Below, piece after piece: positions 1-64,000 of a stretch of DNA of 64,000 bases (position 1 is its first letter; the number at the start of each line of letters is the position of its first letter). The position numbers and the translations under genes were made by a program. The notes under the pieces were generated by a model that saw only the letters and a program-made list of their open reading frames with translations, was not told the DNA's origin and made no database searches. The stretch is taken from positions 13,585-77,584 of the forward strand of contig CAZAZW010000003.1 in NCBI GenBank assembly GCA_964489875.1. The letters are read 5' to 3'. Origin of the DNA: an uncultured Gammaproteobacteria bacterium. GTDB lineage: Bacteria; Patescibacteriota; Microgenomatia; Daviesbacterales; UBA10151.

Positions 1-529
1 CCTTAGCAAAATATTTTTTATCTTTGGGATGAAAGGGAGAAACCAGTTTGTTTAAGATAGGCAGATTGCTTAAACCTAAAATCCAAAAAATTAAATTCAA
101 AGGACTTGGCAGGTTACCGGAACTTGGTTGCAACTTACCGGTAGAATAAGTTAACTTTGCTCCCAAGCAGTCACAATTTAAATTGACTCTAAAATATGCC
201 AGCGCTTTATATAAACTCTCTTCCTCAACATAAACATCAGAATTAAGGAGCAAAATAAATGGGGTTTTTGTTTGCCTCATGGCCAAGTTATTGCCCTTAG
301 AAAAACCTAAATTCTCCTTTGAAACAATAAGTTTGACCCAAGCATAGTCAGATTTAATAAATTCTGCTGATCCATCACCTGAGGCATTATCCACTACAAT
401 CACCTCAATCTTATTTTTCAGCTTCTTCTCGCAATACTCCTTAGCCACTTTCACTTTATCCAAACACCGACCGGTAATGTCTTTGGTATTGTAACTTAAA
501 ATAATAATGGAAAGGTCTAGATTACTCAT
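1..529 (-). CDS. GT2-family glycosyltransferase, N-terminal part (gene continues past the left window edge)
   Basis: Open-ended, so absent from the ORF track. Hand translation from ATG 529-527 gives MSNLDLSIIILSYNTKDITGRCLDKV..IEVIVVDNASGDGS..ENLGFSKGNNLAMRQTKTPFILLLNSDV. The start overlaps the stop of the upstream gene by 8 nt. Confidence 0.8.
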   Translation of the reverse strand, partial: MSNLDLSIIILSYNTKDITGRCLDKVKVAKEYCEKKLKNKIEVIVVDNASGDGSAEFIKSDYAWVKLIVSKENLGFSKGNNLAMRQTKTPFILLLNSDVYVEEESLYKALAYFRVNLNCDCLGAKLTYSTGKLQPSSGNLPSPLNLIFWILGLSNLPILNKLVSPFHPKDKKYFAK

Positions 530-1445
530 AGCGAAGCCCTGTCATTATCTTAAATTTTCTGTAATGTTCCAGCAGTTTTATTCCCCACAGCACAAAATCT
601 CGAAAGATCGGCGGGTATTTTTTATAGTAGTGCCTTTTGTAGAAAATTCTCATGGCAGAGGCGGCATGGGTAGCTGCCGTAAGTCTTGTTGCCTTTTCCA
701 CTTTTGTGGCAGAAGTTCTCCACAAACCTGATGAAGAACCCTTAAAATGGATAATACTAACATCCGGATAAAAATAAATTTTCCAACCTCGCTCCCGCAA
801 AGAATAACAAAATTCAATATCCTCACCATTAAAAAAATATCCTTCATGCCAAAACCCGATCTGCTCTCCGGCAACTCTTCTGACCATCAGAAATGTGCCA
901 CTAATACAATCAACTTCATGAGGTTGAGTAATATCCAGAAAAGAAGCACTGTAACCGGAAAAAAGGGCTGATTTTGGAAATAGCTTACTAAGACCGCTAA
1001 AATAAGCTAGTGAATTCCAGGGGGTAGGGAAACCACGGTGGCAAGAATAATCTAAACGTCCATCAGGTAATTCTACCCTACAACTTAATGCCCCAATGTC
1101 CGGGTCAGACAGTAATACTTCCAAAGATTTTTGGATGGCATGATCTTTGATAACCGTATCGGGATTTAAAAATAAAATCACAGGGCCTTTAGCTTTTTTT
1201 ACCCCCACATTATTGCCGGCAGCAAAACCTAGATTCTCTTTATTCTCAATCAACTCTACCTGTGGAAATTTACTCTTAACCGCCTCAACAGACCCGTCAG
1301 AAGAGGCATTATCAACTACAATCACCTGCCAGAGATCCAGCTTACCTTTGCTGACAAAAACAGAATCAAGACAATTTAGCAATAAATCCTTAACATTGAA
1401 GTTCAGGATAATAATAGAGAGCTCCGGATTTACACTTTCTGCCAT
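522..1445 (-). CDS. GT2-family glycosyltransferase
   Basis: 307 aa. Motifs SIIILNFNVKDLL, VIVVDNASSDGS, ENLGFAAGNNVG, ILFLNPDT and GEDIEFC fit the GT-A/GT2 pattern. Confidence 0.85.
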   Translation of the reverse strand: MAESVNPELSIIILNFNVKDLLLNCLDSVFVSKGKLDLWQVIVVDNASSDGSVEAVKSKFPQVELIENKENLGFAAGNNVGVKKAKGPVILFLNPDTVIKDHAIQKSLEVLLSDPDIGALSCRVELPDGRLDYSCHRGFPTPWNSLAYFSGLSKLFPKSALFSGYSASFLDITQPHEVDCISGTFLMVRRVAGEQIGFWHEGYFFNGEDIEFCYSLRERGWKIYFYPDVSIIHFKGSSSGLWRTSATKVEKATRLTAATHAASAMRIFYKRHYYKKYPPIFRDFVLWGIKLLEHYRKFKIMTGLRYE

Positions 1446-1487
1446 GTAGAGTAATTGTATAACAATTAGAAGCCAACCTCAAAAACT

Positions 1488-2504
1488 TTACGGGCGGGGA
1501 GTCGGGTTATTAATATTCCATTGAATCACCCCGCCGCCAAAGTTATACCCTGATCCAATTGCCGCCATGGCTATAATATCGCCCTTTTGCAATAATCCAT
1601 CATTAAAAGCTTCACACATTGCAACAAAAATAGAAGCAGCTGAAATATTACCCATATTTTCTATATAAGAAATCATCTTATCCTGAAAGCCTAATTTCTT
1701 TGCTGCACTCTCCATGATACGGATATTCGCTTGGTGGGGGATCCACCAAGTCACATCTTTCTTAGTAACTCCGGCTCTCTCCATTGCTAACAATGTCATT
1801 TTAGTCATGGCTTTGACAGCATCTCCGTAAACCGCCGGGCCATTCATTTTGACTTTAAAATGCCCGGCTTCGATATTTTCTGGAGTGGCCGGGAAAACAC
1901 CCCCTCCTCCTTCAAAGCTGATATTCATAGCTTTTGTACCGTCGGATCCCATTACAAAACCATACGGGCCAGGATTGGGGACTATCCCTATTAAAGCTGC
2001 TCCGGCTCCATCTCCGAATAAAACACATGAACCTCTATCGGTATAATCTACAAAATCTGTTAAATTTTCCGCACCAATGACAAGAATATTTTTTCTAAAT
2101 CCCGATTGAACCATCGCATAACCAAGTTCTAAACCAGCCAAACCACCATTACAAGCATTGTTAATATCAAAAGAGGGAATATGTTTTGTTGGATTTAATC
2201 TAGCCTGCACTAAATTAGACACGGAGGGAAACAAATAATCAGGAGTAGCGGTAGCAACAATTATTTGTTCCAGTTCGGAAGGTTTCATACCAACCATTCT
2301 CAATGTTCTCTGAGCAGCATGCGTGGCTAAGTCGGAAGTATATTCACAAGGTCCAGCCACATGTCTATTTTTGATACCGGTCATCTGGATCATCCATTTA
2401 TTAGAGGTATCTAAACCCAAATCTTCACTAAAATAACTGTTGGGGCGAATCTCTTTTGGCAAATATTTACCAATAGCAATAATACCCGGACCTCTCTCTT
2501 GCAT
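1488..2504 (-). CDS. fabH: 3-oxoacyl-ACP synthase III-like condensing enzyme (FabH family)
   Basis: Cys-His-Asn triad contexts NNACNGGLAG, WIPHQANIRIM and GNISAASIF. Start moved to ATG 2504 (MQERGPGIIAIGKYLP) because the track start 2663 overlaps the divergent neighbour. Confidence 0.75.
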   Translation of the reverse strand: MQERGPGIIAIGKYLPKEIRPNSYFSEDLGLDTSNKWMIQMTGIKNRHVAGPCEYTSDLATHAAQRTLRMVGMKPSELEQIIVATATPDYLFPSVSNLVQARLNPTKHIPSFDINNACNGGLAGLELGYAMVQSGFRKNILVIGAENLTDFVDYTDRGSCVLFGDGAGAALIGIVPNPGPYGFVMGSDGTKAMNISFEGGGGVFPATPENIEAGHFKVKMNGPAVYGDAVKAMTKMTLLAMERAGVTKKDVTWWIPHQANIRIMESAAKKLGFQDKMISYIENMGNISAASIFVAMCEAFNDGLLQKGDIIAMAAIGSGYNFGGGVIQWNINNPTPRP

Positions 2505-2562
2505 GAAAAGTGAGTTTATCAAATATTGACAACCAAGTCCAGATATTATAGGATCGGCCGTG

Positions 2563-3921
2563 ATGTATGTTGACTTAGATCCTTCCATAAGAATAGTAGT
2601 TACCGGAATGGGAACAGTCAACCCACTGGGAAATGATTTGCCTTCTACTTGGAATAAGGCCATTCATGGTGAATCCGGAATAGATGTAATCTCAGATGAA
2701 TCACTTTGGGATCCCAGAGTCAGGATTGCTGGTGAAGTCAAGGATTTTGATCCTTTAATCTACTTTAAGTCTCCGCAAGAACTAAAAGGCAGGCACAGAA
2801 ATGTACTATTGGCCCATGCGGCTACATTAGAGGCTTTAAGCCAGGCTAAATTAGCAGATATTAGTGATTTAGAAAAACCTAAGTTTGACTTTGATCCCGA
2901 TGAAATAGGAATAATTTATGGGAGTGGTGTCGGAGGAGCACCATTTATAGCAGAGGTGCAGAAAACTATTATGGAAAACTCCCGAAAAGCTCTGGCAATC
3001 AATCCTCGTTCCATTCTATATGTACTAGCTGAAAGACATGCTACAGACATGGGTATGGCTTGGAATATAAAAGGTCCTGCGGCAGATATAACAGCAGCTT
3101 GTGCATCTGCTTCTAAAGCAATTGCTGCTGCAGCTCTACAAATTTCGGCAGGAGATGCAGACATTATGATCACAGGTGGAACTGAAGCGGCCATTGGTCC
3201 TATTGGAATAGGGATGTTTGCAGCAACACGGGGTGCGCTAGATACAAGAAACGACACTCCAAAACAGTCCAGCACTGCTTTCGATAAAAGCAGACAAGGG
3301 TTCGTTTTCGCTGAAGGAGCAGCCACCTTAATTTTAGAGAGATTAGACCATGCTTTAGATAGAGGTGTTTCCATTTATGCTGAACTTGTGGGATATGGAG
3401 ATAAGAGTGACGCTTATCACGAAACAGCTCCTAAAGCCATTGAGGGCTATGACGATCCGGAAAAACCCTACCTTAGAAATGAACTTTTAGTGGCAAATAA
3501 ACCAGGTTCTGTTAGGGCTATGGAGCAGGCACTAAGAAGAGCCGGTATAACTCCAGATGGAAACGATAGGGTGGACTATATTAACGCTCATGGTACTGCC
3601 ACGACTCTCGGAGATCCCGCAGAGGCGGCAGCTATTGAATACGTCTTCAGAAACTTTGACAGATATCCTCTGGTGAGTTCAACAAAGTCTATGACAGGAC
3701 ATTTACTGGGAGCTGCGGGGGGACTTGAGTCACTTATGTGTATTATGGCAATCAATAAAGGCATTATTCCCCCTACTATTAATTTAAGAAATCCCATTCA
3801 TACTCTGTTGGATTTAGTACCTAATAAAGCACGGAAATTTGATGTTAATATAGCGGAAAATAATTCCTTCGGCTTCGGCGGAATAAATCATGTGCTTGTA
3901 TTCAAGCGTTTTATTCGGTGA
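2563..3921 (+). CDS. fabF: 3-oxoacyl-ACP synthase II-like condensing enzyme (FabF/KAS II family)
   Basis: IVVTGMGTVNPLGN; Cys in ITAACASASKAI; His-His in NAHGTATTLGD and SMTGHLLGAAG; C-terminal NSFGFGGINHVLVF. The track start 2560 is GTG; an ATG lies at 2563. Confidence 0.85.
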   Translation: MYVDLDPSIRIVVTGMGTVNPLGNDLPSTWNKAIHGESGIDVISDESLWDPRVRIAGEVKDFDPLIYFKSPQELKGRHRNVLLAHAATLEALSQAKLADISDLEKPKFDFDPDEIGIIYGSGVGGAPFIAEVQKTIMENSRKALAINPRSILYVLAERHATDMGMAWNIKGPAADITAACASASKAIAAAALQISAGDADIMITGGTEAAIGPIGIGMFAATRGALDTRNDTPKQSSTAFDKSRQGFVFAEGAATLILERLDHALDRGVSIYAELVGYGDKSDAYHETAPKAIEGYDDPEKPYLRNELLVANKPGSVRAMEQALRRAGITPDGNDRVDYINAHGTATTLGDPAEAAAIEYVFRNFDRYPLVSSTKSMTGHLLGAAGGLESLMCIMAINKGIIPPTINLRNPIHTLLDLVPNKARKFDVNIAENNSFGFGGINHVLVFKRFIR

Positions 3922-3936
3922 GATTTTTTGAAAACC

Positions 3937-4347
3937 TTAGCGGACTCTGTGGCGGCGTTTGACCCGGAGTTGAGCCAAAGATTTTTCTAAATTTGCCATA
4001 GTTTCAGCATATTCTTCATCAGACAAAGTTTGAGTTAAAGCTTGCTCTGCTCTTTTTTTGGCTTCCTCAACAGCTCTTTCATCAATATCAGTAGCTAAAG
4101 TTGCCAAATCCGTCATAACAGTTAAAGTATTATCAGAAACCTGCAAAAACCCGTCCCCGATAGCCATAGATTCTGCTTTGCCGTTTCTTTTAATAACCAG
4201 CTCTCCGGGTTCTAGCTTGGCCATTAAATTAGCATGATGGGGAAGTATGCCAATCTCGCCCTGTTCAGTCGAGACATTCACTTGTGAAACCTCTTCGTCC
4301 AGTATCAACTTCTCCGGAGTAACAATTTTTAAATGCAACTGAGACAT
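3937..4347 (-). CDS. atpC: F1 ATP synthase epsilon subunit
   Basis: 136 aa. LKIVTPEKLILDEEVSQVNVSTEQGEIGILPHHANLMAKLEPGELVIK is typical of epsilon. Confidence 0.9.
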   Translation of the reverse strand: MSQLHLKIVTPEKLILDEEVSQVNVSTEQGEIGILPHHANLMAKLEPGELVIKRNGKAESMAIGDGFLQVSDNTLTVMTDLATLATDIDERAVEEAKKRAEQALTQTLSDEEYAETMANLEKSLAQLRVKRRHRVR

Positions 4348-4353
4348 AGGGAT

Positions 4354-4359
4354 ATTATA
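4354..4359 (-). promoter_or_regulatory. -10 box TATAAT placed 6 nt upstream of the atpC ATG (leaderless-type)
   Basis: The minus-strand intergenic sequence reads cttatatttcTATAATatccctATG. Confidence 0.5.
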
Positions 4360-4371
4360 TAGAAATATAAG

Positions 4372-5085
4372 TTAAGGAACAATGATCTCTAATTTCGTCG
4401 CACTTGGTTTAAGTTTCTCAACAGTCTCAGCAATCTTAAAGAACCTTACCAAATCAGGAATACCGAGATCTGCCATAAACCAATCATCTATCCTAAATCT
4501 GGATCCATCATAAGCAGCCTCTGTAGTTTTTCTAAAAGAGTTTACTCTTACACCTTCTTCTTTATGATTACCATTCAGTCTGTAGTGTTTGCCACCCAAA
4601 CTTCCCATTAATTGTGTTAAGGCGTGTCCAATCCTCAAGCCTCCTCTGTTCATGGTCTCGTGTAATTCGTACGGATATACAGCAGATTCAAGCATCCCTT
4701 GAATCCATAAATCAGCATACCCACAACCACCATGATCAGCGCTATGCGTACCCGGAGCTATACCAAATCTTTTTAATATTTCCGTTGCTCTTTGTAATCC
4801 CACTTCATCACCACCTGTCAGCATAGCCATAATAGCATTGATTCCACCTAAGACTCGAATACCTCGGACATGATGACTTGCTCCTTCTTCGCGCTGATCC
4901 TCGGCTACTAAATCTCTATCTTCTAATTGATCAAAACGACCATCTCCACACTCTAAAGCAGCACCTTTAGTTATTTTTACTAATTTAACCTCACTAACTG
5001 GAATTGTAATTACTGACCATTTTCGGTCTGTAAAATAATTAGCTATTTTATCCGGATTAAAGCCTGTATATACTTCGTATCTCAT
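4372..5085 (-). CDS. Hypothetical protein with a beta-carbonic-anhydrase-like CxDxR + HxxC motif pair
   Basis: 237 aa. ECGDGR (C46, D48, R50) and DHGGCGYA (H118, C121). No other family recognised. Confidence 0.55.
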   Translation of the reverse strand: MRYEVYTGFNPDKIANYFTDRKWSVITIPVSEVKLVKITKGAALECGDGRFDQLEDRDLVAEDQREEGASHHVRGIRVLGGINAIMAMLTGGDEVGLQRATEILKRFGIAPGTHSADHGGCGYADLWIQGMLESAVYPYELHETMNRGGLRIGHALTQLMGSLGGKHYRLNGNHKEEGVRVNSFRKTTEAAYDGSRFRIDDWFMADLGIPDLVRFFKIAETVEKLKPSATKLEIIVP

Positions 5086-5092
5086 TTGATCT

Positions 5093-5120
5093 AAAAAAAT
5101 CCGACCCGCTTGGGGTCGAA
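5093..5120 (-). terminator. Intrinsic-terminator-like hairpin + U7 on the minus strand, 8 nt upstream of the 4372..5085 start codon
   Basis: Minus strand: UUCGACCC-CAAGC-GGGUCGGA followed by UUUUUUU. The 8-bp stem includes one G-U pair. Confidence 0.55.
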
Positions 5121-5185
5121 TCTTGAAGTTTTAAGTATACCACAGATCTGTTCAAGAGATTGAAAATGGTGTAAAATTTTCTCTT

Positions 5186-5548
5186 ATGGATCACAGTTGT
5201 GAGGCAGTAATAGTTACATGTATTGATTTTAGGTTTCAGGAATATATCAATAACTGGATAGCCAGCAATTTTTCTCTCAAGTCTTTTGACCGGATTGCTA
5301 TTGCCGGGGGCGTATTTGATTTTGACTATGTTTCAAAACAGGTTGAAATATCAAAAAGGCTGCACCATATTAAAAAAGTTGTCCTGATAAATCATGAAGA
5401 CTGCGGGGCATACGGGGAAGCGGGAACGCCGGAAAAACATGCGGAAGACTTAAAAAATGCTTCGGAAAAGATCAAACAACAATATCCTGATTTAACAATG
5501 GAAACCTATTATCTTCATCTCGATGGCACCTTTGAACAGATCTCTTAA
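5186..5548 (+). CDS. Minimal (120 aa) beta-carbonic-anhydrase-like protein
   Basis: TCIDFR (C12, D14, R16) and NHEDCGAYG (H70, C73). RIAIAGG lies between them, resembling the RNAGN region. Confidence 0.6.
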   Translation: MDHSCEAVIVTCIDFRFQEYINNWIASNFSLKSFDRIAIAGGVFDFDYVSKQVEISKRLHHIKKVVLINHEDCGAYGEAGTPEKHAEDLKNASEKIKQQYPDLTMETYYLHLDGTFEQIS

Positions 5549-5568
5549 AACTGTTCTCAATTAAGCTT

Positions 5569-5643
5569 GTCATTGCGAGACCACAAAGTGGCGAAGCAAT
5601 CTTCTATGGATTGGAGAGATCGCCACTAACCCTTCGCGATGAC
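5569..5643. repeat. 75-bp GTCATT...ATGAC nested-palindrome element, intergenic copy
   Basis: gtcattgcgagaccacaaagtggcgaagcaatcttctatggattggagagatcgccactaacccttcgcgatgac. Terminal inverted repeats plus internal hairpins. Confidence 0.75.
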
Positions 5644-5693
5644 GATTTGAATAATAGTAATTATTATCACAGAAAAAATCAGTAGCTAGGATT

Positions 5694-6110
5694 ATGCTTC
5701 AAAAAGAGGGGGTGAGAATTTTGATAAAAGGTATTGAGAGTATAACTTTATTTTCTGAAGATGCCAAAAGAGTGGCAGATTTTTATAAAGATAAAGTGGG
5801 GCTTAAGATGACCATGGAAGCAGAAGTAGGGGAGGAGGGGGAAAATTTATTTGGCTTTGAATTTGAAGGAGGACCGGGACTATACATCATGGATCATTCA
5901 GAAGTCAAGGGAACCAGTACACAGCCGGAAAGGATTATTTTTAACCTGGAGGTAGATAACATTGAAGAAAATGTCAAAAGACTGGACGAGGCAGGAGTCA
6001 AAAAGATTAAAGACACCTACCATATGCAAAATTACGGGTTTATTGCAACCTTTGAAGATATTGACGGCAACTACTTCCAACTGGTTCAAATTAAAGCCAG
6101 TGAGTCCTAA
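5694..6110 (+). CDS. VOC / glyoxalase-bleomycin-resistance family protein
   Basis: 138 aa. IESITLFSEDAKRVADFYKDKVGL ... NYGFIATFEDIDGNYFQLVQ. Confidence 0.75.
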   Translation: MLQKEGVRILIKGIESITLFSEDAKRVADFYKDKVGLKMTMEAEVGEEGENLFGFEFEGGPGLYIMDHSEVKGTSTQPERIIFNLEVDNIEENVKRLDEAGVKKIKDTYHMQNYGFIATFEDIDGNYFQLVQIKASES

Positions 6111-6124
6111 TTTCATTTATGCCA

Positions 6125-6146
6125 CGGCCGTGGGATATTTGAAACA
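6125..6146. repeat. 22-nt exact repeat (second copy inside murC at 50211..50232), part of a hairpin after the VOC gene
   Basis: cggccgtgggatatttgaaaca is identical at both sites. Confidence 0.8.
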
Positions 6147-6148
6147 AC

Positions 6149-6181
6149 TTTAGCCTACAACCTTTCAGGTTGCCGCACAAA
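6149..6181. repeat. 33-nt hairpin element (GCAACCT-TTC-AGGTTGC core), likely bidirectional terminator between the VOC gene and atpD
   Basis: tttagcctacaacctttcaggttgccgcacaaa. It matches 52915..52947 at 31/33 positions and is related to 21632..21662. Confidence 0.7.
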
Positions 6182-6299
6182 TTTTGGAATACTGTATTAG
6201 AGAAGGATTATTAAAAAGTCCTATCGCTGCCATTTGCGAAATAGAATCTGTAAAACAAGACGTATTAGAAGGCGGAGTTTTTGTTACGTAAAAACGAAT

Positions 6300-8580
<2,281 letters not shown>

Positions 8581-8581
<1 letters not shown>

Positions 8582-10119
8582 TACTTCTTGCCTCCTTTTC
8601 CGCTCTTACTAAACATCCCTACAAATTCTTTAGTCACTTTTTCCAACTGCTTAGCCATACCATCATCCAGTTCTTTTTTATCTGCCACCTCAGACATCAG
8701 CTTCTTTTCCCGAAGCTTTAAGTGGGCCACATATTTTTCCTCAAATTCTTTTACTCTCTCTACTTCCACATTATCCAAATATCCATTTGTGACAGCCCAA
8801 AGCACCACTACTTGTTCCGAGAGTGCAACAGGGGAGAAGGGAGGTTGTTTCAAAACTTCGGTGACTCTTTTACCTCTTTCAATCTGCGCCTTTGTGGCCG
8901 GATCTAAATCCGAAGAAAACTGGGCAAAAGCCTGCAAAGCCCTAAATTGTGCTAAATCCAAGCGCAATTTTCCTGCCACTGACTTCATGGCTTTAGTTTG
9001 CGCGGCACCGCCCACCCGGGAAACGGATAAACCAACATTAATAGCCGGCCTGATTCCGGCAAAAAAGAGATCCCCCTCCAAATATATTTGTCCGTCAGTA
9101 ATGGAGATAACATTTGTGGGAATATAAGCGGAAACATCACCGGCTTGTGTTTCAATAATCGGCAGGGCCGTCAGTGAACCACCGCCAAAATCTTTAGAGA
9201 GCTTTGCCGCCCGCTCCAGGAGTCTTGAATGAAGGTAAAAAACATCACCTGGATAAGCTTCACGGCCGGAGGGTCGGCGAAGAAGTAAAGAGACTTGCCT
9301 ATATGCCCAGGCATGCTTGGATAAATCATCATAAATAATCAAAGCGTCTTTCCCTTGATCCATAAAATATTCACCCATGGCGCAACCGGCGTATGGAGCT
9401 AAATATTGCATCGTAGCTGAGTCAGAAGCAGAAGCGGAAACTACGATGGTATGATCCATGGCTCCCAGCTCTTCCAGTCTGGCCACAATTTGCGCAACTT
9501 TAGATGTTTTTTGTCCGATTGCCACATAAATACAGATGACATCTTTTTGGTTAATAATAGTATCTATAGCGATGGTGGTTTTACCTGTACTTCTGTCACC
9601 AATAATCAACTCCCGCTGGCCACGACCAACTGGAATCATGGCATCAATGGCTTTAATACCGGTCTGCAGGGGAGTATTAACCCCTTGCCTGGTGATAACT
9701 CCGGGAGCAATCTTTTCCACCGGGTAGTGATCTTTGGCTTTAATAGGGCCCTTGCCGTCAATCGGACTTCCCAGCGCATCAACCACCCGGCCAACCAAAG
9801 CCTCGCCAACAGGCACCTGTAAAATTTGACCGGTAGTTTTAACTTCGTCGCCTTCTTTAACCTTGGTAAAATCTCCAAAGATGACAGCTCCCACATTGTA
9901 TTGCTCCAAATTTAGTGCTAACCCGTAAACTTCTTTTCCAAAATCCAACAATTCCGAATATTTAACATCTGATAACCCTTCGATCCTGGCTACCCCGTCA
10001 CCGATTTCAGTAACTATACCCATATTTTGTTTTTGGGCTTTTAATTTTAAACCTTTAATCTGGTTTTCTATATCAGCTATAAGCGAAGCTTGCGAGCTAC
10101 CGCTCTTTAAATCAGCCAC
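8581..10119 (-). CDS. atpA: F1 ATP synthase alpha subunit
   Basis: 512 aa. [18 protein letters not shown]. Confidence 0.97.
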
Positions 10120-10507
10120 TGATAGCCTCCTTTACCTGATTAATCTTACCTGAAACTGATTCATCCCAAATCTCGTCTCCAATCCGGAGTTTAAATCCAC
10201 CTAAAATCTCCGGGTTAATATTAACTAAAACTCTGGCAATTTTAACCTTTTTCTCCACAATTTTTTTCATTCTTTTAACCTGGGCAGGGGATAGCGGGAC
10301 CACCGTTTCAATATACATAGTATGCTCTCGCTCTTTTCTTTTTAAGTTTTTTAAATATTCTGATAAAGCTGGTATTGCTTCAGACCTTGACAGAGATTTT
10401 AATACTTTAATTGATCGGGCCACTTGCGCTTCCGCTATCTTACCGTCTTTAAAACTTAAATCTATCAATTTATTAACTGTTTTTTGTAATTGTTTTCTGA
10501 TTTTCAT
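10112..10507 (-). CDS. atpH: ATP synthase delta (OSCP) subunit, short form
   Basis: 131 aa, positioned between atpF and atpA. The C-terminal [22 protein letters not shown] is OSCP-like. Confidence 0.7.
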
Positions 10508-10995
10508 GATAGGTTCTTGATCTCCTTTTCAATAATTTCTTTTTGGTCTTTTTTCAACACTTTGCCGGCCACTTTCTCCATTCCTGCTGCCACAATATCA
10601 GCCATTTTACTCATTATTTGTTGCTCCATCCTTCCTGCCTCGGCCCTGGCAGCCTCTTCACCCTTTCTGATTATCTCCTCTACCTGAAGCTTGGCATTCT
10701 GCTTCATCTCTTCCCGCATTTCTTCCAGCTCTTTTTTAGTCTCATCCAACAATTTTTGTGCCTCATTTGCTGCTTTCGCCAAAACTTTTTCTTTTTCTTC
10801 CTCTGTTTCTAAAAGTCTTTTTTCAATTTCCTCAGCATTTTTTAAACTCTCTTCAATCTTTTTCTTCCGTTCTTCTAAAACCTTCAAGATTGGCTTATAC
10901 AGAAACCTTTTTAGGATAAAAAGGAGTAAGAAAAAATTAACTACCTGCGCAGCCAAAAGTAATGGATTTATTCCAAATTGATTTAAAATTTCCAT
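10504..10995 (-). CDS. atpF: ATP synthase Fo subunit b
   Basis: 163 aa with an N-terminal TM followed by a long charged helix; operon position supports the call. Confidence 0.8.
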   Translation of the reverse strand: MEILNQFGINPLLLAAQVVNFFLLLFILKRFLYKPILKVLEERKKKIEESLKNAEEIEKRLLETEEEKEKVLAKAANEAQKLLDETKKELEEMREEMKQNAKLQVEEIIRKGEEAARAEAGRMEQQIMSKMADIVAAGMEKVAGKVLKKDQKEIIEKEIKNLS

Positions 10996-11007
10996 AAGTG
11001 AAAGGGA

Positions 11008-11075
11008 ACAGGGTACAGTGAACAGGTTACAGTAATCGCTAGAAAACTGTCACCTGTAACCTAAAACCTGTAACC
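11008..11075 (-). other. Intercistronic imperfect stem-loop directly after the atpE stop, arms built of CTGTAAC-type heptamers
   Basis: acagggtacagtgaacaggttacagt ... actgtcacctgtaacctaaaacctgtaacc. The inner 12 bp pair with one mismatch. Confidence 0.6.
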
Positions 11076-11330
<255 letters not shown>

Positions 11331-11335
11331 TTAAT

Positions 11336-12058
11336 TTAGTGTTCTACTGCATGCTTTTCTGACAGTAACACCATAAACACCAGTGTTAACATCATAAAAA
11401 CAGCAGCCTGTACAAATCCTACAATAATTTCCAGAAAATAAAAAGGGAGCGGTACTATAAAGGCAAAAATTGATGAGATCGTTACCAGCACCACCTCCCC
11501 GGCAAATATATTACCAAAAAGCCGAAAGGAAAGTGAGACTATTTTAGTAAATTCTCCCACAATCTCCAAAAGACCCACAAATAAAAATATCGGGTTTAGC
11601 GTAAACCACTTTTTTAAATATTCGATAATACCTAAGTAACGAAGGGCAAAAATATGAGTTAAGGCTGCCGAGGTCAAAGCCAGAGCCAAAGTCATGTTTA
11701 AATCAGAGTTCATGGAACGAAGCAGTGGTTCCTTATGATAAGTGATGGTGGCAAAGCCCGGGAGTAAACCGATCCAGTTGGAAAAAAGGATAAACAAGAA
11801 AAATGTCATCACAATCGGGAAAAAGACTTTGGCTTTTTTGTCCCCAGCAAGTTCTGAAACTGTACTGTAGCCAAAATCAATTACCATCTCAAACAAACCC
11901 TGCAGTCCGGAGGGAACAAGTTGAACCTTCCTTGTTGACAAAAAACTAACGATCGTCAAGAAAATGATTACAATCCAAGAAACCAGCAGAGTATTGGTAA
12001 TGGGGAAATTTTGAAAATATCCCAAAATTTCCGGCGGCAGCACTATTCCATGTTCCAT
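11336..12058 (-). CDS. atpB: ATP synthase Fo subunit a
   Basis: Multi-TM protein with SLSFRLFGNIFAGE. The track start 12082 is TTG and lies 2 nt from the predicted -10 box, so ATG 12058 (MEHGIVLPPE) is preferred. Confidence 0.85.
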   Translation of the reverse strand: MEHGIVLPPEILGYFQNFPITNTLLVSWIVIIFLTIVSFLSTRKVQLVPSGLQGLFEMVIDFGYSTVSELAGDKKAKVFFPIVMTFFLFILFSNWIGLLPGFATITYHKEPLLRSMNSDLNMTLALALTSAALTHIFALRYLGIIEYLKKWFTLNPIFLFVGLLEIVGEFTKIVSLSFRLFGNIFAGEVVLVTISSIFAFIVPLPFYFLEIIVGFVQAAVFMMLTLVFMVLLSEKHAVEH

Positions 12059-12084
12059 ATAAATATTGTGCTTGAATGCCAAGT

Positions 12085-12113
12085 ATTTTACAAGAAGCTA
12101 ATAATATGGTCAA
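12085..12113 (-). promoter_or_regulatory. Sigma70-type promoter of the atp operon: TTGACC-17 nt-TAAAAT
   Basis: Minus strand reads TTGACCatattattagcttcttgTAAAAT. Confidence 0.55.
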
Positions 12114-12206
12114 CGCCCATTCCTGATCTAATCCAGCTTTTCCCGCTGGGACCGAAGAAAAGAAAACCATTGTTCAAAAAAGGCAAAAATTCCTTTAAAT
12201 GGAGTT

Positions 12207-13691
12207 TCAATTATCAAATATCAGCAGGAAAATGTTTAATTGGCTGATTGTCAAAGTTAGCCTTCTGCCGATTTGAATCAGTGGCATAAAGAAAAAGTCA
12301 AACAGAAGATATCCTATATTCTCTTTTTTCTCCCTAAAAATAAACATATGGGCAGTCCGGTTAATCCTGTAACTAACGAATGAAACAATTGCCAAGAAAA
12401 AGATAAACACACCCTGGGAAAACGGATTTACATTCAGCTTAGTCAGAATAAATACCACTGCTCCAAAGCTTAAAGCAGCAGTTGCTATCCAAAGTATGGC
12501 AAATACAACCCAAAGCAACGGATCAATCTTATTGGGTTTTTTCTTAACCAAAAGAGGGGTACTAAGCACAGGTGGATCATCATACAAAATAGTATTTATT
12601 TTGCGTAAAATCCGGTATGAGTTTTCTCTATTAGGGGATTCAATCAAAAACCCCACTATAATCATCAGGATAGGCGGAGTTAGAACATTTATAGCAATAG
12701 AGGACCAGTATGTCTTTCCATAAAGCAGCCTTTCAAATGTTCCTTCGATAAACAGAGCAAAGACAGCTTTTGTCACAAAAATAAAGATCACGGATCTCAC
12801 AATCGCCCTTCTGACTTTTCCGGCAATAGATTTATAGCGGGCGTTGCATGCGGCCAGCACCTCTGAACTTAAGTATTCCTCATTTGAAACTGTAGCCAGA
12901 GCCTTTCCTCTGTGCTTGCGTAAAACATCATCTAGTATTAGAAAGGGGATTGTTTGATTTTTTACATATGAATGAATCTTATCTTTGGCCGGATACTTAA
13001 ACTGCTCTTCTATCTGTTTGAGAGCCTGTGGAAAATGGTTGGCAATTTTTTCCAGATTCTCTGCATCTAAACTTCCAAAATATTGGATAAATAAATGGTA
13101 GCGCAGAAACGCCAAATCCTCATTGGCATAGGCGCGCCTTACAGCGATAAAAACCTGGAGATCCTTTACCTCTTCGCTGTCATCAGTAATAGTTACGGCA
13201 TCCCTAAAGATCCTGAACATGAAATTACTCATCACATCTTTCGGATCATGAGGTTTCAAAACATGCTCTATCTCGGAAGACAGAAGGTGCAGAATCCACT
13301 CATTAACCACTCCTTTATTGATACGGTGATCCCGGTTAATTTTATCCTCCAGCTTCAAATATAAATCTATAGTTTCTTCAACCTTGACCACTTGAGACTC
13401 CGTGATTGATGAGTCGGGAAAATAGCGGGCCCAAACCAGTTCCCTAATCAAAGGCGGGGCTATTGTTCTACCATTTCCTCCTAAAATTAACCTTCTCTTT
13501 AAGATTCGCTCAATTGTTGAACGGAGAATTACCTCATCTTCCCTATAATCCATGGCTGTACGGAATTTTTCATACCAGGTGGCTATTTCTGCAACCAAAG
13601 GATTTACGGAAATAGTCCGGTCATGATTTGGGGCAAAAGTTCTATCATATGCTGCTACTAAACCTAACGATAATTTATTTAATGTCGCCAT
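12207..13691 (-). CDS. Hypothetical membrane protein (soluble N-terminal ~300 aa, about 5 C-terminal TM helices)
   Basis: 494-aa ORF with hydrophobic segments from about residue 300. No family recognised. Confidence 0.65.
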   Translation of the reverse strand: MATLNKLSLGLVAAYDRTFAPNHDRTISVNPLVAEIATWYEKFRTAMDYREDEVILRSTIERILKRRLILGGNGRTIAPPLIRELVWARYFPDSSITESQVVKVEETIDLYLKLEDKINRDHRINKGVVNEWILHLLSSEIEHVLKPHDPKDVMSNFMFRIFRDAVTITDDSEEVKDLQVFIAVRRAYANEDLAFLRYHLFIQYFGSLDAENLEKIANHFPQALKQIEEQFKYPAKDKIHSYVKNQTIPFLILDDVLRKHRGKALATVSNEEYLSSEVLAACNARYKSIAGKVRRAIVRSVIFIFVTKAVFALFIEGTFERLLYGKTYWSSIAINVLTPPILMIIVGFLIESPNRENSYRILRKINTILYDDPPVLSTPLLVKKKPNKIDPLLWVVFAILWIATAALSFGAVVFILTKLNVNPFSQGVFIFFLAIVSFVSYRINRTAHMFIFREKKENIGYLLFDFFFMPLIQIGRRLTLTISQLNIFLLIFDN

Positions 13692-13698
13692 TTATAGT

Positions 13699-13704
13699 AT
13701 TATA
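13699..13704 (-). promoter_or_regulatory. -10 box TATAAT placed 7 nt upstream of the ATG of 12207..13691
   Basis: Minus strand reads gatacTATAATactataaATG, within a 34-nt divergent gap. Confidence 0.45.
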
Positions 13705-13725
13705 GTATCATATTAAGATCACTCT

Positions 13726-14832
13726 ATGACAACTGAGGAAAAATTTAATTTAATCACCAGAAATTTAGAGGAAACTCTGACTGAAGAAGAACTAAAAACT
13801 CTTATAGAATCAGGCCAACCTCTTCGCCACTATATTGGCCTTGAAATCTCCGGGAAAGTGCACCTCGGCACTGGTTTTGCTGTCATGTTAAAAATCAAAG
13901 ACCTACAGAAAGCCGGAGTTAAAACCACAATCCTTTTAGCAGATTGGCATACTTGGTTAAATAGGAAGCTCGATGGAACACTGGAAACAGCTACCAAAAT
14001 GGCACGAGAATATTTTGAAGAAGGAATGAAAGCTGCGGCAATTTGTATAGGGGCTGACCCGGACAAAATTGAATTTGTTTTAGGTAGTGAACTATATGAA
14101 AAGTTAGGCTCCAACTTTTGGGCTACGGTTATTAAGGTTTCCAAAGCCACTACGCTGGCCAGGATGCTTCGCTCTACTACCATCATGGGACGCAAGGAAA
14201 GCGAAATTTCCGATGCCGCCATGTTGATTTATCCTGCGCTGCAGTCTGCTGATATTTTCGCGATGGGAATTAATATTGCCCACGCCGGAACGGATCAGAG
14301 AAATGTCCATGTGGTAGCAAGAGAAGCTGCAAAAGAGTTAAACCAACCCAAACCAGTCGCAATTCACCATCGCTTGCTACAAGGCCTGATGCAACCGGTT
14401 TTCACCACTGATGAAAATGGAAAACAGGTTCTGGACTTAGAAGCGGCGAAAATGAGTAAATCTAAGCCTGACAGTGCAGTATTTATTCATGATGACCCAG
14501 ATGAAATTAAAAGAAAAGTTAATAATGCCTATGCCCCGGAAGGAGTAATAGAATTTAACCCCATTTTGGATTGGGTTAAGCATTTGATTTTTTATGAACA
14601 AGGCTCAAACTTAAATATTAAACGTGATCCGAAGTGGGGAGGGGATTTGAGTTATACAAATTATGAAGATCTGGAAAAAGATTATGCCGAGAAAAAGTTG
14701 CATCCGATGGATCTGAAAATAGCCGTAGCAGAATGGCTTATTCAAAAATTAGAACCTGCCCGAAAATATTTTGAGGAACCAAAAAGAAAAGTAGCCTTAG
14801 AAGAAATTGAAAAACTAACTCAGAGAAGTTAA
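13726..14832 (+). CDS. tyrS: Tyrosyl-tRNA synthetase, archaeal/eukaryotic type
   Basis: By recall, collinear resemblance to M. jannaschii-type TyrRS. IGLEISGKVHLGTG (HIGH region), KMSKSKP, and HPMDLKIAVAEWLIQKLEPARKYF. Confidence 0.85.
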   Translation: MTTEEKFNLITRNLEETLTEEELKTLIESGQPLRHYIGLEISGKVHLGTGFAVMLKIKDLQKAGVKTTILLADWHTWLNRKLDGTLETATKMAREYFEEGMKAAAICIGADPDKIEFVLGSELYEKLGSNFWATVIKVSKATTLARMLRSTTIMGRKESEISDAAMLIYPALQSADIFAMGINIAHAGTDQRNVHVVAREAAKELNQPKPVAIHHRLLQGLMQPVFTTDENGKQVLDLEAAKMSKSKPDSAVFIHDDPDEIKRKVNNAYAPEGVIEFNPILDWVKHLIFYEQGSNLNIKRDPKWGGDLSYTNYEDLEKDYAEKKLHPMDLKIAVAEWLIQKLEPARKYFEEPKRKVALEEIEKLTQRS

Positions 14833-15021
14833 GCCTTTAGCACCAGCTCCGATCTGACCTCCTGCCCAAAGACCTGCACCAATCACTAGAGATAACCCAG
14901 CCAGCGTCCAAACCAATTTGGTCAAAAACTTTTTACGGCCTTTTCCTAAACCAATAAATGGCCCCCACTTCTCATCTTCAGTAGATAGGACAGCACCCTT
15001 TGTTTCGACCCCTGGTTTCAT
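14815..15021 (-). CDS. Possible small membrane protein
   Basis: 68-aa ORF with one Gly/Ala-rich TM. It overlaps the tyrS end by 18 nt and has no homology support. Confidence 0.3.
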   Translation of the reverse strand: MKPGVETKGAVLSTEDEKWGPFIGLGKGRKKFLTKLVWTLAGLSLVIGAGLWAGGQIGAGAKGLTSLS

Positions 15022-15182
15022 AGGCAGATACTCATAAAATTATACACTTTTCTTTTTTCTTTGCAAGCGATACAATAATTAGATATGTACTCAAAAAAGT
15101 TCAGGATTTTCTGGATAATTTTATCGGTGGTGGCAGGAATAGCTATTGTCCTTTTTTCCCTTTTGCCCCTTTTAACATCCCT

Positions 15183-15509
15183 TTAATTAATCACCTGAGG
15201 ATTATTCTTTAGCGTTTCGACTTCTTGCCTTAACCTTTTTTCCAACTCCTCTGCCAACGAGGGAATGTCTACAGAAATTTCTGCTATTTTTTGAGGCATT
15301 TCCGGACTATCCATTGGAATACCTTTAATAGAACTCAGCTGTTCATCTGTCATCATATCTACAGTAACATCAAAAATAACATTATTAAGATGGTCCTGCA
15401 CTTTAAAAGCATATTCTTTCCTTTTTTCCTCATTTAAAACACTTAAACCGGGGGCTTGTAGAACTTCTAAAACTAAACTGTTTATATAAGCTTGTAATTT
15501 TTGATCCAT
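15183..15509 (-). CDS. Hypothetical acidic protein
   Basis: 108-aa ORF lying 6 nt downstream of the 672-aa gene on the same strand. Confidence 0.55.
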   Translation of the reverse strand: MDQKLQAYINSLVLEVLQAPGLSVLNEEKRKEYAFKVQDHLNNVIFDVTVDMMTDEQLSSIKGIPMDSPEMPQKIAEISVDIPSLAEELEKRLRQEVETLKNNPQVIN

Positions 15510-15515
15510 AATTTC

Positions 15516-17531
15516 TTAAGCTACCTTATCTAATACAACTCTTGCTTGTTGCTCAGCTATTAATCTAAGTTTAGAACCGGCCGGAATCCAATGCAGAGCC
15601 TGGCGAAGCCTTCTGAGGGCCGATTCATCCCCATCTTCTACTGCTCTCCTGACTAAATCGTCAATTTCTGACATACTGACCGGGAAATGGGTATTAGGCA
15701 ACAGATCAGGATTCGTTTTAGCCATCTCAGCCCACATCTCCGTCAATGTTTCATAATTGGCGGCAATATTGGCTCCCATTACCGGAGCATCCTGAGCATT
15801 CCAACCTAAATGCAAAAGCTCTCCGGCTGTCGCGCCTTTCTCAATAGTTACTTCACGGAACAAATCAGGGTTATGATCCAAAGCTTCGCTGACTTTCTCA
15901 GCCAGAGCATGTTCCACCTCCGGTTGTTCTGTAATAGCATTCTGGCCAACTTCAGCCGCTCTGATATCAACAGCTGGCTCTGCAGCAGGCGAGGGAGTTG
16001 CCTCTGCAGGAGCTGCCGCAACCGCTTGCGCGCCTTTCGCCTGGTTTAAATACTCATTAACTGAGTGAATATCTAGACTTTTTCCGGCGGCAACTTTAGT
16101 TGGATCAGTAATATCGTTATCAGTCATCACCTGATGAACTACTTTATTTAAGTCTGCGAGTTCCGAATCATTTAATGGCCTGTCACCTAGGTTTTGTTCC
16201 AGGTAATTTTTAACTTCAGTCCATACGTTTGATCCCTTGGGCAAAGTAATTGTCTCGCTAACATGGGAAACTACAGCAGGAGCTGTTTCTGTAAGTACGG
16301 GAGCAGAAGCTGCTGGTTGTGCTGCCGGGGGAGTAGCTGGTTGTGTATCAGCGGAAACGGTGGGCTCAGTATCCGGAAGCGTTGGCGGCTGTTGATCAGC
16401 AGAAGCAGGTTCAGTAGCACCTGTCGACTCGGCACCAGAAGTTTCTGCTCCTTCTGCAGCAGCAGGGGTAGTTGCTGTTGCCGGAGCAGTAGTGGGTTCA
16501 ACTTTAGGGGCAACACTGGCTGACGGCTCAGTAGTAGGGGAAGCCACACCTCCTGGCATAGCAGGGACAACTGCCTGCGCTTTCGCCGGTTGGGGAGTCT
16601 GTTCGGAAGCAACAGGAGCTGAAGTACCGGAAGGACCAGCACTAAAAGCTTCAGCTATATGTTTTGCAATCTCACTGCCTATTGCTCCGCCTACAAATCC
16701 AAAAACCGCTCCTTTTTTTGCAGCCTGCCTAATTTTTTCCTTATCGGCAGCCTTTAATTTCCGGAAGCCATTCTTTATCCCGGCAACAATAAAAGCTTTT
16801 TCTCCCGGAGCAAGCTGATCTGCCTGCCTAAAAAACACTTCCTTAGCTGCTGCGGCGGCGGCACCTCCCACAGCCCCGGAAACTGCTGCTATAGCTATAC
16901 CTGGACCGATAGTGACACCAGAACCGGCAAGCAAACTGGTTACAGCCAGGCGGGTTGCCCACCTGGTCACACTTCCAAATCCCGCACCAGCCAGCATTTC
17001 CGCTTTATGGCTGCGGGCATAATCCCAAATTTCTCTCTTGTGGGTTAGAGTATAACGAATAGCATTTAGAATCTGTCGATCCAACCCAATATCAGATAAC
17101 CTTCGACCAAAGATCTTTAAAGTCCTAATCGTTGAATGTGCTGTATGAGCAAAAATAGTTTCTCTTGCCTGATTTATTACCTGTTGTTCGGCCGGCTGAG
17201 ATGAATACCTGGCCAGCTCTGCTTCTACTGCTGCTGCCTGCCCTTGATCGCTTGGAACATCCACATCAGCTCCGGCAGCCCTTTGAAACAAATCGTCGGC
17301 TTGCTGTTCTGGAGATCTGCTTGCCGGACCAGCCTCAGAAAAGTTGCTGGCAAAAAAGGAATCGGCATCTTGAACAACTCTGTCTTGATCAGTCAAACGA
17401 TTATCTATTTGTTCCGCTCTTCCGCTTGTTGAACCGGGGTTGCCAAAGTTGTTTGCAAAGAAAGCATCAGCGTCTTGAGTCACACTCCTTTGTTCGGGAA
17501 CCGGGGCACCTGACGGTGTTTCTCCACTCAT
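15516..17531 (-). CDS. Large orphan membrane-anchored protein (QDAD-FF repeats, glycine-zipper TM region, Pro/Thr/Ala spacer)
   Basis: The track start is GTG 17534, with ATG at 17531. A GGAGG SD lies 8 nt upstream, preceded by TATTAT. Confidence 0.7.
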   Translation of the reverse strand: MSGETPSGAPVPEQRSVTQDADAFFANNFGNPGSTSGRAEQIDNRLTDQDRVVQDADSFFASNFSEAGPASRSPEQQADDLFQRAAGADVDVPSDQGQAAAVEAELARYSSQPAEQQVINQARETIFAHTAHSTIRTLKIFGRRLSDIGLDRQILNAIRYTLTHKREIWDYARSHKAEMLAGAGFGSVTRWATRLAVTSLLAGSGVTIGPGIAIAAVSGAVGGAAAAAAKEVFFRQADQLAPGEKAFIVAGIKNGFRKLKAADKEKIRQAAKKGAVFGFVGGAIGSEIAKHIAEAFSAGPSGTSAPVASEQTPQPAKAQAVVPAMPGGVASPTTEPSASVAPKVEPTTAPATATTPAAAEGAETSGAESTGATEPASADQQPPTLPDTEPTVSADTQPATPPAAQPAASAPVLTETAPAVVSHVSETITLPKGSNVWTEVKNYLEQNLGDRPLNDSELADLNKVVHQVMTDNDITDPTKVAAGKSLDIHSVNEYLNQAKGAQAVAAAPAEATPSPAAEPAVDIRAAEVGQNAITEQPEVEHALAEKVSEALDHNPDLFREVTIEKGATAGELLHLGWNAQDAPVMGANIAANYETLTEMWAEMAKTNPDLLPNTHFPVSMSEIDDLVRRAVEDGDESALRRLRQALHWIPAGSKLRLIAEQQARVVLDKVA

Positions 17532-17640
17532 CACAAAATCCTCCTACTCCCATAATACCGCAGAAACACCTGCCCTTGTCAAACTAAAACCTTAAAAAAC
17601 TATTTGCAATCAGCCCCAAGCAGTAGGATAATTAAGAAAT

Positions 17641-20214
17641 ATGCCAACACCAGAAAATTCGATTCAACCATCAGCAAGCCAGGGGCCGGAAGCTCAAGGC
17701 GTTGAAGCAGCACCTAGAAATCCGGGGGAAGTCTGGAATCAATTAAAACAGGATCAAGCATCGGGAAATATCCCCGGGGTCCTTCAAGGAGTTCGCACCC
17801 TTGACCAAACTCTTTTCCCAGCTCCCACCCCGGAAGATCCTCGCCGGCGAATCCCGCTTACTGAAACTCCGCAAGTGGAAAGCTATCTCAAAACTGCAGT
17901 TGCTCCCACCCGTGCTGTTAGAGAAACTCTAAGACAGCAGTTTGAGAATGCATACAACAGTGATGACCCGGTGTCACAAGCGGCACAAGAAGATTGTCAG
18001 CGTTTGCTAAAAGTCCTAGGCATAGATCCATTCGAACTGCTGGATTTGCAGATAGAGGAAAACCAAGCAACCGAAGGAACACAGCCAGCCACAGCTGCAG
18101 CAACAGCAACCGATCTTCCGGCTCAACCTGTTAAAAAAAGAAGGTCCTTATTCCATCCTTTCGGGGGAGGACACAAAACCCCTACCGGCCAACCAGACCG
18201 TGAAGTAAATACAACCCCAGCTCAACCCGCACCAGAACGGGGGACTATAAAAGAAACTGAAACAGAAGTAGAAATCGGGATGGAGGATTTACTTAAGGCA
18301 GATGCCAACTTGTATGCCAATAAAAATAATCTGCTTAGTCCGGCGGCATTAAGGGACTTGCAAAGCGCCTGGAACAAGCTCCAGCAGGAACATCCCGACC
18401 AAATCACCGGTTACATCCAAAACAATCATCCGCTGGTTTTACAAAACACCATCCTGAAACAGTCTAAAGGAGAAATCTCCAAGCTGGTCCGCAAAACCAG
18501 ACAAGATCTGACCCAAGAGGAAATAGAACCATCCCTGATAGACGACCCGTTAGCTATTTTAAGAGTCGATTATGAACTTATGCATCAAACAAGCGGTGGC
18601 GCTAGAGACGTTCTGAGGAATACTGCCGCAAAGTTAGACACATTACTCGTGCAACAAGAATTAGGGGTAAATCCGTTTCTGGCTTTAGAAACTGGAGAAA
18701 AAATGTTGAAAACTGGCGGTCCCTACGCTGGTCAACTTTCCACCGAAACCACCAAAGAGCTTCTCAAGGCGATGCAGGCTATAAGCCGGGAACAAGTCGA
18801 AACTCATTTAGCCCAACATCCAAAAGATATCCTCAAATTTACTCCCGCCAATCTTAGCTACCTAAATCCGGATGCACGGAAAGCTTTAGTGCAAATAGCC
18901 AGGAAGTTAAGATTTAAATTCGCCGAAGGACCAACTACCACAACAGCACTAGGAGCAGCAGAAACACCTACAGCAGCTGCTCAAACGGAAGCGGGAAACA
19001 TACAAATAGAAGCAGTCTCTGGAACTCTGACTGATGCTCAAATTCATCAAAAGTTAGCTGATATCACTGCCAAAGCCCATGATCAAATTGGAAAAGGCCA
19101 AAACGTTGATGTAGTTAAAAACTCAGTCATAGAAGATCTAAAAACCGGCCTTAATCTAAGCGACGAAGCTCAGATTGCCAGTCTGGCTAAGCTAACCATG
19201 TGGCGGGCCGAACTTAAAACACCAGCACAAGGTCAGGAGAAGTGGGTCGTTCTTAGTATACCTCCTGGAGTAGCTCTGGAGGAGCACACGGGAGACCGTA
19301 CTGATTACCACCGCAAACGGGCCCGAATTATACAGGTGCATGCTAATTTGATCACTGTGTGGAGCCCTGACACCAAAAAAACCTTTCAGGTGCAATACTC
19401 GGAAGTTTTCGAGGATGGAACCGTTATTCAAACAGAAGCTCCTAAGCCATCTTCTGAAGAATCAGAAGTTGCTGGTGAAGCTACCCCTGCCAACTCAAGA
19501 CTGGCACAGCTATTGGAAGAGAGGAAATCTATAGAAAATCTTTCTATTTCAGATGAAGCAAAAAGAATACCACTGGCTGAGATTGAAGAAAAAATTAGGC
19601 AAGAAGAAGCTGCTCAAGCGGAAGATTCTACTAACGTAAGTCAATTATACTTCCGGACATTAAGAGGAATTTTAGACAGTTCTAACCTTACAGATGCCCA
19701 AAAGGTCGAAATGGTAGGTAAGGTTCAAGCAGCAGTTGCGCAAACAAATGCTATTATTGCAGAAAGCCAAGCCCGGCTTCAGGGTCAACAAGGTGGAGAA
19801 ACAAATCCCCAACCAGCCGGTGCAACAACAGAGAGTGCAACTATTGTTGACAAAACAAAAGTGCCGGAGATTGTTTCAGAATCTAATTTTGGTAAAACAG
19901 TAAAGGCCACCCTTCCTTCCGGCAAGCCAGGGGAAACAGCAGTTTATCAAGGCACTATTAAAGGAATAGAAACACGTTTTGGCGAACCACAGTATGTAAT
20001 CCAACTGGATAACAACACCCTACGTACTGCAAGACCTGAGAATATGGAATTCCTTGAGCAACGAGCTGAAGAAAGAACCCTGACACCTGAACGCCAGACC
20101 TTGGAAAATGGAGCGTTACAACAAGGTCAGGCTCTTGCCGGAGAAACCGGCGCTCCTCTTACCGAAGAAGACTTACAAAAATTTAGACAATCACAAGAGG
20201 GAAAACAGGGATGA
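17641..20214 (+). CDS. Large orphan protein (857 aa)
   Basis: Long uninterrupted ORF, divergent from 15516..17531. No recognisable domain. Confidence 0.7.
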   Translation: MPTPENSIQPSASQGPEAQGVEAAPRNPGEVWNQLKQDQASGNIPGVLQGVRTLDQTLFPAPTPEDPRRRIPLTETPQVESYLKTAVAPTRAVRETLRQQFENAYNSDDPVSQAAQEDCQRLLKVLGIDPFELLDLQIEENQATEGTQPATAAATATDLPAQPVKKRRSLFHPFGGGHKTPTGQPDREVNTTPAQPAPERGTIKETETEVEIGMEDLLKADANLYANKNNLLSPAALRDLQSAWNKLQQEHPDQITGYIQNNHPLVLQNTILKQSKGEISKLVRKTRQDLTQEEIEPSLIDDPLAILRVDYELMHQTSGGARDVLRNTAAKLDTLLVQQELGVNPFLALETGEKMLKTGGPYAGQLSTETTKELLKAMQAISREQVETHLAQHPKDILKFTPANLSYLNPDARKALVQIARKLRFKFAEGPTTTTALGAAETPTAAAQTEAGNIQIEAVSGTLTDAQIHQKLADITAKAHDQIGKGQNVDVVKNSVIEDLKTGLNLSDEAQIASLAKLTMWRAELKTPAQGQEKWVVLSIPPGVALEEHTGDRTDYHRKRARIIQVHANLITVWSPDTKKTFQVQYSEVFEDGTVIQTEAPKPSSEESEVAGEATPANSRLAQLLEERKSIENLSISDEAKRIPLAEIEEKIRQEEAAQAEDSTNVSQLYFRTLRGILDSSNLTDAQKVEMVGKVQAAVAQTNAIIAESQARLQGQQGGETNPQPAGATTESATIVDKTKVPEIVSESNFGKTVKATLPSGKPGETAVYQGTIKGIETRFGEPQYVIQLDNNTLRTARPENMEFLEQRAEERTLTPERQTLENGALQQGQALAGETGAPLTEEDLQKFRQSQEGKQG

Positions 20215-20217
20215 TTT

Positions 20218-21636
20218 ATGCCGGAAAAACAACCATTTGACCTCCAACAAACGGTTAAAGGCATGTCTGATGCCGAACTTCAGCAATTTAACACTTGGTT
20301 AATTACAGAAAGATACCGAGTTCAGGCAAAAAAACTTCAAATTGATATGCCTCATGGAAATTTTATGCTTATGGATGGCAAAAAAGTTATTGACGACCTC
20401 CACCCAGATGGTGTTATCATCCCTCTTAATACTAATCCCCAGGAAGTAGAACCACGACTTAATCAAATGGGATCCTTCACTCAATATGTAGGTACTGTCA
20501 GTTTCGTTGGTCCGGATGGTAGATATTGGAAAGGAGTAGATTCTAGAGAGAATATCGAGGCTTTACAAAAGGCCTGTTATAACCCAGGATCAGTGTTTGT
20601 CTTTATAGGCGAAGACGGCAAATTTGCCGATCCGGCCGTACAAAAGGAATGGGAAACAATCCTTCATCCTCTTCCACAAGTTTCTGAGGAATCAAGATCA
20701 GCAAAGGAGGCTGAAAAACGCCAAGAATTAAAAGAAAGCCTTACTAAAAACTTAACCAGCGATTTCCGGGAAGAAGAGGATGGATTTGTACTGGAAACAG
20801 GGTCTTTCAAAGGGTATAAAATCTCCAGAGCTTTTCGGGGTGGAGCTCATGGGTATATCTATTATGCACAAACACCGGCGGGAGAACCGGCAATAATAAA
20901 AGTCGCAAAGGAATCCGCTAGTAAACCTTACTATCTTACTCTCCAAGAAACTAATCAAATCGAATACGCTGTTTTGGAGCATACCAGTAAACTTCTTGCA
21001 GAACACTATATGGCACCTCTTGTATCTATTCCGATAGCTTTTGACACCACCTCCTATTCCAATGCTGCTTTTAGTGAAAGTTTAATGCCGGGGGAGGCAG
21101 CATCCGATTTAATACAAAATGGGAGCAAGTACCCTCCGGAGGTTATCTTAAAAAATATATTCCGCATTAGTGAATTAGGAAATCTTTTGGCGGGAAAGGC
21201 ATTTCAATTGACATTACGAGATGAAGCCGTGCAGTTGGAAGTTTCCCTGGAAAGGGACCGTCGTCCGGATACAATCTTTTTAGACCCTAAAACCGGCGAG
21301 CTGACCGGCATCATTGATTTTTCCACTTCCGCCTATTACACAAAAGATTATGATTACTTACTAAAACATGCTTCCTCATCTCTTCCTTATCAATCTGAGG
21401 AATACACAAGGGCCGAGGAAAGAAGGAAACAATTGGAAATAAGGACACTGGAGGGTATTATGCGCCATGACTCTGAGAGAGGCGGAGTTAAAAGTATGGG
21501 CCTTATGGCTGAAAGATTATCCCGAATGGAAGAAGCTACTCCGGAAATCAGAAGCCTGTTTGAAAGGATGGCCGCCGGCCAAATACCTAACTTTGTGGCA
21601 GTCTACCAGGAGATAGTCAACCAAGGCTTGATTTAG
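20218..21636 (+). CDS. Protein with a C-terminal protein-kinase-like (ePK/APH-fold) domain
   Basis: Gly-rich loop FRGGAHGYIYYA; Lys motif PAIIKVAK; catalytic-loop-like ERDRRPDTIFLD; DFG-like IIDFSTS. Confidence 0.65.
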   Translation: MPEKQPFDLQQTVKGMSDAELQQFNTWLITERYRVQAKKLQIDMPHGNFMLMDGKKVIDDLHPDGVIIPLNTNPQEVEPRLNQMGSFTQYVGTVSFVGPDGRYWKGVDSRENIEALQKACYNPGSVFVFIGEDGKFADPAVQKEWETILHPLPQVSEESRSAKEAEKRQELKESLTKNLTSDFREEEDGFVLETGSFKGYKISRAFRGGAHGYIYYAQTPAGEPAIIKVAKESASKPYYLTLQETNQIEYAVLEHTSKLLAEHYMAPLVSIPIAFDTTSYSNAAFSESLMPGEAASDLIQNGSKYPPEVILKNIFRISELGNLLAGKAFQLTLRDEAVQLEVSLERDRRPDTIFLDPKTGELTGIIDFSTSAYYTKDYDYLLKHASSSLPYQSEEYTRAEERRKQLEIRTLEGIMRHDSERGGVKSMGLMAERLSRMEEATPEIRSLFERMAAGQIPNFVAVYQEIVNQGLI

Positions 21637-21662
21637 CCTGCAACCTGAAAGGTTGAGGCAAA
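21632..21662. repeat. Hairpin element related to the 33-mer family; contains the stop codon of the kinase-like gene
   Basis: tttagcctgcaacctgaaaggttgaggcaaa. The flank matches 6149..6181 but the loop is inverted (gaa versus ttc). Confidence 0.6.
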
Positions 21663-21716
21663 GGTTAAAGCACGAAATTCTAACAAAAATAGCCTGTTTT
21701 TAAACTCAATTTGTGC

Positions 21717-21722
21717 TAAAAT
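21717..21722 (+). promoter_or_regulatory. -10 box TAAAAT placed 6 nt upstream of ATG
   Basis: gcTAAAATatagttATG. Confidence 0.45.
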
Positions 21723-21728
21723 ATAGTT

Positions 21729-22031
21729 ATGAAAAAATTACCGGTTTTTTTAAAAAAATACTTCTGGGATGTGGATTTTGAAAAATTAAATCCGGAGAAA
21801 TATCCTTACTACATCATCAAAAGAATTTTGAACCATGGGGATCAATATGCTAATAAATGGCTATTCAGAAATTTTGATGAAGCAGCCATGAAACATAGTA
21901 TCCAGAATCACCGTGGATACTCAAAGCGAGCAGCAATATATTGGGGTAAATTTTTTCGTATGCCGAGAAGAAATATCATGTATTTTAAAAAGGGCTTCCC
22001 TAATCCACCCGTACGGCTCTGGCCATATTAG
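21729..22031 (+). CDS. Small conserved-looking hypothetical protein
   Basis: 100-aa ORF (LKKYFWDVDFEKLNPEKYPYYIIKRILNHGD). Confidence 0.55.
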   Translation: MKKLPVFLKKYFWDVDFEKLNPEKYPYYIIKRILNHGDQYANKWLFRNFDEAAMKHSIQNHRGYSKRAAIYWGKFFRMPRRNIMYFKKGFPNPPVRLWPY

Positions 22032-22138
22032 GCTTGACTATTCAAACAAGAAAACTAACTGAAGAATTGTTAAAGTAAAATCATCTATAAGCGAAGCTTG
22101 AAAACAAAGTATTTCAAGCAGAGCTTTCAAACTTTGTT

Positions 22139-22144
22139 TATAAT
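22139..22144 (+). promoter_or_regulatory. -10 box TATAAT placed 6 nt upstream of ATG
   Basis: tttgttTATAATggatttATG. Confidence 0.5.
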
Positions 22145-22150
22145 GGATTT

Positions 22151-25036
22151 ATGGCAGAACAAGTTTCTGAAAGTCCGTTAGTTGTTTTAGACCGGATTAA
22201 AGTCAACCAAAAACTGGGAGAGAACATGGATGTTCCGGGTGTACTTTCGGACGTTGGCCTGTTTGTCCAGATGGGAGTGACAAAGCTTCCCGAAACCTCC
22301 AAATATTTAAAAAACTTTGGCCTTCAAAAAAACGTTCGGACAACCTTACTTTATAGAATCCGTGAAGGCTACCAACGAAAAGATACAAAAGGAGTTTTGC
22401 AGGATTTATCCATTGCCGAAGCTATCGGCATGAGCGAAATGCCGGAAGTTGCACCCTATCTTTCTTACATCCAAACTAACCTCCAAAACAAATTCCGAGA
22501 ACCGGCACCCAAAAAAGCTGCAGTAAAAAAACCAAAACAGCGCCATTTAAAAAGAAAGCTTGCCCTGGCTGCCGCTACTGGCTTAGTTGCTTTTACCTCA
22601 CTTACAGGTTCAGGTGCCCCAATCACTAAAGCCCTAGACGATCTATTACATAAACAAAACACTACCCAAGCAAGCTCCAGAGAAGAAACCGCAGCAGAAA
22701 CAGGGACTACGTCTGAAACAAAAGAAGTATCTACCAGTCCGGATTTTCAGCAGCTGATCAAACCTTTTGTAGATGAAGCCATGAAAAGACGGGCTGAACG
22801 GGCAGCCAATGACCCCGAATACTACAACCGAGTAGATAAAGAGCTCAACCAGGACCGGGTTAACATTCTTCTCTACGGATATGGTGAGGAATGGAAAGGT
22901 GGGGAAGATATGGATCAACCGACTTTTGGATCTCACTCCATCTTCTCAATCAACTTAAAATCCGGCAAAATCGATCTTGTTTCTCCAACTCACGACACCC
23001 GGGCTCCGGAAATCGAACAGTTCCTGAAGAAAAACGGAAAAGAAGCGCGTCCGACCAGAATAGACCGGGCATATGATATCGGCGGGTATGATCTGATGCG
23101 GCAGGTGTTGGAAGATGCAACCGGTCTTTCAGTTGATTATCAAATCAGGGCTGAAGATACTCTTATCAAATATCTCGTTGATAATCTCGGCGGTATCAAT
23201 GTTGATATCCCTTTTAATGTAAATACAAAGCAGTTCCGTGACGACGGAAAGATGTATCCTCCGCACCAGTTCTCTAAAGGATCTCAGAAAATGGATGGTA
23301 TTACGGCTCTCCAATTTATTAAAGCCTGGTCAGACCCGGTTGATCCTGCCAAAGAGCGCAATATCCGAAAACATCTGGCGATGAAAGCCATATTTGATCA
23401 GGTCAAACAAAAAACAAAAGAGGGAGATCGGATGTTTGGTATTAACATGTTTTCTCTTCTGGCCACTGAAAACCTGAAGGGCAATATCGGATTTGATTTT
23501 GATGAAAAGCAGTTTATCTTTCCAGTGCTGGGAAATTTGGGAAAGCTGGGAAAATTGGATCTTTCTATAGAAAAAACCATCTTTGTAGTAGACCCGGCCA
23601 TCGGCGACGGGGGAGTTCAGTGGATCACTGCCAATGCTGCTGAAAATCCTATCACCCAAAAAGATATTGAAAATGGTGTATATGGCCAAGACTTGGCTAT
23701 GGAGATTCCTTTCAATGCCAATCCCTACTCATCAAATCTGGTGCGCGATTATTGGAAATCTGTCAGGGATTTGATAAGCAGCCGACTCGGCAAACCCCAA
23801 CAACCAACAGTAGGTAAACCAGAACCTGCTCCTCCAGCCGCCACTCCAACCTCATCACCATCTCCTTCTCCAACTGCCAGCCCGACACCGACTCCCACCA
23901 AAACACCGGAACCAACACCTACACCTGAAATCAAAACCTTTAAAAAAGATATCTTCAGGGAACAAATCGCCCCGATTATTTATAAAAAAATAGAGAGAAT
24001 CAGAGCTGAGCGGGAAGCCAATGACCCCGAATATTACCAAAGAATCAATAAAGAATTAAACAATGGGAAAATCAACATCTTAATTACCGGCGGCAGAGAA
24101 GATGATGATTTAACGGATTCTATTCAACTGTTTTCCTGGGATCCTGCCACTAATTCTCTCTATGTCATCTCTATCCCCAGGGATCTGCAATCCCCTGAAG
24201 TTTTGCAGAAGACAAAAAGCCAAATTGATTCTAAAATAAATCAGGCCACCCATTTCACCGCCAACACTGATCTGTTAAAACTAGCTGTGGAAAATGCCAC
24301 CGCCTTATCAGTTGACATGTACATGCATGTAGGTTTTAGCGCCTTTGAAGATACTATAAACAAGACAGTAAAAACGGTTGACGTTGAACTGGATAAGGAC
24401 ATTGTCGATAATGCCTACCCAACCGAAGATAATTGGTACAAGCGAATTGAATACCGAAAAGGTCCCAATAAACTAACCGGAGAGCAGGCTTTGGAAGTAG
24501 TCAGAACCAGACATATCGACAATGACTACGAAAGGTCTAAAAGGCAACAGATGATCATTGAAGCTTTAATAAAGAAGATACTATCTGATAATTTTTTCAA
24601 CCAGTTCAGTCATTTATCTACTTTAAGGGATATCTGGTATGAAGATGTCAAGGGCAAAAGCACCATCAAACCGGATTTTGATTTAGATGATCTATTTTTC
24701 AACGACTTAGGGCGTTTAGCACAAAAAATTCCGCAGATGGCTTGGGCCAAGCTTTCTGGGCAAGCCAAAATGGCCGAAATTCCGACCATTTTTACAACCG
24801 GCTTAACCAATAGAAACTTTGTGGTGGGAGCCGGTATTATAAGAAAAGACGGCACAGAAAGCTACAACACCAAAATTAGCGGTGGCAATCCCAATACTAA
24901 CAACCCCAGAAAAGATTATTGGGCTAAATCCCGAAATTTCGTCGACAACTTTATTAAAGGAAATGCCGGTGAACCACCTGAAGAGGAAGAGATTCAAATA
25001 GAGATCCCTACAAATTCAGAAAATCCAACCTCTTAA
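22151..25036 (+). CDS. Membrane protein with two tandem LytR-CpsA-Psr (LCP) domains
   Basis: Cytoplasmic N-domain and one TM (LALAAATGLVAFTSL). LCP1 begins VNILLYGYG ... and LCP2 begins INILITGG..SIPRDL... A PT-rich linker separates them. Confidence 0.8.
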   Translation: MAEQVSESPLVVLDRIKVNQKLGENMDVPGVLSDVGLFVQMGVTKLPETSKYLKNFGLQKNVRTTLLYRIREGYQRKDTKGVLQDLSIAEAIGMSEMPEVAPYLSYIQTNLQNKFREPAPKKAAVKKPKQRHLKRKLALAAATGLVAFTSLTGSGAPITKALDDLLHKQNTTQASSREETAAETGTTSETKEVSTSPDFQQLIKPFVDEAMKRRAERAANDPEYYNRVDKELNQDRVNILLYGYGEEWKGGEDMDQPTFGSHSIFSINLKSGKIDLVSPTHDTRAPEIEQFLKKNGKEARPTRIDRAYDIGGYDLMRQVLEDATGLSVDYQIRAEDTLIKYLVDNLGGINVDIPFNVNTKQFRDDGKMYPPHQFSKGSQKMDGITALQFIKAWSDPVDPAKERNIRKHLAMKAIFDQVKQKTKEGDRMFGINMFSLLATENLKGNIGFDFDEKQFIFPVLGNLGKLGKLDLSIEKTIFVVDPAIGDGGVQWITANAAENPITQKDIENGVYGQDLAMEIPFNANPYSSNLVRDYWKSVRDLISSRLGKPQQPTVGKPEPAPPAATPTSSPSPSPTASPTPTPTKTPEPTPTPEIKTFKKDIFREQIAPIIYKKIERIRAEREANDPEYYQRINKELNNGKINILITGGREDDDLTDSIQLFSWDPATNSLYVISIPRDLQSPEVLQKTKSQIDSKINQATHFTANTDLLKLAVENATALSVDMYMHVGFSAFEDTINKTVKTVDVELDKDIVDNAYPTEDNWYKRIEYRKGPNKLTGEQALEVVRTRHIDNDYERSKRQQMIIEALIKKILSDNFFNQFSHLSTLRDIWYEDVKGKSTIKPDFDLDDLFFNDLGRLAQKIPQMAWAKLSGQAKMAEIPTIFTTGLTNRNFVVGAGIIRKDGTESYNTKISGGNPNTNNPRKDYWAKSRNFVDNFIKGNAGEPPEEEEIQIEIPTNSENPTS

Positions 25037-25048
25037 GTACCACAGTTG

Positions 25049-25054
25049 TATAAT
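25049..25054 (+). promoter_or_regulatory. -10 box TATAAT placed 6 nt upstream of the recG ATG
   Basis: agttgTATAATtagcacATG. Confidence 0.5.
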
Positions 25055-25060
25055 TAGCAC

Positions 25061-27148
25061 ATGGATTTGAAAACTTCACTCTCAGGTCTTACCGGAATTG
25101 GACCCGGGCTTTCATACAGGCTCAAAAGGCTCAATTTAAATACTATTGAGGACTTAATTTACCACTTTCCTTTTAGGTATGATGACTTTTCTAATACCAC
25201 TTCAGCCCTGGATGCCAAGATAGGGGAGAATGTAACGCTGCAAGGGGAGATTTGGTCTATCCAGAATATTTTTACCAGGTCCAGAAAAATCATCACCAAA
25301 GCCGTATTTAATGACGGCACCTCACCAATAGAGTTAACTTGGTTCCACTCCTCTTGGCTGACTAAACAAATCCAGACAGGTGACAGACTACAGGTTTCCG
25401 GAAAAGTCAGCAAGTATAAAAATAAGCTTTCAATCATTGCCCCACGCTGGGAAAAACTCACCGAGACATTGACCCGCCGACCCACTGATATACCAACCAT
25501 CCATACTGGAAGGCTTGTGCCAATATACCCTGAAACAGAAGGCTTAAGCTCTAAATGGCTGCGGACAAAAATAGATAAACTACTGCCCCTGGTTATAGAT
25601 GAAATCAGCGATCCCTTGCCAAACCAAATCAGAAATGGGATGCTAACACTGACACAGGCCATTCAGCAAGTCCATTTTCCGGAAGATATACAGCAAGCAG
25701 AAAAGGCTAGGGAAAGATTGGGTTTTGACGAGCTGTTTTTTGTTTCGCTTGCTACCCAAAAAGCCCGCATGGAATGGAAGAAAAAACCCATATTGGAACC
25801 GTTAAAAATTAACCCAAAAGACGTCAAGGATTTTACTGATCATCTACCTTTTAAATTAACCGGCGCCCAAGAAAAGGTCTTAAAAGAAATCTTAGATGAT
25901 CTTAAAAAAGATCAGCCCATGAATAGGTTAGTACAAGGAGAGGTAGGCTCAGGGAAAACTGTAGTAGCCACCATTATTGCCTATTTAGTCCACAAAAATG
26001 GCTTGCGTACCTTATTTATGGCTCCGACGGAAATTCTGGCCTTCCAGCATTTTGAGACACTTTCCAAACTTCTCAAACCTTTTGGGGTAACAGTGGGAAT
26101 ATATACTGGGAGCAAGAAGAGTCAAGAGTCAAGAGTCAAGAGTCAAGGAAAAAAGAAATCTAGACTCTCGACTCTAGCGACTAGCCACTATTCTGACATC
26201 ATCATCGGCACCCATGCCCTGCTGTCCCAAAAGCTTGCCACTAACAATGTCGGGCTAGTCATTATCGACGAACAGCAACGCTTTGGAGTGGAACAAAGAA
26301 CTCTGCTTCGTTCCAAAGCCAAAATCCCGCATTTTCTGACTATGACCGCCACCCCGATACCCAGAACCGTAGCGCTAACTTTATATGGAGATTTGGATAT
26401 GTCGGTTATTGATGAAATGCCGGTGGGACGACAAAAAGTGAAAACATATCTTGTCCCGGAAAAAAAGAGGCAGGATTCTTATAAATTTATCGCCAAAAAA
26501 GTAGCAGCGGGGGATCAAGTCTATATCATTACGCCCTTAATCGAAGCTTCGGAAACTTTAATCACGGTGAAGGCCGCCAAAGTGGAATTTGAGAAACTTA
26601 AAAAAGTATTCCCCACTTTTAGCCTGGATTTACTCCACGGCAGGATGAAAGGAGCTGATAAAGATGCTGTTATCAAAAATTTCCGCTCCGGACAAACGGA
26701 CATCCTGGTTTCCACTTCCGTAGTTGAGGTGGGCATGGATAACCCCAATGCCACCATTATTGTAATTGAAGGGGCGGAGAGATTCGGCCTGGCCCAGCTT
26801 CATCAACTTCGAGGAAGAGTTGGCAGAGGAGAAAAGCAGTCTTATTGCCTGCTTTACACATCAAATTTCTCAAGTGACGAAAGCAGGCGCCTGAAATATC
26901 TGGAAACTACTTTTGACGGCTTGAAGCTCGCTGAGTTAGATTTAAAAATCCGCGGCAGCGGGGAGATCTTTGGAACTATGCAGTCAGGTAGGTTTGAATT
27001 TAAAATTGCCAGTTTCAGCAATATCACACTGCTTGAAAAAACCAGGCAAGCAGCCAAAGAATTATTGGTCATAGATCCCACCCTTGACAAACACCCGCTG
27101 CTCAAGGCAAAATTACAGGATATCGCATCAGAAGTGATGCCTGATTAA
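25061..27148 (+). CDS. recG: ATP-dependent DNA helicase RecG
   Basis: 695 aa. Wedge domain, GEVGSGKTVVA, DEQQRFGV, TATPIPRT, QLRGRVGRG. Confidence 0.93.
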   Translation: MDLKTSLSGLTGIGPGLSYRLKRLNLNTIEDLIYHFPFRYDDFSNTTSALDAKIGENVTLQGEIWSIQNIFTRSRKIITKAVFNDGTSPIELTWFHSSWLTKQIQTGDRLQVSGKVSKYKNKLSIIAPRWEKLTETLTRRPTDIPTIHTGRLVPIYPETEGLSSKWLRTKIDKLLPLVIDEISDPLPNQIRNGMLTLTQAIQQVHFPEDIQQAEKARERLGFDELFFVSLATQKARMEWKKKPILEPLKINPKDVKDFTDHLPFKLTGAQEKVLKEILDDLKKDQPMNRLVQGEVGSGKTVVATIIAYLVHKNGLRTLFMAPTEILAFQHFETLSKLLKPFGVTVGIYTGSKKSQESRVKSQGKKKSRLSTLATSHYSDIIIGTHALLSQKLATNNVGLVIIDEQQRFGVEQRTLLRSKAKIPHFLTMTATPIPRTVALTLYGDLDMSVIDEMPVGRQKVKTYLVPEKKRQDSYKFIAKKVAAGDQVYIITPLIEASETLITVKAAKVEFEKLKKVFPTFSLDLLHGRMKGADKDAVIKNFRSGQTDILVSTSVVEVGMDNPNATIIVIEGAERFGLAQLHQLRGRVGRGEKQSYCLLYTSNFSSDESRRLKYLETTFDGLKLAELDLKIRGSGEIFGTMQSGRFEFKIASFSNITLLEKTRQAAKELLVIDPTLDKHPLLKAKLQDIASEVMPD
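26119..26184. repeat. Heptamer-periodic hairpin (GAGTCAA x4 ... TAGACTC TCGACTC TAGCGAC) inside recG
   Basis: gagtcaagagtcaagagtcaagagtcaagg-aaaaaagaaatc-tagactctcgactctagcgactag. Confidence 0.8.
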
Positions 27149-27151
27149 CCT

Positions 27152-27346
27152 ATGGCAGGAGAACCGAAGAGGAGACATTCTAAAGCGCAAAAGCGAACCA
27201 GAAGAGCTGCAATTAAATTGGCAGTTAATTTAGTAACCTGTAAAAACTGCGGTAAATTAACCGTGCCTCACACTGTTTGCAAAGAGTGTGGATTTTACGG
27301 CGGCAAGGCTGTCACCAAAGAAAAAGTCCAAGTCACTCGCGCATGA
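27152..27346 (+). CDS. rpmF: Ribosomal protein L32
   Basis: 64 aa. RRHSKAQKRTRRA and CKNCG..CKECG zinc ribbon. Confidence 0.9.
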   Translation: MAGEPKRRHSKAQKRTRRAAIKLAVNLVTCKNCGKLTVPHTVCKECGFYGGKAVTKEKVQVTRA

Positions 27347-27708
27347 AGAAAAAATCTGACCCCCGGCACTTAAAAAGAGCCAAGCTCATGCAAGAGCTAT
27401 TCTCCTGGCAATTTAAACCCGATCAAAAACCAGCTCTAGAGATCCAGGAAATAATTTCTAAGTTGTCCAAAATCGATCAGTTAATTACCAAATCTGCACC
27501 TGATCGGCCAATTGACCAAATCAATAAAGTTGATTTAGCTATATTGCGTCTGGCAGTTTTTGAGATTATATTAGATAAAGGGGCACCTCCAAAGGTAGTC
27601 ATTGATGAGGCGGTGGAGTTAGGAAAAGAGTACGGTTCCGACTCATCAGCCAGTTTTATCAATGGAGCCTTGGGGAAACTGCTTGAAATAAAGAAAATCA
27701 AAACTTAA
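27343..27708 (+). CDS. nusB: Transcription antitermination factor NusB
   Basis: Start at the ATGA overlap with the rpmF stop. DLAILRLAVFEIIL, IDEAVELGKEYGSDSSASFINGALGKL. Confidence 0.85.
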   Translation: MKKKSDPRHLKRAKLMQELFSWQFKPDQKPALEIQEIISKLSKIDQLITKSAPDRPIDQINKVDLAILRLAVFEIILDKGAPPKVVIDEAVELGKEYGSDSSASFINGALGKLLEIKKIKT

Positions 27709-27945
27709 ATGAACACTGAAACAAAAATCATTCAAGCAATAGCAGAACATTTGGGTCTTTCTATAGAAGACCTAGACAGACATGCGCTTCTTAGAGAGGA
27801 ATTGAATTTAGGCCCAATTGAACTGCATGATCTGCTTTCCGATTTGTCCCAAAAGTTTGATGTCACTCTTAATCCTGAAGAGGTAGAAGATTTGAAAAGG
27901 ATAGACGATATAATTGTTCTTATTGAAGATAATTTATTAGACTAA
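27709..27945 (+). CDS. Acyl-carrier-protein-like four-helix protein lacking the phosphopantetheine-attachment Ser
   Basis: 78 aa of ACP length and pattern. The DSL site reads LGPIEL. Its position upstream of rnc matches acpA in Firmicutes. Confidence 0.6.
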   Translation: MNTETKIIQAIAEHLGLSIEDLDRHALLREELNLGPIELHDLLSDLSQKFDVTLNPEEVEDLKRIDDIIVLIEDNLLD

Positions 27946-28634
27946 TGCCAAACAATGATTTTACACAACTTCTCCGCCTGCTTGATATAAACTTCAAAGA
28001 TCCAAAACTTCTGCAGCAAGCTTTCTTACACAGATCCTATCTAAATGAAGTAAAAGTAGATATGCAATCTAATGAGCGCTTAGAATTCCTAGGTGATTCG
28101 GTTTTGTCCCTGGTTATCTCTTATTATCTCTATATTCAAAGAGGTGCGGACTCCGAAGGAGAATTAACCAACCTCCGGGCTCATATAGTTAAAACCAAAT
28201 CTCTCGCAGAAGCTGCAAAAAGACTTCAACTGGGAGAGTATTTGAAACTTTCCAAAGGGGAAGAGATTTCGGGAGGCAGAAACAACCCCCAGCTTCTGGC
28301 AAATACTTATGAAGCACTGCTGGGAAGCATATTTTTAGACCAGGGTTTAGAAGCCACCAAAAAAGTTGTTGATAAAACATTGCTGCCATTTTTTGAGCAA
28401 GAACTAAAAATAGGGCCACCCAAAGATGCCAAATCTTCTTTGCAGGAAATAGTCCAACAAAACTTAAAGGAGTCACCACATTACAAAATTTTGAAAACCG
28501 CCGGTCCTGATCATGCTAAACAATTTACTGTAGCCGTATACATTGGAGGAAAAGAAATGGGACTGGGCACAGGTAACAGCAAACAAGTCGCTGAAGAAAA
28601 AGCAGCCAAACATGCTTTACAGCAGTTGACTTAA
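27945..28634 (+). CDS. rnc: Ribonuclease III
   Basis: ERLEFLGDSVL signature plus a C-terminal dsRBD. Confidence 0.92.
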   Translation: MPNNDFTQLLRLLDINFKDPKLLQQAFLHRSYLNEVKVDMQSNERLEFLGDSVLSLVISYYLYIQRGADSEGELTNLRAHIVKTKSLAEAAKRLQLGEYLKLSKGEEISGGRNNPQLLANTYEALLGSIFLDQGLEATKKVVDKTLLPFFEQELKIGPPKDAKSSLQEIVQQNLKESPHYKILKTAGPDHAKQFTVAVYIGGKEMGLGTGNSKQVAEEKAAKHALQQLT

Positions 28635-28661
28635 GCTCGTGAGCTATATATACTTACACCC

Positions 28662-29132
28662 ATGCTAAAAATACGATTAATGCGAATCGGTGCCAAGAAG
28701 AAACCATTCTACCGGGTGGTAGTAGTTGATGAGAGGGCAAAAAGAACCGGAGCCTACATTGAACTCTTGGGTACTTACAATCCCTTAACAGAACCAAAAG
28801 ATATTAAACTAAAGCAGGATAGAATTGATTACTGGATCAAACAAGGAGCAAAGCTTAGTACAGGATATCTTAGAATAATCGGCAAAGCCCCCCAAAGGCC
28901 ACCCAGAAAGCCTAAGAAAGAAAAGAAAACAGAAGAACCAGTAAAAACTGAAGCAACTCTGGCAAACACCTCGGATGGTGGCGCCGAAGGCGACTCCTCC
29001 GAGGTGAATAAGGCTGAAGAAACTATTCAGAAAGACTCAGAAAACTCAGATAGCCAGAATGTCGGAGGATCTGATCAATCCGATACTCCGAGTCCTTCCG
29101 AGTCTTCTGAAAACGAAAGCGAATCCAAATGA
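28662..29132 (+). CDS. rpsP: Ribosomal protein S16 with a long acidic Ser-rich C-terminal tail
   Basis: MLKIRLMRIGAKKKPFYRVVVVDERAKRTGAYIELLGTYNP. Confidence 0.9.
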   Translation: MLKIRLMRIGAKKKPFYRVVVVDERAKRTGAYIELLGTYNPLTEPKDIKLKQDRIDYWIKQGAKLSTGYLRIIGKAPQRPPRKPKKEKKTEEPVKTEATLANTSDGGAEGDSSEVNKAEETIQKDSENSDSQNVGGSDQSDTPSPSESSENESESK

Positions 29133-29413
29133 AAGACCTCTTAAACTTTATAGTCACCAATTTAGTCACCAAACCGGAAGCTGTAGTAATTGATGAGCAA
29201 AAGGAAGAGGGAGTAGTCAATCTGAATCTTACAGTTGATCCTAGCGATATGGGACTAATTATTGGTAAAAGCGGGCAAACAATCAGGGCTATTAGAAAAC
29301 TTTTAACAGTTAGGGCAATTGCTGAAAATATCAGAGTCAGCGTTCAACTGACCGAACCCCCTGGAGAGCTTAGAGTCGAAAGTCAAGAACCAAGTGCAGA
29401 ACCTGCTTCTTAA
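29129..29413 (+). CDS. KH-domain RNA-binding protein (YlqC/UPF0109 type)
   Basis: GLIIGKSGQTIRAIRKLL, and a position between rpsP and trmD. Confidence 0.85.
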   Translation: MKDLLNFIVTNLVTKPEAVVIDEQKEEGVVNLNLTVDPSDMGLIIGKSGQTIRAIRKLLTVRAIAENIRVSVQLTEPPGELRVESQEPSAEPAS

Positions 29414-29441
29414 CTGCTAGACTCCCAGCGCCCAGACTCTA
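29366..29441. repeat. GAGTC-type hairpin spanning the KH gene 3' end, its stop codon and the trmD start codon
   Basis: Left arm gagcttagagtcgaaagtcaagaac and right arm ctagactcccagcgcccagactcta. tagagtc and gactcta pair perfectly. Confidence 0.55.
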
Positions 29442-30142
29442 TGAAATTTTCTATCATCACTTTATTTCCAGAAGTCTTTGAACCCATATTCAACTCTTCC
29501 ATACTGAAACGAGCCCAAAAAAAGGGTTTGGTTGAGTTTGAATTAATTAACCTGCGTGATTTTGGCAAAGGAAAACACAAGATAGTTGATGACAGGCCGT
29601 ATGGCGGCGGAGCAGGAATGGTGCTGAAAGCTGATATACTAACTAAAGCACTCAAAAGCATTGCCCCCAAACTACCAACTACCAGCTACCAACTACTTAC
29701 TATCTTAATGTCCGCTTCAGGACAACCCTACAAACAAACAAAGACAAAAGAATTTTCTAAACTAGATCATCTAATCATTGTATGTGGCCACTATGAGGGA
29801 GTAGATCAAAGATTTATTGACAAATATATTGACGGCGAAATCTCCATTGGGGATTATGTATTAACAGGTGGTGAAATCCCGGCCATGGTGATTGTTGATT
29901 CCATTACCAGGTTAATTCCAGGGGTTTTAGAAAAACCTGAGGCCACCGTTAATGAATCTTTTTCCGAAGGACTGCTGGAGTATCCCCAATACACCAGACC
30001 GGAAGAATTTGAAGGGAAAAAGGTCCCGGAAGTTTTATTGTCAGGAAATCACGCCGAAATAAACAAATGGCGCCTGGAAAAATCTCTGGGAAAGACTAAA
30101 AAGGTTAGGCCCGATTTACTAAAATCTACTCGAATGGATTAG
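29441..30142 (+). CDS. trmD: tRNA (guanine37-N1)-methyltransferase
   Basis: 233 aa. IITLFPEVF, DDRPYGGGAGMV, GHYEGVDQR, SIGDYVLTGGE. Confidence 0.92.
   Translation: MKFSIITLFPEVFEPIFNSSILKRAQKKGLVEFELINLRDFGKGKHKIVDDRPYGGGAGMVLKADILTKALKSIAPKLPTTSYQLLTILMSASGQPYKQTKTKEFSKLDHLIIVCGHYEGVDQRFIDKYIDGEISIGDYVLTGGEIPAMVIVDSITRLIPGVLEKPEATVNESFSEGLLEYPQYTRPEEFEGKKVPEVLLSGNHAEINKWRLEKSLGKTKKVRPDLLKSTRMD
29672..29696. repeat. Tandem heptamer CTACCAA/CTACCAG x3.5 inside trmD
   Basis: ctaccaactaccagctaccaactac, encoding LPTTSYQL. Confidence 0.6.
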
Positions 30143-30830
30143 ATTTGCCTCTGGAAGACTCAATTGCTGAAGAGCTTGAAGGAGCATAAATCATTTGTCC
30201 CAACTCTTCAAGTCTCAAAATTAACTCCTTATCTTTTTGACTAAGTTCAGGCAGGGGAGAATCTACTCCACCGAAATCCTTAGGCAACTGCGCATATAAG
30301 GCTTCTACACCTAAAGTTGATTCGAAAAGTTGAGAATTTCCTTTAGATGAAGCATCAATGCTATTTACCCTCACTAATCGGGGCGAACTTTCTAGATTAT
30401 CTAACAGAGTCTGAAAACTAGTTTTGGACCCCCTAATATCCAGTTTAACCTCGAAGTTACTTAAATTGGCTACTTTACTAGCAGCATTACTAAATGAGAT
30501 TGCATCGGCGCTAAATCCCGACTGTATAGTCAGCTGCTGCAATAATCCTAAGACATTTCCAAAATCTTTATCTGTAGGCAAAGTAGTTAGGATTATCCCA
30601 ACCTTGCTGGATAAATCTTCACCGTCGTAACCTTCCAGTGCCATAACTTTAGTTTCCAAAAATTGCGACCTTTTATTAAGATCGCTTAACGCATTCTGAT
30701 TATCAACCAATTTAATAATCTGCGGATAAATTACAAATATGATTAAAAAAAGGCTCGCTAGCGCAACTATTACCGGAAAAATTTGTGCCCTATGGGTTGA
30801 ATAAAATTTAATTAAGTCTTCTTTCTTCAT
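30126..30830 (-). CDS. PilO-like pilus assembly protein
   Basis: 234 aa with one N-terminal TM and a coiled coil. It lies immediately downstream of pilN with a 4-nt overlap. Confidence 0.5.
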   Translation of the reverse strand: MKKEDLIKFYSTHRAQIFPVIVALASLFLIIFVIYPQIIKLVDNQNALSDLNKRSQFLETKVMALEGYDGEDLSSKVGIILTTLPTDKDFGNVLGLLQQLTIQSGFSADAISFSNAASKVANLSNFEVKLDIRGSKTSFQTLLDNLESSPRLVRVNSIDASSKGNSQLFESTLGVEALYAQLPKDFGGVDSPLPELSQKDKELILRLEELGQMIYAPSSSSAIESSRGKSNPFE

Positions 30831-31372
30831 TTAGGTTTGATTGTTAAACTTCCCCTATAGAACCCATCTCTACCTCTATTGAGACTTTCTATTCCAATTA
30901 AACTAATCTTTTCCTCATTACTATCCCTGTTAGTAAAACTTTCTATCAGGTTATCCAGACTAGAAGCGTCCGGTACCAAAACTACCAACGTCACTTCACC
31001 AGTTTTATTTATAGATATGCCGTTTATAATGACATCCGGAGGAATCAATTTATCAATCAATTTATACATCAGAGATTGATTTGACGATACCCCCAAATAC
31101 TTATCAATTACAGTTATTCTATCTTTAAGAAGGATGAGGGCAGCTTGAGTATCTTTTAAGTCAGAAACCTGCTGCTCTGTCTCCGAAATCTTGGCCTGTA
31201 CCTCTGTAATACTGCGACTTTGTAAAATCCGAAGAGCCACAGTTAAAGAGGCTAGAAAAACCATAATCAGAATAACTATAATGCCGGCGAGTTGAATTCT
31301 ATAGAAATTCGCCTTTTTTAATTCCTTGGTTATGATCTCGGTTGGAAGTAAATTGATCGAGATTTTAGCCAT
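30827..31372 (-). CDS. pilN: PilN-like pilus assembly protein
   Basis: MAKISINLLPTEI followed by a TM segment and a coiled coil. Confidence 0.7.
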   Translation of the reverse strand: MAKISINLLPTEIITKELKKANFYRIQLAGIIVILIMVFLASLTVALRILQSRSITEVQAKISETEQQVSDLKDTQAALILLKDRITVIDKYLGVSSNQSLMYKLIDKLIPPDVIINGISINKTGEVTLVVLVPDASSLDNLIESFTNRDSNEEKISLIGIESLNRGRDGFYRGSLTIKPK

Positions 31373-31375
31373 AAT

Positions 31376-32410
31376 TTAATCCTCCCTTAAAGCCAGTCCC
31401 ACTGCAACAGAGTAAGAAGGGGCATCTTGGGCAAGACGTGCAATGGATTCTTTTTCTTTGATAATAGAATACCAAGGATCAGCCTCCTGAACTTCCAGTC
31501 CCAAAATATTTGCTAAATAAATTACAAGTCCCGGCATTTTTGCTCCGCCACCTGAAACAACTATTCTTTTGATAGGGTCAGAATATTTTGTCTGAAAAGC
31601 CTGAATAACCCGTCTAGCCTCACCTGTTATAATATCCACAACCGGCTTCAAAGCCTCAAATACCTTTCCTTCCAATTGATCTTCTGAAAGTCCATAAATC
31701 CTTTTGTATTGCTCTGCTTGAGCGACCTCGAAATTAAAATGTTGTGCTAATGATCTCGTGAGAGCCATACCACCGGTTGAGATTGAACGGGTCAACCATA
31801 TTAATCCTTTAGAAACTGTCGCAAAATCAGTCGTGGTAGCACCGAATTGTATAATTAAGGAACTAGGGGAGAAAGGATTGTTTCCGACTAAAGATCGTGT
31901 TACCGCAATTATCTCTGTTTCTAAAACCTTAGGATGAAGTCCCGCAAGATCCAACACCTTAAGATACTTAGCCACCACATTTTTGGGAGAAGCAATCACC
32001 AAGACTACCGTCTTCGTATTTTTTCCTTTGCTATCAGATCTCACCAAAACCTGCCAATTTAAATTGACCTCGCTTAAGGGCATGGGGATAAACTCTTCTG
32101 CGGCGTAACGGATAGTTGAAGCAAGCTCGTTATCGTTTAAATACGGTAAATCATCGATAATTCTGGTAAAAACTCTTGATTCAGGGAGTGCTACCACTAC
32201 ATCCTTTGTTTCAATCTTAACCGCTGCAAAGAGTTGTTTGATGGTATTTGATAGCGCCTCAAGATCTGAATCATTATCAGATAATATTCCCGGCTGCGGA
32301 GCAGGAATGGAACCTAATGAGACAAGCTTAAATTGATCCTTATCTTTTAGTAGTGCGACCACTTTAACTCCGGAAAAACCTATATCTAAACCAACAGTAA
32401 TCTTTGCCAT
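31376..32410 (-). CDS. pilM: Type IV pilus assembly ATPase-fold protein PilM
   Basis: Actin-like fold with VGLDIGFSGVKVVAL. The track start 32425 is GTG; an ATG lies at 32410. Confidence 0.85.
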   Translation of the reverse strand: MAKITVGLDIGFSGVKVVALLKDKDQFKLVSLGSIPAPQPGILSDNDSDLEALSNTIKQLFAAVKIETKDVVVALPESRVFTRIIDDLPYLNDNELASTIRYAAEEFIPMPLSEVNLNWQVLVRSDSKGKNTKTVVLVIASPKNVVAKYLKVLDLAGLHPKVLETEIIAVTRSLVGNNPFSPSSLIIQFGATTTDFATVSKGLIWLTRSISTGGMALTRSLAQHFNFEVAQAEQYKRIYGLSEDQLEGKVFEALKPVVDIITGEARRVIQAFQTKYSDPIKRIVVSGGGAKMPGLVIYLANILGLEVQEADPWYSIIKEKESIARLAQDAPSYSVAVGLALRED

Positions 32411-32459
32411 AGGCAGTCTAACCACTAAGGCTAGTCATAAATATTGTAAAACAAACTAT

Positions 32460-32568
32460 ACCCTAAATGCTACCCCGATCTCATCGGGGCAAGCTCTGCT
32501 TTAGATCCGAAGGATCACAAGCTCTGCTTATACCCTAAACCCTTAGGCGAAGCCGCAAGCTCCGCTTA
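32460..32568. repeat. Three tandem modules, each a short hairpin followed by CAAGCTCYGCTTW
   Basis: ccccgatctcatcgggg-caagctctgcttt; agatccgaaggatc-a-caagctctgctta; cttaggcgaagccg-caagctccgctta. ACCCTAAA is also duplicated. Confidence 0.7.
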
Positions 32569-34353
32569 TTTAACTTGGTACGTTCCTTTAACTAAAGAAT
32601 AAGACCCTGAGGGACCGGAAGAAAACAAAGTGCTGGATAAACCAGTTTCATAATCAATCACCGAACTATTGATTAACCTTATTCCCCAAGCTGTTAATTC
32701 CTTAAAAGAGTTACCCGTGCCTGGTTGGATAATACCGGTGTTAGCATAGTACACGCCGGTATTACCATTGCTGTTAACCAAGATTGCTGACTCAAGATCT
32801 ACCCGAGAATCATAAGTTGTAAGAGCCATTAGTAAACTGCTACCAACTCCAGTCCCATTTAGGCGATTATAGCTGTTCATTTCAATTTTTCCATCAACTA
32901 TAATTACACCAGAAGCTTGCCCATAGCTCGAGTCAAGGGTCAAAATATTGTTACTGTTTAAAAACAATGAACCGGTAATCCAGATCGGGGTCTTTACGGT
33001 AACCCTGCATCCGCTGTTAAAAGTGACATTACCCACTATTTTTATCGGACCCAAGATATTAACACACTCAGTAATATCACCAACTAATGTTGTTTCTGGT
33101 TTATCAACCTGGCTCTTCCAATCTGCTATATTAGCACTAGATATGGGAAATACTTTAGGCGGCGGATCAGCAGAACCCGGGTAAGAATTACCTGATACTG
33201 TCGAGGTAATTAGAGTTTGATAGTAGGCATCTTTGGCAACAGCTAAATTCTCAATTGTATTAGCATGAACTTCACCCTCAACAGTCATTTTATTGGATCC
33301 TGCCCTGACTGACGTAGGTGCTCCACCCAAATACGTCTTAAAACTTAAATCTCCGTCTGGGTGAAATGAGTTCCAAGTGGGATTTCCGGTTGACCAATTT
33401 GGAGACCATTTAGGTAACCCTCCGAGATAACCTTGGGCCAGATCATTTTGCCATGACCAATAATTACTTGCATCTTGTGAGGTATCAACTACTATCCAGT
33501 AGGTAGTATCCTGGGTTAAGACAGGAGAGGAGTTAAATGTGATATCAGTCCACCCATAAGCCGAAGTTACCAAACTACTATAAAGAGTGCCCGTTGTTAA
33601 AACTTCGTTTTTATCGGGTTTCCCGCTTTCTTCTTGCATAATCCTGACTGTAATGTCAGACGGACTACCGACCTTTTTTACCTTTATGGAAATTTTATTT
33701 AACACTCCGCTGTTGTCTGATTTAAAACTTTGAGCAACATCTAAGCGAGCCTGACCATCAACAGTTCTACCAAAGAAAAAGTCTTGGCAATTGCTATCTA
33801 TACAGTCAGTCTGTTGATCGGCTACAAGTTGCGGGCCACCAGCTACCCAAACATCCCCGGTTACGATGTTGCTGTTCCCGGCTGTAATATTTCCGTTCGA
33901 ATATATTGACCCTTTGACCAAATTAGTGTTACCTAACTCAAGTCCTCCTTCTCCCACTTGTATACCATAATTAAAAGCTATACCAACACCTCTTGAAGCA
34001 GTAACCTTAACTGTCCTTTTGGCCCTAGCGTTAGCCTTGCTTGGTATATACCCTGTTGCTTGAATTACCTTGGTAGCCGCATTTGTAGAGGTAATATTAA
34101 CAGAGTATGATCCGTCTCCAAAAACAGTTTCTGTTTCACCATTATAGCTTCCGGCGGTTTTGTTTAACGATGCTAACGCCTTATCTACTCCTGCCTCAGC
34201 TAAACCTAAGGCTTTTTCGCCATTTGTAGAATATGAGGCATTTTGGAAATAGACTTGCGCTCCACTAATCACAAACAGAACAGTAAAAAGCACTACTCCT
34301 AAAGCAATGAAGACTAAAATCAGCATTTGACCCGATTGATTTAACTTAATCAT
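32566..34353 (-). CDS. Large pilus-associated protein (PilX_N-like hydrophobic N-terminus, beta-helix-like repeats)
   Basis: MIKLNQSGQMLILVFIALGVVLF; GSIYSNGNITAGNSNIVTGDVWVAGG. The start is taken at ATG 34353, giving an 8-nt overlap with the upstream gene. Confidence 0.65.
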   Translation of the reverse strand: MIKLNQSGQMLILVFIALGVVLFTVLFVISGAQVYFQNASYSTNGEKALGLAEAGVDKALASLNKTAGSYNGETETVFGDGSYSVNITSTNAATKVIQATGYIPSKANARAKRTVKVTASRGVGIAFNYGIQVGEGGLELGNTNLVKGSIYSNGNITAGNSNIVTGDVWVAGGPQLVADQQTDCIDSNCQDFFFGRTVDGQARLDVAQSFKSDNSGVLNKISIKVKKVGSPSDITVRIMQEESGKPDKNEVLTTGTLYSSLVTSAYGWTDITFNSSPVLTQDTTYWIVVDTSQDASNYWSWQNDLAQGYLGGLPKWSPNWSTGNPTWNSFHPDGDLSFKTYLGGAPTSVRAGSNKMTVEGEVHANTIENLAVAKDAYYQTLITSTVSGNSYPGSADPPPKVFPISSANIADWKSQVDKPETTLVGDITECVNILGPIKIVGNVTFNSGCRVTVKTPIWITGSLFLNSNNILTLDSSYGQASGVIIVDGKIEMNSYNRLNGTGVGSSLLMALTTYDSRVDLESAILVNSNGNTGVYYANTGIIQPGTGNSFKELTAWGIRLINSSVIDYETGLSSTLFSSGPSGSYSLVKGTYQVK

Positions 34354-34969
34354 TCCGTAAATTTGCTTCCGATGTGCCGGTTTGTACCTCAAAATTTAAG
34401 CCATTTTTCTGCTTTAGAGTTAGGGTAATCCTTACTTTAGCAGCATTCAGAGGAGTAACTTCAACCGGCGGATTAGCAGAATTAAAGTATTGAAAATTCA
34501 CGCTTTCAGCCATATTCGAAAGAATTCGATCCGCCAGCTTTCTTGAGCTTGCAGGATCCGGAAAAATCTTAAAGTGAAGTAGATTTTGATCCAGAAAGAA
34601 AACAAAGTAATCGAAAGTATTATCAATAATATTGCCTGAAGAATCTTCCGATAAAACCTTTAAAACAAGCTGACTGAGACCGCTAACATATGTAGATCCA
34701 CCGCCGGTGTAATTCTCGGCTACTGCGTTTGCCTCCTTAATACTGCTTCTAACTTGTAATAAAACATCATTGATATTTAAACCCTGCTGCACCTTTGAAG
34801 ATTGTTCCGTAAATAGGCCGGCGCTGTTTACCATGATCACAACCAGGAGCACTCCAGCCACCGTCGCTATCCCCATCGCTACTAGGACTTCAATAAGAGT
34901 TAAGCCCTTTCTGCGATTGACAATTTTTTTAATAATTTTCCATTTTCCATTGTCAATTTTCCATTTCAT
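34346..34969 (-). CDS. Prepilin-type (class III signal) minor pilin
   Basis: A 22-aa leader ending in RRKG, followed by LTLIEVLVAMGIA. Confidence 0.75.
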   Translation of the reverse strand: MKWKIDNGKWKIIKKIVNRRKGLTLIEVLVAMGIATVAGVLLVVIMVNSAGLFTEQSSKVQQGLNINDVLLQVRSSIKEANAVAENYTGGGSTYVSGLSQLVLKVLSEDSSGNIIDNTFDYFVFFLDQNLLHFKIFPDPASSRKLADRILSNMAESVNFQYFNSANPPVEVTPLNAAKVRITLTLKQKNGLNFEVQTGTSEANLRND

Positions 34970-35397
34970 TGATTAATCCCTCCTTCACCAATCATAGTTG
35001 TAAAAGAAACTGTTTGCAGCTTTGCATTATCTTGCCAAAGAACTGTTACCGTAACCACCTTAATATTTTCCCCCTGAGTACAGATTGCAGGGTCACAATC
35101 CGTAACTTCCACTGTTCCGCTACCTTGGGGAATCAAATTTAAACGCGTGTCAGAAATAGGAGAATTATCATTTACCAAGTTGCTATAATTTATTGCCCTT
35201 TTGTCCTCAATCTGTTTAACAGCAATCTCTCTTGCCAAACTCTCATGTCTGCTTTTGCCAATCAGCATCAAGGCATTAGGAATGTTTGCAACAAGAAACA
35301 CCACTGATCCGATAATGGCTACAACTAGCAGGGCTTCGATCAATGAAAAACCACTTTGGCTCCTTAATTTTGACTTTTGACATTTTACTTTTGACAT
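34966..35397 (-). CDS. Prepilin-type minor pilin
   Basis: ...SQSG followed by FSLIEALLVVAIIG. Confidence 0.75.
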   Translation of the reverse strand: MSKVKCQKSKLRSQSGFSLIEALLVVAIIGSVVFLVANIPNALMLIGKSRHESLAREIAVKQIEDKRAINYSNLVNDNSPISDTRLNLIPQGSGTVEVTDCDPAICTQGENIKVVTVTVLWQDNAKLQTVSFTTMIGEGGINQ

Positions 35398-35398
35398 T

Positions 35399-36361
35399 TT
35401 ACTTATTTATGTCGCCGGCAGAAAAAATGGCATAGTCAAAATAGGGGGGGACTACGTTCTCAAACTGGCAGACTTGGATCTTTCTTTGTGTCTGGCCGGA
35501 AGTACCTGTGGATACTAATATCTTAGCTTGAGTCGGTATACAACCACTTGTATTATCATTTTCTCTGCAGACGCTTCCGGCGGCAGCTCGTACTGCAAAT
35601 GGTTGACTTTTTGAGCTATACAAAAGCCTGGCACGAAGCAGTATTAAAGTTGAAGGCGAAGAAGGCAAGGATCCTCCCGGATCACTTGAGCTTCCAAGCG
35701 TATACTGACATTGATATTCCGGTAACTCAGGGATGCCGCCATTGCAAAGCACTTTTTCAAAGCCATTATTTGTAGCCCTGGTAGCCGATAGATGGTCAAG
35801 ATACCATTTGCGGCTTCGGTACTTTGGTGTTGATCCATCAACTAAATCCGTAGGATCTGTTCCATAATAAACTATGGTTACTTCTAAAGCAGCCTTGTCA
35901 TTGTTGTCAGAAGAATCTCCCCAATAAACATCAAGACTGGTCTGTTTATAGCAATAATCAGTAGCGCTACACGTTGGCAGATTTAGCTTTGGATCTGCCA
36001 GCCAAATTTGGGCTATATCTTCTTTAGCAAACTCGGATCCGCCGAGAGAGCATTTGATAGGGTCCTGGCGCCGAGGGGTCTCAAACGAAGCAGGAATTGC
36101 CGGTATTGCCTCATTTTTATTTACCTCCGCGCTGGAATTGTTATCCGGAAAAGAGACGGTTATTAAATTGTTATTTCTTGGTTCGCTTAATGCTTTCTCT
36201 ATTCCCGCCTCAGCTGCTGAGAAAGCTCTGGAAGATTGCTCGACTTTTGAAGAGGTTGATATATCAGACAGTGAACGTTGAATAACTGATAAACCAATCG
36301 CCAAAGCCACAGTCATTACTAAAATTAATATTAAAATCACTTGGCCTTTTTGGCTTCTCAT
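35399..36361 (-). CDS. PilX_N-like pilus protein
   Basis: MRSQKGQVILILILVMTVALAIGL, with no Glu at position +5. 320 aa. Confidence 0.6.
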   Translation of the reverse strand: MRSQKGQVILILILVMTVALAIGLSVIQRSLSDISTSSKVEQSSRAFSAAEAGIEKALSEPRNNNLITVSFPDNNSSAEVNKNEAIPAIPASFETPRRQDPIKCSLGGSEFAKEDIAQIWLADPKLNLPTCSATDYCYKQTSLDVYWGDSSDNNDKAALEVTIVYYGTDPTDLVDGSTPKYRSRKWYLDHLSATRATNNGFEKVLCNGGIPELPEYQCQYTLGSSSDPGGSLPSSPSTLILLRARLLYSSKSQPFAVRAAAGSVCRENDNTSGCIPTQAKILVSTGTSGQTQRKIQVCQFENVVPPYFDYAIFSAGDINK

Positions 36362-36395
36362 ATAATTATTATAATCATTATAACCGTTATAATCA

Positions 36396-37010
36396 TTATC
36401 TCAGTTGCACAGTTGTTTGAAACACTACCGGATCAATTTGGCCTCTAATGATATCCGGCGCCCCGATGGGCGGTCCCAGTTGAAATTTAATAGTGACGCT
36501 ATCTTTTGAACCGGGTAGGGGATTCCTGGTGAAAAAATTTGACCCAGGAACGTTTTGAACCGAAACACCGGTTTGAAGATTATCATCAGTAAGATTCTGT
36601 ATGGAATTAGGAGCAGCATATCTTCCCATCGGATCCGTACAGATACCTTCAAGGAATATTGTAATATCACTTTCTTCAGATTGAAGCGGAGAATCTTGTT
36701 GAATCAATCCGTTATTAATTCCCCAAGCAATTATTCTATAACGCGTATAGTTACCATTCTTCACAACCACTAAAGTATCATCTTCGCTTGCAGATCTACC
36801 GGTACAAACAACATTATCCGCCTCTCTGACAGTTTTATCCATATTTTCTAAAACCGCTTGGCCGTTTTGCTTGATATTAGCCAAAATTTGCGATTTATTA
36901 CTGCCCCGCAGGGTATTGGTGAAAATCGCCACCATTATTGTCCCGATAATGGCAGTTATGGCTATCACTACTAACAGCTCAGCTATTGTAAAACCGCTTT
37001 CTGCTTTCAT
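36396..37010 (-). CDS. Prepilin-type minor pilin
   Basis: MKAESG followed by FTIAELLVVIAITAIIG. Confidence 0.8.
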   Translation of the reverse strand: MKAESGFTIAELLVVIAITAIIGTIMVAIFTNTLRGSNKSQILANIKQNGQAVLENMDKTVREADNVVCTGRSASEDDTLVVVKNGNYTRYRIIAWGINNGLIQQDSPLQSEESDITIFLEGICTDPMGRYAAPNSIQNLTDDNLQTGVSVQNVPGSNFFTRNPLPGSKDSVTIKFQLGPPIGAPDIIRGQIDPVVFQTTVQLR

Positions 37011-37603
37011 AACTTTCTAAGGATTGTTACCAGCTTTGATTCACGCGTTCCTGCAAAATCAGTCCACCTCACAATCACTGTAACTGTTTTTTGAACCTGA
37101 TAGGAGGGAACTGTAGTTCCATCAGCAAGTCTGACAGTGGAAGAATTATCCGACAAAATTACCACTCTTTTGAATTGACCAATCGGTTTGGCCCGCGATG
37201 GAATAGAAGAAGCGACACCAAGATACTGCAGACTGCCATAGTTATCGTCAGAGCTATCAATGTTAAAATAACAATAGGTTGGGGAGGGATCGGAATTACC
37301 ACAGTTACCGCTTATTTGATAATCCCACAGAGCTCCGGGACAGGGACTGGCATCTCCATTCCATGAACCAATACAATTTCCGCCTATCTGTAAATTGTCT
37401 GTTATCGCAGAACTTCTGTCTCTTCCTGACCTGACTGTTTCTATCCCTTCTTGAGCCAGCTTTGTGGCTTGAGCTGCTGTTTTGGCATAATTGGCATTTC
37501 TAAGAGAATAAATAGTGGCAAAAGTTAAAGCCGAAACTACCAGAATCCCCACAGTGGCAGCTATTATCACCTCTGCCAAACTTTGACCCCTCTCATCGCC
37601 CAT
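37007..37603 (-). CDS. Prepilin-type minor pilin
   Basis: MGDERG followed by QSLAEVIIAATVG. ATG 37603 is preceded by an AAGGAGG SD; the track start 37624 is TTG. Confidence 0.7.
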   Translation of the reverse strand: MGDERGQSLAEVIIAATVGILVVSALTFATIYSLRNANYAKTAAQATKLAQEGIETVRSGRDRSSAITDNLQIGGNCIGSWNGDASPCPGALWDYQISGNCGNSDPSPTYCYFNIDSSDDNYGSLQYLGVASSIPSRAKPIGQFKRVVILSDNSSTVRLADGTTVPSYQVQKTVTVIVRWTDFAGTRESKLVTILRKL

Positions 37604-38120
37604 AAATTCTACCTCCTTGTTCAATCTTTAAAGATCTTGGATTTGGTATTATGCGGTTTCGTAAAGTAATTATTATACTAGTACAATTTGGCATCTCACG
37701 ATACATATAATTAAGAAATTCTATTTTGCCACTAAGCGGAGCAAAAGCTATTGAAAATATTTGACCGCTGTCGGGGCAATTAAGCGAAGGATCAACCTGC
37801 ATTGTAATATTGGAGCCTAATTTTGAGGATTTTTTGAGCCAGATGTCAGACGAATTTTCCGTACATTGGAGATTAAAAGTTGTGGCATCAACAAATGTAA
37901 CCATCCATCTGGCACCATATCCCGTATCACACTTTACATTAGTGGTAGCATTTGTTTGGGCCTGACGGAGCAAACTTTGGATATCCAAAACAGCACTTTT
38001 TAATTTTTGGTCTTCACCAAAGGATTTATAGTTAGCCAGGGTAAAAACCCCTACTATAGCCATAATGGCCAGCACCACCAGGAGTTCAACCAAGGTAAAT
38101 CCACGGGCAGAAATCTTCAT
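37593..38120 (-). CDS. Prepilin-type pilin (FimT/GspH-like)
   Basis: MKISARG followed by FTLVELLVVLAIMAIVG. Confidence 0.8.
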   Translation of the reverse strand: MKISARGFTLVELLVVLAIMAIVGVFTLANYKSFGEDQKLKSAVLDIQSLLRQAQTNATTNVKCDTGYGARWMVTFVDATTFNLQCTENSSDIWLKKSSKLGSNITMQVDPSLNCPDSGQIFSIAFAPLSGKIEFLNYMYREMPNCTSIIITLRNRIIPNPRSLKIEQGGRIYGR

Positions 38121-38130
38121 CTAATTTGAT

Positions 38131-38158
38131 TGTAACCTGTAAACTGTAACCTGTAAAC
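38131..38158. repeat. Tandem 14-mer TGTAACCTGTAAAC x2 (heptamer-periodic)
   Basis: Exact direct repeat at 38131-38144 and 38145-38158. It resembles the arm of the atpE hairpin. Confidence 0.8.
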
Positions 38159-38162
38159 TGTT

Positions 38163-38654
38163 TTATGGGGGAGTAACTGCAAAATTATAGGTAGTGTTGG
38201 TACAAGTTGCCGGCTTGCTAAGATTAGAATTTTCCAGATTTGTATAAATACAATAACCAGTACACTTTGCTGTTGGTGCAGTTGAATTATCACATCCTTC
38301 AGGGCTTGCCCAATAATAGTACTTCCATGTATCGCTATTAAGTGGATCTTTTGGCAGAGAGTTTATATAAGTTTTGACAGAGGAGGGAGGAGACGGATTT
38401 CCGGTTGAACTGCTAAATGCGGTAGGTGAATCTGCTCTTAAAGCGCTATCTAAACCACTACCTGTAGGATAAAAAAACTGATCTGCAAAGTATTGTTCGA
38501 GCGCCGACTGGATTGTACGCAAATCGGATTGCCTCTTGCTATCCCGTCCCTGTTCCAAAACAACATGGTAAATTACCAGTCCAATCGCCGAAAGCACGGC
38601 AATAATGCTAACTGTTACTAAAAGTTCAATTAGAGTGAAACCGCGATTCTTCAT
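38163..38654 (-). CDS. Type IV pilin
   Basis: MKNRG followed by FTLIELLVTVSIIAVL, then GRDSKRQSDLRTIQSALEQYF. Confidence 0.85.
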   Translation of the reverse strand: MKNRGFTLIELLVTVSIIAVLSAIGLVIYHVVLEQGRDSKRQSDLRTIQSALEQYFADQFFYPTGSGLDSALRADSPTAFSSSTGNPSPPSSVKTYINSLPKDPLNSDTWKYYYWASPEGCDNSTAPTAKCTGYCIYTNLENSNLSKPATCTNTTYNFAVTPP

Positions 38655-39124
38655 TGTTGGTTAGAGACACAATAGATATTACTGGGATTTTCACCAATTT
38701 CCAGCAGTGCGCAAACTTGAAAATTTGTGGTGTCGGCAGGAGGCGGCTGTACCCCTGTACCTGTAATTGGATTATTTAATGGTTCTGTAGTTGTCGGGCA
38801 TTGTGAAGTTACCGCCCATTCGCTTGGTTTACTAGGAAAAATAAAGTCCGTTCTGGAAATGATACAGTATTCAGCGATTCTGTTAGAAGGATCCGTAGGG
38901 ACCGATCCTTGGGCGAATTGACTATTTGCCAGCGGCTGGTAAGTAGTCGGCCCTTTATTAACCTCCAGCGCCTTTAAAATGGCATCAATATCACCCCTTC
39001 TTCTGCCGTCACGGGTCCTGGCTTGAACACTGTTATACGTACTAAAAGCCACCAGGGATAAAATCCCGATAATGGCAACCACTACCATTAACTCAATTAG
39101 TGTGAAGCCTCTATTCTTTTTCAT
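38651..39124 (-). CDS. Type IV pilin
   Basis: MKKNRG followed by FTLIELMVVVAIIGIL. The start is taken at ATG 39124, 1 nt after the upstream stop codon (39126-39128). Confidence 0.85.
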   Translation of the reverse strand: MKKNRGFTLIELMVVVAIIGILSLVAFSTYNSVQARTRDGRRRGDIDAILKALEVNKGPTTYQPLANSQFAQGSVPTDPSNRIAEYCIISRTDFIFPSKPSEWAVTSQCPTTTEPLNNPITGTGVQPPPADTTNFQVCALLEIGENPSNIYCVSNQQ

Positions 39125-39125
39125 T

Positions 39126-39683
39126 TTAACGGATTGTGTTTGACTTACAATATACTGTATTGCTTCTTTCAAGTACTGCACAGACTTTCCAACCCATAAT
39201 GTCAATATCTGTTAAATCATTCCCAGGACCTGTCCTTGTTAGTACAGTATTATTTGGAGCACTACCACCGACAGCGCCAATTATGCTCCATTGAACCGGA
39301 ACACTAGGACAAACGGCACCGGCAGCCCAGATTGGAGGATCCGAGCTGGAAGCTCCGTTCGGCGGGGTAGAAGTTGTACTAACCGCATAACAATACCTGC
39401 GATCTCCCGGATCAGCTAAACCAGCAGGATAATCCCTGGCCATAAGACTATTAGCCCCACCGGTGTAGCGATAAGACCCTGTCAAAGGATCCCTGGTTGA
39501 TTCAATATTCTTGGCTAATGAGTCAATTTCTGCTACTCTCCTGGAATCCCTGGCAGAACCCTGGGCACCGGAGAAAATGCCTAAAGCCACAACTGCTAGG
39601 ATACCGATAATGGCAATCACTACCATTAACTCAACTAAAGTGAATCCTGAAGTATCTTTAAAAATGGGCAGGAATTTTTTCAT
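39126..39683 (-). CDS. Type IV pilin, paralog A
   Basis: MKKFLPIFKDTSG followed by FTLVELMVVIAIIGILAVVALGIF. The C-terminus is VCAVLERSNTVYCKSN. Confidence 0.85.
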   Translation of the reverse strand: MKKFLPIFKDTSGFTLVELMVVIAIIGILAVVALGIFSGAQGSARDSRRVAEIDSLAKNIESTRDPLTGSYRYTGGANSLMARDYPAGLADPGDRRYCYAVSTTSTPPNGASSSDPPIWAAGAVCPSVPVQWSIIGAVGGSAPNNTVLTRTGPGNDLTDIDIMGWKVCAVLERSNTVYCKSNTIR

Positions 39684-39774
39684 AAGTGCTAACTATTTAA
39701 TAGTTACATAACTAAAAAAGCCTGTCAATGTATGAGAGTAAAATAAAAGATTTGAGAGTTACTGAATTCAGCGA

Positions 39775-40329
39775 TTACTGAATAACATTTGTCCTGCAGA
39801 ATACCGTGTTGCTTCTCTCAAGAGTAGCACAAACTCTCCAAGCTCTTGTAGCAGTACCACCAGTGTTCCCATCAGCTACATCATTATTGTTGCCCGCAGT
39901 TGTTCCTACAGTAGAGTTTGGAGTCCCAGCGACACCGCCAATAGCGGGATAATTAGTAGGACATGCGCCAGTACCAGTATTCCAAGGGGTCGGGACAGCT
40001 GGAAGATTAGCATTAGTGGTTGCTGCTGCCTGACAATATGAAATTGCCGGGGTTGTACCACCCGGGTCAGCTAAACCATTAGGGTAATCTCTAAGCATGA
40101 TAGCACTTGTATATTGATAATTTCCTGTTCCTGGATCCCTGGTTGATTCAATATTCTTGGCTAATGAGTCAATTTCTGCTACTCTCCTGGAATCCCTGGC
40201 AGAACCCTGGGCTCCGGAGAAAATACCTAAGGCCACAACTGCCAAAATTCCAATAATGGCAATCACTACCATTAACTCAATCAGGGTAAAGCCGGAGGTA
40301 TTTTTAAAAATGGGCAGTGATTTTTTCAT
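39775..40329 (-). CDS. Type IV pilin, paralog B
   Basis: MKKSLPIFKNTSG followed by FTLIELMVVIAIIGILAVVALGIF. The C-terminus is VCATLERSNTVFCRTN. The start is taken at ATG 40329. Confidence 0.85.
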   Translation of the reverse strand: MKKSLPIFKNTSGFTLIELMVVIAIIGILAVVALGIFSGAQGSARDSRRVAEIDSLAKNIESTRDPGTGNYQYTSAIMLRDYPNGLADPGGTTPAISYCQAAATTNANLPAVPTPWNTGTGACPTNYPAIGGVAGTPNSTVGTTAGNNNDVADGNTGGTATRAWRVCATLERSNTVFCRTNVIQ

Positions 40330-40421
40330 TGAATTTTGTTGACTGTTTCTATTATTTGCATAACCAAAAATAGTTGTCAATACCCCAATTCAGCCTCGGT
40401 TTTGTCAGTTTTTTAAAAGAT

Positions 40422-41330
40422 TTATCTACCTAGTCTCAAATACCAATCAATAATTTCCCGACCCCAAAAAAGCATGATTAAACTTCCCAACACTAAAAAG
40501 GGTCCAAAAGGGATAGTTTGACCAAAATGCTTTTTACCAACAGCAATAAGTCCTACTGAAAATATAGCACCTGTTAAAAATGATAAGACTAAAGCAAATA
40601 GCGCTTGCGGAAATCCCAGCATTATCCCTATAAATGCCCCCAGCTTAACATCCCCTCCGCCCATCCCTTTTCCACGGGTTATAATTATTAAACCCATAAA
40701 AAACCCACCTATTATTAAGGCTGTTAATATTGAACCAAAAAGGGGCTGGGCAGCTGCCAAAGCATGCCTTTGAAAATAATCACTTTGTGGAGGAAGAAGT
40801 TTTTGACCTACAAGAGTTTGAGATAAGGAGTAGTAAAGATATCCTATCTTATATAAAGTAATTGCCAATAGGAAAGAGGCCCCAATCCAAATAGCCGGAA
40901 TCACCACTCTATCCGGAATAAACATCTTTTTTAGGTCTGTCAAAAAAAGTATAGCCAAAACTGTTATGAAGAAAAGTTTATAAACAAGATCCGATAAAAG
41001 AATTGATAACTGAAAAACAGATTGCCACGTCGCTTCGCTCCTCGCAATGACAGCCGAGGTCTGCCAAAATAAAAACCCTATTAACACTCCCATTCCCACT
41101 TCCACTAATAGATATCCGATACCGATCTTCTTGTGGCAATATCTGCACTTTCCCCGAAGTATCAAAAAAGAGAAAATAGGGAAAAGGTCGTACCATGCCA
41201 GCTTGTGCCGGCATTTTGGACAGTACGACCTTCCCCAAAAAGATTTCTTACCTAAACTTCGGTCAGCGAGCGCCTTAACCAAGCTTCCCAAAACCATACC
41301 AATTAAAAACCCCGCTGACCCCCAAATCAT
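40422..41330 (-). CDS. pilD: Prepilin peptidase / N-methyltransferase
   Basis: CPKCRHKL..CRYCHKKI zinc motif, multi-TM body, GGGDVKL. The track start 41342 is GTG; an ATG lies at 41330. Confidence 0.88.
   Translation of the reverse strand: MIWGSAGFLIGMVLGSLVKALADRSLGKKSFWGRSYCPKCRHKLAWYDLFPIFSFLILRGKCRYCHKKIGIGYLLVEVGMGVLIGFLFWQTSAVIARSEATWQSVFQLSILLSDLVYKLFFITVLAILFLTDLKKMFIPDRVVIPAIWIGASFLLAITLYKIGYLYYSLSQTLVGQKLLPPQSDYFQRHALAAAQPLFGSILTALIIGGFFMGLIIITRGKGMGGGDVKLGAFIGIMLGFPQALFALVLSFLTGAIFSVGLIAVGKKHFGQTIPFGPFLVLGSLIMLFWGREIIDWYLRLGR
41019..41051. repeat. 33-bp half-copy of the GTCATTGCGA-type element inside pilD
   Basis: agattgccacgtcgcttcgctcctcgcaatgac. It matches the right half of the murC copy and encodes VIARSEATWQS. 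Confidence 0.7.
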
Positions 41331-41331
41331 A

Positions 41332-41880
41332 TTAATAAGCACAACTTATGCCATCAGGAGAAATCAAAGTTAGATCAGAACCGACCTCATATAGGGCCGG
41401 ATCATCACCACCATCTTTTCCTGCTTTATCAGACTGTTGTTGAGATTCCAAAGCCGTATTAATCTCCCAACCAATACCATCAGAACAATAAGTGTAATGG
41501 TTCGCTGTAGTATTGAGTTGGTCAACAGGCAAAGTTGGAACCGACACACTTTTCTGAGCAGACATATTGACTTTCACCCAACCTGTCCCATCCGAAGCTC
41601 TGACACCCGTACCACCAGCATTACTATTCCCAGGACATGGTACTGTACCACCCACACAAAGAATGTCAGACGCAGAACCGGTTGCTTCTTGGACTGCTAC
41701 ATTAATTGCTTGTTGCAAGTTAGCTAGATCAGAGAGTCTCGCCGCATCCCTACCTCTTCGAGTAAGCTCCAATGGATTAATGATTAAAACAACAACCGCT
41801 GCCAAAATGGCAATAATAGCGATAACTACTAAAAGTTCAACCAGGGTAAAACCCATTCGAACTTGAGCAGATTTTTTCAA
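41332..41880 (-). CDS. Type IV pilin (candidate major pilin), TTG start
   Basis: (TTG)KKSAQVRMG followed by FTLVELLVVIAIIAIL. GGGGGTGAGGA lies just upstream of the TTG. Confidence 0.8.
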   Translation of the reverse strand: MKKSAQVRMGFTLVELLVVIAIIAILAAVVVLIINPLELTRRGRDAARLSDLANLQQAINVAVQEATGSASDILCVGGTVPCPGNSNAGGTGVRASDGTGWVKVNMSAQKSVSVPTLPVDQLNTTANHYTYCSDGIGWEINTALESQQQSDKAGKDGGDDPALYEVGSDLTLISPDGISCAY

Positions 41881-41941
41881 AATTCCTCACCCCCTTTTTT
41901 CCATTGTAGACATAACCTTAAACTATTAGTCAAGAGGTCAG

Positions 41942-43141
41942 TTAAAAACTGGTTGTCAGTTGATATATCGGCATAATGATTGAAAATACCAAAAATGCCA
42001 CTCCTACCCCTAGAATAATTAAAATTATCGGCTCAATCGCTACTGTCAGGTTTTTTACCATATGATCCGATTCCGATTCAAAATATTCGGCAAGTTTAAA
42101 AAATATCTCATCCACCTTACCTGTCTCTTCGCCAACTCTAACCATTTGACTAACAATCTTAGGAAAAATATTAGCGGTTAGAAGAGAGGAAAACGGCAGA
42201 CCTTTTTCAACACCTTTGTAAGCATCTTTAAGGGCATTTTTAAATACCGGATTATCCGTTAAATCAGAAACGATTCCAATTGAATCAAGCAAGGGGATAC
42301 CCGCAGAAGTTAAAAGCCCAAAAGTACGGTTAAAATTAGTTAAAGTTACGTTGACTATGATTTTCCCTACAATCGGAAGTTTTAAAAGAAATTTGCCGAA
42401 TAAAAGATTCCCCTCAGGTGTCTTCTTCCACCTATTAATACCTATGATGATACCCACTATAATAATTATTCCAAGCCACCAAAAGTTTATAAACAGATTT
42501 GATGTCACGATCAAAATCCTGGTAGGTAGCGGCAGTTGCATCGTAGATTGAGTATACAAAGTGACAAGCTTAGGGATCACAAAAACCATCATGATAATAA
42601 TGACTGCAATCATCATAGTCACCACCAACACCGGGTAGATCAATGCCCCTCTAATTCTTGCCCTAAATTCCCGGTCTTTTTCCAATCCGTCAGCCATCTG
42701 CAAAAGCACCGAATCAAGTTTACCGGAAGTCTCACCGGCTTTAACTAGATTAGTATATAGGTGGGGGAAAATATTGGGAAACCTACCTAAAGCTTGAGCC
42801 AGCGTTAAACCTCCCTTTATATTCTGGGAAACTTCCACCAATGCCCGTTTTAAGGTCTTATTAGTTTGTTGCTCTTCTAAGATATCTATCGCTTCCGATA
42901 AGACTAGACCGCTGCTGATCATTGTTGCCAACTGTCTGGTAGTAACAACCAGCTCTGAAAAACTTACCCTGTTTAGAAAATTGCCTAATATTCCACCCAC
43001 AGGGGGATTTTTCGGATTAAGAGAGACAACAATTAAACCTTTCTTACGTATAATTACTACAGCCGAATGAGCATCAGGCGACTGAACGCTACCGGTATGA
43101 TCCTCACCTTGCAAATCTTTTGCTTTGTACAGAAATTCCAT
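41942..43141 (-). CDS. pilC: Type IV pilus platform protein (GspF family)
   Basis: 399 aa with two GspF repeats and three TM segments. Confidence 0.9.
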   Translation of the reverse strand: MEFLYKAKDLQGEDHTGSVQSPDAHSAVVIIRKKGLIVVSLNPKNPPVGGILGNFLNRVSFSELVVTTRQLATMISSGLVLSEAIDILEEQQTNKTLKRALVEVSQNIKGGLTLAQALGRFPNIFPHLYTNLVKAGETSGKLDSVLLQMADGLEKDREFRARIRGALIYPVLVVTMMIAVIIIMMVFVIPKLVTLYTQSTMQLPLPTRILIVTSNLFINFWWLGIIIIVGIIIGINRWKKTPEGNLLFGKFLLKLPIVGKIIVNVTLTNFNRTFGLLTSAGIPLLDSIGIVSDLTDNPVFKNALKDAYKGVEKGLPFSSLLTANIFPKIVSQMVRVGEETGKVDEIFFKLAEYFESESDHMVKNLTVAIEPIILIILGVGVAFLVFSIIMPIYQLTTSF

Positions 43142-43164
43142 AGTTAGTTAATTCGAACTCATGA

Positions 43165-44217
43165 CTACTTCAGTAATCTACTAAGCAGTTCAGGACGCAA
43201 GGCAAACCTTAGTGCTACATCTTGAGAAATTTTTCCTCCTTTAACTAAGTTAGCCAGCGAACGCTCCAGAGACTGCATTCCCAGCTCTGCTGATGTTTCA
43301 ATTGTATTATCTATTAAATATGATTTGCCCTCTCTGATAATGTTGCGGACAGCGGGAGTGGCAAATAATACCTCACTTGCCAATGTCCTGCCGGGATCTA
43401 TTGTCGGTACCAACCGCAGCGATAAAATTGCCTCCAAAGTTGATGCCATCTGAAGCCTGATTTGAGGCTGCTGTATTTCCGGAAAAACATCAATAATTCT
43501 GTCTACGGATTGGGCGGCAGAATTTGTATGCAGGGTGGCAAATACCAAGTGGCCGGTTTCTGCAATAGTCATGGCAGATGAGATAGTCTCTAAATCTCTC
43601 ATTTCTCCGATTAAAACTACATCCGGATCTTCTCGCAGCGCCGAGCGCAGGGCATTTTCCCAAGATTTAGTATCAGAATACATTTCTCGCTGTTCAATTA
43701 ATGATTTACCCGGAGGATAAACATATTCAATCGGATCTTCCACAGTAATAATATGCGCGGCCCGGGTCTTGTTGATTTGATTGATAAACGATGCCAAAGT
43801 AGTGGATTTTCCATGGCCGGTTGGCCCAGTCACTAAAATAAAACCTTGCTTTAGCTCAATTAGTTTATTTACCACAGGTGAGAAACCCAATTCCTCAATA
43901 AATGGGATTCTATAGGGAATAAGTCGCAGTGCAGCCGCGGGATGTCCCTTTTGTCTAAATAAATTAATTCTAAATCTGGCTCTGCCTTCAAATTCAAAAG
44001 AAAAATCAAGCTCAAAAGTTTGTCTGTAAATATTTGACTGCATATCGGAAAGAAGCGGTTTAATCAAGCTCTCAATCTGCTCCGGGGAAGTAGGCTGCTC
44101 TCCTGGTACCGGAATAAGTTCACCATGAATTCTAAGGGTTGGCGGAAATCCAACTGATAAGTGTAAATCTGATGCATTTCTGGTAATAGTTAGATCTAAT
44201 AATTGTTGTACATTCAT
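43165..44217 (-). CDS. pilT: Twitching-motility retraction ATPase
   Basis: 350 aa. ASDLHLSVGFPPTLRIHG and GPTGHGKSTT. Confidence 0.9.
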   Translation of the reverse strand: MNVQQLLDLTITRNASDLHLSVGFPPTLRIHGELIPVPGEQPTSPEQIESLIKPLLSDMQSNIYRQTFELDFSFEFEGRARFRINLFRQKGHPAAALRLIPYRIPFIEELGFSPVVNKLIELKQGFILVTGPTGHGKSTTLASFINQINKTRAAHIITVEDPIEYVYPPGKSLIEQREMYSDTKSWENALRSALREDPDVVLIGEMRDLETISSAMTIAETGHLVFATLHTNSAAQSVDRIIDVFPEIQQPQIRLQMASTLEAILSLRLVPTIDPGRTLASEVLFATPAVRNIIREGKSYLIDNTIETSAELGMQSLERSLANLVKGGKISQDVALRFALRPELLSRLLK

Positions 44218-44218
44218 A

Positions 44219-45937
44219 TCAGTCTTGGGCTACCCTTAGCACCTCCTCCATAGTAGTTACTCCCTCCAGTACCTTTAAATACCCATCCTGCTTCATAGTA
44301 ACCATACCGGAGGCAACAGCTGTCTGCTCAATAGTCCCGGAGGAAGCATGTTCTAATATCAGCTTAGCAATTGGTTCTGAAATAGAAAGCACCTCATAAA
44401 TACCAACTCTTCCCAAATAACCGGTATTTGCGCAGTTTGAACACCCCTTACCCTTAAAAAGTTTTAATGAAGTATAGGCAGAAGAAGGCAAAAACTTTCC
44501 CAAAACGGATTTGATATTTTCAACTACTTCCGGCGAGGCATTAAATTCTATCCTGCAATGAGGGCAAATCTTCCGAACCACCCTTTGCCCGACAACCGCA
44601 TTTAAGGCAGAAGTCAGCAAAAACGGTTCAACACCCATATCCAAAAGACGGGGCGGCGCGCCGGCAGAAGAATTTGTATGAACAGTGGAAAAAACCTGAT
44701 GTCCGGTCAAAGCTGCCTGGATAGCCAAATCCGCAGTCTCGGTGTCTCGGACCTCGCCAACCATAATGATATTAGGGTCTTGCCGAAGGAAACTTCGAAG
44801 GGCCGATGCAAAAGTTAAGCCAACACCGGTATTAACCTGCACCTGATTGACTCCGGGGATCTGATACTCAACCGGATCTTCAATCGTAACTATATTAACC
44901 TTTGTGGTAGAAATCTTCGTCAAGATGGAATAGAGGGTGGTGGTTTTTCCACTGCCTGTCGGGCCACATATCAGAATAATTCCATGAGGCCGCGTAAGTT
45001 GACTCTCCAGATTCTTCAAGGAATTGCCTCTAAGCCCAAGCTCAAGAAGTGAAGGCGCCCCCGTGGATTTAGGTAGCAACCTCATGACCACTTTCTCTCC
45101 AAAAATAGTCGGCACAGTAGAGATACGGAGATCCACAATATTTTGCCCATAGGTAAAAGTAAACCTGCCGTCTTGCGGCAGCCTTTTTTCATCGATTTTT
45201 AGAACCGAGAGAATTTTAATCCTGGAGACCAGCGCATCGTGTACTCCTTTTGGTAAAAGAATTTTTTCCTGCAGAATCCCGTCGATTCGGTATCTTACCC
45301 TGGTCCGTTCTTCCTGAGGCTCGATGTGAATATCAGACGCCCTGGTTTTTATAGCGTATTCCAAAAGCTGATCTATGATATTGGAAACAGGCGCCTCGCG
45401 TAAAATTTCCGGCCCTGCCTGCATATCTTCTTCCGGTTTAACTGCTGCTACCTCTTTTAATGCTGAAGTTACTTCTGAAGTTAGGTTTTGCGAGTACTGA
45501 TCCGAGATGGCCTTTAGAATATCATCTGCCTGGGCCAGAAACGGCTTAACCCGAAGACCTGCCCGCTTTTCCACAAATTGACTGATTTGAATATCCAGAG
45601 GATCTGCCATGGCCACCCAGAGTTCTTCTCCCTTTTTCTCAAATGGAATTATCTTGTAGCGGCGTGCTGCTGCTTCCGGAACCAAGTTTAAAACATCAGT
45701 CGCAATAGCTTTACCCTCGAGCTTAATATAGGGAATGTTTAAAGTTTGTGCTTTTGCTTGGGTTATCTTTTCAATAGGTACTAGACTGCGCTGAAGAAGA
45801 ATCTTCTCAACTGGTTGTCCGGAATTGATGCTTTCCAGTTTAATAGCAGAAAGTTGATCAGCGGTCAGATATTTTTCCCTAAAAAGGATATCTTCCAAAG
45901 ATAGATCCTGTAAGTTTGGGGCAGGAATATTGGGCAT
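44219..45937 (-). CDS. pilB: Type IV pilus assembly ATPase (GspE family)
   Basis: 572 aa. N-terminal GSPII domain, GPTGSGKTTT, and a tetra-Cys motif CPHC..CSNC. Confidence 0.92.
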   Translation of the reverse strand: MPNIPAPNLQDLSLEDILFREKYLTADQLSAIKLESINSGQPVEKILLQRSLVPIEKITQAKAQTLNIPYIKLEGKAIATDVLNLVPEAAARRYKIIPFEKKGEELWVAMADPLDIQISQFVEKRAGLRVKPFLAQADDILKAISDQYSQNLTSEVTSALKEVAAVKPEEDMQAGPEILREAPVSNIIDQLLEYAIKTRASDIHIEPQEERTRVRYRIDGILQEKILLPKGVHDALVSRIKILSVLKIDEKRLPQDGRFTFTYGQNIVDLRISTVPTIFGEKVVMRLLPKSTGAPSLLELGLRGNSLKNLESQLTRPHGIILICGPTGSGKTTTLYSILTKISTTKVNIVTIEDPVEYQIPGVNQVQVNTGVGLTFASALRSFLRQDPNIIMVGEVRDTETADLAIQAALTGHQVFSTVHTNSSAGAPPRLLDMGVEPFLLTSALNAVVGQRVVRKICPHCRIEFNASPEVVENIKSVLGKFLPSSAYTSLKLFKGKGCSNCANTGYLGRVGIYEVLSISEPIAKLILEHASSGTIEQTAVASGMVTMKQDGYLKVLEGVTTMEEVLRVAQD

Positions 45938-45943
45938 ACATTC

Positions 45944-45949
45944 ATTATG
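45944..45949 (-). promoter_or_regulatory. -10 box CATAAT placed 6 nt upstream of the pilB ATG
   Basis: Minus strand reads aaCATAATgaatgtATG. Confidence 0.45.
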
Positions 45950-45950
45950 T

Positions 45951-45956
45951 TAAAAT
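45951..45956 (+). promoter_or_regulatory. -10 box TAAAAT placed 6 nt upstream of the holB ATG
   Basis: gtTAAAATctccctATG. The whole divergent gap is only 25 nt. Confidence 0.45.
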
Positions 45957-45962
45957 CTCCCT

Positions 45963-46597
45963 ATGATTGCAAGGCTTTTAATTTCACCTGATTTGGAAAA
46001 AAGGGTAGAGGAGATCAAAAATATTTTAGCTTCCCACTTGACGAGTGGGAATACGAATCACCCGGATTTGCTATACATCAAAGATGGAGAAAAACTTGGG
46101 ATTGCAGAGGCCAGAAAGATAAAAGAACATTTTTCCTTAAAACCTTACTGCGCCAAAGGCAGGGTGGTAGTTTTAGAAGATGCATCGCCGTTAACCATTG
46201 AGGCTCAAAATGCCCTGTTAAAAACTTTAGAAGAATTACCTGAGGAGGCAACTTTAATCTTAGGAGCTACTTCAGATGCCAATTTTTTGCCTACAATCCT
46301 ATCGCGCTGCCGGGTTATCCATCTGGAAAGCGCAGTTTCTCATCCTAGTTCAAAGACAGACTTCACTCAGGACATCACAAAACTCCTTTCAGCTGATATG
46401 GAAGAAAGGTTTGGGTATATTGAAGGATTGAAAAATAAAGAAGGATTTTTAAAGGCATTGTTATTTTATTTCCATCAGGATGTATATAAAAACAAGGACT
46501 TTTTAGCAAAACTTTTACAAGCAGAAGAGTGGGCCAAACATAATGTCAATATTCGGGCAATTTTGGAATATTTAATGCTGGAAATGCCAAAGAAGAA

Positions 46598-46616
<19 letters not shown>
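45963..46616 (+). CDS. holB: DNA polymerase III delta-prime-like subunit, short form
   Basis: 217 aa. VVVLEDASPLTIEAQNALLKTLEELPEEATLILGA and ILSRCRVI. Confidence 0.75.
46031..46051. repeat. 21-nt hairpin TTCCCACT-TGACG-AGTGGGAA inside holB (the exact reverse complement occurs at 56541..56561)
   Basis: ttcccacttgacgagtgggaa, encoding SHLTSGN. Confidence 0.85.
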
Positions 46617-48758
<2,142 letters not shown>

Positions 48759-48782
48759 AATTACTAATGTTAATTTTCACCT

Positions 48783-49274
48783 ATGGGTGCTCAAGAATCA
48801 GAATTAAGCTTACTGGATAACCCAACAGGTTTCCTTGATTATCTAGGATCCCTAAACTCCCAGGCACCTTTATCAGAAAAACAACTTCAGAAATTAGTGG
48901 CTTTACTTACCAATGAATACCATCGGGCAGATGATTTGCTTAGGCCGGAGAAATTTATTCGGGTAGTCAGGCCTAATGGAAGACCGGGTACGCCCGTCAG
49001 ATCTGTCAAATTTACCCCGGATGTTCAAATTTATGAAGCACTCTCCAACTACGGCACTGTAAAAATAGATGTTCATTACAACCAACAAAAACACTGGATG
49101 ATAAAAGCATCTTTTCTTGGTGGTCCGGAAGACAGAAGGTCATTAACTAATTTTTTTATTAGAGACGAGGCTGCTGCCCGCGAATACTCAGAAGGAAATC
49201 GGAATATAAATCCAAGAGGTTTTGCAGTAACTATCAGCCCGCCCAGTTTACGATCTTTAAATGGTAATTTCTAA
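48783..49274 (+). CDS. Hypothetical protein
   Basis: 163-aa ORF between gyrB and murC. No family recognised. Confidence 0.55.
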   Translation: MGAQESELSLLDNPTGFLDYLGSLNSQAPLSEKQLQKLVALLTNEYHRADDLLRPEKFIRVVRPNGRPGTPVRSVKFTPDVQIYEALSNYGTVKIDVHYNQQKHWMIKASFLGGPEDRRSLTNFFIRDEAAAREYSEGNRNINPRGFAVTISPPSLRSLNGNF

Positions 49275-49358
49275 CTATACCCTTAAAGTAATTAGCCCAC
49301 CTGGAGGGTGGACTAGCTTGGCACCTGTTCTTTTCTCGCATTAACAGATTAGAAATCA

Positions 49359-49364
49359 TATAAT
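49359..49364 (+). promoter_or_regulatory. -10 box TATAAT + GTAGCTT motif, 10 nt upstream of the murC ATG
   Basis: caTATAATgtagcttaatATG. Confidence 0.45.
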
Positions 49365-49374
49365 GTAGCTTAAT

Positions 49375-50856
49375 ATGGCTACAAAAGTACATTTTTTGGG
49401 TATTGGAGGCTCAGGCGCTTCAGGGGCAGCGGCTATTACGGAGGCTCAAGGCTTTGAGATCACCGGCTGTGACCTGGAACCCAACAATGAATTTACCACT
49501 ATTTTCAAACCAGACCAACTCCTCGTTGGACATTCCCCAGATCACATATTCCGTCATTGCGATCCGGCGAAGCCGGAGAAGCAATCTAGTTTGGAAGATA
49601 ACCCTACCAAGATTGCTTCGTCGCCTACGGCTCCTCGCAATGACGATGAGAATAACCATAACGATAGAACAATAGATATTCTGGCAGTCACTCCGGCCAT
49701 TTTTTCTTTAGACCCCAGTAACCCTGAACTTTTGGCAGCCAAAGAAAAAGGCATACCAGTAATTACCTGGCAACAATTTGTTGGTCAGTATCTGACCAAA
49801 GACAAATTTGTCATTGCCATTTGCGGCACCCACGGCAAAACCACTACCACAGCCATTATTGGCCAGTTATTAGAAGATGCCGGGATGGACCCGACAGTAC
49901 TTCTTGGAGCCATCGTCCCCAAATGGGGCACAAACTATCGCATACCTCGACAAAAAGTTCACGATCGTGAATATTTTGTCATAGAGGCAGACGAGTTTAA
50001 TGATAACTTTCTACCTACCAAACCTGATATTGCAGTAGTCACTAATATCGAAATGGACCACCCGGAATATTTTAAAGACTTTGAGACGGTTAAAGATAGC
50101 TTTAAAAGGTTTTTACTACAAACCAAACAAGCTGTGGTAGCTAACATGACTGACCCAGGAGTAGCTGAAGTTATGAAAGTAGTGATGAAAACGCCACATC
50201 AAATTTCCTCCGGCCGTGGGATATTTGAAACATATTTAGATTATTCCAGGAATGAACTGGGCATAAACTTACAGGTCCCCGGGGAATTTAATCGGTTAAA
50301 TGCCAAAGCTGCCATGGCGGTAGGGCTCTTGCTGGGAATAAAACCAGACACTATTAAAAAAAGTCTGGCAAACTTTACAGGAGCAAGCAGAAGGTTTGAA
50401 TATATCGGAGAATTTAATGGTGCAAAAGTTTATTCTGATTTTGGCCACCATCCGACGGAAATCGAAAAAACTATGGAAGCAGTTAGAGAAAAGTTTCCTA
50501 AGGAACGAATTTTACTGGTTTACCAACCACATATGTTTTCCAGAACCAAGGCTCTATTTAATGATTTTGTAAAAGTATTCCAAGATATTGCGGCTGATAA
50601 GCAAAGCTTGAAATTCTCGCAACGCTCGAATTTTAAAACTTTTATCCTGGATATTTACGCATCAAGGGAAGTGGATACTGGCTTAGTAACCAGCAAACAG
50701 CTTGTAGAAACCATTAACAAACCATCCGTATCATACCTGGGAGCTGTCCCAGGTTCCCTGGAAAAAATTAAGCCGGAAATTAAATCAGGGGATATTGTCT
50801 TTTTTATGAGCGCCGGAGATACTGATAAATTAGCTAAAGAACTAGTGGATTCCTAA
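49375..50856 (+). CDS. murC: UDP-N-acetylmuramate--L-alanine ligase
   Basis: VHFLGIGGSGASGAA, ICGTHGKTTTTAIIG, and a Mur ligase C-terminal domain. Confidence 0.9.
   Translation: MATKVHFLGIGGSGASGAAAITEAQGFEITGCDLEPNNEFTTIFKPDQLLVGHSPDHIFRHCDPAKPEKQSSLEDNPTKIASSPTAPRNDDENNHNDRTIDILAVTPAIFSLDPSNPELLAAKEKGIPVITWQQFVGQYLTKDKFVIAICGTHGKTTTTAIIGQLLEDAGMDPTVLLGAIVPKWGTNYRIPRQKVHDREYFVIEADEFNDNFLPTKPDIAVVTNIEMDHPEYFKDFETVKDSFKRFLLQTKQAVVANMTDPGVAEVMKVVMKTPHQISSGRGIFETYLDYSRNELGINLQVPGEFNRLNAKAAMAVGLLLGIKPDTIKKSLANFTGASRRFEYIGEFNGAKVYSDFGHHPTEIEKTMEAVREKFPKERILLVYQPHMFSRTKALFNDFVKVFQDIAADKQSLKFSQRSNFKTFILDIYASREVDTGLVTSKQLVETINKPSVSYLGAVPGSLEKIKPEIKSGDIVFFMSAGDTDKLAKELVDS
49553..49644. repeat. 92-bp GTCATTGCGA...TCGCAATGAC element inside murC
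   Basis: Perfect 10-bp terminal inverted repeat, inner agcaatct/agattgct inverted repeat, and a ccgg-cgaag-ccgg hairpin. Confidence 0.8.
50211..50232. repeat. 22-nt exact repeat inside murC (other copy at 6125..6146)
   Basis: cggccgtgggatatttgaaaca, encoding SGRGIFET. Confidence 0.8.
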
Positions 50857-53331
50857 CTTTTTAACCCAATCCTTAAACTGGTTTCCCCGATCTTCATAAT
50901 CCTTAAATAAATTAAAACTGGTTGAAGCAGGGGAAAGGAGGCAAATTTTTCCTGACTTAGTTTGCGCAAAAGCAATTTTTACAGCTTTTCCCATATCCGA
51001 AACATCAAACTTCTTGGGCAGTTTCTTGGAATATTTACAAACGGAATTCCAGATTTTTATTCCCGTATCCGGGAAGAGTATTAAAGTTTTAATATTAGAT
51101 TTTGCAATAGCCTCTCCCAGAAAGGAATAATTCAAACCTCGATCAAATCCACCGGCAATTAAAGTTTCCACATTTTCACCCAAAGCAGTCAGTGCCGCTG
51201 CAGTGGCTTGAGGGATAGTAGAAAGCGAATCATTATAGAACCTGATACCTTGAGCTTCTGTTACAAATTCTAATCTATGCGGCAAAGGCTTAAAATTGAT
51301 AATTGCTTCTTCAATTCTATTGTCTGCCACTTTAAATAATCTGCCCACAACTATGGCAGGTACCACATTTAATAAATTAAAATCTCCCAAAAGAGGAATT
51401 GTATCTTTGTGAATTAAATCCAAAACCATTTGCCTGTTCTTTTTGGAAAAGGAGATTTTGTTGGCTTTACTTTCCTCAGCAATCACTCTCAGCTCAGGAA
51501 TTTCTTGATTATAAATTAAATAATCTTCCTTCGTTTGAAACTTGGTGATATTATTTTTTGCCCTGATATAAAAAGGAAAATCTTTGTGATGATCTAGATG
51601 CTCAGGATAAATATTAGTCATTACGCCGATATGGGGACTTCTTTCTAAATCTTCTAATTGAAAAGAGGATAGTTCATAAACCACCACTGATTTTTCATTT
51701 AACTGATCCAATAAATCCAAAGCCGGCTTGCCAATATTACCAATTAAATGAACATCTATTCCACCATTTTTCAATACTTCATATATCAAAGAGGCAGTCG
51801 TGCTTTTACCCTTAGTACCGGTTACCCCGATAATTTTCCCTTTAAAATTATCAAAGAAAATCTGTGTAGCAGAGGTAATAATTTTGCCTTGCCTTTTTGC
51901 TTGTTCTATCTCCGGCAGATAGGGAATACCGGGGGATTTTATGATGACATCATAATCTTTTAACTTTTCTAAATAATTCTCTCCATCATTTTTATCAGAG
52001 ATATCAATTTTCTTGCCCGGAAAATGCTTTTCAAAAAACTTTAGAGTTGCTTTACCTTCTCTGCCAAAACCTAAAATCAAAATTTTTTGGAAATATTGTA
52101 AAACTGTGGGGATTTTCTGTTTATCTTTTTTAGCTCTTTCAATCCCTAAAGAAATGGCAGTTTTTATTTCCAGAGCAGTAGCTACACACTCAAATGGTTT
52201 AACTTCATTATTTTCACGAAGCAATCCACGAACCAGTGATATCAAGCTCTCGTCTTCCAGTAGATTCTTACCAAATATTTTCTTAAGTTTGCTTCCCAAA
52301 AAGGGATAGAGCAAAAGATAAGTGGAAACACACTTCGGGCACTTACCACACCATATTCCTTGTTTTGAGCCTTTGTTACAGCTTCTAAATAACTTATGAT
52401 ATTTCTCCATCTTTGAGAACTTTTCACTTATTTGCAATTCACCAAAATTTCTTAAGAAGCTAAAGTAATTGGCAGAGGAAGACAGATAATTCTTAGAGTA
52501 ATCCCTAAAATCCTGCTCAAATTCTGAGGTCTTGGAATATTGGTGATTAATTTCCTGGCCAAGCCAGTCCACATTTCCTTCATTAGAGGAGACTTCATTG
52601 GAAACCACTAGATTTTTGTAATCATATAAGACTCCGGCAAAGGTGGATAGGAAAGCAAGGTATGCAGAAAAAGGGGTGTGGCCGTTCAAATAACCTTGCT
52701 TATTAAGCTCCAGCAACTTGGGGTCTATTATCCTTTTTATTATGATCGGATTTTTACAACCTCCAACTTCTGCAATTTTGATTGCCGCTTCAGTCGGATT
52801 TAAGATTAGACAGTTGAACTCTTTCCCTTTTTGACTGATAGATTCCAGTGTTACAACCGAATCTTTACCACCTCCAATTAAAACCAAATCCCGGTCTTTC
52901 AAGCTGCCATCATATTTAGCTTGCAACCTTTCAGGTTGCCGCACAAACTCAACAATATTTTCTTCAGTAAAATCTATTTTGTTGTTGTAGAAAAATTCTC
53001 CCAAACCTTTTATTAACAGATTCTTCCAAAAGGCAATTTGATTATCACCTAGGGAGCCTGCTTTAATAACAATTTGCGGAGGGCAAGCTACTTTCCAATA
53101 ACTCAATAACTCAATCATGCCCAAATTAAATACCAGATTTTGCAGGACTTCCGGGCCAATTTCATCAAGCCTCTCCATTGAAACATTAGGCAGTATAACT
53201 TCCGGGTTGAATTTAATATCAGGAGCAAGAAGAAAATCAAAAATTATCTTTAAATTTCCCTGCCCAAGCTCAGTTTCATAGCCTTTATAGATAAACCGGC
53301 TATGTTTTTTCCTCAATTCATTAAAATTCAT
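50842..53331 (-). CDS. murD: Fusion protein: N-terminal PP-loop-like domain (about aa 1-415) + UDP-MurNAc-L-Ala--glutamate ligase MurD (about aa 415-829)
   Basis: N-terminal part: LIGGGKDSVVTLE and CGKCPKC. C-terminal part: ILILGFGREGKA and GVTGTKGKSTTASL, with a Mur ligase fold. Confidence 0.8.
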   Translation of the reverse strand: MNFNELRKKHSRFIYKGYETELGQGNLKIIFDFLLAPDIKFNPEVILPNVSMERLDEIGPEVLQNLVFNLGMIELLSYWKVACPPQIVIKAGSLGDNQIAFWKNLLIKGLGEFFYNNKIDFTEENIVEFVRQPERLQAKYDGSLKDRDLVLIGGGKDSVVTLESISQKGKEFNCLILNPTEAAIKIAEVGGCKNPIIIKRIIDPKLLELNKQGYLNGHTPFSAYLAFLSTFAGVLYDYKNLVVSNEVSSNEGNVDWLGQEINHQYSKTSEFEQDFRDYSKNYLSSSANYFSFLRNFGELQISEKFSKMEKYHKLFRSCNKGSKQGIWCGKCPKCVSTYLLLYPFLGSKLKKIFGKNLLEDESLISLVRGLLRENNEVKPFECVATALEIKTAISLGIERAKKDKQKIPTVLQYFQKILILGFGREGKATLKFFEKHFPGKKIDISDKNDGENYLEKLKDYDVIIKSPGIPYLPEIEQAKRQGKIITSATQIFFDNFKGKIIGVTGTKGKSTTASLIYEVLKNGGIDVHLIGNIGKPALDLLDQLNEKSVVVYELSSFQLEDLERSPHIGVMTNIYPEHLDHHKDFPFYIRAKNNITKFQTKEDYLIYNQEIPELRVIAEESKANKISFSKKNRQMVLDLIHKDTIPLLGDFNLLNVVPAIVVGRLFKVADNRIEEAIINFKPLPHRLEFVTEAQGIRFYNDSLSTIPQATAAALTALGENVETLIAGGFDRGLNYSFLGEAIAKSNIKTLILFPDTGIKIWNSVCKYSKKLPKKFDVSDMGKAVKIAFAQTKSGKICLLSPASTSFNLFKDYEDRGNQFKDWVKKLGIH
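52915..52947. repeat. 33-nt hairpin element inside the murD-fusion ORF
   Basis: tttagcttgcaacctttcaggttgccgcacaaa, encoding VRQPERLQAK on the gene strand. Confidence 0.8.
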
Positions 53332-53340
53332 TTATGCCTA

Positions 53341-53346
53341 ATTATA
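53341..53346 (-). promoter_or_regulatory. -10 box TATAAT placed 9 nt upstream of the murD-fusion ATG
   Basis: Minus strand reads aagaTATAATtaggcataaATG. Confidence 0.4.
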
Positions 53347-53386
53347 TCTTTTTAAAGATTCAGATGCTATTAAACTTCTTTTGCGA

Positions 53387-53401
53387 TATAATTTAGCTTC
53401 A
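53387..53401 (+). repeat. 15-nt exact direct repeat TATAATTTAGCTTCA (copy 1, no gene start follows)
   Basis: Identical to 53843..53857. Confidence 0.8.
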
Positions 53402-53426
53402 GAAAAGTTTTTAAAAAACCCTGAAT

Positions 53427-53792
53427 CTAATTCTGAAATGGGGGATAAATGTGGTCCCTAAAAAGAACTAAATCTGTCGATTTCTCTCCTACTCCAAATC
53501 CTCGTATTTTGGCAGTTTCTTCAGCAATAACTTGTTCTGCCCAGCTGCCTTTTTCTTCAATCAGCTTTGTAGCCGACTCCCTCATTTTCTGAGACAAAGC
53601 CACTCCTAGCTGATCAGCTTCTGATAAAGCCCTACCTATCATTTTTATCCCTTTGGCGGCAAATAAATCGTCTATCTCCTCTGCGGCCGACCCTAATGAA
53701 ACTTCACATTTTTCACCAACTTGCACTAATTGGAAACCCCGAATAATTTGGGTCCTAATGATATCCGCTTGTGATAATCTTGGTTTTTCCAT
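53427..53792 (-). CDS. Hypothetical protein
   Basis: 121-aa ORF lying between the two 15-nt direct repeats. Confidence 0.55.
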   Translation of the reverse strand: MEKPRLSQADIIRTQIIRGFQLVQVGEKCEVSLGSAAEEIDDLFAAKGIKMIGRALSEADQLGVALSQKMRESATKLIEEKGSWAEQVIAEETAKIRGFGVGEKSTDLVLFRDHIYPPFQN

Positions 53793-53842
53793 AAAAATAC
53801 CAACAAATTATATCAAATTCGCCTTAAATTAACATTTTAAGG

Positions 53843-53857
53843 TATAATTTAGCTTCA
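53843..53857 (+). promoter_or_regulatory. TATAATTTAGCTTCA (copy 2), a putative alr promoter -10 region ending 4 nt before the ATG
   Basis: ggTATAATttagcttcataaaATG. Confidence 0.5.
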
Positions 53858-53861
53858 TAAA

Positions 53862-55040
53862 ATGATTGATCGCATTTTTAGTTTTTTTCGAAAAAAATAT
53901 CAAACTCTAAATAAAATAGAGATTTCGCGTGATAATTTATTGCACAATTACCGGTACCTTTCTTCACTTGATAGAAGAGTCAGAATTGCTCCGGTGGTAA
54001 AAAGTAACGGCTACGGGCATGGCATTATCAATGTGACCAAAATCCTGGAGTCACTTTACACATCAGACGTGGGCTCATCGCCCAACGATGTGTCAAGTGA
54101 ACTACCATTTCTTTGTGTTGACAGCCTGTTTGAGGCTTATCAGTTACAAAAAGCCAATATCAAAAATGAAATCTTAATAATGGGTTACACAAACCCCGAA
54201 AACTTTAAAATCAAAAAATTACCATTTTCTTTTGTAATTTTTGATTTAGAAACAGCTAAAATTTTGAATGAATTCCAACCTGGCTGCAAGATCCATATTT
54301 TCGTAGATACTGGTATGCACCGTGAAGGGGTAGCAATCGAAGAGCTGCCGGAGTTTTTAGACCAGGCTAAGAAACTATCTAACATCAAAATTGAAGGCCT
54401 GATGTCACACCTAGCCTCATCAGCAGGCCGCAAGGATCTACTGTTTCTGACCCAGATTAAACAGTTCAAAAAAGCAAAAGAAATTCTCAAAAAGCATAAA
54501 GTCAACCCTAAGTGGTTTCACATCGGCGCAACCGGCAGCATCATCAATCCCGAGACCCGACCAATTATAGCTAAAGTTTCTAATCTGGCCCGGGCTGGTT
54601 TAGCTTTATATGGTTTTTCCTCAAGTACCTTTGACAAGAACTTAAAACCAACCTTGAAACTCACAACTAAAATTGTCCAAATAAAAAAAGTTCCAAAAGG
54701 TGAAAAATTAGGTTACGATGGTACATATACTGCCAAAAAAGATATGCTAATCGGAGTTTTACCAATCGGATATTATGATGGAGTAGACCGAAGATTGTCT
54801 AATAAAGGAGTATTCTTGGTAGATAATCATCCCTGCCAGCTACTGGGAAGAGTCAGTATGAATGTGAACATAATAAACTTAGAAGCAGTTCCAAATCCGA
54901 AAGTAGACCAAGAAGTAGTTGTCTATTCCAGCAACCCCAGGGACAAAAATTCAATCAACAGCGGTGCCAAAATCTGCAAAACCATTCCCTATGACCTTTT
55001 GGTAAATTTAGCTGAAACAACCAAAAGAGTAGTAGTTTAA
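53862..55040 (+). CDS. alr: Alanine racemase
   Basis: PVVKSNGYGHG with the PLP lysine, and a full-length fold pattern. Confidence 0.88.
   Translation: MIDRIFSFFRKKYQTLNKIEISRDNLLHNYRYLSSLDRRVRIAPVVKSNGYGHGIINVTKILESLYTSDVGSSPNDVSSELPFLCVDSLFEAYQLQKANIKNEILIMGYTNPENFKIKKLPFSFVIFDLETAKILNEFQPGCKIHIFVDTGMHREGVAIEELPEFLDQAKKLSNIKIEGLMSHLASSAGRKDLLFLTQIKQFKKAKEILKKHKVNPKWFHIGATGSIINPETRPIIAKVSNLARAGLALYGFSSSTFDKNLKPTLKLTTKIVQIKKVPKGEKLGYDGTYTAKKDMLIGVLPIGYYDGVDRRLSNKGVFLVDNHPCQLLGRVSMNVNIINLEAVPNPKVDQEVVVYSSNPRDKNSINSGAKICKTIPYDLLVNLAETTKRVVV
54052..54100. repeat. About 49-bp palindromic segment inside alr
   Basis: cactttacacatc...gatgtgtcaagtg; the arms match at 12/13 positions. It encodes SLYTSDVGSSPNDVSSE. 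Confidence 0.55.
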
Positions 55041-55043
55041 ATT

Positions 55044-55787
55044 ATGTATTCCAATATAAACGGACAAAATATTTATTACCAAAAAACCGGTGCAGGCAAA
55101 GATTTAATTCTGCTGCATGGTTGGGGAGAAAATGTTTCTACTTTCTGGCCGGCAGTGGAGCTGCTAAAAGACATGTTTACTTTATGGTTGATCGACTTGC
55201 CGGGATTTGGCAGATCTGATTTACCATTAAAAGCTTTGGGTAGCAGCGATTTTGCAAAAGTTGTTGCAGAGTTTATTAAGAAAAATAAAATTAGAAAGCC
55301 AGCTATTTTGGGCCATTCTTTTGGCGGCAAAGTTGCTATCAAATTAGCAGCAGAAAACCCAGATTTAATCAGTAAATTAATCCTAGTGGGAGCTTCCGGC
55401 CTGAAGCCGGATCTTTCTTTTCAAGAGTTAATCATTTATCCCTGGGCTAAATTTTTTCACTTTTTGTTCCCTGATATCTTCAATATAAAGAAAATAATCA
55501 GAATTAAATTTTATAGAAAAATAGAATCAGATTATGCAGATGCCGGAGCCATGAAAGACACCCTAATCAAGACTTTAACAGAAGATTTAACTGGTGATTT
55601 GAAAAAGATTAAAGTTGAAACACTGCTGATTTGGGGAGATAAGGATAGAGCAATTCCCTTAAAATACGGAAAAAGAATGTACCAACTGATTAGAAATTCT
55701 AAGCTCACCGTTTTAGAAGGAAAGGGTCATTTTTTACATGCCAATGACCCGGAAAGGTTTAGTTACTATGTCAAAGATTTTGTCTAA
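55044..55787 (+). CDS. Alpha/beta-fold hydrolase
   Basis: LILLHGWG and the nucleophile elbow GHSFGG. Confidence 0.8.
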   Translation: MYSNINGQNIYYQKTGAGKDLILLHGWGENVSTFWPAVELLKDMFTLWLIDLPGFGRSDLPLKALGSSDFAKVVAEFIKKNKIRKPAILGHSFGGKVAIKLAAENPDLISKLILVGASGLKPDLSFQELIIYPWAKFFHFLFPDIFNIKKIIRIKFYRKIESDYADAGAMKDTLIKTLTEDLTGDLKKIKVETLLIWGDKDRAIPLKYGKRMYQLIRNSKLTVLEGKGHFLHANDPERFSYYVKDFV

Positions 55788-57195
55788 AATTTTTCCTATT
55801 ATCGACCATCTTTATATTTACCAAATTTTGGAGTACAAATCCGGGGAATTTTTAATCTGGTTTTTGAAAAACCCTTTCAAAAGAAATTTACAAAAGAAAC
55901 ACAAACTTGAATGGACTCAAAAAGCCAAGCTGCTGGCTTTCTTTGGTATCACATTACTGATTTTAGATTCAGTGATAACCTCTTATCTATTAACCGGCAA
56001 ATTCTGGCTAAGCTTGATTTTGTTACCAGTAAAATCTTTGTATTCACCGCTATTTATAGTAGTTTCCCAAATTTTAATTTCACCTCTGGAATATTATCAA
56101 AAACAAAGAACACTTAGAGCAGCAAAAAAGAAACTATCGAAATTACCTAATTTAAAAATTGTCGCCATCACCGGTTCCTTTGGCAAAACTTCCACCAAAG
56201 ATATCCTCTATACACTGCTTTGGAAAAAATATTTTGTGGTCAAAACTCCCAAAAGCTTTAATACTCCTTTGGGAATTGCCCAAACCATTCTGGAGAACCT
56301 CAAAGAAAATACGGAAGTTTTCATCTGTGAAATCGGCGCCTACAAAAGAGGAGAGATTAAAAATCTGACTAAATTTCTTAATCCAAGAATAGGCATTATC
56401 ACTGCAATCGCCCCGCAGCACCTTGAACGGTTTGGGTCTTTGGAAAATATTGCCAAGGCTAAATTTGAACTGGTAGAAAACCTACCCAAAAACGGAGTTA
56501 CCATCCTAAATAACAAAAGCAATTGGTTACAAAAACTGGCTTCCCACTCGTCAAGTGGGAACGTAATTTTTTATGGAGATGAGAATAATCCATTTTATGC
56601 ATCTAATATCAGAACGGGAATCGTAGGAACTACTTTTCAAATCCACACCCCTAAAGGCCAAACAGAGATTAAGATACCCTTGATAGGAGAACACCATGTT
56701 CAAAATTTCTTAGCAGCTACTGCAGCTGCTCTAGCGTTAGGTTTAACTCTTTTTGAAATTAAAGGAAGGGCAAAATTGTTGTTGCCAACCCCACATAGGA
56801 TGGAGATTAAAAAAATGGGTAATATTATTTTAATTGATAACTCATTTAATACTAATCCAAAATCAGCCGAAGCATCTTTAAGTTTGCTAGCAAGTTTTAA
56901 AGAAAACAGGAAAATTGTTATAACCCCTGGGTTTGTGGAATTAGGGAAAGAAGCTGCTGAAGCAAATCAAGAATTTGGCCACGAAATTCTCTGCTTAGCA
57001 GACGAAGTCATAATTGTTGGAGAAAATGCCAAAAAGGATTTACTAGAAGGCATGAAAGATATTTATCCAAACCCAGAAGAATTCGTCCATTTTGCTAAAA
57101 GCACCCAAGAAGCATTAGTTCTTGCCCAGGAATTAACCCAGGGCATGGAAACAGTAGTACTCCTGGAAAACGACCTGCCAGACCAATATAGTTAA
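55768..57195 (+). CDS. murF: MurF-like Mur ligase with a membrane-spanning N-terminus
   Basis: AITGSFGKTSTKDIL, HVQNFLAATAAALALG, GFVELGKEA. Two predicted TM helices replace the usual N-domain. ATG 55738 is an alternative start. Confidence 0.8.
   Translation: MSKILSKIFPIIDHLYIYQILEYKSGEFLIWFLKNPFKRNLQKKHKLEWTQKAKLLAFFGITLLILDSVITSYLLTGKFWLSLILLPVKSLYSPLFIVVSQILISPLEYYQKQRTLRAAKKKLSKLPNLKIVAITGSFGKTSTKDILYTLLWKKYFVVKTPKSFNTPLGIAQTILENLKENTEVFICEIGAYKRGEIKNLTKFLNPRIGIITAIAPQHLERFGSLENIAKAKFELVENLPKNGVTILNNKSNWLQKLASHSSSGNVIFYGDENNPFYASNIRTGIVGTTFQIHTPKGQTEIKIPLIGEHHVQNFLAATAAALALGLTLFEIKGRAKLLLPTPHRMEIKKMGNIILIDNSFNTNPKSAEASLSLLASFKENRKIVITPGFVELGKEAAEANQEFGHEILCLADEVIIVGENAKKDLLEGMKDIYPNPEEFVHFAKSTQEALVLAQELTQGMETVVLLENDLPDQYS
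56541..56561. repeat. 21-nt hairpin TTCCCACT-CGTCA-AGTGGGAA inside murF (reverse complement of 46031..46051)
   Basis: ttcccactcgtcaagtgggaa, encoding SHSSSGN. Confidence 0.85.
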
Positions 57196-58361
57196 TTTTT
57201 TATTCCACCTTTTTCAGCCATGGAGGAGAGTAAACCGGATTCAAAGGTATATTGAGTCTTACTTTGATTTTCTGCCCGCTTTAGGGCAAACTCTATCAAC
57301 AATCCCAGAAGTTTAGAAAATTTTATCTCTGATTTTTCCCATAGATAAAAAGCAAAAGAACCAGGAGGAGTATTTATTTCATTAATCCAAAATTTGTTCT
57401 TTTCTTTATCTACGAAGTAGTCTATTCTAGCTACACCACATCCATCTAAAGCTTTAAAAACTTTTACAGTTGTTTTCTGTATCTCCTTGGCTAATTTTTC
57501 CGGGATTGGGGCCGGAATAATCCGGGAAAGGGAAGCCATACCCACTTCTTTGCTGCTCTTGCCGCCGCCTTTTTGATATTTATCAGCAAAAGACAAAACT
57601 TCACTTGATCCCACCGGCATCTCACAAACAGAAACCATAACTTCCTCATAACCTAAAGCAGAACAATTTACTTCAATAGTATCTTCAAAAGCCTCTTCAA
57701 TTAAAGCTTTTTCGGAATAAGTAAATGCCACCTCCAGGGCAAAGTTCAAAGAATCGCCGTCTTGAGCCTTATTTACTCCAATAGAAGAACCAATGGTAGC
57801 CGGCTTAACAAACATGGGGAATTGTAAAACCTTTTTGGCTTCTGTTAAAACTTTTTTAGGATCTTTTAGAAAATCAATTCTGCTGACAGCAAGGTAACGG
57901 CAAACCGGCAAACCCAATTCCTTAAAGATAGATTTTGAAATGGCCTTATCCATCGCAATACCAGAAGATAAAACATTAAATCCGGTATAAGGAATTTGAT
58001 ACATCTCCAAGAGTCCCTGTATACAGCCATCTTCGCCAAAAGACCCATGGAAAGAAAGAAATGCGACATCTAAGGGAATGAATCTGGAAAACAAACCTTG
58101 AGTAAAAAATCCACCTTGATTTTCTTTTCTAGCTAGATTGATTTTAGTGGAGGATAAAAGCAAAGAATCTATATCTTTATAATTTTTTAAGTCCAAAAAC
58201 TTCCGGTTAGTATAAAACTCACCCTTTTTACTTACATAAATAGGGATTATTTCGTAGCGCTCTTTATCAATATTCTCATAGACCTGAAGGGCTGTTAATA
58301 CAGAAACCTCATGTTCAACCGACCTTCCCCCAAAAAACAACCCAACTTTCAATTTGTTCAT
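57192..58361 (-). CDS. ddl: D-alanine--D-alanine ligase
   Basis: KVGLFFGGRSVEHEVSVLTA and an ATP-grasp pattern. Confidence 0.9.
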   Translation of the reverse strand: MNKLKVGLFFGGRSVEHEVSVLTALQVYENIDKERYEIIPIYVSKKGEFYTNRKFLDLKNYKDIDSLLLSSTKINLARKENQGGFFTQGLFSRFIPLDVAFLSFHGSFGEDGCIQGLLEMYQIPYTGFNVLSSGIAMDKAISKSIFKELGLPVCRYLAVSRIDFLKDPKKVLTEAKKVLQFPMFVKPATIGSSIGVNKAQDGDSLNFALEVAFTYSEKALIEEAFEDTIEVNCSALGYEEVMVSVCEMPVGSSEVLSFADKYQKGGGKSSKEVGMASLSRIIPAPIPEKLAKEIQKTTVKVFKALDGCGVARIDYFVDKEKNKFWINEINTPPGSFAFYLWEKSEIKFSKLLGLLIEFALKRAENQSKTQYTFESGLLSSMAEKGGIKN

Positions 58362-58368
58362 TATTCGT

Positions 58369-58374
58369 ATTATA
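58369..58374 (-). promoter_or_regulatory. -10 box TATAAT placed 7 nt upstream of the ddl ATG; the opposite strand reads TATTAT for def
   Basis: Minus strand reads ccagagTATAATacgaataATG. Confidence 0.45.
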
Positions 58375-58391
58375 CTCTGGGGGGCAACAAA

Positions 58392-59000
58392 ATGAAAAAT
58401 CTTTTCTTAAGACCAAATGATCCGCGCTTAAGAAAAGTTGCTGAGGAAATTCCTCAAGACCAAATTAATTCAGAGAGTACTAAAAAAATAATTAAGACCA
58501 TGCTAAAAGTGGTCCAACCATTTATGGTAGGACTGGCTGCACTACAGATTGGCATTCCTAAAAGGATCATCTTGGTAGATATAAGAGCAGACGGAAAAGG
58601 CCCGCTTCGCCAGCGAAGCGAGGCGGGCAAAGTAGGAAATTTGCGAATATACATCAACCCAAAAATAATCTGGAAATCTAAAAGAGAAGGGGAGTGGTAT
58701 GAGGGTTGTTACTCCACCGGCAGAGTTTGCGGCATAGTCTCCCGTCCAATCTCCATCAAAATCCAAGCATTTGTATTGACACCCCAAGGGTGGAGCCTCA
58801 AATTTGTAGAAGAAAAGCGGTCAGATTATACAGCCAGGATTTTTCAGCATGAAATTGACCATCTTGATGGGAAGTTATTCATGGACCATATTAAAAATCC
58901 GGACCATCTACATTGGGTAGAAGAAAATGAATTTCCGCTTTACAGAAACAAACAAGCCTGGAGAAATTGGCCCAAAAAATACCCTTTACCCCTTGCTTAG
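58392..59000 (+). CDS. def: Peptide deformylase
   Basis: GLAALQIGIPKR, EGCYS and HEIDHLDG. The start is taken at MKNLFLRPNDP. Confidence 0.88.
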   Translation: MKNLFLRPNDPRLRKVAEEIPQDQINSESTKKIIKTMLKVVQPFMVGLAALQIGIPKRIILVDIRADGKGPLRQRSEAGKVGNLRIYINPKIIWKSKREGEWYEGCYSTGRVCGIVSRPISIKIQAFVLTPQGWSLKFVEEKRSDYTARIFQHEIDHLDGKLFMDHIKNPDHLHWVEENEFPLYRNKQAWRNWPKKYPLPLA

Positions 59001-59060
59001 AGAAGGCCAAAAAAGGTATAATTAAGCCAGAGCGAAAGCTCGTTTTTCTTTTAAATCTAC

Positions 59061-61616
59061 ATGTCAAACATCGGCAAAATACAACCAGCCCCAATTATTG
59101 AAGAGATGCAAAAGTCCTATTTGGACTATGCCATGTCTGTCATTGTTTCAAGAGCATTACCTGATGTCCGTGACGGCCTGAAACCTGTCCAGCGAAGAAT
59201 TATTTATGCCATGCACCAACAGGGTTTGCACCACAGTTCCCGTTTTCAAAAATCAGCTGCCGTAGTCGGAGAAGTTATGAAAAACCTCCACCCGCACGGT
59301 GATGCCCCTATATATGAGGCCATGGTCAGAATGGCCCAGAATTTTTCCATGAGATATATGTTGGTGGACGGACAAGGAAACTTTGGATCAATTGACGGAG
59401 ACTCTCCGGCTGCGATGCGTTATACCGAAGCCAGGCTATCGGCAATTTCCGAGGAACTCCTTCGTGATATCAGCAAAAACACAGTTAATTTTATTGATAA
59501 TTATTCCGGTACCACCCAAGAACCAATACTTCTGCCTTCTGTCATTCCCAATCTACTCCTAAACGGCGCCTCCGGTATTGCCGTTGGCATGGCCACCCAG
59601 ATCCCGCCTCATAATTTAGGGGAGGTCTGTGACGCGCTGGTCTACATGATAGAACACCCAATGAAAGAGTCAAGAGTCAAGAGTCAAGAGTCAAGTGACG
59701 AAAAAGAAGATACTAGACTCTCGACTCTAGCGACTAGCGACTCTTTTCAATCCGAAGCTACTGTTGAAGACCTTATCAAATTTGTCAAAGGCCCGGATTT
59801 TCCCACGGGTGCCTCTATTTATGACCAAACCGAAATACTGGCAGCTTATGCTACCGGCAAAGGCCGGATCGTCATGCGAGCCAAAGCCGAAATTGATGAA
59901 ACCCCGGCCGGAAAAATGCAAATCATTGTTTCAGAGCTACCATATCAAGTAAATAAAGCTACTCTAATTGCCAGAATTGCCGAGCTGGTTAAGGACAAAA
60001 AGTTAGAGGGTATCGCGGATCTCAGGGATGAATCAGATCGCAAACAAATGGTCCGAATCGTTTTTGACCTAAAAAGGGATGCCAAACCGCAAGCAATTTT
60101 AAATAACCTCTACAAACATACAGCTATGCAGTCGGTTTTCAACGTTAACTTAGTGGCGCTAGTTGACGGCGTACCACATCTCCTAACCTTAAAACATATC
60201 CTGGAGGAGTTTATTCATCATCGGCAAGTTGTTGTCAGGAAACGCTCGGAATTTGAACTGGCAGAAGCCAAAGCTAGAGAACACATCTTAGAAGGCTTAA
60301 AGATTGCAGTTGATAACATTGATGCTGTCATCGAAACAATCAAGAAGTCAAAAGATGCAGATGCAGCCAAAACCAATTTGATGACCAAATTTAAACTATC
60401 CGAACTCCAGGCTCTGGCAATTTTGGATATGCAGCTTCGAAGGTTAGCCGCACTGGAGCGGCAAAAAATTGAAGATGAGTTAAAGATGGTCCGGGAAACA
60501 ATCGCCTATTTGGAAGACTTATTAGCTCATCCTGAGAAAATCTTAAAAGTCATCAAAGATGAACTGACAAGAATAAAAGAAAAATACGGAGACGACAGGA
60601 GAACCCGGGTTTATAAACAAAAAATAGGGGAGTTTAACGAAGAAGATTTAGTGCCGAATGAGGTCACCATCGTTACTATTACCGAAGGCGGTTACATCAA
60701 GCGCCAATCTCCAATGTCTTTTCGGACCCAACAGCGGGGCGGTAAAGGGGTCATGGGTATCGCCACTAAAGAAACCGATGCAGTCTCTCATATTTTCTAT
60801 ACTCAAACCCACGACAGCATTCTCTTTTTTACCGATAAAGGTCGAGTTTTTCAAATTAAAGTTTGGGAAATTCCGGAAACTCAAAGAGCAGCTAAAGGAC
60901 AGGCTATCGTTAATTTAATCAATGTGGAGCAAGGAGAAAAGATTACCGCTGTTTTAACCACTCGCCAAAAAGGTGAGAGCGCCCGATATTTCTTTATGTG
61001 TACCAAAAAAGGCACTGTCAAAAAAACTGCCGTTTCAGAATATGCTAATATCAGAAAGAATGGTTTGGTAGCTATCAAATTAGATACAGGTGATGAATTG
61101 GGGTGGGTATCGGCTACCTCCGGCAAGGATGATTTAATCATCGTTTCAAGAGCCGGCAAATCCATACGTTTTTCAGAGACACAAGTTAAACCCACCCACC
61201 GGGATACTTCCGGGGTAAGAGGTATCAGGCTCGGCAAAGATGACGGGGTTGTATCACTCAATCTTGTACAAAAAGATGCCCAACTTTTGGTGATTATGGA
61301 AAATGGTTTGGGTAAAAAAACGGCCTTTTCTGCCTGGAGCAGACAGGGCAGGGGAGGACAGGGGGTAAAAGCTGCCCAGGTAACAGCCAAAACCGGACCG
61401 ATTGTGACAGCACAAGCAGTGGATGGCAAAATGGATACTTTGGTTCTCACTTCCACCAAAGGACAACTCATTAAAATGGATCTTAAACAGGTACCTATTT
61501 TGCAACGGCAGACTCAAGGTGTAATCTTGATGAGAGTCAGACCCGGTGAGAAGGTGGCAGCTGCCACAGTGGTGGCGTCTAAAGAAAAAACTGAACAATC
61601 AGAACCTAAAGCATGA
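59061..61616 (+). CDS. gyrA: DNA gyrase subunit A
   Basis: 851 aa. [26 protein letters not shown], and C-terminal beta-pinwheel repeats. Confidence 0.96.
59667..59743. repeat. Heptamer-periodic hairpin (GAGTCAA x4 ... TAGACTC TCGACTC TAGCGAC TAGCGAC) inside gyrA
   Basis: Both arms are near-identical to the recG copy. Confidence 0.8.
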
Positions 61617-61822
61617 AGAAATCCTCTATTATCTCCACTATAGGAATAATTTACTTTATTGCAGGATTTGTTTTTGCCGTGGCTTTTGCCATCTATTACC
61701 GCTGGCCAATTTTATCTTTTTTATCTCCGGGATTTTATAGCGTAATTTTAACCTGGCCCTTCCAGGCAATTGGCTTTGCAAGAGACCTCCTAATTTACGG
61801 CCTCGCCGGCAAACCTATATAA
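61613..61822 (+). CDS. Small two-TM membrane protein
   Basis: 69 aa, with an ATGA overlap with the gyrA stop. Confidence 0.45.
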
Positions 61823-61831
61823 TCCTATAGT

Positions 61832-61860
61832 TTGACACGGATCTTCGAATATTCTATAAT
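61832..61860 (+). promoter_or_regulatory. Perfect consensus sigma70 promoter TTGACA-17 nt-TATAAT, 9 nt upstream of ATG
   Basis: TTGACAcggatcttcgaatattcTATAATacagcctctATG. Confidence 0.65.
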
Positions 61861-61869
61861 ACAGCCTCT

Positions 61870-62934
61870 ATGAAGCTTGTCGAAATTAGCTCTTTAGAGC
61901 AATATAGAAATATGCGTTTAGATACTCCTATTACCTTTAAGGACCGAGTCTTACATCTAAAATCTAGCACTGCTGCGACTCTGAAAGCGACTGAAGCTCA
62001 AATACCGGCAGAGAATGGTGGTTTAGTGTATCAGTTGGCAGTAAGACACCATACAAATACTAGTCTTACCCAGCTTGCTAAAGATTTAAGTGTTAATAGA
62101 AAAACAATTTCTGCTCTTTTTGATTTTTTTGGGATTCCAAAATTATCCGGTAGAGAAGCTTTAACTAGAAAATGGGAGCAAGATCCAACCTTTAGAAGCT
62201 GGCATGAAAATCATGCAGCAAATGTTCTGAACGATCCGAATTCGAAAGATGATAAACATGATACAAGAAAAGCTCATTTAGAAAAACAAATGCAAGACCC
62301 GGAATTTGAGAAGGCAAGGTTAGATGGTTTGAGGGAAAAAAGCAAGGATCCTGCATACCTTGCAAAAAGAGGAAGAGCAATTGCGGCCAACTGGGAGGAT
62401 CAGAAGTTTAGAGATGCTCACGAAGAAACCGAAAGAATAAAATTAGCATCGTTAAAACAGGATCCTGGATTTCGATTGAGCCAGGCTCACGGAATTAGAA
62501 ATTCTAATCGAATACCAAAGTGTTCAATACAAGGAGAAAGGATTGATATCGGGTTTGCACAGTCAACATATGAGGCTAATATAGCAAGAATATTAACACT
62601 TGTTGGTGCTGATTTTCAGCGCGGATTGGCGTTCGCTTTACAACCAGAGGAGAAAAGCGAGAAACTAACAGCTCTTACTTTAGATTTTGTAGTAAATATA
62701 AAAGGTAGACAAAAAATTTATGAAATTGTGACAGGAAGAAATATTCGCAGATTACAACTTTTAGAAATGCTCGCAACACAAAACCCAAAACTTAGAATTA
62801 ATATTATTACAGAAAGACGGTATAGAAGATTAAGAGGAATGTTTCAAGATAGAATAAATAATGATCCGAGATTCGCTGGATGGGAAACACCAAAAGACAA
62901 TTTAAGAACTAATCCAACAAGATACGCAGCTTGA
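61870..62934 (+). CDS. Orphan protein: HTH-like segment, five DPxF(R/E) helical repeats, possible nuclease-like C-terminus
   Basis: LTQLAKDLSVNRKTISALF. Repeats QDPTFRSW, QDPEFEKA, KDPAYLAK, EDQKFRDA and QDPGFRLS. C-terminal ..LTLDFVV..IYEIVTG. Confidence 0.5.
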   Translation: MKLVEISSLEQYRNMRLDTPITFKDRVLHLKSSTAATLKATEAQIPAENGGLVYQLAVRHHTNTSLTQLAKDLSVNRKTISALFDFFGIPKLSGREALTRKWEQDPTFRSWHENHAANVLNDPNSKDDKHDTRKAHLEKQMQDPEFEKARLDGLREKSKDPAYLAKRGRAIAANWEDQKFRDAHEETERIKLASLKQDPGFRLSQAHGIRNSNRIPKCSIQGERIDIGFAQSTYEANIARILTLVGADFQRGLAFALQPEEKSEKLTALTLDFVVNIKGRQKIYEIVTGRNIRRLQLLEMLATQNPKLRINIITERRYRRLRGMFQDRINNDPRFAGWETPKDNLRTNPTRYAA

Positions 62935-62967
62935 TACCCTTGGCTAAGAGTATGGTTAGTACTAACC

Positions 62968-63243
62968 CTATTTACTCCCCAGAAACTTCTGAACCAAGTC
63001 ATTAAGATAATTTGATAACCTGGCAATAATAAGAGCAGACAGAAGGAATTCCCAAAACGGGCTTCTGATTTCCGTACCCAAAAGGATATTAAACAAACTG
63101 ACCTGAAAAGCAAAAGTCAGTAAAATTGCAGAAGCTAAAGATAAAAGGGGAATATAGGGCTTTAAAGCCTGAATATTTCCCACCAAATATTCAATAACAG
63201 CTTCATTCAAAGTGGTGAAAATCAAAACCACCAACCAACTCAT
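62968..63243 (-). CDS. Small three-TM membrane protein (holin-like by topology only)
   Basis: 91 aa, with a 4-nt overlap with the upstream coiled-coil gene. Confidence 0.45.
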   Translation of the reverse strand: MSWLVVLIFTTLNEAVIEYLVGNIQALKPYIPLLSLASAILLTFAFQVSLFNILLGTEIRSPFWEFLLSALIIARLSNYLNDLVQKFLGSK

Positions 63244-63518
63244 ACGGCCTTTCCGGGCGGGAAAATGAACTTGTACAAGTTAATCAAAACACCAATTATT
63301 GTCAAGGTATTATCGGTACGCGGCTTTTCCTCTTTCTCCAGGCCATTACATTCTGATAATTTCATTTCCAAGTCTTTTATCTTTTGGTCCCTTTCCTGCA
63401 AAGTTTCCTGCAGGATAATTACCTGCTGATTAAGCGAAGCAAGAGTTGTCTGTAGATTTTCAACTTGAGACTTTAAGTCACTGGAAGCTGTAGGAGTATT
63501 AAAAACTATTTCAGACAT
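63240..63518 (-). CDS. Small coiled-coil protein
   Basis: 92 aa with a heptad-rich LQTTLASLNQQVIILQETLQERDQKIKDLEMKL. Confidence 0.45.
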   Translation of the reverse strand: MSEIVFNTPTASSDLKSQVENLQTTLASLNQQVIILQETLQERDQKIKDLEMKLSECNGLEKEEKPRTDNTLTIIGVLINLYKFIFPPGKAV

Positions 63519-63539
63519 ACAAACGGGCAGAGCGCCTAA

Positions 63540-63568
63540 ATACTACAAGAGCACAGTCTCTCTGTCAA
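63540..63568 (-). promoter_or_regulatory. Near-consensus promoter TTGACA-17 nt-TAGTAT
   Basis: Minus strand reads TTGACAgagagactgtgctcttgTAGTAT, 21 nt upstream of ATG 63518. Confidence 0.55.
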
Positions 63569-63574
63569 TCTGAA

Positions 63575-64000
63575 TTAGATTTTAAATAAAGACCGCAAGG
63601 GAGGAAGTGTAATAATTAGCAGCTGTATTGCCAGGATAACTGCAACGGAAGCAAAAAGCTTTTTATTAGATAAAACCCCGTGATGCCTTCTCATCACAAA
63701 AGGCAAAAACATCTGCAAAACTACCATGACGGTAAAAGTAACCGCGCGGGATGTTTGAAGACCCATGCTAGTAAACACAAAATAAAAAATTAATAAACAT
63801 ATCAAAGATATGATTACTCCGCCGGAGATTATAAACCGCAGCGAATCTCTGCTCAGTAAACTAAGACGCTTTCGGGGTTGTGTTTGCATCAGGTGCGAAG
63901 AAGCGCTATCAAAACCTAAAGCCAAAGCCGGTGGTCCGTCTGTCACAAAATTGATCCAGAGGATTTGGATAGGCAAAAGCGGCACAGGTAAGCCTAAGAT
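63575..64000 (-). CDS. P-type cation-transporting ATPase, C-terminal membrane part (gene continues past the right edge)
   Basis: The frame stays open to position 64000: ILGLPVPLLPIQILWINFVTDGPPALALGFD. The track M at 63985 is an internal GTG. Confidence 0.85.
   Translation of the reverse strand: MLGLPVPLLPIQILWINFVTDGPPALALGFDSASSHLMQTQPRKRLSLLSRDSLRFIISGGVIISLICLLIFYFVFTSMGLQTSRAVTFTVMVVLQMFLPFVMRRHHGVLSNKKLFASVAVILAIQLLIITLPPLRSLFKI

Follow-up and report, generated by a model that had tools for sequence, protein, structure and literature searches.

The ATP synthase genes of Candidatus Daviesbacteria (Patescibacteria/CPR) appear to be organized in two units, with the epsilon subunit gene atpC separated from atpBEFHAGD. 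In the joint reading that we favor, to which we assign a probability of roughly 0.7 on the basis of sequence comparison, the separation is ancestral, the space between atpD and atpC is a variable region bearing carbonic anhydrase (CA)-like genes, and one of these, a gene of the CDCA type, carries an attenuator in its leader. The detached epsilon gene is an operon architecture without an earlier report and not a new kind of system. Literature searches on an atpC split in CPR, on beta/epsilon separation, and on a link between CA and ATP synthase did not find the arrangement described, and a search on the families PF20393 and PF18484 likewise gave no account of it.

The analyzed window is a stretch of 64,000 nt from a Candidatus Daviesbacteria genome, and the features of the locus are summarized in Table 1. 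A first-pass annotation of this DNA had placed atpC apart from atpBEFHAGD with three genes in between, and its open reading frames and coordinates were confirmed. The gap of 1952 nt between atpD and atpC contains two genes on the opposite strand, namely a VOC gene and a 120-aa Pro_CA_2 gene, and a 237-aa CDCA-like gene on the strand of the atp genes. The Pfam assignments of the atp genes and the gap genes all exceed the curated cut-offs. For atpC, whose product is named ATP synthase F1 subunit epsilon of Candidatus Daviesbacteria in the sources, both the N-terminal beta-sandwich domain (PF02823; E = 1.7e-26, 92.4 bits versus a cut-off of 27) and the C-terminal two-helix regulatory domain (PF00401; E = 1.1e-9, 38.7 bits versus 24.6) were recognized. 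The protein is strongly conserved among relatives, and its C-terminal region is highly so.

The genes of the main operon overlap or are separated by short intergenic gaps, and AAGGAGG-type ribosome-binding sites are present ahead of atpH, atpA, and atpG. The site before atpB is the top match of the promoter scan (10 of 12 positions), which applied a sigma-70-type consensus that may not hold for CPR bacteria. A second −10-like box (CACAAT, 12065–12070, minus strand) is located 6 nt ahead of the probable atpB ATG, and the region upstream of atpB in relatives follows the pattern TTGAC, 17 or 18 nt, TAnAAT, 6–8 nt, ATG. No canonical terminator was found after atpD in the window, and 41 of 45 relatives lack a terminator-like site in the first 250 nt behind this gene. 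The picture of an operon that closes with a terminator is therefore not supported, which leaves room for antisense read-through towards atpC.

Table 1 Features of the atpC locus and the main ATP synthase operon (window positions).
Feature	Position	Strand	Basis or remark
atpC, ATP synthase epsilon subunit	3937–4347	−	PF02823 + PF00401
TATAAT −10 box, leaderless-type geometry	4354–4359	−	6 nt before atpC ATG
237-aa zeta-class (CDCA-like) carbonic anhydrase homologue	4372–5085	−	PF18484
Leader hairpin followed by U7	5093–5125	−	Stem-loop 5100–5121 (extendable to 5125), U-run 5093–5099
Extended −10 promoter box TGGTATACT of CDCA-like gene (predicted)	5142–5134	−	Conserved columns
Pro_CA_2, minimal beta-carbonic-anhydrase-like gene of 120 aa, divergently oriented to CDCA/atpC	5186–5548	+	PF20393
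Long MITE/REP-like palindrome between Pro_CA_2 and VOC	5567–5645	.	Fold energy
VOC/glyoxalase-family gene, 138 aa, variable cargo	5694–6110	+	PF00903
Spacer flanked by the converging 3′ ends of atpD (−) and VOC (+)	6111–6299		No canonical hairpin + U terminator
Main ATP synthase operon, seven genes (atpB-atpE-atpF-atpH-atpA-atpG-atpD)	6300–12082	−	ORFs, Pfam, SD motifs
atpD	6300–7667	−	PF00006
atpG		−	PF00231
atpA		−	PF00006, PF00306
atpH		−	PF00213
atpF		−	PF00430
atpE		−	PF00137
atpB	Probable start ATG 12058	−	PF00119
Promoter-like site of main operon (TTGACC, 17 nt, TAAAAT)	12085–12113	−	Sigma-70-type scan

The comparison with relatives was based on an atpC-seeded scan with one genome per species. 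Loci were selected with a pair of epsilon peptide patterns, and of 210 matches the best 80 entered the comparison; sister Microgenomates phyla are left out of this sample. The scan yielded 61 distinct Daviesbacteria-type loci and 27 loci from other bacteria. Among the matches kept, the distance between atpD and atpC is 356–6569 nt in all 45 Daviesbacteria-type loci that hold both genes, down to 57% epsilon identity, and −1 to 101 nt in all 27 loci from other bacteria. Relatives with CDCA proteins of 80%, 65%, 51%, 46%, and 42% identity share the succession of atpD, opposite-strand cargo, one or more CA-like genes, and atpC. An epsilon-like remnant beside atpD was not detected at E ≤ 0.01 in the gaps of 50 loci. 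Since all sampled members of the lineage share the arrangement, the split must be old and not a recent insertion, and as judged from these alignments the atpD–atpC separation is ancestral to the entire sampled lineage. A simple inversion starting from the order atpD-atpC-Pro_CA_2 of other CPR was considered and rejected, because atpC would flip too, contrary to observation.

The CDCA-like gene appears to have a promoter and a structured leader of its own. The TGnTAnnnT columns of the predicted extended −10 box are invariant or nearly so across 15 distinct loci. TTGAAC or TTGACC upstream of this box was rejected as a −35 element, since the spacer is only 8–10 nt and the conserved TGn fits an extended −10. 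The minus-strand hairpin and U7 tract reported in the first-pass annotation do exist, starting 12 nt past the −10 box in the window (10–13 nt among the loci) and ending 7 nt before the CDCA ATG. With a free energy of −15.8 kcal/mol (z = −3.6; an equal fold in 0 of 200 shuffles), it is the strongest hairpin with a tail of at least six U in the whole window. Its stem and U-run are those of an intrinsic terminator, but its placement is not the 3′ end of a unit, as the site is a divergent intergenic region with no gene end upstream on the minus strand for 1.2 kb. Rfam searches of the whole window at the gathering score and of positions 3800–6400 at E ≤ 1 gave nothing relevant apart from one chance miRNA match, and neither an aptamer, a leader peptide, nor an alternative antiterminator pairing was found in the ~45-nt leader, which folds as a single hairpin.

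The hairpin occurs exclusively upstream of CDCA-type genes and is absent in the many relatives without CDCA. Together with its location behind the −10 box and ahead of the start codon, this distribution indicates a leader element of CDCA rather than a general stop for transcription from atpD. It is most likely a promoter-proximal terminator or attenuator, predicted to limit transcription into CDCA and, via CDCA, into atpC; alternatively, it may be a 5′ stabilizing stem. The reading that it chiefly serves as an insulating terminator against transcription from atpD, as suggested earlier, or against antisense transcription of Pro_CA_2, so that only their own promoters would govern CDCA and atpC, is unlikely but deserves some weight, because the hairpin is on the correct strand, is the one strong site of the intrinsic-terminator type from atpD to atpC, and has a perfect U7 tract conserved in relatives. 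However, a hairpin downstream of CDCA's own extended −10 would equally hit the transcripts of that promoter, and it is absent in the 23 loci with Pro_CA_2 facing atpC despite the same upstream atpD. As a separate observation, most transcripts would be lost to a terminator placed right behind their own promoter if it were not regulated.

Conservation of the region upstream of atpC agrees with the further proposal of the first-pass annotation that this gene has its own expression signals. The TATAAT 6 nt ahead of the atpC ATG, inside the 24-nt CDCA–atpC spacer, was verified. Among the loci of the scan (best 80 of 210 matches kept), an exact TATAAT is present 6–11 nt 5′ of the atpC ATG in 37 of the 61 Daviesbacteria-type loci and in none of the 27 loci with contiguous atpD and atpC. 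If one mismatch is allowed, 55 of the 61 loci have the box, most often with a spacer of 6–7 nt, whichever gene stands upstream; a good box at the expected place is missing in the other six. No SD-like motif was seen upstream of atpC, in contrast to atpH, atpA, and atpG. The same geometry of a −10 box near the ATG was found in the window at 19 of 60 gene starts versus 7 of 289 internal ATGs, and it also precedes atpB in most relatives. From these observations, promoters of the leaderless type seem to be frequent in Daviesbacteria, and atpC very probably has its own promoter. From the distance of 6–7 nt between the box and the ATG, we infer that transcription begins on the start codon or right beside it, so that atpC would form a stand-alone unit with a leaderless or near-leaderless mRNA. 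As only 24 nt and no terminator separate the two genes in the window, atpC may also share the CDCA transcript.

The lack of a canonical terminator after atpD in the window and in most relatives, and the location of all atp genes on the same strand, would also suit a single operon in practice, in which read-through from atpD runs antisense over VOC and Pro_CA_2 into CDCA and atpC while the TATAAT is an AT-rich by-product or a translation enhancer. This is improbable: opposite-strand genes intervene in the window and most relatives, the gap extends up to 6.6 kb, and a terminator-like hairpin stronger than any other in the 64 kb stands in the path. The fixed position of the exact hexamer with different upstream genes, its absence in contiguous loci, and the same −10 geometry at other first genes, including atpB, also argue against a by-product.

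The palindrome in the CDCA leader is read here as an RNA structure. It is conserved with U6–7 in 15 loci, where six of the nine pairs have changed on both sides (0 of 500 shuffles reach that). Symmetric changes would preserve a palindromic DNA operator too, and the inverted repeat with its conserved outer half-sites (TTCGAC...GTCGGA) lies downstream of the −10 box and upstream of the start codon, the classic roadblock position for a dimeric repressor. An operator is nevertheless quite improbable, given that the half-site spacing varies from 3 to 7 nt among the loci, that two positions accept U-G, a G-U type pairing compatible with RNA but not with DNA symmetry, and that the strictly conserved U6–7 right after the stem is a hallmark of intrinsic terminators.

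The contents of the gap are variable. The VOC gene is found in only some relatives; its probable true start is TTG 5721, with GAGGGGGTGA just before it, and homologues align from residue 7–10 onward. The palindromic element has a fold energy of −38.4 kcal/mol (z = −3.2), and its terminus GTCATTGCGAG is repeated at 41041 and 49553/49634. IS200/IS605-type transposase and toxin-antitoxin genes are present in the gaps of some relatives. This variation and the MITE-like palindrome would be expected if a recent mobile or horizontally acquired block of three genes (VOC and two CA-like genes) had split a canonical operon, and the first-pass annotation had described the genes as an insertion into the operon. 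A recent event is very improbable, however, since the synteny comparison revealed the split in 45 of 45 sampled relatives, with only the cargo varying. Moreover, the CA-like genes occupy the same relative position even where the CDCA proteins are only 42–51% identical, and decayed CDCA and Pro_CA_2 remnants at three loci point to old residents that were lost and not to arrivals. Although the sequence is a metagenome-assembled genome, a chimeric contig or binning error that gave atpC a wrong neighborhood can be practically dismissed, because the same gene order is found on independent NCBI, JGI, and Logan assemblies, including contigs of 0.3–1.1 Mb.

Both CA-like proteins encoded in the gap were characterized by sequence and predicted structure. 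The 237-aa protein matches the CDCA family PF18484 with 43.4 bits (cut-off, 29.2), and its only solved relatives in phmmer are chains or repeats of diatom CDCA1. The AlphaFold model (pLDDT 92.3) matched only CDCA1 in Foldseek (E = 2e-14, TM 0.72–0.82). Cys46, Asp48, Arg50, His114, and Cys121 are invariant across 59 homologues. The spacing of His114 and Cys121 is 7 residues versus 10 for the CDCA1 ligands, and phmmer pairs His114 with a non-ligand histidine of CDCA1. A metagenome scan with the CDCA alignment gave seven loci, four of them new. The 120-aa protein matches Pro_CA_2 (PF20393) with 67.5 bits (cut-off, 30), whereas its score for the classical beta-CA family PF00484 is below the cut-off (21.2 versus 25.7 bits). 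Its invariant residues Cys12, Asp14, Arg16, His70, and Cys73 make up the zinc-site motifs CxDxR and HxxC, and the top 50 structural matches of its AlphaFold model (pLDDT 93.5) are all beta-class CAs, with TM 0.74 for the best solved structures. The 237-aa protein is thus predicted to be a zeta-class protein with the sequence and fold of a CDCA repeat, and Pro_CA_2 to have a beta-CA fold with zinc-site motifs; carbonic anhydrase activity is putative for both. The Pro_CA_2 gene is found in most relatives. A TAAAAT box (5172–5177, plus strand) lies 8 nt before its ATG in the window, and a −10-like box precedes the Pro_CA_2 ATG in 26 of 40 loci.

CA-like genes are located between atpD and atpC in ~49 of the 61 Daviesbacteria-type loci. 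The first-pass annotation regarded atpC as coupled to a CA-like gene, and this holds for part of the lineage: among the best 80 of 210 matches, a CDCA-type gene is directly upstream of atpC in 17 of the 61 loci, but Pro_CA_2 is a divergent neighbor in 23, and neither gene is within 110 nt of atpC in 21, so that the link is not obligatory. In the other CPR lineages, 12 of the 27 loci have Pro_CA_2 as the gene immediately behind atpC. It is conceivable, though rather unlikely, that Pro_CA_2, and the zeta-CA-like protein where present, are partners of the ATP synthase of CPR bacteria in a module responsive to CO2, bicarbonate, or pH, in which a separately dosed epsilon would set proton pumping against inhibition and the hairpin-U7 would be a new, very small attenuator that tunes the module. 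The evidence for such a partnership is synteny.

According to the mechanism proposed here, atpBEFHAGD would be transcribed from the promoter before atpB, with the internal genes translated via Shine-Dalgarno sites or coupling, and atpC alone would be transcribed from its −10 box, a leaderless design that would be the usual one where this genome begins a transcription unit. The atpD–atpC interval has turned variable, with a recurrent divergent Pro_CA_2, a CDCA-type gene upstream of atpC in about a quarter of the species, and changeable further cargo such as VOC, IS200-type transposase, and toxin-antitoxin genes. Where the CDCA-type gene is present, it would have its own extended −10 promoter followed by the 5′ hairpin and U-run, which would damp transcripts from that promoter or from upstream. 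As a net effect, the amount of epsilon would be set apart from the catalytic and membrane subunits, beside putative enzymes of CO2 and bicarbonate.

Bacterial F-ATPases carry their own brake in the epsilon subunit, and the adjacency of the beta and epsilon genes is among the most stable gene pairs in bacteria. An own, apparently leaderless, promoter for epsilon across a candidate phylum would imply that its dosage is independent of the remaining enzyme in these small fermentative symbionts, which would bear on the choice between making ATP and burning it to keep the membrane potential. The architecture with epsilon alone has testable regulatory consequences. To our knowledge, the zeta-CA-like (CDCA) family is otherwise known only from diatoms, and the recurrent neighborhood of two unusual CA-like families offers a concrete hypothesis for uncharacterized proteins. 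If leaderless-type promoters are indeed common in Daviesbacteria, taking them into account would improve the prediction of gene starts and operons in CPR genomes.

Compared with the canonical atpIBEFHAGDC operon of E. coli and Bacillus, the locus has the same eight structural genes on one strand, in the order B-E-F-H-A-G-D and then C, and here too the genes inside the operon rely on SD sites or coupling. It differs in that atpC is 0.36–6.6 kb from atpD, with opposite-strand genes between them, and has its own −10 box. Split atp operons are known from cyanobacteria and chloroplasts (atp1/atp2) and, as separate F0 and F1 clusters, from some alpha-proteobacteria. These systems likewise distribute the ATP synthase genes over more than one transcription unit, but beta and epsilon stay adjacent in them (atpD-atpC; atpB-atpE in plastid naming), whereas the Daviesbacteria break is exactly between beta and epsilon and leaves epsilon alone. 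Promoter-proximal intrinsic terminators (leader attenuators) and 5′-terminal stabilizing stem-loops are known leader elements. The CDCA leader resembles them in having a GC-rich stem and U-run only a few nucleotides past the predicted 5′ end, and it differs from known attenuators in that its ~45 nt contain no leader peptide, antiterminator pairing, aptamer, or Rfam match.

A literature search on leaderless starts in CPR found no paper linking the two. The atpC start, as predicted from the Daviesbacteria sequences, resembles those of leaderless mRNAs in Mycobacterium and other Actinobacteria (PMC3898074, PMC4633059) in the position of the −10 box ~6–7 nt from the start codon, the lack of an SD motif, and the frequent occurrence at first genes. 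CDCA1, from the diatom Thalassiosira weissflogii, is a cadmium/zinc carbonic anhydrase of the zeta class (PDB 3boh, 3bob, and 3uk8; PMC8217695). The 237-aa protein shares with it the Pfam CDCA match, the predicted fold, the CxD motif, and the conserved second cysteine followed by glycine. It is only ~23% identical, consists of a single domain instead of three repeats, has a His-Cys spacing of 7 (3 in one subtype) versus 10 in CDCA1 (Cys473/His525/Cys535), and belongs to a bacterial, non-photosynthetic host. Structurally, the 120-aa protein is closest to the Cab-type beta-CA of Methanobacterium thermoautotrophicum (PDB 1g5c), with which it shares CxDxR, HxxC, and a beta-CA-like Cys-to-His spacing, while it is shorter (120 versus ~170–220 residues) and belongs to the separate Pfam family PF20393.

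The genes atpD and atpC of the window are separated by a VOC/glyoxalase gene, a gene for a 120-aa beta-carbonic anhydrase (CA)-like protein (Pro_CA_2) and a gene for a 237-aa zeta-class CA-like protein (CDCA family, PF18484). The ORF map agrees with the gene order described in the first-pass annotation, and atpB, atpE, atpF, atpH, atpA, atpG and atpD on the minus strand each carry the expected Pfam family above the curated cut-off. atpB probably does not begin at the TTG listed for it; the frame from ATG 12058 encodes 240 aa, the same length as in relatives, and is preceded at 6 nt by a CACAAT box that the relatives keep.

Coordinates of features in the window and in the fetched atp loci of relatives (L-numbers; own coordinates).
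Feature	Sequence	Position	Strand	Remarks
FabH-like and FabF-like genes	window	1488-3921	- and +	head to head
atpC	window	3937-4347	-	both epsilon domains found by Pfam
CDCA-family gene	window	4372-5085	-	237 aa; ends 24 nt before atpC
Pro_CA_2 gene	window	5186-5548	+	120 aa
MITE/REP-like element	window	5567-5645		-38.4 kcal/mol, z = -3.2
VOC/glyoxalase gene	window	5694-6110	+	
atpD	window	6300-7667	-	
atpH	window	10112-10507	-	131 aa
atpB	window	11336-12082 as listed	-	TTG start 12082; probable start ATG 12058
494-aa ORF	window	12207-13691	-	leaderless-type box
Other genes with leaderless-type box (examples)	window	22151-25036; 25061-27148; 35399-36361; 57192-58361	+; +; -; -	
Terminus GTCATTGCGAG of MITE/REP-like element	window	41041-41051; 49553-49563; 49634-49644	-; +; -	additional copies
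CDCA fragment	L032	9693-9989		residues 103-201; 11 nt from atpC
Frameshifted CDCA	L093	5977-6488		over two frames
Truncated Pro_CA_2 start	L029	about 9950-9990		
Close divergent Pro_CA_2/atpC starts	L012, L013, L024-L026, L031, L035, L040, others	near 10001		just before atpC; start codons about 24-30 nt apart
Pro_CA_2 after atpC	L059, L064, L065, L069, L072, L073, L074, L079, L082, L084, L085, L086	about 70-170 nt after atpC	same as atpC	
Third CA-like paralogue	L005; L006; L051	3938-4666; 8460-9215; 7759-8493	-; -; -	
Third CA-like paralogue	JGI 3300071358			239 aa
Two additional small ORFs	L006	1762-2416		138 and 83 aa

Several other features of the region were observed. The delta subunit encoded by atpH aligns to the OSCP profile over positions 54-171 only, without the usual N-terminal part, and has the same length in L001 and L003. 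Directly upstream of atpB is the 494-aa ORF, which has no Pfam match and whose ATG is preceded at 7 nt by TATAAT. In a distant relative the equivalent place is taken by a 447-aa gene without annotation. The two small ORFs of L006, a distant relative, also have no Pfam match and are found within the main operon, with atpG on one side and atpD on the other. The FabH-like (KAS III) and FabF-like (KAS I/II) genes, start to start, are condensing enzymes of fatty-acid or polyketide type, and their lineage is commonly reported to have no lipid synthesis; the 3' end of the FabF-like gene converges on atpC at 15 nt, and this neighbour is kept in L001. The MITE/REP-like element is a long palindrome between Pro_CA_2 and the VOC gene.

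To place the split in its lineage, we inspected contigs bearing members of the CDCA protein family (59 clusters) that are 80, 65, 51, 46 and 42% identical to the window protein. In all five relatives, atpBEFHAGD is followed by opposite-strand genes, CA-like gene(s) and then atpC. The gap has as few as one gene (242 aa, in L005) and as many as eight (L006); an IS200/IS605-type transposase and toxin-antitoxin pairs are among this variable cargo. We then searched one genome per species with an epsilon alignment, which is neutral as to neighbours (epsilon-seeded loci being the best 80 of 210, chosen by two epsilon peptide patterns), and placed atpD, atpG, the CA-like genes and VOC by tblastn. Among 61 distinct Daviesbacteria-type loci (epsilon at least 57% identical), 45 have atpD on the contig, and all 45 show a gap of 356-6569 nt. 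The 27 other loci (other CPR classes, Verrucomicrobia and others; epsilon 41-49% identical) all have atpD, at a distance of -1 to 101 nt. No epsilon-like remnant was found beside atpD in any gap searched. The presence of the split in all sampled relatives, an outcome that the first-pass annotation had itself named as speaking for an ancestral state, argues that it is ancestral to the lineage, and a recent insertion of the three genes is not borne out. An assembly artefact was ruled out, as independent assemblies, including contigs of 0.3-1.1 Mb, have the same arrangement. Decay remnants of the CA-like genes in L032, L093 and L029 suggest a long residence of CDCA and Pro_CA_2 at the locus, with occasional loss.

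In the source records the epsilon cluster is assigned to Candidatus Daviesbacteria (Microgenomates group; NCBI phylum Daviesiibacteriota). Many scanned loci (L013, L014, L017, L019 and L021 among them) bear the public title 'uncultured Gammaproteobacteria bacterium isolate binchicken_...', while their epsilon is 70-88% identical and their atp loci are of Daviesbacteria type; such titles cannot be relied on for taxonomy.

All loci were aligned at the atpC ATG for a survey of -10 boxes. In the window, TATAAT lies exactly 6 nt before this ATG, at the position first reported. An exact TATAAT occurs 6-11 nt before the ATG in 37 of the 61 Daviesbacteria-type loci, as against 0/27 loci with contiguous atpD-atpC, and with up to one mismatch the box is found in 55/61. 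The spacer is 6 nt in 26 loci and 7 nt in 11, and the box is present whichever gene lies upstream (CDCA, Pro_CA_2 or other); this comparison bears out the claim that atpC has its own expression signals and is strong evidence for a separate promoter with a predicted transcription start. The spacing corresponds to a putative leaderless or near-leaderless mRNA. Such geometry looks common in the window genome, where a TATAAT-like box ends 5-11 nt before 19/60 predicted gene starts vs 7/289 internal in-frame ATGs. Most relatives carry TTGAC-17/18-TAnAAT-6..8-ATG before atpB, the head of the main operon, and a -10 box precedes Pro_CA_2 in 26/40 loci. Ribosome-binding sites (AAGGAGG) are present at the internal genes atpH, atpA and atpG, and none of this type was found before atpC in the window. 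With a box placed as at other starts and no ribosome-binding site, atpC resembles the first gene of a unit when judged against the other genes of this genome.

The proposed coupling of atpC to a CA-like gene holds in part. Taking as neighbour the gene within 110 nt upstream of atpC, profile searches of the 61 Daviesbacteria-type loci located a same-strand CDCA-type gene in 17, whereas 23 have an opposite-strand Pro_CA_2 and 21, some on contigs cut short, have neither. About 49/61 loci have one or more CA-like genes upstream of atpC, located in the atpD-atpC gap whenever the contig includes atpD. In loci without CDCA, a distance of only about 16-36 nt (at most about 100 nt) typically separates the start codons of Pro_CA_2 and atpC, and their -10 boxes are back to back or overlapping, as in L012; one such stretch reads ATCAAGATATTATACAATACCTCT. 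With this arrangement the two promoters would compete for RNA polymerase.

The minus-strand hairpin with U7 of the first-pass annotation was confirmed, with a folding energy of -15.8 kcal/mol (z = -3.6). Among hairpins followed by at least six U, none in the 64-kb window is stronger, and the other candidates are nearly all inside genes. It lies within the 100-nt divergent region between Pro_CA_2 and CDCA, starting 12 nt downstream of TGGTATACT and ending 7 nt upstream of the CDCA ATG. The leader layout is common to 15 distinct loci that carry a CDCA-type gene. It runs from an extended -10 box (TGnTAnnnT, columns invariant or nearly so) through a spacer of 10-13 nt, a stem of 5-9 pairs, a run of U6-7 and 0-9 A-rich nt to the ATG. 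Six of nine stem pairs are changed on both sides (e.g. CC/GG to UU/AA in L093), a level reached by 0/500 shuffles. The GTCGGATTTTTT motif occurs once per CDCA-bearing locus and is absent elsewhere among the 93 loci fetched by then; in L014, an apparent exception, a sensitive search revealed a divergent CDCA gene. The shared layout and the restriction to CDCA-bearing loci point to a conserved leader feature of CDCA-type genes. The leader has no match in Rfam and is too short for an aptamer; the hairpin has the form of an intrinsic terminator and the position of an attenuator or 5' stabiliser. Downstream of atpD, neither the window nor 41/45 relatives have a terminator-like site. As first proposed, the hairpin could block transcription arriving from atpD. 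Blocking cannot, however, be what the element does in general, given that it is missing from the 23 loci with Pro_CA_2 directly facing atpC.

The only solved-structure matches of the 237-aa protein are the diatom CDCA1 repeats, and its model (pLDDT 92.3) likewise matches CDCA1 alone, with E = 2e-14 and TM 0.72-0.82. Residues C46, D48, R50, H114 and C121 are invariant across the family. The ligands of CDCA1 are Cys473, His525 and Cys535, with Asp475 near (PMC8217695). Since the His-to-Cys spacing is 7 residues (3 in the divergent subtype L010) and not 10 as in CDCA1, equivalence of the His to the CDCA1 ligand is plausible, not proven. The CxDxR and HxxC motifs of the 120-aa protein are invariant; the protein belongs to PF20393 and scores below the cut-off of the classical family PF00484. 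The solved-structure neighbours of its model (pLDDT 93.5) are all beta-class CAs, and it is a minimal beta-CA-like protein. A 149-aa Pro_CA_2 homologue (CxDxR...HWDC) directly follows atpC in 12/27 non-Daviesbacteria loci (Komeilibacteria, Parcubacteria-type and others), all with canonical atpD-atpC. The association therefore reaches beyond the Daviesbacteria phylum, and suggests an accessory role for Pro_CA_2 in the atp operons of CPR. L059 has two tandem copies, and the copy in L064 is without the His and Cys. A third CA-like paralogue of ~240 aa (CVDGR...GCGH), with an absent or weak Pfam match, takes the divergent position normally held by Pro_CA_2.

Two transcription units are most likely, atpBEFHAGD from the atpB promoter and atpC from its own leaderless-type promoter. 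In the window genome, the CDCA promoter may also feed atpC, with the leader hairpin as the gate. A separate atpC unit would allow the cell to set the level of epsilon, the inhibitory subunit, independently of the other subunits. Inferred in this scheme are where transcription begins, that translation is leaderless, that transcripts end at the U-run, enzyme activity and any link between the proteins. That atpC has CA-like genes as neighbours may point to a link with the handling of CO2/bicarbonate or pH; a module of CA-like proteins and epsilon acting in regulation is hypothetical.

In the literature searched, we found neither an account of the atpD-atpC split seen here nor one of leaderless starts in CPR bacteria, and nothing on CPR members of PF20393 or PF18484. 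From Actinobacteria, leaderless promoters are well documented (PMC3898074, PMC4633059). The stand-alone atpC architecture is well supported. Split atp operons occur in cyanobacteria, plastids and some alpha-proteobacteria. In these known cases beta and epsilon stay together, whereas the break in Daviesbacteria isolates epsilon.

Follow-up and report, generated by a model that had tools for sequence, protein, structure and literature searches.

The window, i.e. the whole 64-kb stretch of DNA analysed here, comes from a Candidatus Daviesbacteria (CPR) genome and contains a recG gene, whose product was confidently matched to known RecG structures (phmmer E-values: 1GM5, 2e-147; 9WM0, 6e-127) and which is immediately followed by rnc, encoding RNase III. 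A heptamer-armed hairpin is embedded in the recG reading frame, with the following parts:

25061–27148, + strand: recG ORF (695 aa), host of the element (ORF list; phmmer match to 1GM5)
26119–26146, + strand: left arm, (GAGTCAA)x4, free of stops in all three frames
26147–26160, + strand: A-rich loop GGAAAAAAGAAATC, coding for GKKK; the divergence between species falls here and not in the arms
26161–26188, + strand: right arm, TAGACTC TCGACTC TAGCGAC TAGCCAC; its single open frame is the frame used

The sequence-only reading had described this segment as a translated hairpin with one mismatch per heptamer, placed where RecG proteins normally have a short linker. These points hold: the exact arms are present, the segment lies inside an intact 695-aa ORF, and the residues it encodes (24 in the in-frame translation) are not aligned to RecG structures, at a position where the orthologues vary. 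The proposed start of the element was also right, but the proposed end, 26184, falls within the last heptamer and the true end is 26188. The regularity of the mismatches is largely explained by stop-codon avoidance. Of the six frames only one is open across the element, and it is the one used in all coding copies examined (recG, gyrA and radA); the genic left arm is built of GAGTCAA, stop-free in every frame unlike GAGTCTA, and the right-arm heptamers are individually edited, e.g. TCGACTC stands in place of TAGACTC, which would give an in-frame TAG.

The same hairpin had also been proposed to occur within gyrA (59667..59743) and, as a terminator-like structure, at the end of holB. The features in question are:

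59061–61616, + strand: gyrA ORF (851 aa), host of the second copy (ORF list and structure match)
59661–59753, + strand: full 93-nt gyrA insert, delimited by comparison with the empty orthologous allele (CAC CCT/GAG GCT in the relative L116)
59667–59694, 59695–59713 and 59714–59743, + strand: left arm, loop and right arm of the gyrA insert
46595–46665, + strand: variant element in the holB–gyrB spacer, GAATCAA GAGTCTA GTGACTA GAGTCTA, loop, TTGACTC TAGACTC TAGCGAC TAGTCAC TA
46669–46704, + strand: 11-codon mini-ORF, beginning 9 nt past the holB–gyrB element, its TAA overlapping the gyrB ATG (TAATG)

For gyrA the proposal is borne out, with near-identical arms: the left arm and TAGACTCTCGACTCTAGCGACTAG are identical to those of recG, the loop is different, and the outer inverted termini of the insert are TGAAAGAGTC and GACTCTTTTCA. 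At the end of holB a related hairpin is indeed present, but it is a diverged family member rather than the same hairpin. Nor does it resemble a terminator, since it is followed by CACTAATTATG without a T/U run and the terminator scan, which looked for intrinsic terminators, made no call; no sigma-70 promoter match was found on the + strand at this copy. The holB stop codon (TAG, 46614–46616) lies within the left arm, and the holB–gyrB spacer consists entirely of the element, from that stop codon to an ATG 9 nt past the right end. In the relative L084 the orthologous copy (473–545) is nearly identical, and so is the mini-ORF before gyrB (1 difference in the spacer alignment). RNA folding z-scores of the recG, gyrA and holB copies are −3.6, −5.0 and −3.2, respectively.

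The hairpin in recG belongs to a dispersed palindromic repeat family, which we named the GAGTC family. Its elements are quasi-palindromes of about 65–93 nt made of 7-base units, in which the underlying unit is CTAG plus 3 nt (GAGTCTA / GTGACTA / GTCGCTA in one arm, TAGACTC / TAGTCAC / TAGCGAC in the other) and whose arms are able to pair in several registers; they end in TGAAAGAGTC / GACTCTTTTCA or ...CTAGTCACTA and possess no GTAG or CGTC head. A check for further copies of the GAGTCAA repeat found them both in the window (gyrA and the holB variant), which holds 3 copies in total, and in the loci of relatives. The 12-mer GAGTCAAGAGTC, with at most 1 mismatch, has 11 matches in the window against 0.1 expected, all within clustered copies. 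Across Daviesbacteria loci the family occupies at least 12 distinct genomic sites, in the genes recG, gyrA, radA, trmD, fmt and that of a GHMP kinase as well as in short spacers between co-directional genes, and the same 24–31-nt arm sequences are found at unrelated loci, both within one genome and between genomes. One gyrA copy holds a nested palindrome, and in L001 and L117 hairpin cores have been lost by deletion between CTAG repeats, with an exact 51-nt loss between CTAGNG repeats. Rfam covariance models gave no match at gathering thresholds in the whole window. The CGTC-type palindromes found elsewhere in the window (7936–8012 and 49552–49645) are of a different family.

Heptamer periodicity extends beyond the GAGTC family. 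The window contains 4 period-7 tracts versus none in shuffled sequences, one tract of period 8 and none of any other period. Per 100 kb, period-7 tracts number 13.4 in Daviesbacteria, 1.2 in other CPR and 0.9 in non-CPR bacteria (approximately 10-fold enrichment), and tandem tracts with periods 4–6 and 8–11 number 0 in Daviesbacteria. Tract lengths are clustered (32 of 57 at 29–33 nt, maximum 38, about 4.4 units), and 40 of the 57 tracts (~70%) lie within open frames of at least 150 codons. There are many distinct heptamer units with a common architecture, several unrelated heptamer families per genome, identical arrays recurring at unrelated loci, and solo arrays of about 31 nt that have no inverted partner. 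In the window the following were identified:

11003–11076, + strand: hairpin with heptamer units of a different family (AGGGAAC/AGGTTAC ... CTGTAAC), lying between atpF and an unannotated gap (presumably atpE); folding z −5.2
29670–29696, + strand: solo array (AACTACC)x4, translated inside trmD
34935–34966, − strand: array (GGAAAAT on the coding strand) that codes for an extended prepilin leader peptide
35367–35404, − strand: array (GTCAAAA/GTAAAAT on the coding strand) over the start codon and leader of a prepilin-like gene
38131–38161, − strand: array (TGTAACC/TGTAAAC) filling the spacer of two prepilin-like genes, 10 nt upstream of the ATG at 38120–38118

In other species the recG loop is filled by the heptamers of the 11003–11076 hairpin, which also occur in trmD of L004; at the site of the trmD array, L004, L009, L010 and L086 have different heptamer arrays or hairpins. 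A scan of a viral collection with (GAGTCAA)3 returned 8 heterogeneous matches with no bearing on the GAGTC family: one ORF was hit in 3 identical copies, L109 contributed a heptamer hairpin of a different type, and the remainder were long mixed heptamer arrays on GC-rich contigs.

Comparison of orthologues revealed that the recG hairpin belongs to a lineage-wide pattern, in which the same protein loops are used again and again by many palindromes, heptameric and non-heptameric. The recG and gyrA ORFs are intact, and empty and filled orthologues of both were identified at the protein and the DNA level. Some species have no insert in the RecG and GyrA loops that in others are occupied by at least 6 unrelated palindrome families; non-heptameric palindromes of the CGTC type are found at the same hot spots as the heptamer elements. 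State changes on the trees amount to dozens of gains, losses or replacements at these two loops. Among 113 GyrA orthologues 83 have at least 7 extra aa at one site, and in the orthologue alignment of RecG the length variation is dominated by the linker site, where every filled recG linker folds into a strong hairpin (−24 to −47 kcal/mol), compared with −4 to −11 for the empty ones. Many orthologues are empty or carry an unrelated palindrome, and therefore no specific sequence is required for RecG or GyrA. The insert residues are unaligned to the structures of either protein. In RecG the inserted ~23–31 residues are predicted to be an unstructured loop, modeled with low confidence, that links two strands of the first RecA-like domain: in the AlphaFold model, whose mean pLDDT is only 70.5, residues 353–375 are modeled as coil with pLDDT <50, flanked by strands 345–354 and 380–383. 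The radA copy in L104 carries a loop of the recG type, which weakens the argument from orthologous loops for strict vertical descent.

While the loops diverge, the arms hardly change: they differ at 1/58, 2/57 and 2/63 positions in comparisons where fourfold sites differ by 46%, 66% and 71%, respectively, and no other stretch of recG is as conserved at the nucleotide level as these 58 nt. Judged from these sequence comparisons, such conservation is far too high for decaying junk. A covariation test identified compensatory base changes in 0 of 14 consensus-fold pairs (12-row alignment, in which the L104 row is misplaced and aligned badly); this result is uninformative with respect to structure, because the pairs never vary.

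The non-coding copies exhibit a fixed orientation with respect to genes. Of 18 copies, 16 have their asymmetric right end 5–19 nt (mode 9) before an ATG, and 13 of these 16 ATGs open ORFs of 104–1332 aa. The stop codon of the upstream ORF falls within the element or at its edge at 8 of 14 sites. Intergenic copies form complete stop-hairpin-start spacers. The absence of a Shine-Dalgarno sequence after the element was considered as a possible special feature and rejected, as an SD-like motif is present in only 24% of the called genes of the relatives (Fisher p = 0.68).

We regard it as probable, though far from certain, that the GAGTC family is a REP/RPE-like selfish or neutral palindromic repeat, specific to Daviesbacteria, non-autonomous and tolerated as a disordered protein loop. 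Copies would spread via a single-stranded hairpin intermediate, by transposition or conversion, and selection would then retain only two sorts of copy, those in permissive loops that are in frame and free of stops and those in spacers. The latter may be harmless as gene junctions, as they offer stops in every frame and an adjacent ATG. The near-invariance of the arms could be kept by exchange among copies or by sequence-specific selection. Several observations count against this explanation: the arms are much more conserved than decaying junk should be, the repeated use of one loop per protein by unrelated families is more extreme than random insertion followed by selection would obviously predict, and a simple MITE model leaves the solo 31-nt arrays and the length cap unexplained. 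The machinery is a further point against it: no Y1_Tnp gene was found in the window by tblastn, and a Y1/RAYT transposase was rejected as the mobiliser, given that the Y1_Tnp genes of L004, L006 and L010 are flanked by hairpins of the CCCAC..GTGGG type or by a 38-nt direct repeat and not by heptamer repeats. There is no consistent target-site duplication (CAAT flanks only 2 of 4 gyrA copies), and none of the examined loci showed a parent IS whose ends match; the GAGTC elements do have inverted termini.

Alternatively, the repeat might be a functional nucleic-acid element under purifying selection, either an RNA structure (a processing site for RNase III or another enzyme, a translation or transcription pause, or stop-restart coupling in spacers) or a protein-bound DNA site, recruited into DNA-maintenance genes and gene junctions. 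The arms frozen at saturated synonymous divergence beside a drifting loop are what such an element would display, as are the fixed orientation of the non-coding copies with the right end before an ATG, the upstream stops in or at the edge of the element, the presence of recG, gyrA, radA and holB among the hosts and the position of rnc immediately 3' of recG. Nevertheless, we consider this alternative unlikely, if still worth serious attention: the sequence itself is frozen, with no compensatory change in any of the 14 pairs, which is not expected of selection on structure only, and many orthologues manage with no insert or with an unrelated palindrome at the site. Moreover, trmD, fmt and the kinase gene are not DNA genes, no Rfam match, terminator T-run or + strand sigma-70 match was found, and starts devoid of a Shine-Dalgarno sequence are normal in this lineage.

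Or perhaps Daviesbacteria possess an as yet undescribed kind of very small mobile DNA? Such an entity would be a size-capped heptamer array of ~31 nt, usually an inverted pair, which precisely enters and leaves a small number of fixed landing pads and replaces the palindromes residing there, with its arms actively kept constant and its spacer copies serving as a portable stop-hairpin-start junction. The landing pads would comprise one loop each of RecG, GyrA, RadA and TrmD, the leaders of prepilins and sites immediately 5' of start codons, and the constancy of the arms might be due to templated conversion or to a sequence-specific protein. We put this forward as a speculative idea that has a small chance of being right.

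Origin in situ without mobility, i.e. through slippage of replication in 7-nt steps and subsequent fold-back or template-switch copying, in a lineage whose polymerase favours heptamer steps, appears improbable. It would agree with the enrichment of period 7 alone and in Daviesbacteria only, with the many heptamer units sharing one architecture and with arms that pair in several registers, and a bias of bacterial SSRs toward heptamers has been published, together with a hypothesis that attributes it to the polymerase footprint (PMC4692102). However, it does not account for the same 24–31-nt arms at unrelated loci within and across genomes, for the CGTC-type non-heptameric palindromes in the same hot spots, or for tracts capped at ~31 nt with no slippage-like tail. 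A motif akin to DNA uptake sequences (DUS), spread by biased uptake and recombination, would account for the conservation of the arms across species, for the inverted pairs at gene ends and for the presence of recG, gyrA, radA and holB among the hosts, as the DUS of Neisseria are likewise biased toward genome-maintenance genes. This is very improbable, as the repeat occurs only in clusters or hairpins (about 3 loci per 64 kb) rather than as frequent single copies, GAGTC/GANTC outside the elements has an observed/expected ratio of 0.95 in the window with no single short word over-represented there, and one genome harbors several unrelated heptamer families. A cluster of GANTC (CcrM/HinfI-type) sites was also considered and rejected: arm variants retain GANTC, yet GANTC is neither avoided nor enriched elsewhere. 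Finally, although the contig is metagenome-assembled and repeats can mis-assemble, the collapsed simple repeat that the sequence-only reading had kept in mind, or a chimeric one, is effectively refuted, as the ORFs are intact and in frame and at least 8 independent assemblies of different projects show the identical architecture at the orthologous positions, with the in-frame element at the orthologous recG and gyrA sites in NCBI, JGI, ENA and Logan assemblies.

In-frame palindromic repeats have been discussed mainly for Rickettsia and a few REP-rich bacteria; the Rickettsia palindromic elements (RPE), reportedly described by Ogata and colleagues in 2000, are said to lie in frame in protein-coding genes. 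Intragenic palindromic repeats encoding 20–30 aa have been found, many of them in genes of DNA synthesis and repair (Di Nocera et al. 2013, PMC3733652). Like the GAGTC family, RPE and intragenic REPs are short dispersed palindromes that add ~20–30 residues in frame to tolerated loops, are frequent in DNA synthesis and repair genes, have copies between co-directional genes and lack a dedicated transposase nearby. The GAGTC family differs from them in the absence of a GTAG or CGTC head, in arms that are tandem heptamers (CTAG+3) rather than a unique stem and near-invariant rather than decaying, in its CPR host, and in the re-use of the same loop by many unrelated families. It resembles the REP/REPIN-RAYT system in being composed of hairpin repeats with a fixed orientation to genes, and the related genomes that carry them have genes for Y1 (HUH) transposases (PF01797) as well. 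However, the Y1_Tnp genes of the relatives are flanked by different, non-heptameric hairpins and none is present in the window, and the GAGTC element is 65–93 nt long with periodic mismatches, whereas a REP is a GC-rich stem of 20–40 nt.

The insertions of the MITE type (Correia elements of Neisseria, Nezha of cyanobacteria; reviewed in PMC10969869) are small, non-autonomous inverted repeats that can supply stop or start signals and alter the expression of neighbors. GAGTC elements are likewise small and inverted-repeat, and MITEs occasionally lie in frame within genes, but for the GAGTC element neither a consistent target-site duplication nor, in the loci examined, a matching parent IS was found, and short tandem units make up its entire length as a quasi-palindrome. 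Tandem heptamers (STRR) were reportedly described in cyanobacteria by Mazel in 1990, and Elhai and colleagues are said to have reported in 2008 the small dispersed repeats (SDR) of Nostoc, which are very small, mobile, nested in one another and associated with heptamer-repeat hairpins; SDRs are unique sequences of 21–27 nt and not the heptamer arrays themselves. Heptameric tandem repeats in Xanthomonas and a heptamer bias of SSRs in bacteria have been documented (Rehm et al. 2015, PMC4692102). Heptameric STRRs and SSRs share with the Daviesbacteria tracts a lineage-specific excess of 7-nt repeats, several units per genome and, sometimes, inverted arrangement with stem-loop potential. They are intergenic and of variable copy number, in contrast to tracts that lie to ~70% in long open frames, are size-capped and occur as identical arrays at unrelated loci.

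Two features go beyond this known picture: the hot spot of one loop per protein that is refilled by unrelated palindromes, and the arms that remain unchanged beside saturated synonymous sites. Either feature alone would point to a new mechanism of targeting or maintenance, and both are directly testable with existing metagenomes. A heptamer-armed family in a CPR lineage with genomes of ~1 Mb extends in-frame palindromic repeats to the most streamlined bacteria and offers a source for the lineage-specific loop expansions of CPR proteins. The inserts also introduce spurious low-complexity peptides and length variation into gyrA and recG, which are CPR phylogenomic markers, and should therefore be masked. 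As a minor observation, there is a hint of genome-specific variants shared by paralogous copies: in one genome the first heptamer has TA in recG as well as in gyrA, the two genes of the window both have AA there, and GAGTCTG occurs in two copies of L097.

The heptamer hairpin in recG belongs to a family of translated heptamer-array palindromes specific to Daviesbacteria (the GAGTC family), of which it is one copy, and its interpretation should be widened beyond a single hairpin in recG. The translated hairpin proposed by the sequence-only reading is real and was described correctly. It is translated as a 24-residue segment within a 695-aa host ORF (25061–27148), which matches RecG structures (E-values 2e-147 and 6e-127). 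The closest named orthologues of both RecG and GyrA belong to Candidatus Daviesbacteria (Patescibacteria/CPR).

Copies of the GAGTC family in the window
26119–26146, plus strand: left arm of the recG element, four perfect GAGTCAA units
26147–26160, plus strand: loop of the recG element, 14 nt, A-rich
26161–26188, plus strand: right arm of the recG element, TAGACTC TCGACTC TAGCGAC TAGCCAC
59661–59753, plus strand: insert of exactly 93 nt in gyrA (59061–61616), with a left arm identical to that of recG, the same 24 nt TAGACTCTCGACTCTAGCGACTAG and a different loop (19 nt)
46595–46665: diverged copy straddling the holB stop codon

The second copy announced for gyrA is thus borne out, while the terminator-like structure at the end of holB proved to be a family member, but a diverged one that has neither a T-run terminator nor a plus-strand sigma-70 match. 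The three hairpins (recG, gyrA, holB) exhibit folding z-scores of -3.6, -5.0 and -3.2, and the 12-mer GAGTCAAGAGTC occurs 11 times with at most one mismatch (0.1 expected). The window contains four tandem tracts of period 7, one of period 8 and none of any other period; shuffled sequences contain none. No Rfam family matches the element.

Empty RecG proteins of Daviesbacteria exhibit a 20-aa segment, IYTGSKKxxKDxxVIVGTHA, where the window protein has 40 aa. In the AlphaFold model (44 orthologues, mean pLDDT 70.5), residues 353–375 are predicted with pLDDT below 50 and no secondary structure, between strands 345–354 and 380–383. The gyrA insert lies between the codons of the empty allele at the relative's locus L116 (CAC CCT/GAG GCT), with the bounds TGAAAGAGTC / GACTCTTTTCA and no consistent target duplication.

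A search for further copies identified in-frame elements at the orthologous recG site of four other species (loci L004, L088, L086 and L087; a variant in L010), gyrA-site copies in L084, L085, L097/L100 and L092, a holB-gyrB junction copy in L084, a copy in radA (L104), solo (GAGTCAA)4 arrays in trmD (L086), a GHMP kinase gene (L103) and fmt (L107), and copies in many spacers. An assembly artefact is ruled out by copies in independent NCBI, JGI, ENA and Logan assemblies. In L092 (minus strand, ~2418–2516) a GC-rich palindrome, CCGCCGAAGGCGAGGCTCGCCAAAGGCGG, is nested in the left arm of the gyrA copy, which is still in frame. A perfect 72-nt hairpin, (GAGTCAA)n-loop-(TTTTGAC)n, is found in L109, an IMG/VR contig classed as viral (9211–9270; GC 41%), with a right arm unlike that of the Daviesbacteria family.

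Period-7 tracts reach 13.4 per 100 kb in Daviesbacteria DNA around recG (142 kb), compared with 1.2 in other CPR (162 kb) and 0.9 in non-CPR (1.05 Mb), and no other period is enriched in these sets. A wider census (419 kb) revealed 57 tracts, 32 of them 29–33 nt long (maximum 38) and 25 with an inverted partner; 40 fall within open frames of 150 codons or more, and about 16 of these within the first 35 codons, mostly at pilin-like gene starts among the inspected cases, with Pfam confirmation for the window's three only.

The arms of the element are nearly invariant between hosts whose fourfold sites have strongly diverged.

Divergence at fourfold sites and in the arms, window versus relatives
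recG, L004: fourfold sites 46% different (whole gene 21%); arms 1/58 (loop 4/11)
recG, L088: fourfold sites 66% different; arms 2/57
recG, L086: fourfold sites 71% different; left arm 0/33, right arm 2/30
gyrA, L084: fourfold sites 51% different; right arm 0/26
gyrA, L085: fourfold sites 48% different; right arm 0/26

This pattern excludes neutral decay of the arms; the conserved block starts and ends sharply at the element boundaries, and compensatory changes are absent because the arm pairs do not vary. The constancy may result from sequence-specific selection, conversion among copies or repeated re-insertion; variants that paralogous copies share inside one genome, and loop types common to different genes, hint at exchange among copies. 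It is one of two properties that merit follow-up.

In the non-coding copies the underlying unit is CTAG plus three bases, and the left-arm variants GAGTCTA, GTGACTA and GTCGCTA are exact complements of the right-arm units TAGACTC, TAGTCAC and TAGCGAC. A heptamer array cycles through the three reading frames every 21 nt: (GAGTCAA)n is stop-free in every frame, and each frame of (GAGTCTA)n, (TTGACTC)n and (TAGACTC)n has a stop. Of the right arm as it stands, a single frame is open, the same in recG, gyrA and radA; the whole element is open in one of six, the frame used in recG. In TCGACTC the C occupies the position where A would create an in-frame TAG; TTGACTC, TAGACTC and GAGTCTA are retained in intergenic copies. 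The mismatch in each heptamer, correctly noted from the sequence, is thus in large part a trace left by selection to keep the frame open.

The RecG linker is empty in about half of 120 orthologues, and filled in the others by clearly different sequences: the GAGTC, GGGGAAA/CTTCACC, GTAAC (heptamers as at window 11003–11076) and IKIK-type families, and two non-heptameric CGTC/TGTC-headed palindromes, translated VIASEAKQS...ARND or VIPS..., as at window 49552–49645 and 7936–8012. Folding energies are -24 to -47 kcal/mol for every filled linker and -4 to -11 for empty ones. In alignments of all orthologues, insertions of at least 7 aa concentrate at residues 353–380 of RecG (minor site 134–139) and at one internal site of GyrA (83/113 orthologues). 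Neighbour-joining trees of the remaining columns require at least 27 empty/filled changes for RecG and 18 for GyrA, with 41 and 31 family-level changes (shuffled labels: 48.6 and 42.7). Even allowing for the imperfection of single-protein trees, one site must have undergone many independent gains, losses or replacements. L001 equals L002 less exactly 51 nt, deleted between two CTAGNG repeats, and L117 is a gyrA derivative of comparable kind; hairpin cores are thus subject to deletion. TrmD has its own single hot spot after ...KALKS, occupied by a different array or hairpin in each of five genomes (window 29670–29696; L004 14620–14682; L009 8517–8590; L010 14680–14740; L086 8945–8970). The other property that merits follow-up is these hot spots, each confined to one loop, with their rapid turnover among several families.

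The trmD occupant of the window is a solo arm, (AACTACC)x4, whose inverted partner is absent. The two non-heptameric window palindromes lie inside conserved genes, atpG (7676–8581, minus strand; 7936–8012, TGTCATTCCCGCGCAGGCGGGAATC...) and a Mur ligase gene (49375–50853; 49552–49645, CGTCATTGCGATCCGGCGAAGCC...), where the N-domain match is stretched by ~45 residues; their families occupy the recG and gyrA hot spots of other Daviesbacteria (VIASEAKQS...PRND, VIPS...). Seven GyrA orthologues (P0174, P0187, P0190, P0194, P0196, P0214 and P0218; 1263–1346 aa) possess an extra ~450-aa insertion with the intein/LAGLIDADG domains PF14528 and PF14890; therefore, gyrA hosts inteins as well as palindromic repeats in Daviesbacteria.

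Non-coding copies, oriented by their asymmetric end CTAGCGACTAG, are followed within 5–19 nt by an ATG in 16 of 18 cases, most commonly at 9 nt (TCACTAAYT-ATG); 13 of the 16 start ORFs of 104–1332 aa, representing nine or more different genes. Of 14 distinct sites, 8 have a co-directional ORF upstream that ends within the element or at its margin, usually at its own TAG or TGA; the element then makes up the whole spacer. In the window the holB stop lies in the left arm, and an 11-codon mini-ORF begins 9 nt past the right end, its TAA overlapping the gyrB ATG, an arrangement nearly identical in L084. Starts without SD are commonplace in this lineage.

A GANTC-based explanation found no support. 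The best-supported reading is that of a REP/RPE-like selfish palindromic repeat, which would spread via hairpin DNA and persist only at harmless sites. Intragenic REPs are described in this way; they encode 20–30 aa and often lie in genes for DNA synthesis and repair (PMC3733652). In its heptamer architecture the element resembles heptameric repeats that are lineage-specific in Nostoc and Xanthomonas (PMC4692102). Y1 transposases were considered as the mobiliser, but no link was found: their genes occur widely in relatives, flanked by hairpins other than the heptamer repeat, and none lies within the 64-kb window. The Y1_Tnp loci (PF01797, RAYT/IS200-like, ~222 aa) are L004/L002 1–603 and 15188–15856, L006 6503–7168, L010 5946–6362 and L117 4218–4508; one sits between trmD and the pil cluster with a 38-nt direct repeat on both flanks, and others between CCCAC..GTGGG hairpins.

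Heptamer arrays also cover the start codon, leader peptide or 5' spacer of type IV prepilin-like genes (window, minus-strand genes: 34935–34966, 35367–35404, 38131–38161; relatives: L006 11940–12001, L007 15684, L008 11750, L009 13723), lengthening the leader ahead of the G↓F(T/S)L(I/V)E cleavage motif. Adding or removing a single unit would shift the frame, since 7 is not divisible by 3, and these arrays are therefore candidates for a phase-variation device. Three species (L004 4572–4602, L006 255–285, L009 2686–2716) share a conserved 31-nt (ATTAGAA/ATTAAAA) array in which only the position of the ATTAAAA unit is permuted; it lies ~10 nt ahead of the ATG of a small membrane-protein-like gene, the same one in each. 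Outside the elements CTAG is depleted about two-fold (158 observed, 303 expected), and a noticeable fraction of the CTAG sites in total therefore falls within the elements. Over nearly all 64 kb the GC skew is negative, despite most large genes (recG, gyrB, gyrA) lying on the plus strand, and the AT skew is mostly positive.

Follow-up and report, generated by a model that had tools for sequence, protein, structure and literature searches.

The locus raises a simple question: why should an acyl carrier protein (ACP) be encoded between nusB and rnc if it lacks the serine to which the phosphopantetheine arm is attached? The window considered here, i.e., the whole stretch of 64 kb that was analysed, contains an open reading frame of 78 aa on the forward strand that begins with ATG at 27709 and ends with TAA at 27943-27945. 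It is referred to below as acpX, for a serine-less coding sequence with the ACP fold. A sequence-only reading of this DNA had proposed the gene order recG - rpmF - nusB - X - rnc - rpsP - KH - trmD, which is borne out by the ORFs and their Pfam matches (Table 1). To judge by close homologues, the DNA comes from a Candidatus Daviesbacteria bacterium (CPR/Patescibacteria, Microgenomates).

Table 1. Position and supporting evidence of acpX, its neighbours, the sites discussed within it and the two fatty acid synthesis genes of the window.
Feature	Coordinates	Strand	Evidence
FabH	1488-2504	-	NCBIfam NF006829, 309 bits (cut-off 249); catalytic Cys/His/Asn present
FabF	2563-3921	+	NCBIfam NF005589, 412.8 bits (cut-off 387); catalytic Cys/His/His/Lys present
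recG	25061..27148	+	Pfam RecG_wedge, DEAD, Helicase_C, RecG_dom3_C; upstream anchor of the conserved block
rpmF (ribosomal protein L32)	27152..27346	+	Pfam Ribosomal_L32p, 70.9 bits
nusB (121 aa, pI 9.4)	27343..27708	+	Pfam NusB, 79.7 bits
acpX (serine-less ACP-fold CDS)	27709..27945	+	ORF, Pfam PP-binding, AF2, Foldseek, dN/dS, charge
Gly35-Pro36-Ile37 codons of acpX, at the Asp-Ser-Leu attachment motif	27811..27819	+	Gapless alignments to ACPs
Helix II of acpX (residues 36-50), the ACP "recognition helix"	27814..27858	+	DSSP on the AF2 model
rnc (RNase III)	27945..28634	+	Pfam Ribonucleas_3_3, 128.6 bits, and dsrm
rpsP - khpA (KH) - trmD	28662..30142	+	Pfam Ribosomal_S16, KH_KhpA-B, tRNA_m1G_MT

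The genes of this block are tightly packed. Only 3 nt separate the recG stop from rpmF, the ATG of nusB overlaps the TGA stop of rpmF (ATGA junction), the TAA of nusB directly abuts the ATG of acpX (TAA-ATG junction), and the ATG of rnc overlaps the stop of acpX (TAATG junction). The latter overlap is consistent with translational coupling of acpX and rnc, and the touching or overlapping codons together with the tight packing suggest that acpX is co-expressed with nusB and rnc. Promoter- and terminator-like sites within recG..rnc occur at the counts expected from shuffled sequence, and no convincing internal promoter or terminator was found there. Rfam and ARAGORN detected no RNA gene anywhere in the 64-kb window, which speaks against an RNA gene or other feature at acpX on either strand, and an antisense ORF of 44 aa (27732-27866) is unsupported. 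As an observation apart, nusB and acpX lie in one reading frame (27343-27942, +) interrupted by a single TAA codon, read-through of which would yield a fusion of NusB with the ACP-like protein.

The flanks of the block hold features of their own. Upstream of recG lies a gene for a 961-aa protein with two LytR-CpsA-Psr domains and a Pro/Thr/Ser-rich linker between them (22151-25036, +), in the place of which a related genome (L001) carries a single-domain version of 436 aa. Directly downstream of trmD follows a 16-kb type IV pilus cluster (30126-45937, -) comprising PilO/N/M, a DUF7305-like protein of 608 aa, about ten prepilin-type (N_methyl) genes, a prepilin peptidase, PilC and two PilB/PilT ATPases; PilM/N/O genes convergent on khpA or trmD are also found in the distant loci L038, L039, L041, L043 and L046. 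Elsewhere in the window, four ORFs of 494, 672, 857 and 472 aa (12207-13691, -; 15516-17534, -; 17641-20214, +; 20218-21636, +) remain unmatched in Pfam and NCBIfam at E <= 1e-5, and in an 829-aa protein of the Mur ligase family (50842-53331, -) the Mur ligase domains are confined to the part beyond residue ~500, the ~500 aa before it being without a Pfam match.

That the product of acpX is ACP-like, as had been proposed from the sequence, is confirmed by profile, sequence and structure comparisons. Its score of 25.3 bits (E 1.9e-5) on the Pfam PP-binding profile (PF00550) exceeds the gathering threshold of 20.8, the match spanning residues 6-69 and model positions 2-64 of 67. The NCBIfam housekeeping ACP equivalogs (TIGR00517, NF002148-NF002151 and others) match it end to end but stay at 16-35 bits against cut-offs of 65-106, the best score being 34.8 bits against 71 and that of TIGR00517 23.6 against 70.45. 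Searched with phmmer against PDB sequences, the protein retrieves almost exclusively ACPs, in gapless alignments. Its AlphaFold2 (AF2) model, built on an alignment of 25 sequences (pLDDT 91.4, pTM 0.79), has helices at residues 3-15, 36-50, 56-59 and 65-77 according to DSSP, which is the four-helix ACP fold, and the best 50 Foldseek matches listed against the PDB are all ACPs (TM 0.72-0.91, rmsd 1.2-2.0 A), 48 of them at E <= 0.001, rather than proteins of an unrelated fold. The protein is also polyanionic, with a pI of 4.2 and a net charge of -14 compared to 4.05 and -15 for E. coli ACP, and it retains the ACP core residues L15, G16, D31-L32, L42, L46 and F50. Helix II of the model starts at the attachment position, residue 36, and keeps both a hydrophobic face (I37, L42, L46, F50) and the acidic residues E38 and D41. 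Among close homologues E38, L42, L46 and F50 are invariant columns and D41 is nearly so, and both E38 and D41 are nearly invariant in distant family members, too.

The attachment site itself is gone. In a holo-ACP, the serine that receives the arm is conserved within a (D/N)S(L/I) motif where helix II begins, and acpX has no such conserved residue. G35-P36-I37 aligns without gaps under D35-S36-L37, both in HMMER alignments to solved ACPs and in MAFFT alignments with the E. coli and Clostridium tetani proteins, which agrees with the earlier claim that the phosphopantetheine serine is lost and that Pro/Ile occupy the Asp-Ser-Leu site. A misaligned serine is rejected, since the core is gapless in HMMER and MAFFT, both of which place Pro36 at the attachment position, and since helix II of the AF2 model begins at that residue. 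Homologues consistently lack the serine as well. Among 100 close homologues of 78 aa, G35 is present in all 100, P36 in 99 (the remaining one has Leu) and I37 in 96, and in the loci of 34 Daviesbacteria species position 36 is Pro in 32, Thr in one, Gln in one and Ser in none, which excludes a one-off mutation or a sequencing error. In a second Daviesbacteria sub-clade, recognisable by the C-terminus IEDKLLE, position 36 is P, A, R, L or rarely S, and over the family as a whole its variants include P, A, T, R, L, D, E, K and Q. Ser35 or Ser36 turns up sporadically in some sublineages, and Ser47 is nearly invariant within Daviesbacteria. No invariant Ser, Thr or Cys column exists in the family alignments, including those of the wider family that shares the nusB-X-rnc slot. 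Judged by these alignments, the loss of the serine is fixed in the acpX family. With GPI in place of DSL and no conserved Ser/Thr/Cys in the family, acpX is incapable of acting as a phosphopantetheinyl carrier of the conventional kind. Fold and ancestry of ACP are what is familiar about the protein; what is new is the absence of the attachment serine, a defining feature of a functional carrier.

Within Daviesbacteria, loss of the attachment site has not been accompanied by loss of constraint. The 34 Daviesbacteria loci were collected by a profile scan of genome contigs that returned Daviesbacteria only, and across these species the mean identity to the protein of the window is 67% for acpX, 68% for NusB, 70% for RecG and 72% for RNase III. 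Pairwise dN/dS of acpX (Nei-Gojobori, NG86) ranges from 0.04 to 0.23 with a median of 0.14 in the 45 pairs with dS < 2, and the gene keeps an intact frame and a length of 73-79 aa in the 34 species and in more than 300 metagenomic variants. acpX is under purifying selection and is not a decaying relic.

The position of the gene points to its origin. In a Bacillaceae locus (Pseudogracilibacillus, L049) the order is recG-fapR-plsX-fabD-fabG-acpA(DSLD)-rnc, continued after rnc by DUF1128-smc-ftsY-ylxM-ffh-rpsP-khpA-ylqD-rimM-trmD. The window is collinear with it, except that rpmF-nusB stands in place of fapR..fabG and that smc..ffh is missing; acpX lies between recG and rnc, with rpsP-khpA-trmD downstream and all genes on one strand. 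This collinearity makes acpX the positional orthologue of acpA, the housekeeping gene of Firmicutes, and the proposed synteny and ancestral acpA-rnc position, which had been put forward for Firmicutes in general, hold up in this direct comparison. A search of the literature found no paper giving the B. subtilis gene order of this region. In E. coli the cluster yceD-rpmF-plsX-fabHDG-acpP presumably puts rpmF in the same ancestral neighbourhood. On the evidence of gene order, the adjacency of acpX to rnc is ancestral and that to nusB derived. The linkage of acpX to rnc may accordingly reflect inherited history rather than function, since acpA-rnc also exists in Firmicutes with a normal holo-ACP.

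The association with nusB and rnc recurs among relatives. nusB is immediately upstream of acpX, and rnc follows it, in all 34 Daviesbacteria loci. When 1.84 billion cluster representatives were searched exhaustively with a profile, 737 matched at E <= 0.001, and in the best 150 of these 737, 113 of the 163 aligned domains have no Ser36 but P, E, K, T, D, A or others. The context was checked for eight distant serine-less members (P0151, P0227, P0382, P0417, P0421, P0209, P0226 and P0161) on non-Daviesbacteria contigs with CPR-like content. The distant X directly follows nusB in 8/8 loci and directly precedes rnc, in the order rnc-rpsP-khpA, in each of the seven that extend that far; recG-rpmF is usually found upstream, and start and stop codons often overlap. 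These X proteins are 30-36% identical to that of the window where they can be aligned, as compared to 44-58% for RecG, NusB and RNase III (42-55% over the RecG proteins of these contigs), and the faster divergence of X at this depth fits either a lineage-specific partner or weaker constraint. Going beyond the sequence-only reading, these comparisons indicate that the serine-less state and the nusB-X-rnc slot are common to lineages well outside Daviesbacteria. As a side note on taxonomy, twelve MAGs from binchicken and other co-assemblies that are titled "uncultured Gammaproteobacteria bacterium" (loci L011, L014, L018, L020, L021, L024, L028, L030-L033 and L035) carry the Daviesbacteria-type recG-rpmF-nusB-X-rnc block, with ACP-like proteins 56-74% identical to that of the window; the organism name they bear is apparently a placeholder or erroneous.

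The sequence-only reading also held that the lipid-synthesis genes had been deleted. This is true of the recG..rnc interval but not of the window, which contains intact FabH and FabF genes. They form a divergent orphan pair about 24 kb from acpX and unlinked to it, with a GT2 glycosyltransferase on one side and the F1Fo ATP synthase operon on the other, and their GC content equals that of the window. Both gene calls are also present in locus L047. A metagenome scan with FabF led to a single locus on a 1.02-Mb Daviesbacteria contig (L048, 8004-9359), where FabF is 82% identical and adjoins three GT2 genes, with no FabH beside it. The adjacent plsX, fabD, fabG and fabF of a type II FAS operon are absent around acpX, its neighbours being rpmF, nusB and rnc in the 34 Daviesbacteria and the 8 distant loci. 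Neither AcpS/Sfp (PF01648), FabD, FabG/Z/I and PlsX/Y/C nor a second PP-binding ORF is among the ORFs of at least 60 aa in the window, the search for AcpS/Sfp and a second carrier covering 64 kb of a genome of ~1 Mb, and phmmer with B. subtilis and E. coli AcpS sequences gave no match in six-frame translations of the window and L048. FabH and FabF normally require holo-ACP, in its malonyl and acyl forms, and the finding sharpens the puzzle of genomes that keep intact FabF and FabH with no usable carrier in view. CPR genomes have been surveyed that lack ACP synthase and the enzymes making or using ACP, and for CPR bacteria both lipid scavenging and incomplete FAS-II sets, minus the ACP-processing enzymes, have been proposed (PMC7242380).

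Two further gene pairs were noted in these regions. Beside the ATP synthase epsilon gene of the window lie two mutually unrelated carbonic-anhydrase-like genes (4372-5085, -; 5186-5548, +), matching PF18484 CDCA (cadmium carbonic anhydrase repeat) with 43.4 bits and Pro_CA_2 (PF20393) with 67.5 bits; L047 and L048 carry both genes as well, and one would not expect an enzyme of the CDCA type in a member of the CPR. Positions 355-1921 of L048, some 6 kb away from FabF, hold a PIN-domain gene together with one encoding a CAP12/Pycsar-effector TIR domain (PF10137, 130 bits); the two are possibly defence or toxin-antitoxin genes.

Several explanations of a serine-less ACP can be weighed against this background. 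Because intact FabH and FabF are encoded in the same genome, a lipid-related role of acpX has to be considered, in which it would serve lipid metabolism without a covalent arm, either as a non-covalent chaperone of fatty acids or lysolipids or by docking and activating the orphan FabH/FabF or acyltransferases that use CoA or acyl-phosphate thioester donors. The absence of any other carrier protein, FabD or AcpS near the pair, the vertical conservation of FabF in another Daviesbacteria genome and the retention in acpX of the acidic helix II residues with which ACP docks FAS enzymes would fit such a role, as would the scavenging lifestyle and partial FAS-II sets proposed for CPR (PMC7242380). 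It is nevertheless unlikely, given that FabH and FabF are unlinked to acpX in the window, that FabF lies in a different contig region in L048 and has no FabH at its side there, and that the conserved linkage in every lineage examined is to nusB and rnc. Moreover, untethered acyl chains bind ACP only weakly. Distinctly unlikely is the related idea that FabH and FabF are served by a canonical, serine-bearing ACP and an AcpS/Sfp encoded elsewhere, with acpX an additional, neofunctionalised copy and not the sole ACP. The normal need of both enzymes for malonyl- and acyl-holo-ACP speaks for it, as does the fraction of the genome represented by the window. On the other hand, acpX occupies the ancestral acpA slot, which marks it as the original locus and not a duplicate, and every Daviesbacteria protein among the matches that is named "acyl carrier protein" in its source belongs to the serine-less family. 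Published surveys of CPR genomes found no ACP synthase either (PMC7242380), and a second ACP would leave the role of the serine-less copy unexplained.

The remaining two explanations concern the protein itself. acpX might be a carrier of a non-canonical kind, loaded at another residue or by another transferase, for which the near invariance of Ser47 within Daviesbacteria and the scattered Ser35 or Ser36 could be cited; yet no Ser/Thr/Cys column is conserved across the wider nusB-X-rnc family, position 36 accepts residues as different as P, A, T, R, L, D, E, K and Q, and the 64-kb window contains no phosphopantetheinyl transferase, all of which makes this very improbable. The view of acpX as a relic, put forward in the sequence-only reading, would make it a functionless leftover of acpA that survives through its location in an essential operon. 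Apart from the loss of the catalytic serine and the sub-cut-off NCBIfam scores there is little to recommend it, and it is hardly credible in the face of a dN/dS of ~0.14, the preserved length and frame, a conservation on par with NusB, RecG and RNase III, and a confident fold retained across lineages whose RecG proteins are just 42-55% identical; a pseudogene is effectively refuted by the dN/dS values and the parity with the neighbouring genes. The other half of that proposal, a pantetheine-independent role, fares better, being the sole reading compatible with strong purifying selection in a family without a conserved Ser/Thr/Cys.

acpX is thus very probably a functional ACP derivative that works without pantetheine. 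Lacking the serine for the cargo arm, the protein must have a job other than that of a carrier, and a pantetheine-independent binding role is well supported. The best explanation for the locus, to which we give about an even chance of being right as a whole, is an adaptor derived from the housekeeping ACP that binds through helix II and probably acts with the co-translated NusB/RNase III module. According to this explanation, fatty acid synthesis would have been lost from the locus and acpX kept for a function of ACP that does not depend on the prosthetic group. Its helix II and polyanionic surface would dock onto a basic partner, and acpX would be a small stoichiometric subunit or regulator. 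The likeliest candidates for the partner are the co-translated RNA-handling proteins, namely the basic NusB, RNase III or nascent ribosomal components, which would place acpX in rRNA transcription, rRNA processing or ribosome biogenesis. Which of them it would be is guessed from operon structure, and an action together with NusB/RNase III in particular is put forward tentatively, as a possibility with less than even prospects.

Several known systems may be compared. With the housekeeping ACP of type II FAS (AcpP/AcpA; PF00550, TIGR00517), acpX shares the length of 78 aa, the four-helix fold, the acidity, the conserved core and the acidic helix II, and with the Firmicute acpA it shares the slot between recG and rnc. 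It differs from them in having GPI for DSL and no conserved serine, in scoring below the NCBIfam cut-offs, and in being flanked by rpmF-nusB instead of fapR-plsX-fabD-fabG. A small ACP-related protein with a role outside FAS is known in TIGR04069 (ocin_ACP_rel, "peptide maturation system acyl carrier-related protein"), of which acpX is not a member, as it scores 15.9 bits against a cut-off of 70 (E 0.014) and has no peptide-maturation genes around it. In mitochondria, ACP is a subunit of complex I, of LYRM protein complexes and of the mitoribosome assembly module MALSU1-L0R8F8-mtACP. That it serves there as a small adaptor of structural kind, ribosome biogenesis included, may be seen as a parallel to the ribosome and RNA-processing operon of acpX; however, the mitochondrial contacts require that an acyl-phosphopantetheine enter the LYR partner, which is impossible for acpX. 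Apo-ACP reportedly also takes part in the synthesis of membrane-derived oligosaccharides, as described by Therisod and Kennedy. The closest functional analogy is E. coli MukB, the ATPase of which is stimulated equally by apo- and holo-AcpP, a precedent for apo-ACP as a structural cofactor and for the arm-independent partner binding proposed here (Prince et al., 2021, PMC8602292). The analogy has its limits, since E. coli AcpP is at the same time the holo lipid carrier whereas in acpX the carrier function has been abolished genetically, since the partner of acpX is a candidate only, and since the lineage of acpX uses an SMC-type and not a MukB-type condensin. Searches of the literature on ACP in CPR and on ACPs lacking the serine found no description of a serine-less ACP, in CPR or elsewhere.

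In public databases these proteins go by the name of "acyl carrier protein" or "hypothetical protein". Automatic annotation with the former name inflates the apparent capacity of CPR bacteria for lipid synthesis, which knowledge of the partner would correct. Beyond annotation, ACP is among the most connected hub proteins of bacteria, and its arm-independent interactions are hard to separate from the others because ACP is essential for lipid synthesis. Here, a radiation of ultra-small bacteria has kept the fold, the charge and the recognition helix of ACP while the attachment site and the fatty acid genes of the locus are gone, which amounts to a natural separation of the two. Identifying the partner would reveal a case of ACP moonlighting, possibly one that links ribosome and RNA processing to the old rpmF-pls-fab-acp-rnc cluster. 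A bolder and rather unlikely proposal is that ACP already had a pantetheine-independent role in rRNA transcription, rRNA processing or ribosome assembly in the ancestor of CPR and Firmicute-like bacteria, and that this would be the sole role to survive in the CPR Microgenomates, where fatty acid synthesis was lost from the locus. The NusB/RNase III machinery would then have acpX as an obligate stoichiometric subunit or as a regulator. If true, this would be the first bacterial counterpart of the use of mitochondrial ACP in ribosome biogenesis, and acpX would be a natural "separation-of-function allele" of ACP.

Follow-up and report, generated by a model that had tools for sequence, protein, structure and literature searches.

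Probable REP-type hairpin repeats, associated with RAYT-like Y1 transposases, within protein-coding genes of Candidatus Daviesbacteria

A 21-mer, TTCCCACTTGACGAGTGGGAA, lies within two unrelated genes, a holB-like gene and murF, of the 64,000-nucleotide stretch of DNA that we analysed (the window), and is probably the stem-loop core of a REP-type element linked to a RAYT-like Y1 (HUH) tyrosine transposase of the IS200/IS605 superfamily. As part of the same reading, the element would be one of a set of sister hairpin families, each probably cognate to its own RAYT-like Y1 transposase. The reading draws on the dispersal of the repeat, its conservation at the nucleotide level, the proximity of Y1 genes, sister families that covary and the presence or absence of a transposase unit at one locus. 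The two copies, their extended forms and their host genes are as follows.

45963..46616, + strand: host gene 1, a short DNA polymerase III delta'-like (holB-like) ORF, 217 aa; Pfam PF13177 (DNA_pol3_delta2) at residues 30-123, E 1e-24
46031..46051, + strand: probable REP-type hairpin core, copy 1, TTCCCACT-TGACG-AGTGGGAA; codons S24-N30 of the holB-like protein (ASHLTSGN)
46023..46059, + strand: extended copy 1, ATTTTAGC / core / TACGAATC; left flank in agreement with the family consensus (yTAGC), right flank of the rarer TACG type
55738..57195, + strand: host gene 2, MurF (UDP-MurNAc-tripeptide--D-Ala-D-Ala ligase), 485 aa; Pfam Mur_ligase_M and Mur_ligase_C
56541..56561, + strand: probable REP-type hairpin core, copy 2, TTCCCACT-CGTCA-AGTGGGAA; codons S269-N275 of MurF (ASHSSSGN)
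56533..56569, + strand: extended copy 2, AAACTGGC / core / CGTAATTT; fits the extended imperfect-palindrome consensus AATyTAgc-core-cgTArATT

The 21-mer at 46031-46051 and its exact reverse complement at 56541-56561 were confirmed, and both copies fold as the original prediction had it, with a stem of 8 bp and a loop of 5 nt. Codon phase is identical in the two ORFs (gcT TCC CAC nnn nnn AGT GGG AAy), giving A-S-H-L-T-S-G-N in one and A-S-H-S-S-S-G-N in the other. The further claim that the hairpin is present in both orientations holds for the loop, which is inverted between the copies, but not for the flanks, which have the same orientation in both. GC stands 5' of the core on the + strand in each copy, as the left flank of the extended repeat, and the consensus right flank CGTA is found in copy 2 only of the two window copies. 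The murF orthologue in L228 carries a loop (TGACG) other than that of window copy 2 between identical flanks.

Perfect 8-bp hairpins as such are frequent, with about 16 in the window, and to that extent two of them might be a coincidence. The DNA mfe of the two cores is -7.2 and -7.1 kcal/mol (z about -5 to -6), and the mfe structure of extended copy 2 includes a predicted outer A/T helix. The 21-mer found no match in 100 dinucleotide-preserving shuffles of the window and recurs in 13 other assemblies; chance is refuted by these two results, and we regard its probability as vanishingly small. Within the window itself there was no further match at up to three mismatches. What is non-random is the sequence common to both hairpins, and not the occurrence of hairpins. 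An Rfam scan of the whole window returned no family at threshold. A CRISPR repeat was rejected because the copies are not arrayed, and a terminator because they lie inside ORFs and a T-run is absent.

Dispersal of the element was assessed by scanning a genome collection, with one genome per species, for the pattern TTCCCACT-N5-AGTGGGAA; it occurred in at least 119 stretches, and all copy numbers given here are lower bounds. The loops TGACG and CGTCA accounted for 25 of the 106 tabulated matches, as compared with about 0.2 expected, and one more exact 21-mer was found in L132. Counted manually, there were at least 26 exact copies in 13 assemblies, almost all from Candidatus Daviesbacteria/Microgenomates; among the matches listed, JAUSHE01 had the most for one genome (at least 10). 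Approximately 27 of 35 copies lay inside ORFs of at least 150 aa, mostly unrelated essential genes in which the element reads (L)ASH-xx-SGN(V); the hosts include glycosyltransferases, PheT, RecG, CysS, MurC, MurD, MurF, a MurT-like ligase, Def, AtpG and PrmC. The SHxxSGN phase was used at about 21 of 24 independent coding sites after manual de-duplication. Two other phases were also encountered (LPTRQVG and FPLDEWE), some copies were non-coding and stood beside transposase genes, and the element occupied one and the same site of PrmC in L132 and L069 but was read there in different phases. In L224, a genome-specific loop variant, ATCGGAA, was common to three copies in different genes. Among viral contigs, 18 stretches had the stem and none had the loop of the 21-mer; one phage contig with its own six-copy intergenic hairpin was judged unrelated.

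The original prediction gave the unit as 21 nt. This is correct for the core, but the repeat is longer, about 35-37 nt, with conserved asymmetric flanks. Flank statistics over 37 copies gave GCT(A/G)AAT as the consensus of one flank and CGTA(A/G)AT as that of the other, and the full unit reads (AAT)yTAGC-TTCCCACT-N5-AGTGGGAA-CGTAr(AT). The 8-bp stem, TTCCCACT / AGTGGGAA, begins with two T-A pairs and encloses a 5-nt loop, as in the stem-loops of CGTC-tagged REPs. The flank consensus has no unpaired 5' GT(A/G)G head; GTA(G/A) sits instead 3' of the hairpin, one base away. It likewise has neither a CGTC/TGTC/CCTC tag nor a CCA-type tail, the ends being a TACG-type (TACG/YRYR) tag and a GCT tail.

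The exact 21-mer stands on each side of a Daviesbacteria Y1 gene in L109, where hairpin orientation is ambiguous; it also lies just upstream of a Y1 gene in L020 and 90 nt downstream of one in L121. The Y1 proteins of L109, L121 and L219 carry MPNHFH or MPNHIH (HUH) and YIHxN with the catalytic tyrosine, and all pass the Pfam Y1_Tnp gathering score of 23 (34.4, 41.9 and 27.8 bits, respectively). The sole NCBIfam match of these three Candidate Phyla Radiation (CPR) proteins was NF047646 ('REP-associated tyrosine transposase'), with scores of 39.4, 55.8 and 52.5 bits, below the 80-bit cut-off. The motif NP(L/V)(R/K)xG next to the catalytic Tyr is RAYT-specific (PMC2817692). The CPR proteins depart from it: L219 has NPLVSG, a partial match, and L121 has NPVSSY, while in the Y1 clade flanked by the 21-mer hairpin it is replaced by N(S/P)FPLxxWE, which is encoded by the hairpin stem itself. 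The CPR Y1 transposases are about 215 aa long.

In Campylobacterota, inverted TTCCCAC..GTGGGAA hairpins lie on both sides of the RAYT genes of L049 and L131. The L049 protein passes the NF047646 cut-off of 80 with 96.8 bits, and L131 encodes a close homologue. Downstream of the L070 gene there is only a degenerate copy, ATTCCCCCTC..GTGGGAA, and about 550 nt upstream an intact one. The motif in L049, L131 and L070 is NPVKRG or NPIKRG, and about 40 other Campylobacterota copies of the stem are extragenic.

Other hairpins bear the same relation to other Y1 genes. A second Y1 gene, that of L219, is flanked on both sides by TTACACC..GGTGTAA (family B), and a third, that of L121, on both sides in the same genome by TCCGATCC..GGATCGGA (family E); in this small sample, three Y1 genes have three different flanking families. 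At the murF site, family B fills the same 27 nt as the 21-mer family (family A), with compensatory CC>TA and GG>TA changes in the stem. In this sample the repeat families co-vary with the transposases, and the palindrome is kept through complementary changes. The flanking repeats of L219 are direct, not inverted. The 64-kb window contains no Y1 transposase gene; the L219 gene and its hairpins form a 918-bp block between two pilus genes, and the window has 41 nt at the same spot. This presence or absence of the transposase unit at one locus is a hint of mobility.

A 7-residue indel had been anticipated at holB and murF, and none was seen; there the element covers a segment about as long as itself. 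MurF aligned to solved MurF structures with 0-1 gap, the closest element-less murF orthologue was shorter by one codon only, and element-less holB linkers were about 2 residues shorter. The net change in length amounted to 0-2 residues for murF and holB, and elsewhere to 6-7 residues, close to the indel anticipated: the filled MurC site exceeded the empty one by 18 nt, and in holB of L229 a sister hairpin added a clean 21 nt. Simple insertion of seven codons at the two window sites was rejected, since length there is nearly unchanged, which simple cut-and-paste insertion does not predict.

That the sequence originated at the level of DNA rather than protein, as first proposed, is supported by the occurrence of the 21-mer in unrelated genes, in other phases and at non-coding sites. 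At the orthologous sites in holB, murF and MurC the stem codons TCC CAC/AGT GGG show no change, but the synonymous positions next to them vary freely; under the window's codon usage this combination has a probability of 0.00125 per copy. The orthologous holB site in other Daviesbacteria has kept the stem, with different loops. S-H-x-x-S-G-N does result from both loop orientations: the stem is a palindrome, and therefore the residues it encodes stay the same. Orthologues conserving the heptapeptide without the palindrome were sought; every S-H..S-G-N orthologue examined at the DNA level keeps the stem codons. We therefore give hardly any weight to the proposal that many proteins have independently been selected for ASHxxSGN as a functional peptide, even though it is kept in many holB and murF orthologues and one reading phase is strongly preferred among hairpin copies. 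The invariant synonymous choice, the copies in two other phases and in non-coding DNA, the exchange of LT and SS in the middle residues by mere inversion of the loop, and the unrelated host proteins and structural contexts all contradict it, and with SHxxSGN on non-palindromic codons seen in none of the orthologues examined, it is effectively refuted. Occupied sites are common to orthologues of 60-80% identity, a sign of long residence rather than recent movement.

If, by analogy with characterised RAYT/IS200-type enzymes, a Y1 transposase acts on the 21-mer hairpin, the hairpin would form where DNA is single-stranded, as at the replication fork, and be bound and cut by the transposase, and copies would be spread or homogenised within the genome. 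The copies would then have arisen by transposition and would be neutral passengers rather than functional elements. In gene-dense CPR genomes of about 1 Mb, those copies that survive would sit inside genes; the 21-nt core would preserve the reading frame, and its commonest phase would give the small polar peptide S-H-x-x-S-G-N, which may be tolerated in surface linkers. A variant in which the transposase drives short-patch, template-directed overwriting of tolerant loop-coding segments, rather than simple insertion, seems to us rather unlikely. Excised single-stranded hairpin DNA might then anneal at the replication fork via its A/T-rich outer arms, and the transposase gene's own copy of the stem, just after the catalytic tyrosine, might be a built-in regulatory site or an internal unit end. 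Such overwriting would explain the near-zero length change, the loops flipped in situ, the swaps of family at the same codons and the shared genome-specific loops; if it occurs, the 21-mer family would supply the 'missing' dedicated enzyme for dRS3/CGTC-like REPs.

Two alternatives leave the transposase out of the spread of the repeat. The hairpin could be a DNA or RNA signal, selected by the host or maintained by drive, that point mutation and recombination wrote into codons able to tolerate it. Candidates include a signal of the DNA-uptake type, in a CPR cell that is naturally competent, a site that binds protein or organises the chromosome, and a hairpin that acts in the mRNA on decay or translation. 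The overlay at murF, holB and PrmC is length-neutral, as with uptake sequences in coding regions, orthologous sites have retained the stem across deep divergence, holB has a type IV pilus cluster as its neighbour, and a palindromic stem would give the same RNA stem from every copy in any orientation. A signal of this kind is nevertheless improbable, given that the hairpin is physically tied to Y1 transposase genes in two phyla, that one genome holds several families with covarying stems, each beside its own Y1 gene, that density is low (2 copies in the 64-kb window, 10 or more in the best-sampled genome) and that Rfam matches none. Genome-specific loops common to several genes, such as ATCGGAA three times in L224, also fit copying better than independent selection.

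Nor do we attach much likelihood to propagation by template switching at quasi-palindromes and short-patch gene conversion, with Y1 genes merely landing at hairpins. It would accommodate the loop flipped in situ between unchanged flanks in murF (window versus L228), the half-site duplications beside copies in L065, L043, L109 and L036, replacement without length change and the filling of the same sites by different families, and REPs are known as insertion targets of IS elements, as cited in PMC3116915. However, template switching within a hairpin cannot yield identical 21-mers with conserved flanks in unrelated genes, arms of 8 bp offer very little length for homologous conversion, and each Y1 clade is bracketed by its own family, the Campylobacterota layout being that of a canonical inverted REPtron.

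A REP-type element linked to a Y1 transposase has a close counterpart in REPtrons, which combine REP elements, or GTAG-tagged repetitive extragenic palindromes, with RAYTs (Nunvar et al. 2010, PMC2817692; Bertels & Rainey 2011, PMC3116915). Here too a short imperfect palindrome (about 21-37 nt) is dispersed in the genome and borders Y1 (HUH) transposase genes, a genome has several families, each next to its own transposase, with the palindrome preserved by complementary changes, and the same stem, inverted, flanks a Campylobacterota RAYT that passes the NCBIfam cut-off and its close homologue. Unlike REPtrons, the CPR copies are mostly intragenic and in frame and number at least 10 per genome, not hundreds; the 5' GTAG head is absent, the L219 flanking repeats are direct, and the transposases, of about 215 aa, are distant, fall below the NCBIfam cut-off and have NP(L/V)(R/K)xG replaced. 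As in IS200/IS605 elements and their hairpin-bearing miniature derivatives, a Y1 HUH transposase goes together with a hairpin close to each end, and the direct hairpins of L219 resemble the left and right ends of an IS200/IS605 element, the unit being present in one genome and absent from others at the syntenic site. The CPR proteins are longer than a typical TnpA, which averages <150 aa (PMC2817692), nothing points to several identical full-length copies, and what is dispersed is a lone hairpin of 21-37 nt, not a two-ended unit like the miniature derivatives.

DNA uptake sequences typically occur at about 1 per kb. The 21-mer resembles them (Pasteurellaceae USS, Neisseria DUS; PMC2346458) as a DNA motif that imposes peptides on tolerant segments with length unchanged and a frame bias; it differs as a hairpin with covarying stems that is tied to transposase genes, and its density falls short of theirs. 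Rickettsia RPE-1 (Ogata et al. 2000; reviewed in PMC2229807) is a repeat of 105-146 bp that adds 35-50 residues, is tolerated in functional host proteins and has no known transposase. Both are palindromic, selfish-type repeats in frame in conserved protein genes of small-genome bacteria, whereas, against that description of RPE-1, the 21-mer has a core of 21 nt and a unit of about 37 nt, with a length change often near zero.

In the window, copy 2 is predicted to occupy a tolerant part of its protein. The closest PDB relatives of the murF product are 1GG4 and 4QDI, both MurF, and in the AlphaFold model of MurF its core forms the end of helix 262-269 and loop 270-275, ahead of strand 276-279; the hairpin peptide is thus placed by the model in a tolerated helix-to-strand loop. 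A metagenome scan with generic Mur-ligase patterns returned distant murF relatives only (at most 44% identity). Orthologues of the holB-like ORF, which adjoins the type IV pilus cluster, come from Candidatus Daviesbacteria.

Intragenic REPs are known elsewhere, and the 21-mer family would add a further case. The papers listed in our literature searches on CPR/Patescibacteria contained no report of REP or RAYT there, so that the CPR (Microgenomates/Daviesbacteria) would join the lineages with REP-type repeats and RAYT-like transposases. The family suggests what becomes of such repeats where intergenic space is nearly gone: they would persist in essential genes (holB, Mur ligases, aminoacyl-tRNA synthetases, the ATP synthase gamma subunit) and surface in the proteins as short stereotyped peptides. 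Recurrent CPR peptides such as ASHLTSGN, LHPKGV, LPAGRQG and VIARSEA would then be footprints of DNA repeats and not protein motifs, able to mislead alignments, domain calls and phylogenies, and the hairpins would be natural markers for permissive loops. The hairpin/enzyme pair should be tractable for testing how RAYT-type enzymes spread or homogenise repeats.

The 21-mer element also shares an architecture of tag, stem, loop and tail with another class of REPs. Of these, Neisseria dRS3 has the form ATTCCC-N8-GGGAAT. CGTC-tagged REPs, which comprise dRS3 and Rickettsia RPE-4/RPE-6, have a tag, an 8-9-bp stem in which the first two pairs are A/T, a 4-5-nt loop and a 3-nt tail (Di Nocera et al. 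2013, PMC3733652). They were reported without any dedicated transposase, and intragenic copies, including some in replication and repair genes, were already documented as a minority class (PMC3733652). The 21-mer family differs from them in flanking Y1 genes and in its tag (TACG/YRYR) and tail (GCT), which are not CGTC and CCA. One repeat in the window matches the CGTC-1 description:

7936-7962: CGTC-1-like repeat in the window's atpG, TGTC-ATTCCCGC-GCAG-GCGGGAAT-CCA

Its TTCCCGC stem, at 7940-7959, which fits the description in PMC3733652, is resembled by the TTCCCAC stem of the 21-mer.

The 21-nt hairpin core occurs twice in the window, as TTCCCACTTGACGAGTGGGAA (46031-46051) and as the exact reverse complement of that sequence (56541-56561). 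No further match to this 21-mer with up to three mismatches occurs elsewhere in the window, and 100 shuffles of the window gave none. The host genes are as follows.

45963-46616, + strand: short DNA polymerase III delta'-like ORF (Pfam DNA_pol3_delta2), the holB-like host of copy 1
55738-57195, + strand: Mur ligase ORF whose best solved relatives are MurF, host of copy 2

The hairpin is present in frame in both ORFs, as originally predicted. Codon phase is identical in the two copies (gcT TCC CAC nnn nnn AGT GGG AAy), giving ASHLTSGN in the holB-like copy and ASHSSSGN in murF; the stem, being palindromic, encodes S-H-x-x-S-G-N in either loop orientation. Each folds into an 8-bp stem with a 5-nt loop (DNA -7.2 kcal/mol, z ~ -5). 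Perfect 8-bp hairpins are frequent in the window (~16); the improbable feature is the common sequence, not the hairpin as such.

Six retrieved loci of other genomes (L218, L219, L028, L065, L030 and L224) agree exactly with the window in the stem codons TCC CAC ... AGT GGG of the holB site; synonymous positions near the stem vary freely among the same loci. Loop sequence changes from genome to genome, being TGACG, C-TAACG (L218, with the eighth stem pair broken), ATCGGA or TGGGA. The stem codons are likewise invariant in murF (window, L228, L227) and MurC (L219, L224, L228); from window codon usage, the joint probability of the four is 0.00125 per copy. The original prediction had placed the origin of the heptapeptide at the DNA rather than the protein level, and would have been contradicted by orthologues keeping the heptapeptide without the palindrome; none of those examined does so. 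Fixed stem codons among varying synonymous neighbours, in a dispersed repeat, support the DNA-level origin.

Across 37 copies, conserved but unequal sequences lie outward of the core, GCT(A/G)AAT on one side and CGTA(A/G)AT on the other, giving an extended unit of ~37 nt, an imperfect palindrome (AATyTAgc-stem-loop-stem-cgTArATT) with a 2x2 mismatch adjoining the stem. The same flank orientation is found with either loop orientation. In murF, the window copy has the loop CGTCA and the orthologous L228 site has TGACG, within identical flanks, indicating that the loop flips in place. In the window, GC lies 5' of the core in both copies and the consensus CGTA on the right in copy 2 only. The predicted occurrence in both orientations therefore holds for the cores, which are exact reverse complements, but not for the element: flank orientation is the same and only the loop is inverted.

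Homologues of holB and murF came from Candidatus Daviesbacteria (Microgenomates, Candidate Phyla Radiation, CPR). In alignments of 120 orthologues for each gene, the two sites share a small set of peptide variants.

ASH[LIMS]xSGN[VT]
ALHLEGVNV and LHLPGVN
(S/C)NL[KE]G[CY]
ASHITRGL[IV]AQxSGN, a nested form, in both genes
ASHIASHIGSGN, a half-duplication

Orthologues without a variant are shorter by 1-2 residues only, and alignment of window MurF to the solved MurF structures of E. coli and Acinetobacter needs 0-1 gap over the heptapeptide; the 7-residue indel anticipated at both sites is therefore absent. In the AlphaFold model of MurF (mean pLDDT 87.6), S269-N275 forms the end of helix 262-269 and loop 270-275, before strand 276-279. 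From their sequences, PrmC, MurC and a glycosyltransferase look to carry the element at a similar position, with a helix ending L-A and then a strand starting V. Two murF orthologues, P0123 and P0124 (DNA: L225), are 82-86% identical overall to window MurF and diverge sharply over ~45 residues round the hairpin site (ELPQSL...ASTVKAKTIF, against ELVENL...ASHSSSGNVIF in the window type), which suggests mosaic recombination between lineages in murF.

The stem of the 21-mer defines hairpin family A; sister families with other stems, and composite forms, occupy the same holB site in other genomes.

L222: TTACACCT-TCC-AGGTGTAA, family B
L221: decayed TGCAACCT-GGA-AGGCTAC
L223: decaying family-A copy with a CCTGCC...GGCAGG hairpin nested inside it
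L219: loop containing a nested 24-nt hairpin, a form shared with L227 murF
L229: clean 21-nt insertion CTGCCTGCCGGCAGGCAAGGT (LPAGRQG) beside the intact ancestral linker

In murF, families A and B occupy exactly the same 27 nt (GCT...GTA) and covary, with paired changes CC>TA and GG>TA on opposite arms, the GG>TA arm being slightly decayed. In MurC, L218 has an empty site (CAT CTG GAA AAC GTA GAT), and the corresponding filled site of L228 (CAT TTA GCT TCC CAC TCG TCA AGT GGG AAC GTA GAT) is 18 nt longer overall. Three L224 genes, holB, MurC and MurD, all within 20 kb, carry the loop variant TTCCCACATCGGAAGTGGGAA, showing that copies of one genome have a common variant. The window MurC ORF (49375-50856, + strand) carries a low-complexity insert of ~40 residues (HIFRHCDPAKPEKQSSLEDNPTKIASSPTAPRNDDENNHNDRT, 49519-49683) exactly where L228, L219 and L224 carry the 21-mer and L218 nothing; the MurC site is a hot spot that holds different repeats in different genomes.

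The element is widely dispersed. A scan of one genome per species for TTCCCACT-N5-AGTGGGAA gave at least 119 stretches. The loops TGACG or CGTCA occur in 25 among the 106 matches tabulated (~0.2 expected), and L132 holds an extra exact copy. Among the matches listed, a manual count gives at least 26 exact 21-mers in 13 assemblies, nearly all from Daviesbacteria, Microgenomates or Patescibacteria, with a few low-GC bins labelled 'uncultured Gammaproteobacteria'; the single genome JAUSHE01 has at least 10 copies. Shapirobacteria and Levyibacteriota have variants that differ by one base in the loop. The majority of copies among the matches listed lie within long ORFs of unrelated proteins.

Two glycosyltransferases, a methyltransferase and a membrane protein
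PheT (two sites) and CysS
RecG and a PEP-utilising enzyme
MurC (two sites), MurD, MurF, a MurT-like ligase and a MurL-type fusion
Peptide deformylase, ATP synthase gamma and PrmC

After manual merging of orthologous sites, roughly 21 of the 24 coding sites among the matches listed are in the SHxxSGN phase, a bias with a probability of ~6e-8, by our calculation, if phases were equal; the remainder read LPTRQVG or FPLDEWE, and in PrmC, L132 and L069 carry the element at one site in differing phases. Non-coding copies were also found, some adjoining transposase genes.

In L219, the holB neighbourhood contains a 216-aa gene with a match to Y1_Tnp, the HUH tyrosine (Y1) transposases, with GATTACACCCCAAGGGTGTAATCGGAGGTT on both sides; this hairpin encodes the 'LHPKGV' variant found in murF orthologues. 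The gene and two direct 30-nt hairpin repeats make up a 918-bp block (L219:3418-4335) between a pilin gene and a prepilin peptidase gene of a Daviesbacteria genome. The corresponding intergenic stretch of the window (40381-40421) measures 41 nt, and neither L218 nor L224 has a Y1 gene there (L224 has an AbiEii-like gene instead); this transposase unit is polymorphic for presence and absence. When loci retrieved through the 21-mer alone were searched by tblastn with the L219 protein, Y1 homologues were found directly adjoining TTCCCACT hairpins.

L109:2309-2953, - strand: exact 21-mer on either side of the Y1 gene and a third within it
L020: 21-mer immediately upstream of the Y1 gene
L121: 21-mer 90 nt downstream of the Y1 gene, which is itself flanked by a third family, TCCGATCC-C-GGATCGGA
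L110:6044-6682, L036:1848-2495 (- strand) and L039:2-286: 21-mer hairpin within the Y1 gene

The three proteins tested (L109, L121, L219) pass Pfam Y1_Tnp, and their sole NCBIfam match is 'REP-associated tyrosine transposase' (RAYT; REP, repetitive extragenic palindrome), under the curated cut-off. The 21-mer-flanked clade (clade 1) has very many members in Daviesbacteria, Levybacteria and Microgenomates, with 7,942 of 8,000 scored candidates at E <= 0.001; the sources name them 'transposase'. The internal stem copy follows the catalytic Tyr directly (YIHxN-FPLxxWE, or YIHRN-S/P-FPL-xx-WE), the FPLxxWE segment standing in place of the RAYT NP(L/V)(R/K)xG motif. This pattern fits 83 of 120 homologues; the residue before W is encodable by NNG in 82 of the 83, and a C-starting codon is available for the residue after FP in all of them, which suggests a nucleotide-level constraint on residue choice.

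Transposase adjacency extends to a second phylum. Among the matches listed, ~40 others are in Campylobacterota (Sulfuricurvum, Sulfurimonas, Sulfurovum, Helicobacter, Arcobacteraceae), where the copies have common flanks (tatgca|TTCCCACT-N5-AGTGGGAA|cgag) and are multi-copy and essentially extragenic (L049, L131, L070 and ~35 further loci within L024-L137). In L049:5439-6177 and L131:2340-3050, a RAYT gene with HUH motif, catalytic Tyr and NPVKRG motif is flanked by inverted TTCCCACT/AGTGGGAA hairpins, the classical layout of a REPtron, or REP plus RAYT unit (Nunvar et al., PMC2817692). A third RAYT (L070) has only a degenerate copy downstream (ATTCCCCCTC..GTGGGAA), and, next to a truncated gene copy ~550 nt upstream, an intact hairpin. 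The score available among the three, for L049, is 96.8 bits against a RAYT cut-off of 80 bits. A Methylococcaceae bin has a separate variant (ctag|...|ttcata). A 106-kb viral contig (IMGVR_UViG_3300027987_000055; L001/L012) has six intergenic-looking copies of TTCCCACTC(TTTG/AAAG/AAGG)AGTGGGAA, with the same stem and a different loop and flanks, probably the phage's own regulatory or terminator hairpin.

The simplest account of the 21-mer is a REP-type repeat cognate to RAYT-like Y1 transposases. What has been observed is the dispersal of the element, the constraint on its nucleotides, its adjacency to transposase genes in two phyla, the covariation of families and the presence or absence of one transposase unit. 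The Y1 enzyme would bind and cut the hairpin, copies would have arisen via transposition, and they would be neutral to the host; in gene-dense CPR genomes the repeat may survive only where harmless, that is, in frame, in the small-polar-peptide phase and in surface linkers. This account does not explain why length hardly changes at several sites, why loops flip in situ, why one phase is so strongly favoured, or the stem copy inside the clade-1 gene. Both REPs and RAYTs have been described in detail (PMC2817692, PMC3116915); GTAG- and CGTC-tagged REPs have been catalogued in eight phyla (Di Nocera et al., PMC3733652), and the same study documents units inside genes, Rickettsia RPE-4/-6 among them, with many in genes for replication and repair. 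In architecture the element resembles CGTC-class REPs, with a tag, a tail, a 5-nt loop and an 8-bp stem that has two initial A/T pairs; its ends are different, and unlike those REPs it is tied to a transposase. Several strict REPtron features are missing, namely, in the repeat, the GTAG head and an extragenic location and, in the CPR transposases, the C-terminal motif of RAYTs and a score above the curated HMM cut-off. The element therefore probably works like a REP/RAYT system, of which it is a distant, previously uncatalogued member. Among the papers listed by CPR-directed searches, none links RAYT with Patescibacteria or reports REP/RAYT in CPR.

The window holds other coding hairpins. Two lie tail to tail, ~24 nt apart, in an ATP synthase gamma-like ORF (7673-8581, - strand).

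7936-7962, + strand: TGTC-ATTCCCGC-GCAG-GCGGGAAT-CCA
7986-8013, - strand: TGTC-ATCCCGAC-GGATG-TCGGGAT-CCA

Each matches the architecture published for CGTC-tagged REPs (dRS3/RPE-6 type); the pair encodes LDSRLRGND and VIPTDVGI, and the stem recurs in L020:3508. A second dispersed coding repeat, GTCATTGCGAGGAGC...GACGAAGCAATC, has three copies in the window.

41020-41051, - strand: in the prepilin peptidase ORF (VIARSEATWQS, likewise in the L219 orthologue)
49553-49586, + strand, and 49611-49644, - strand: inverted doublet in MurC

The doublet is REPIN-like and can form one long hairpin (49536-49650, RNA mfe -47 kcal/mol). A perfect hairpin at 58603-58620, CGCTTCGCC-AG-CGAAGCG, encodes PLRQRSEAG in the ORF 58311-59000 (+ strand), and a similar CGCTCCGCCTGCGGAGCG occurs in PheT of L031, at the spot of the 21-mer in L052 PheT.
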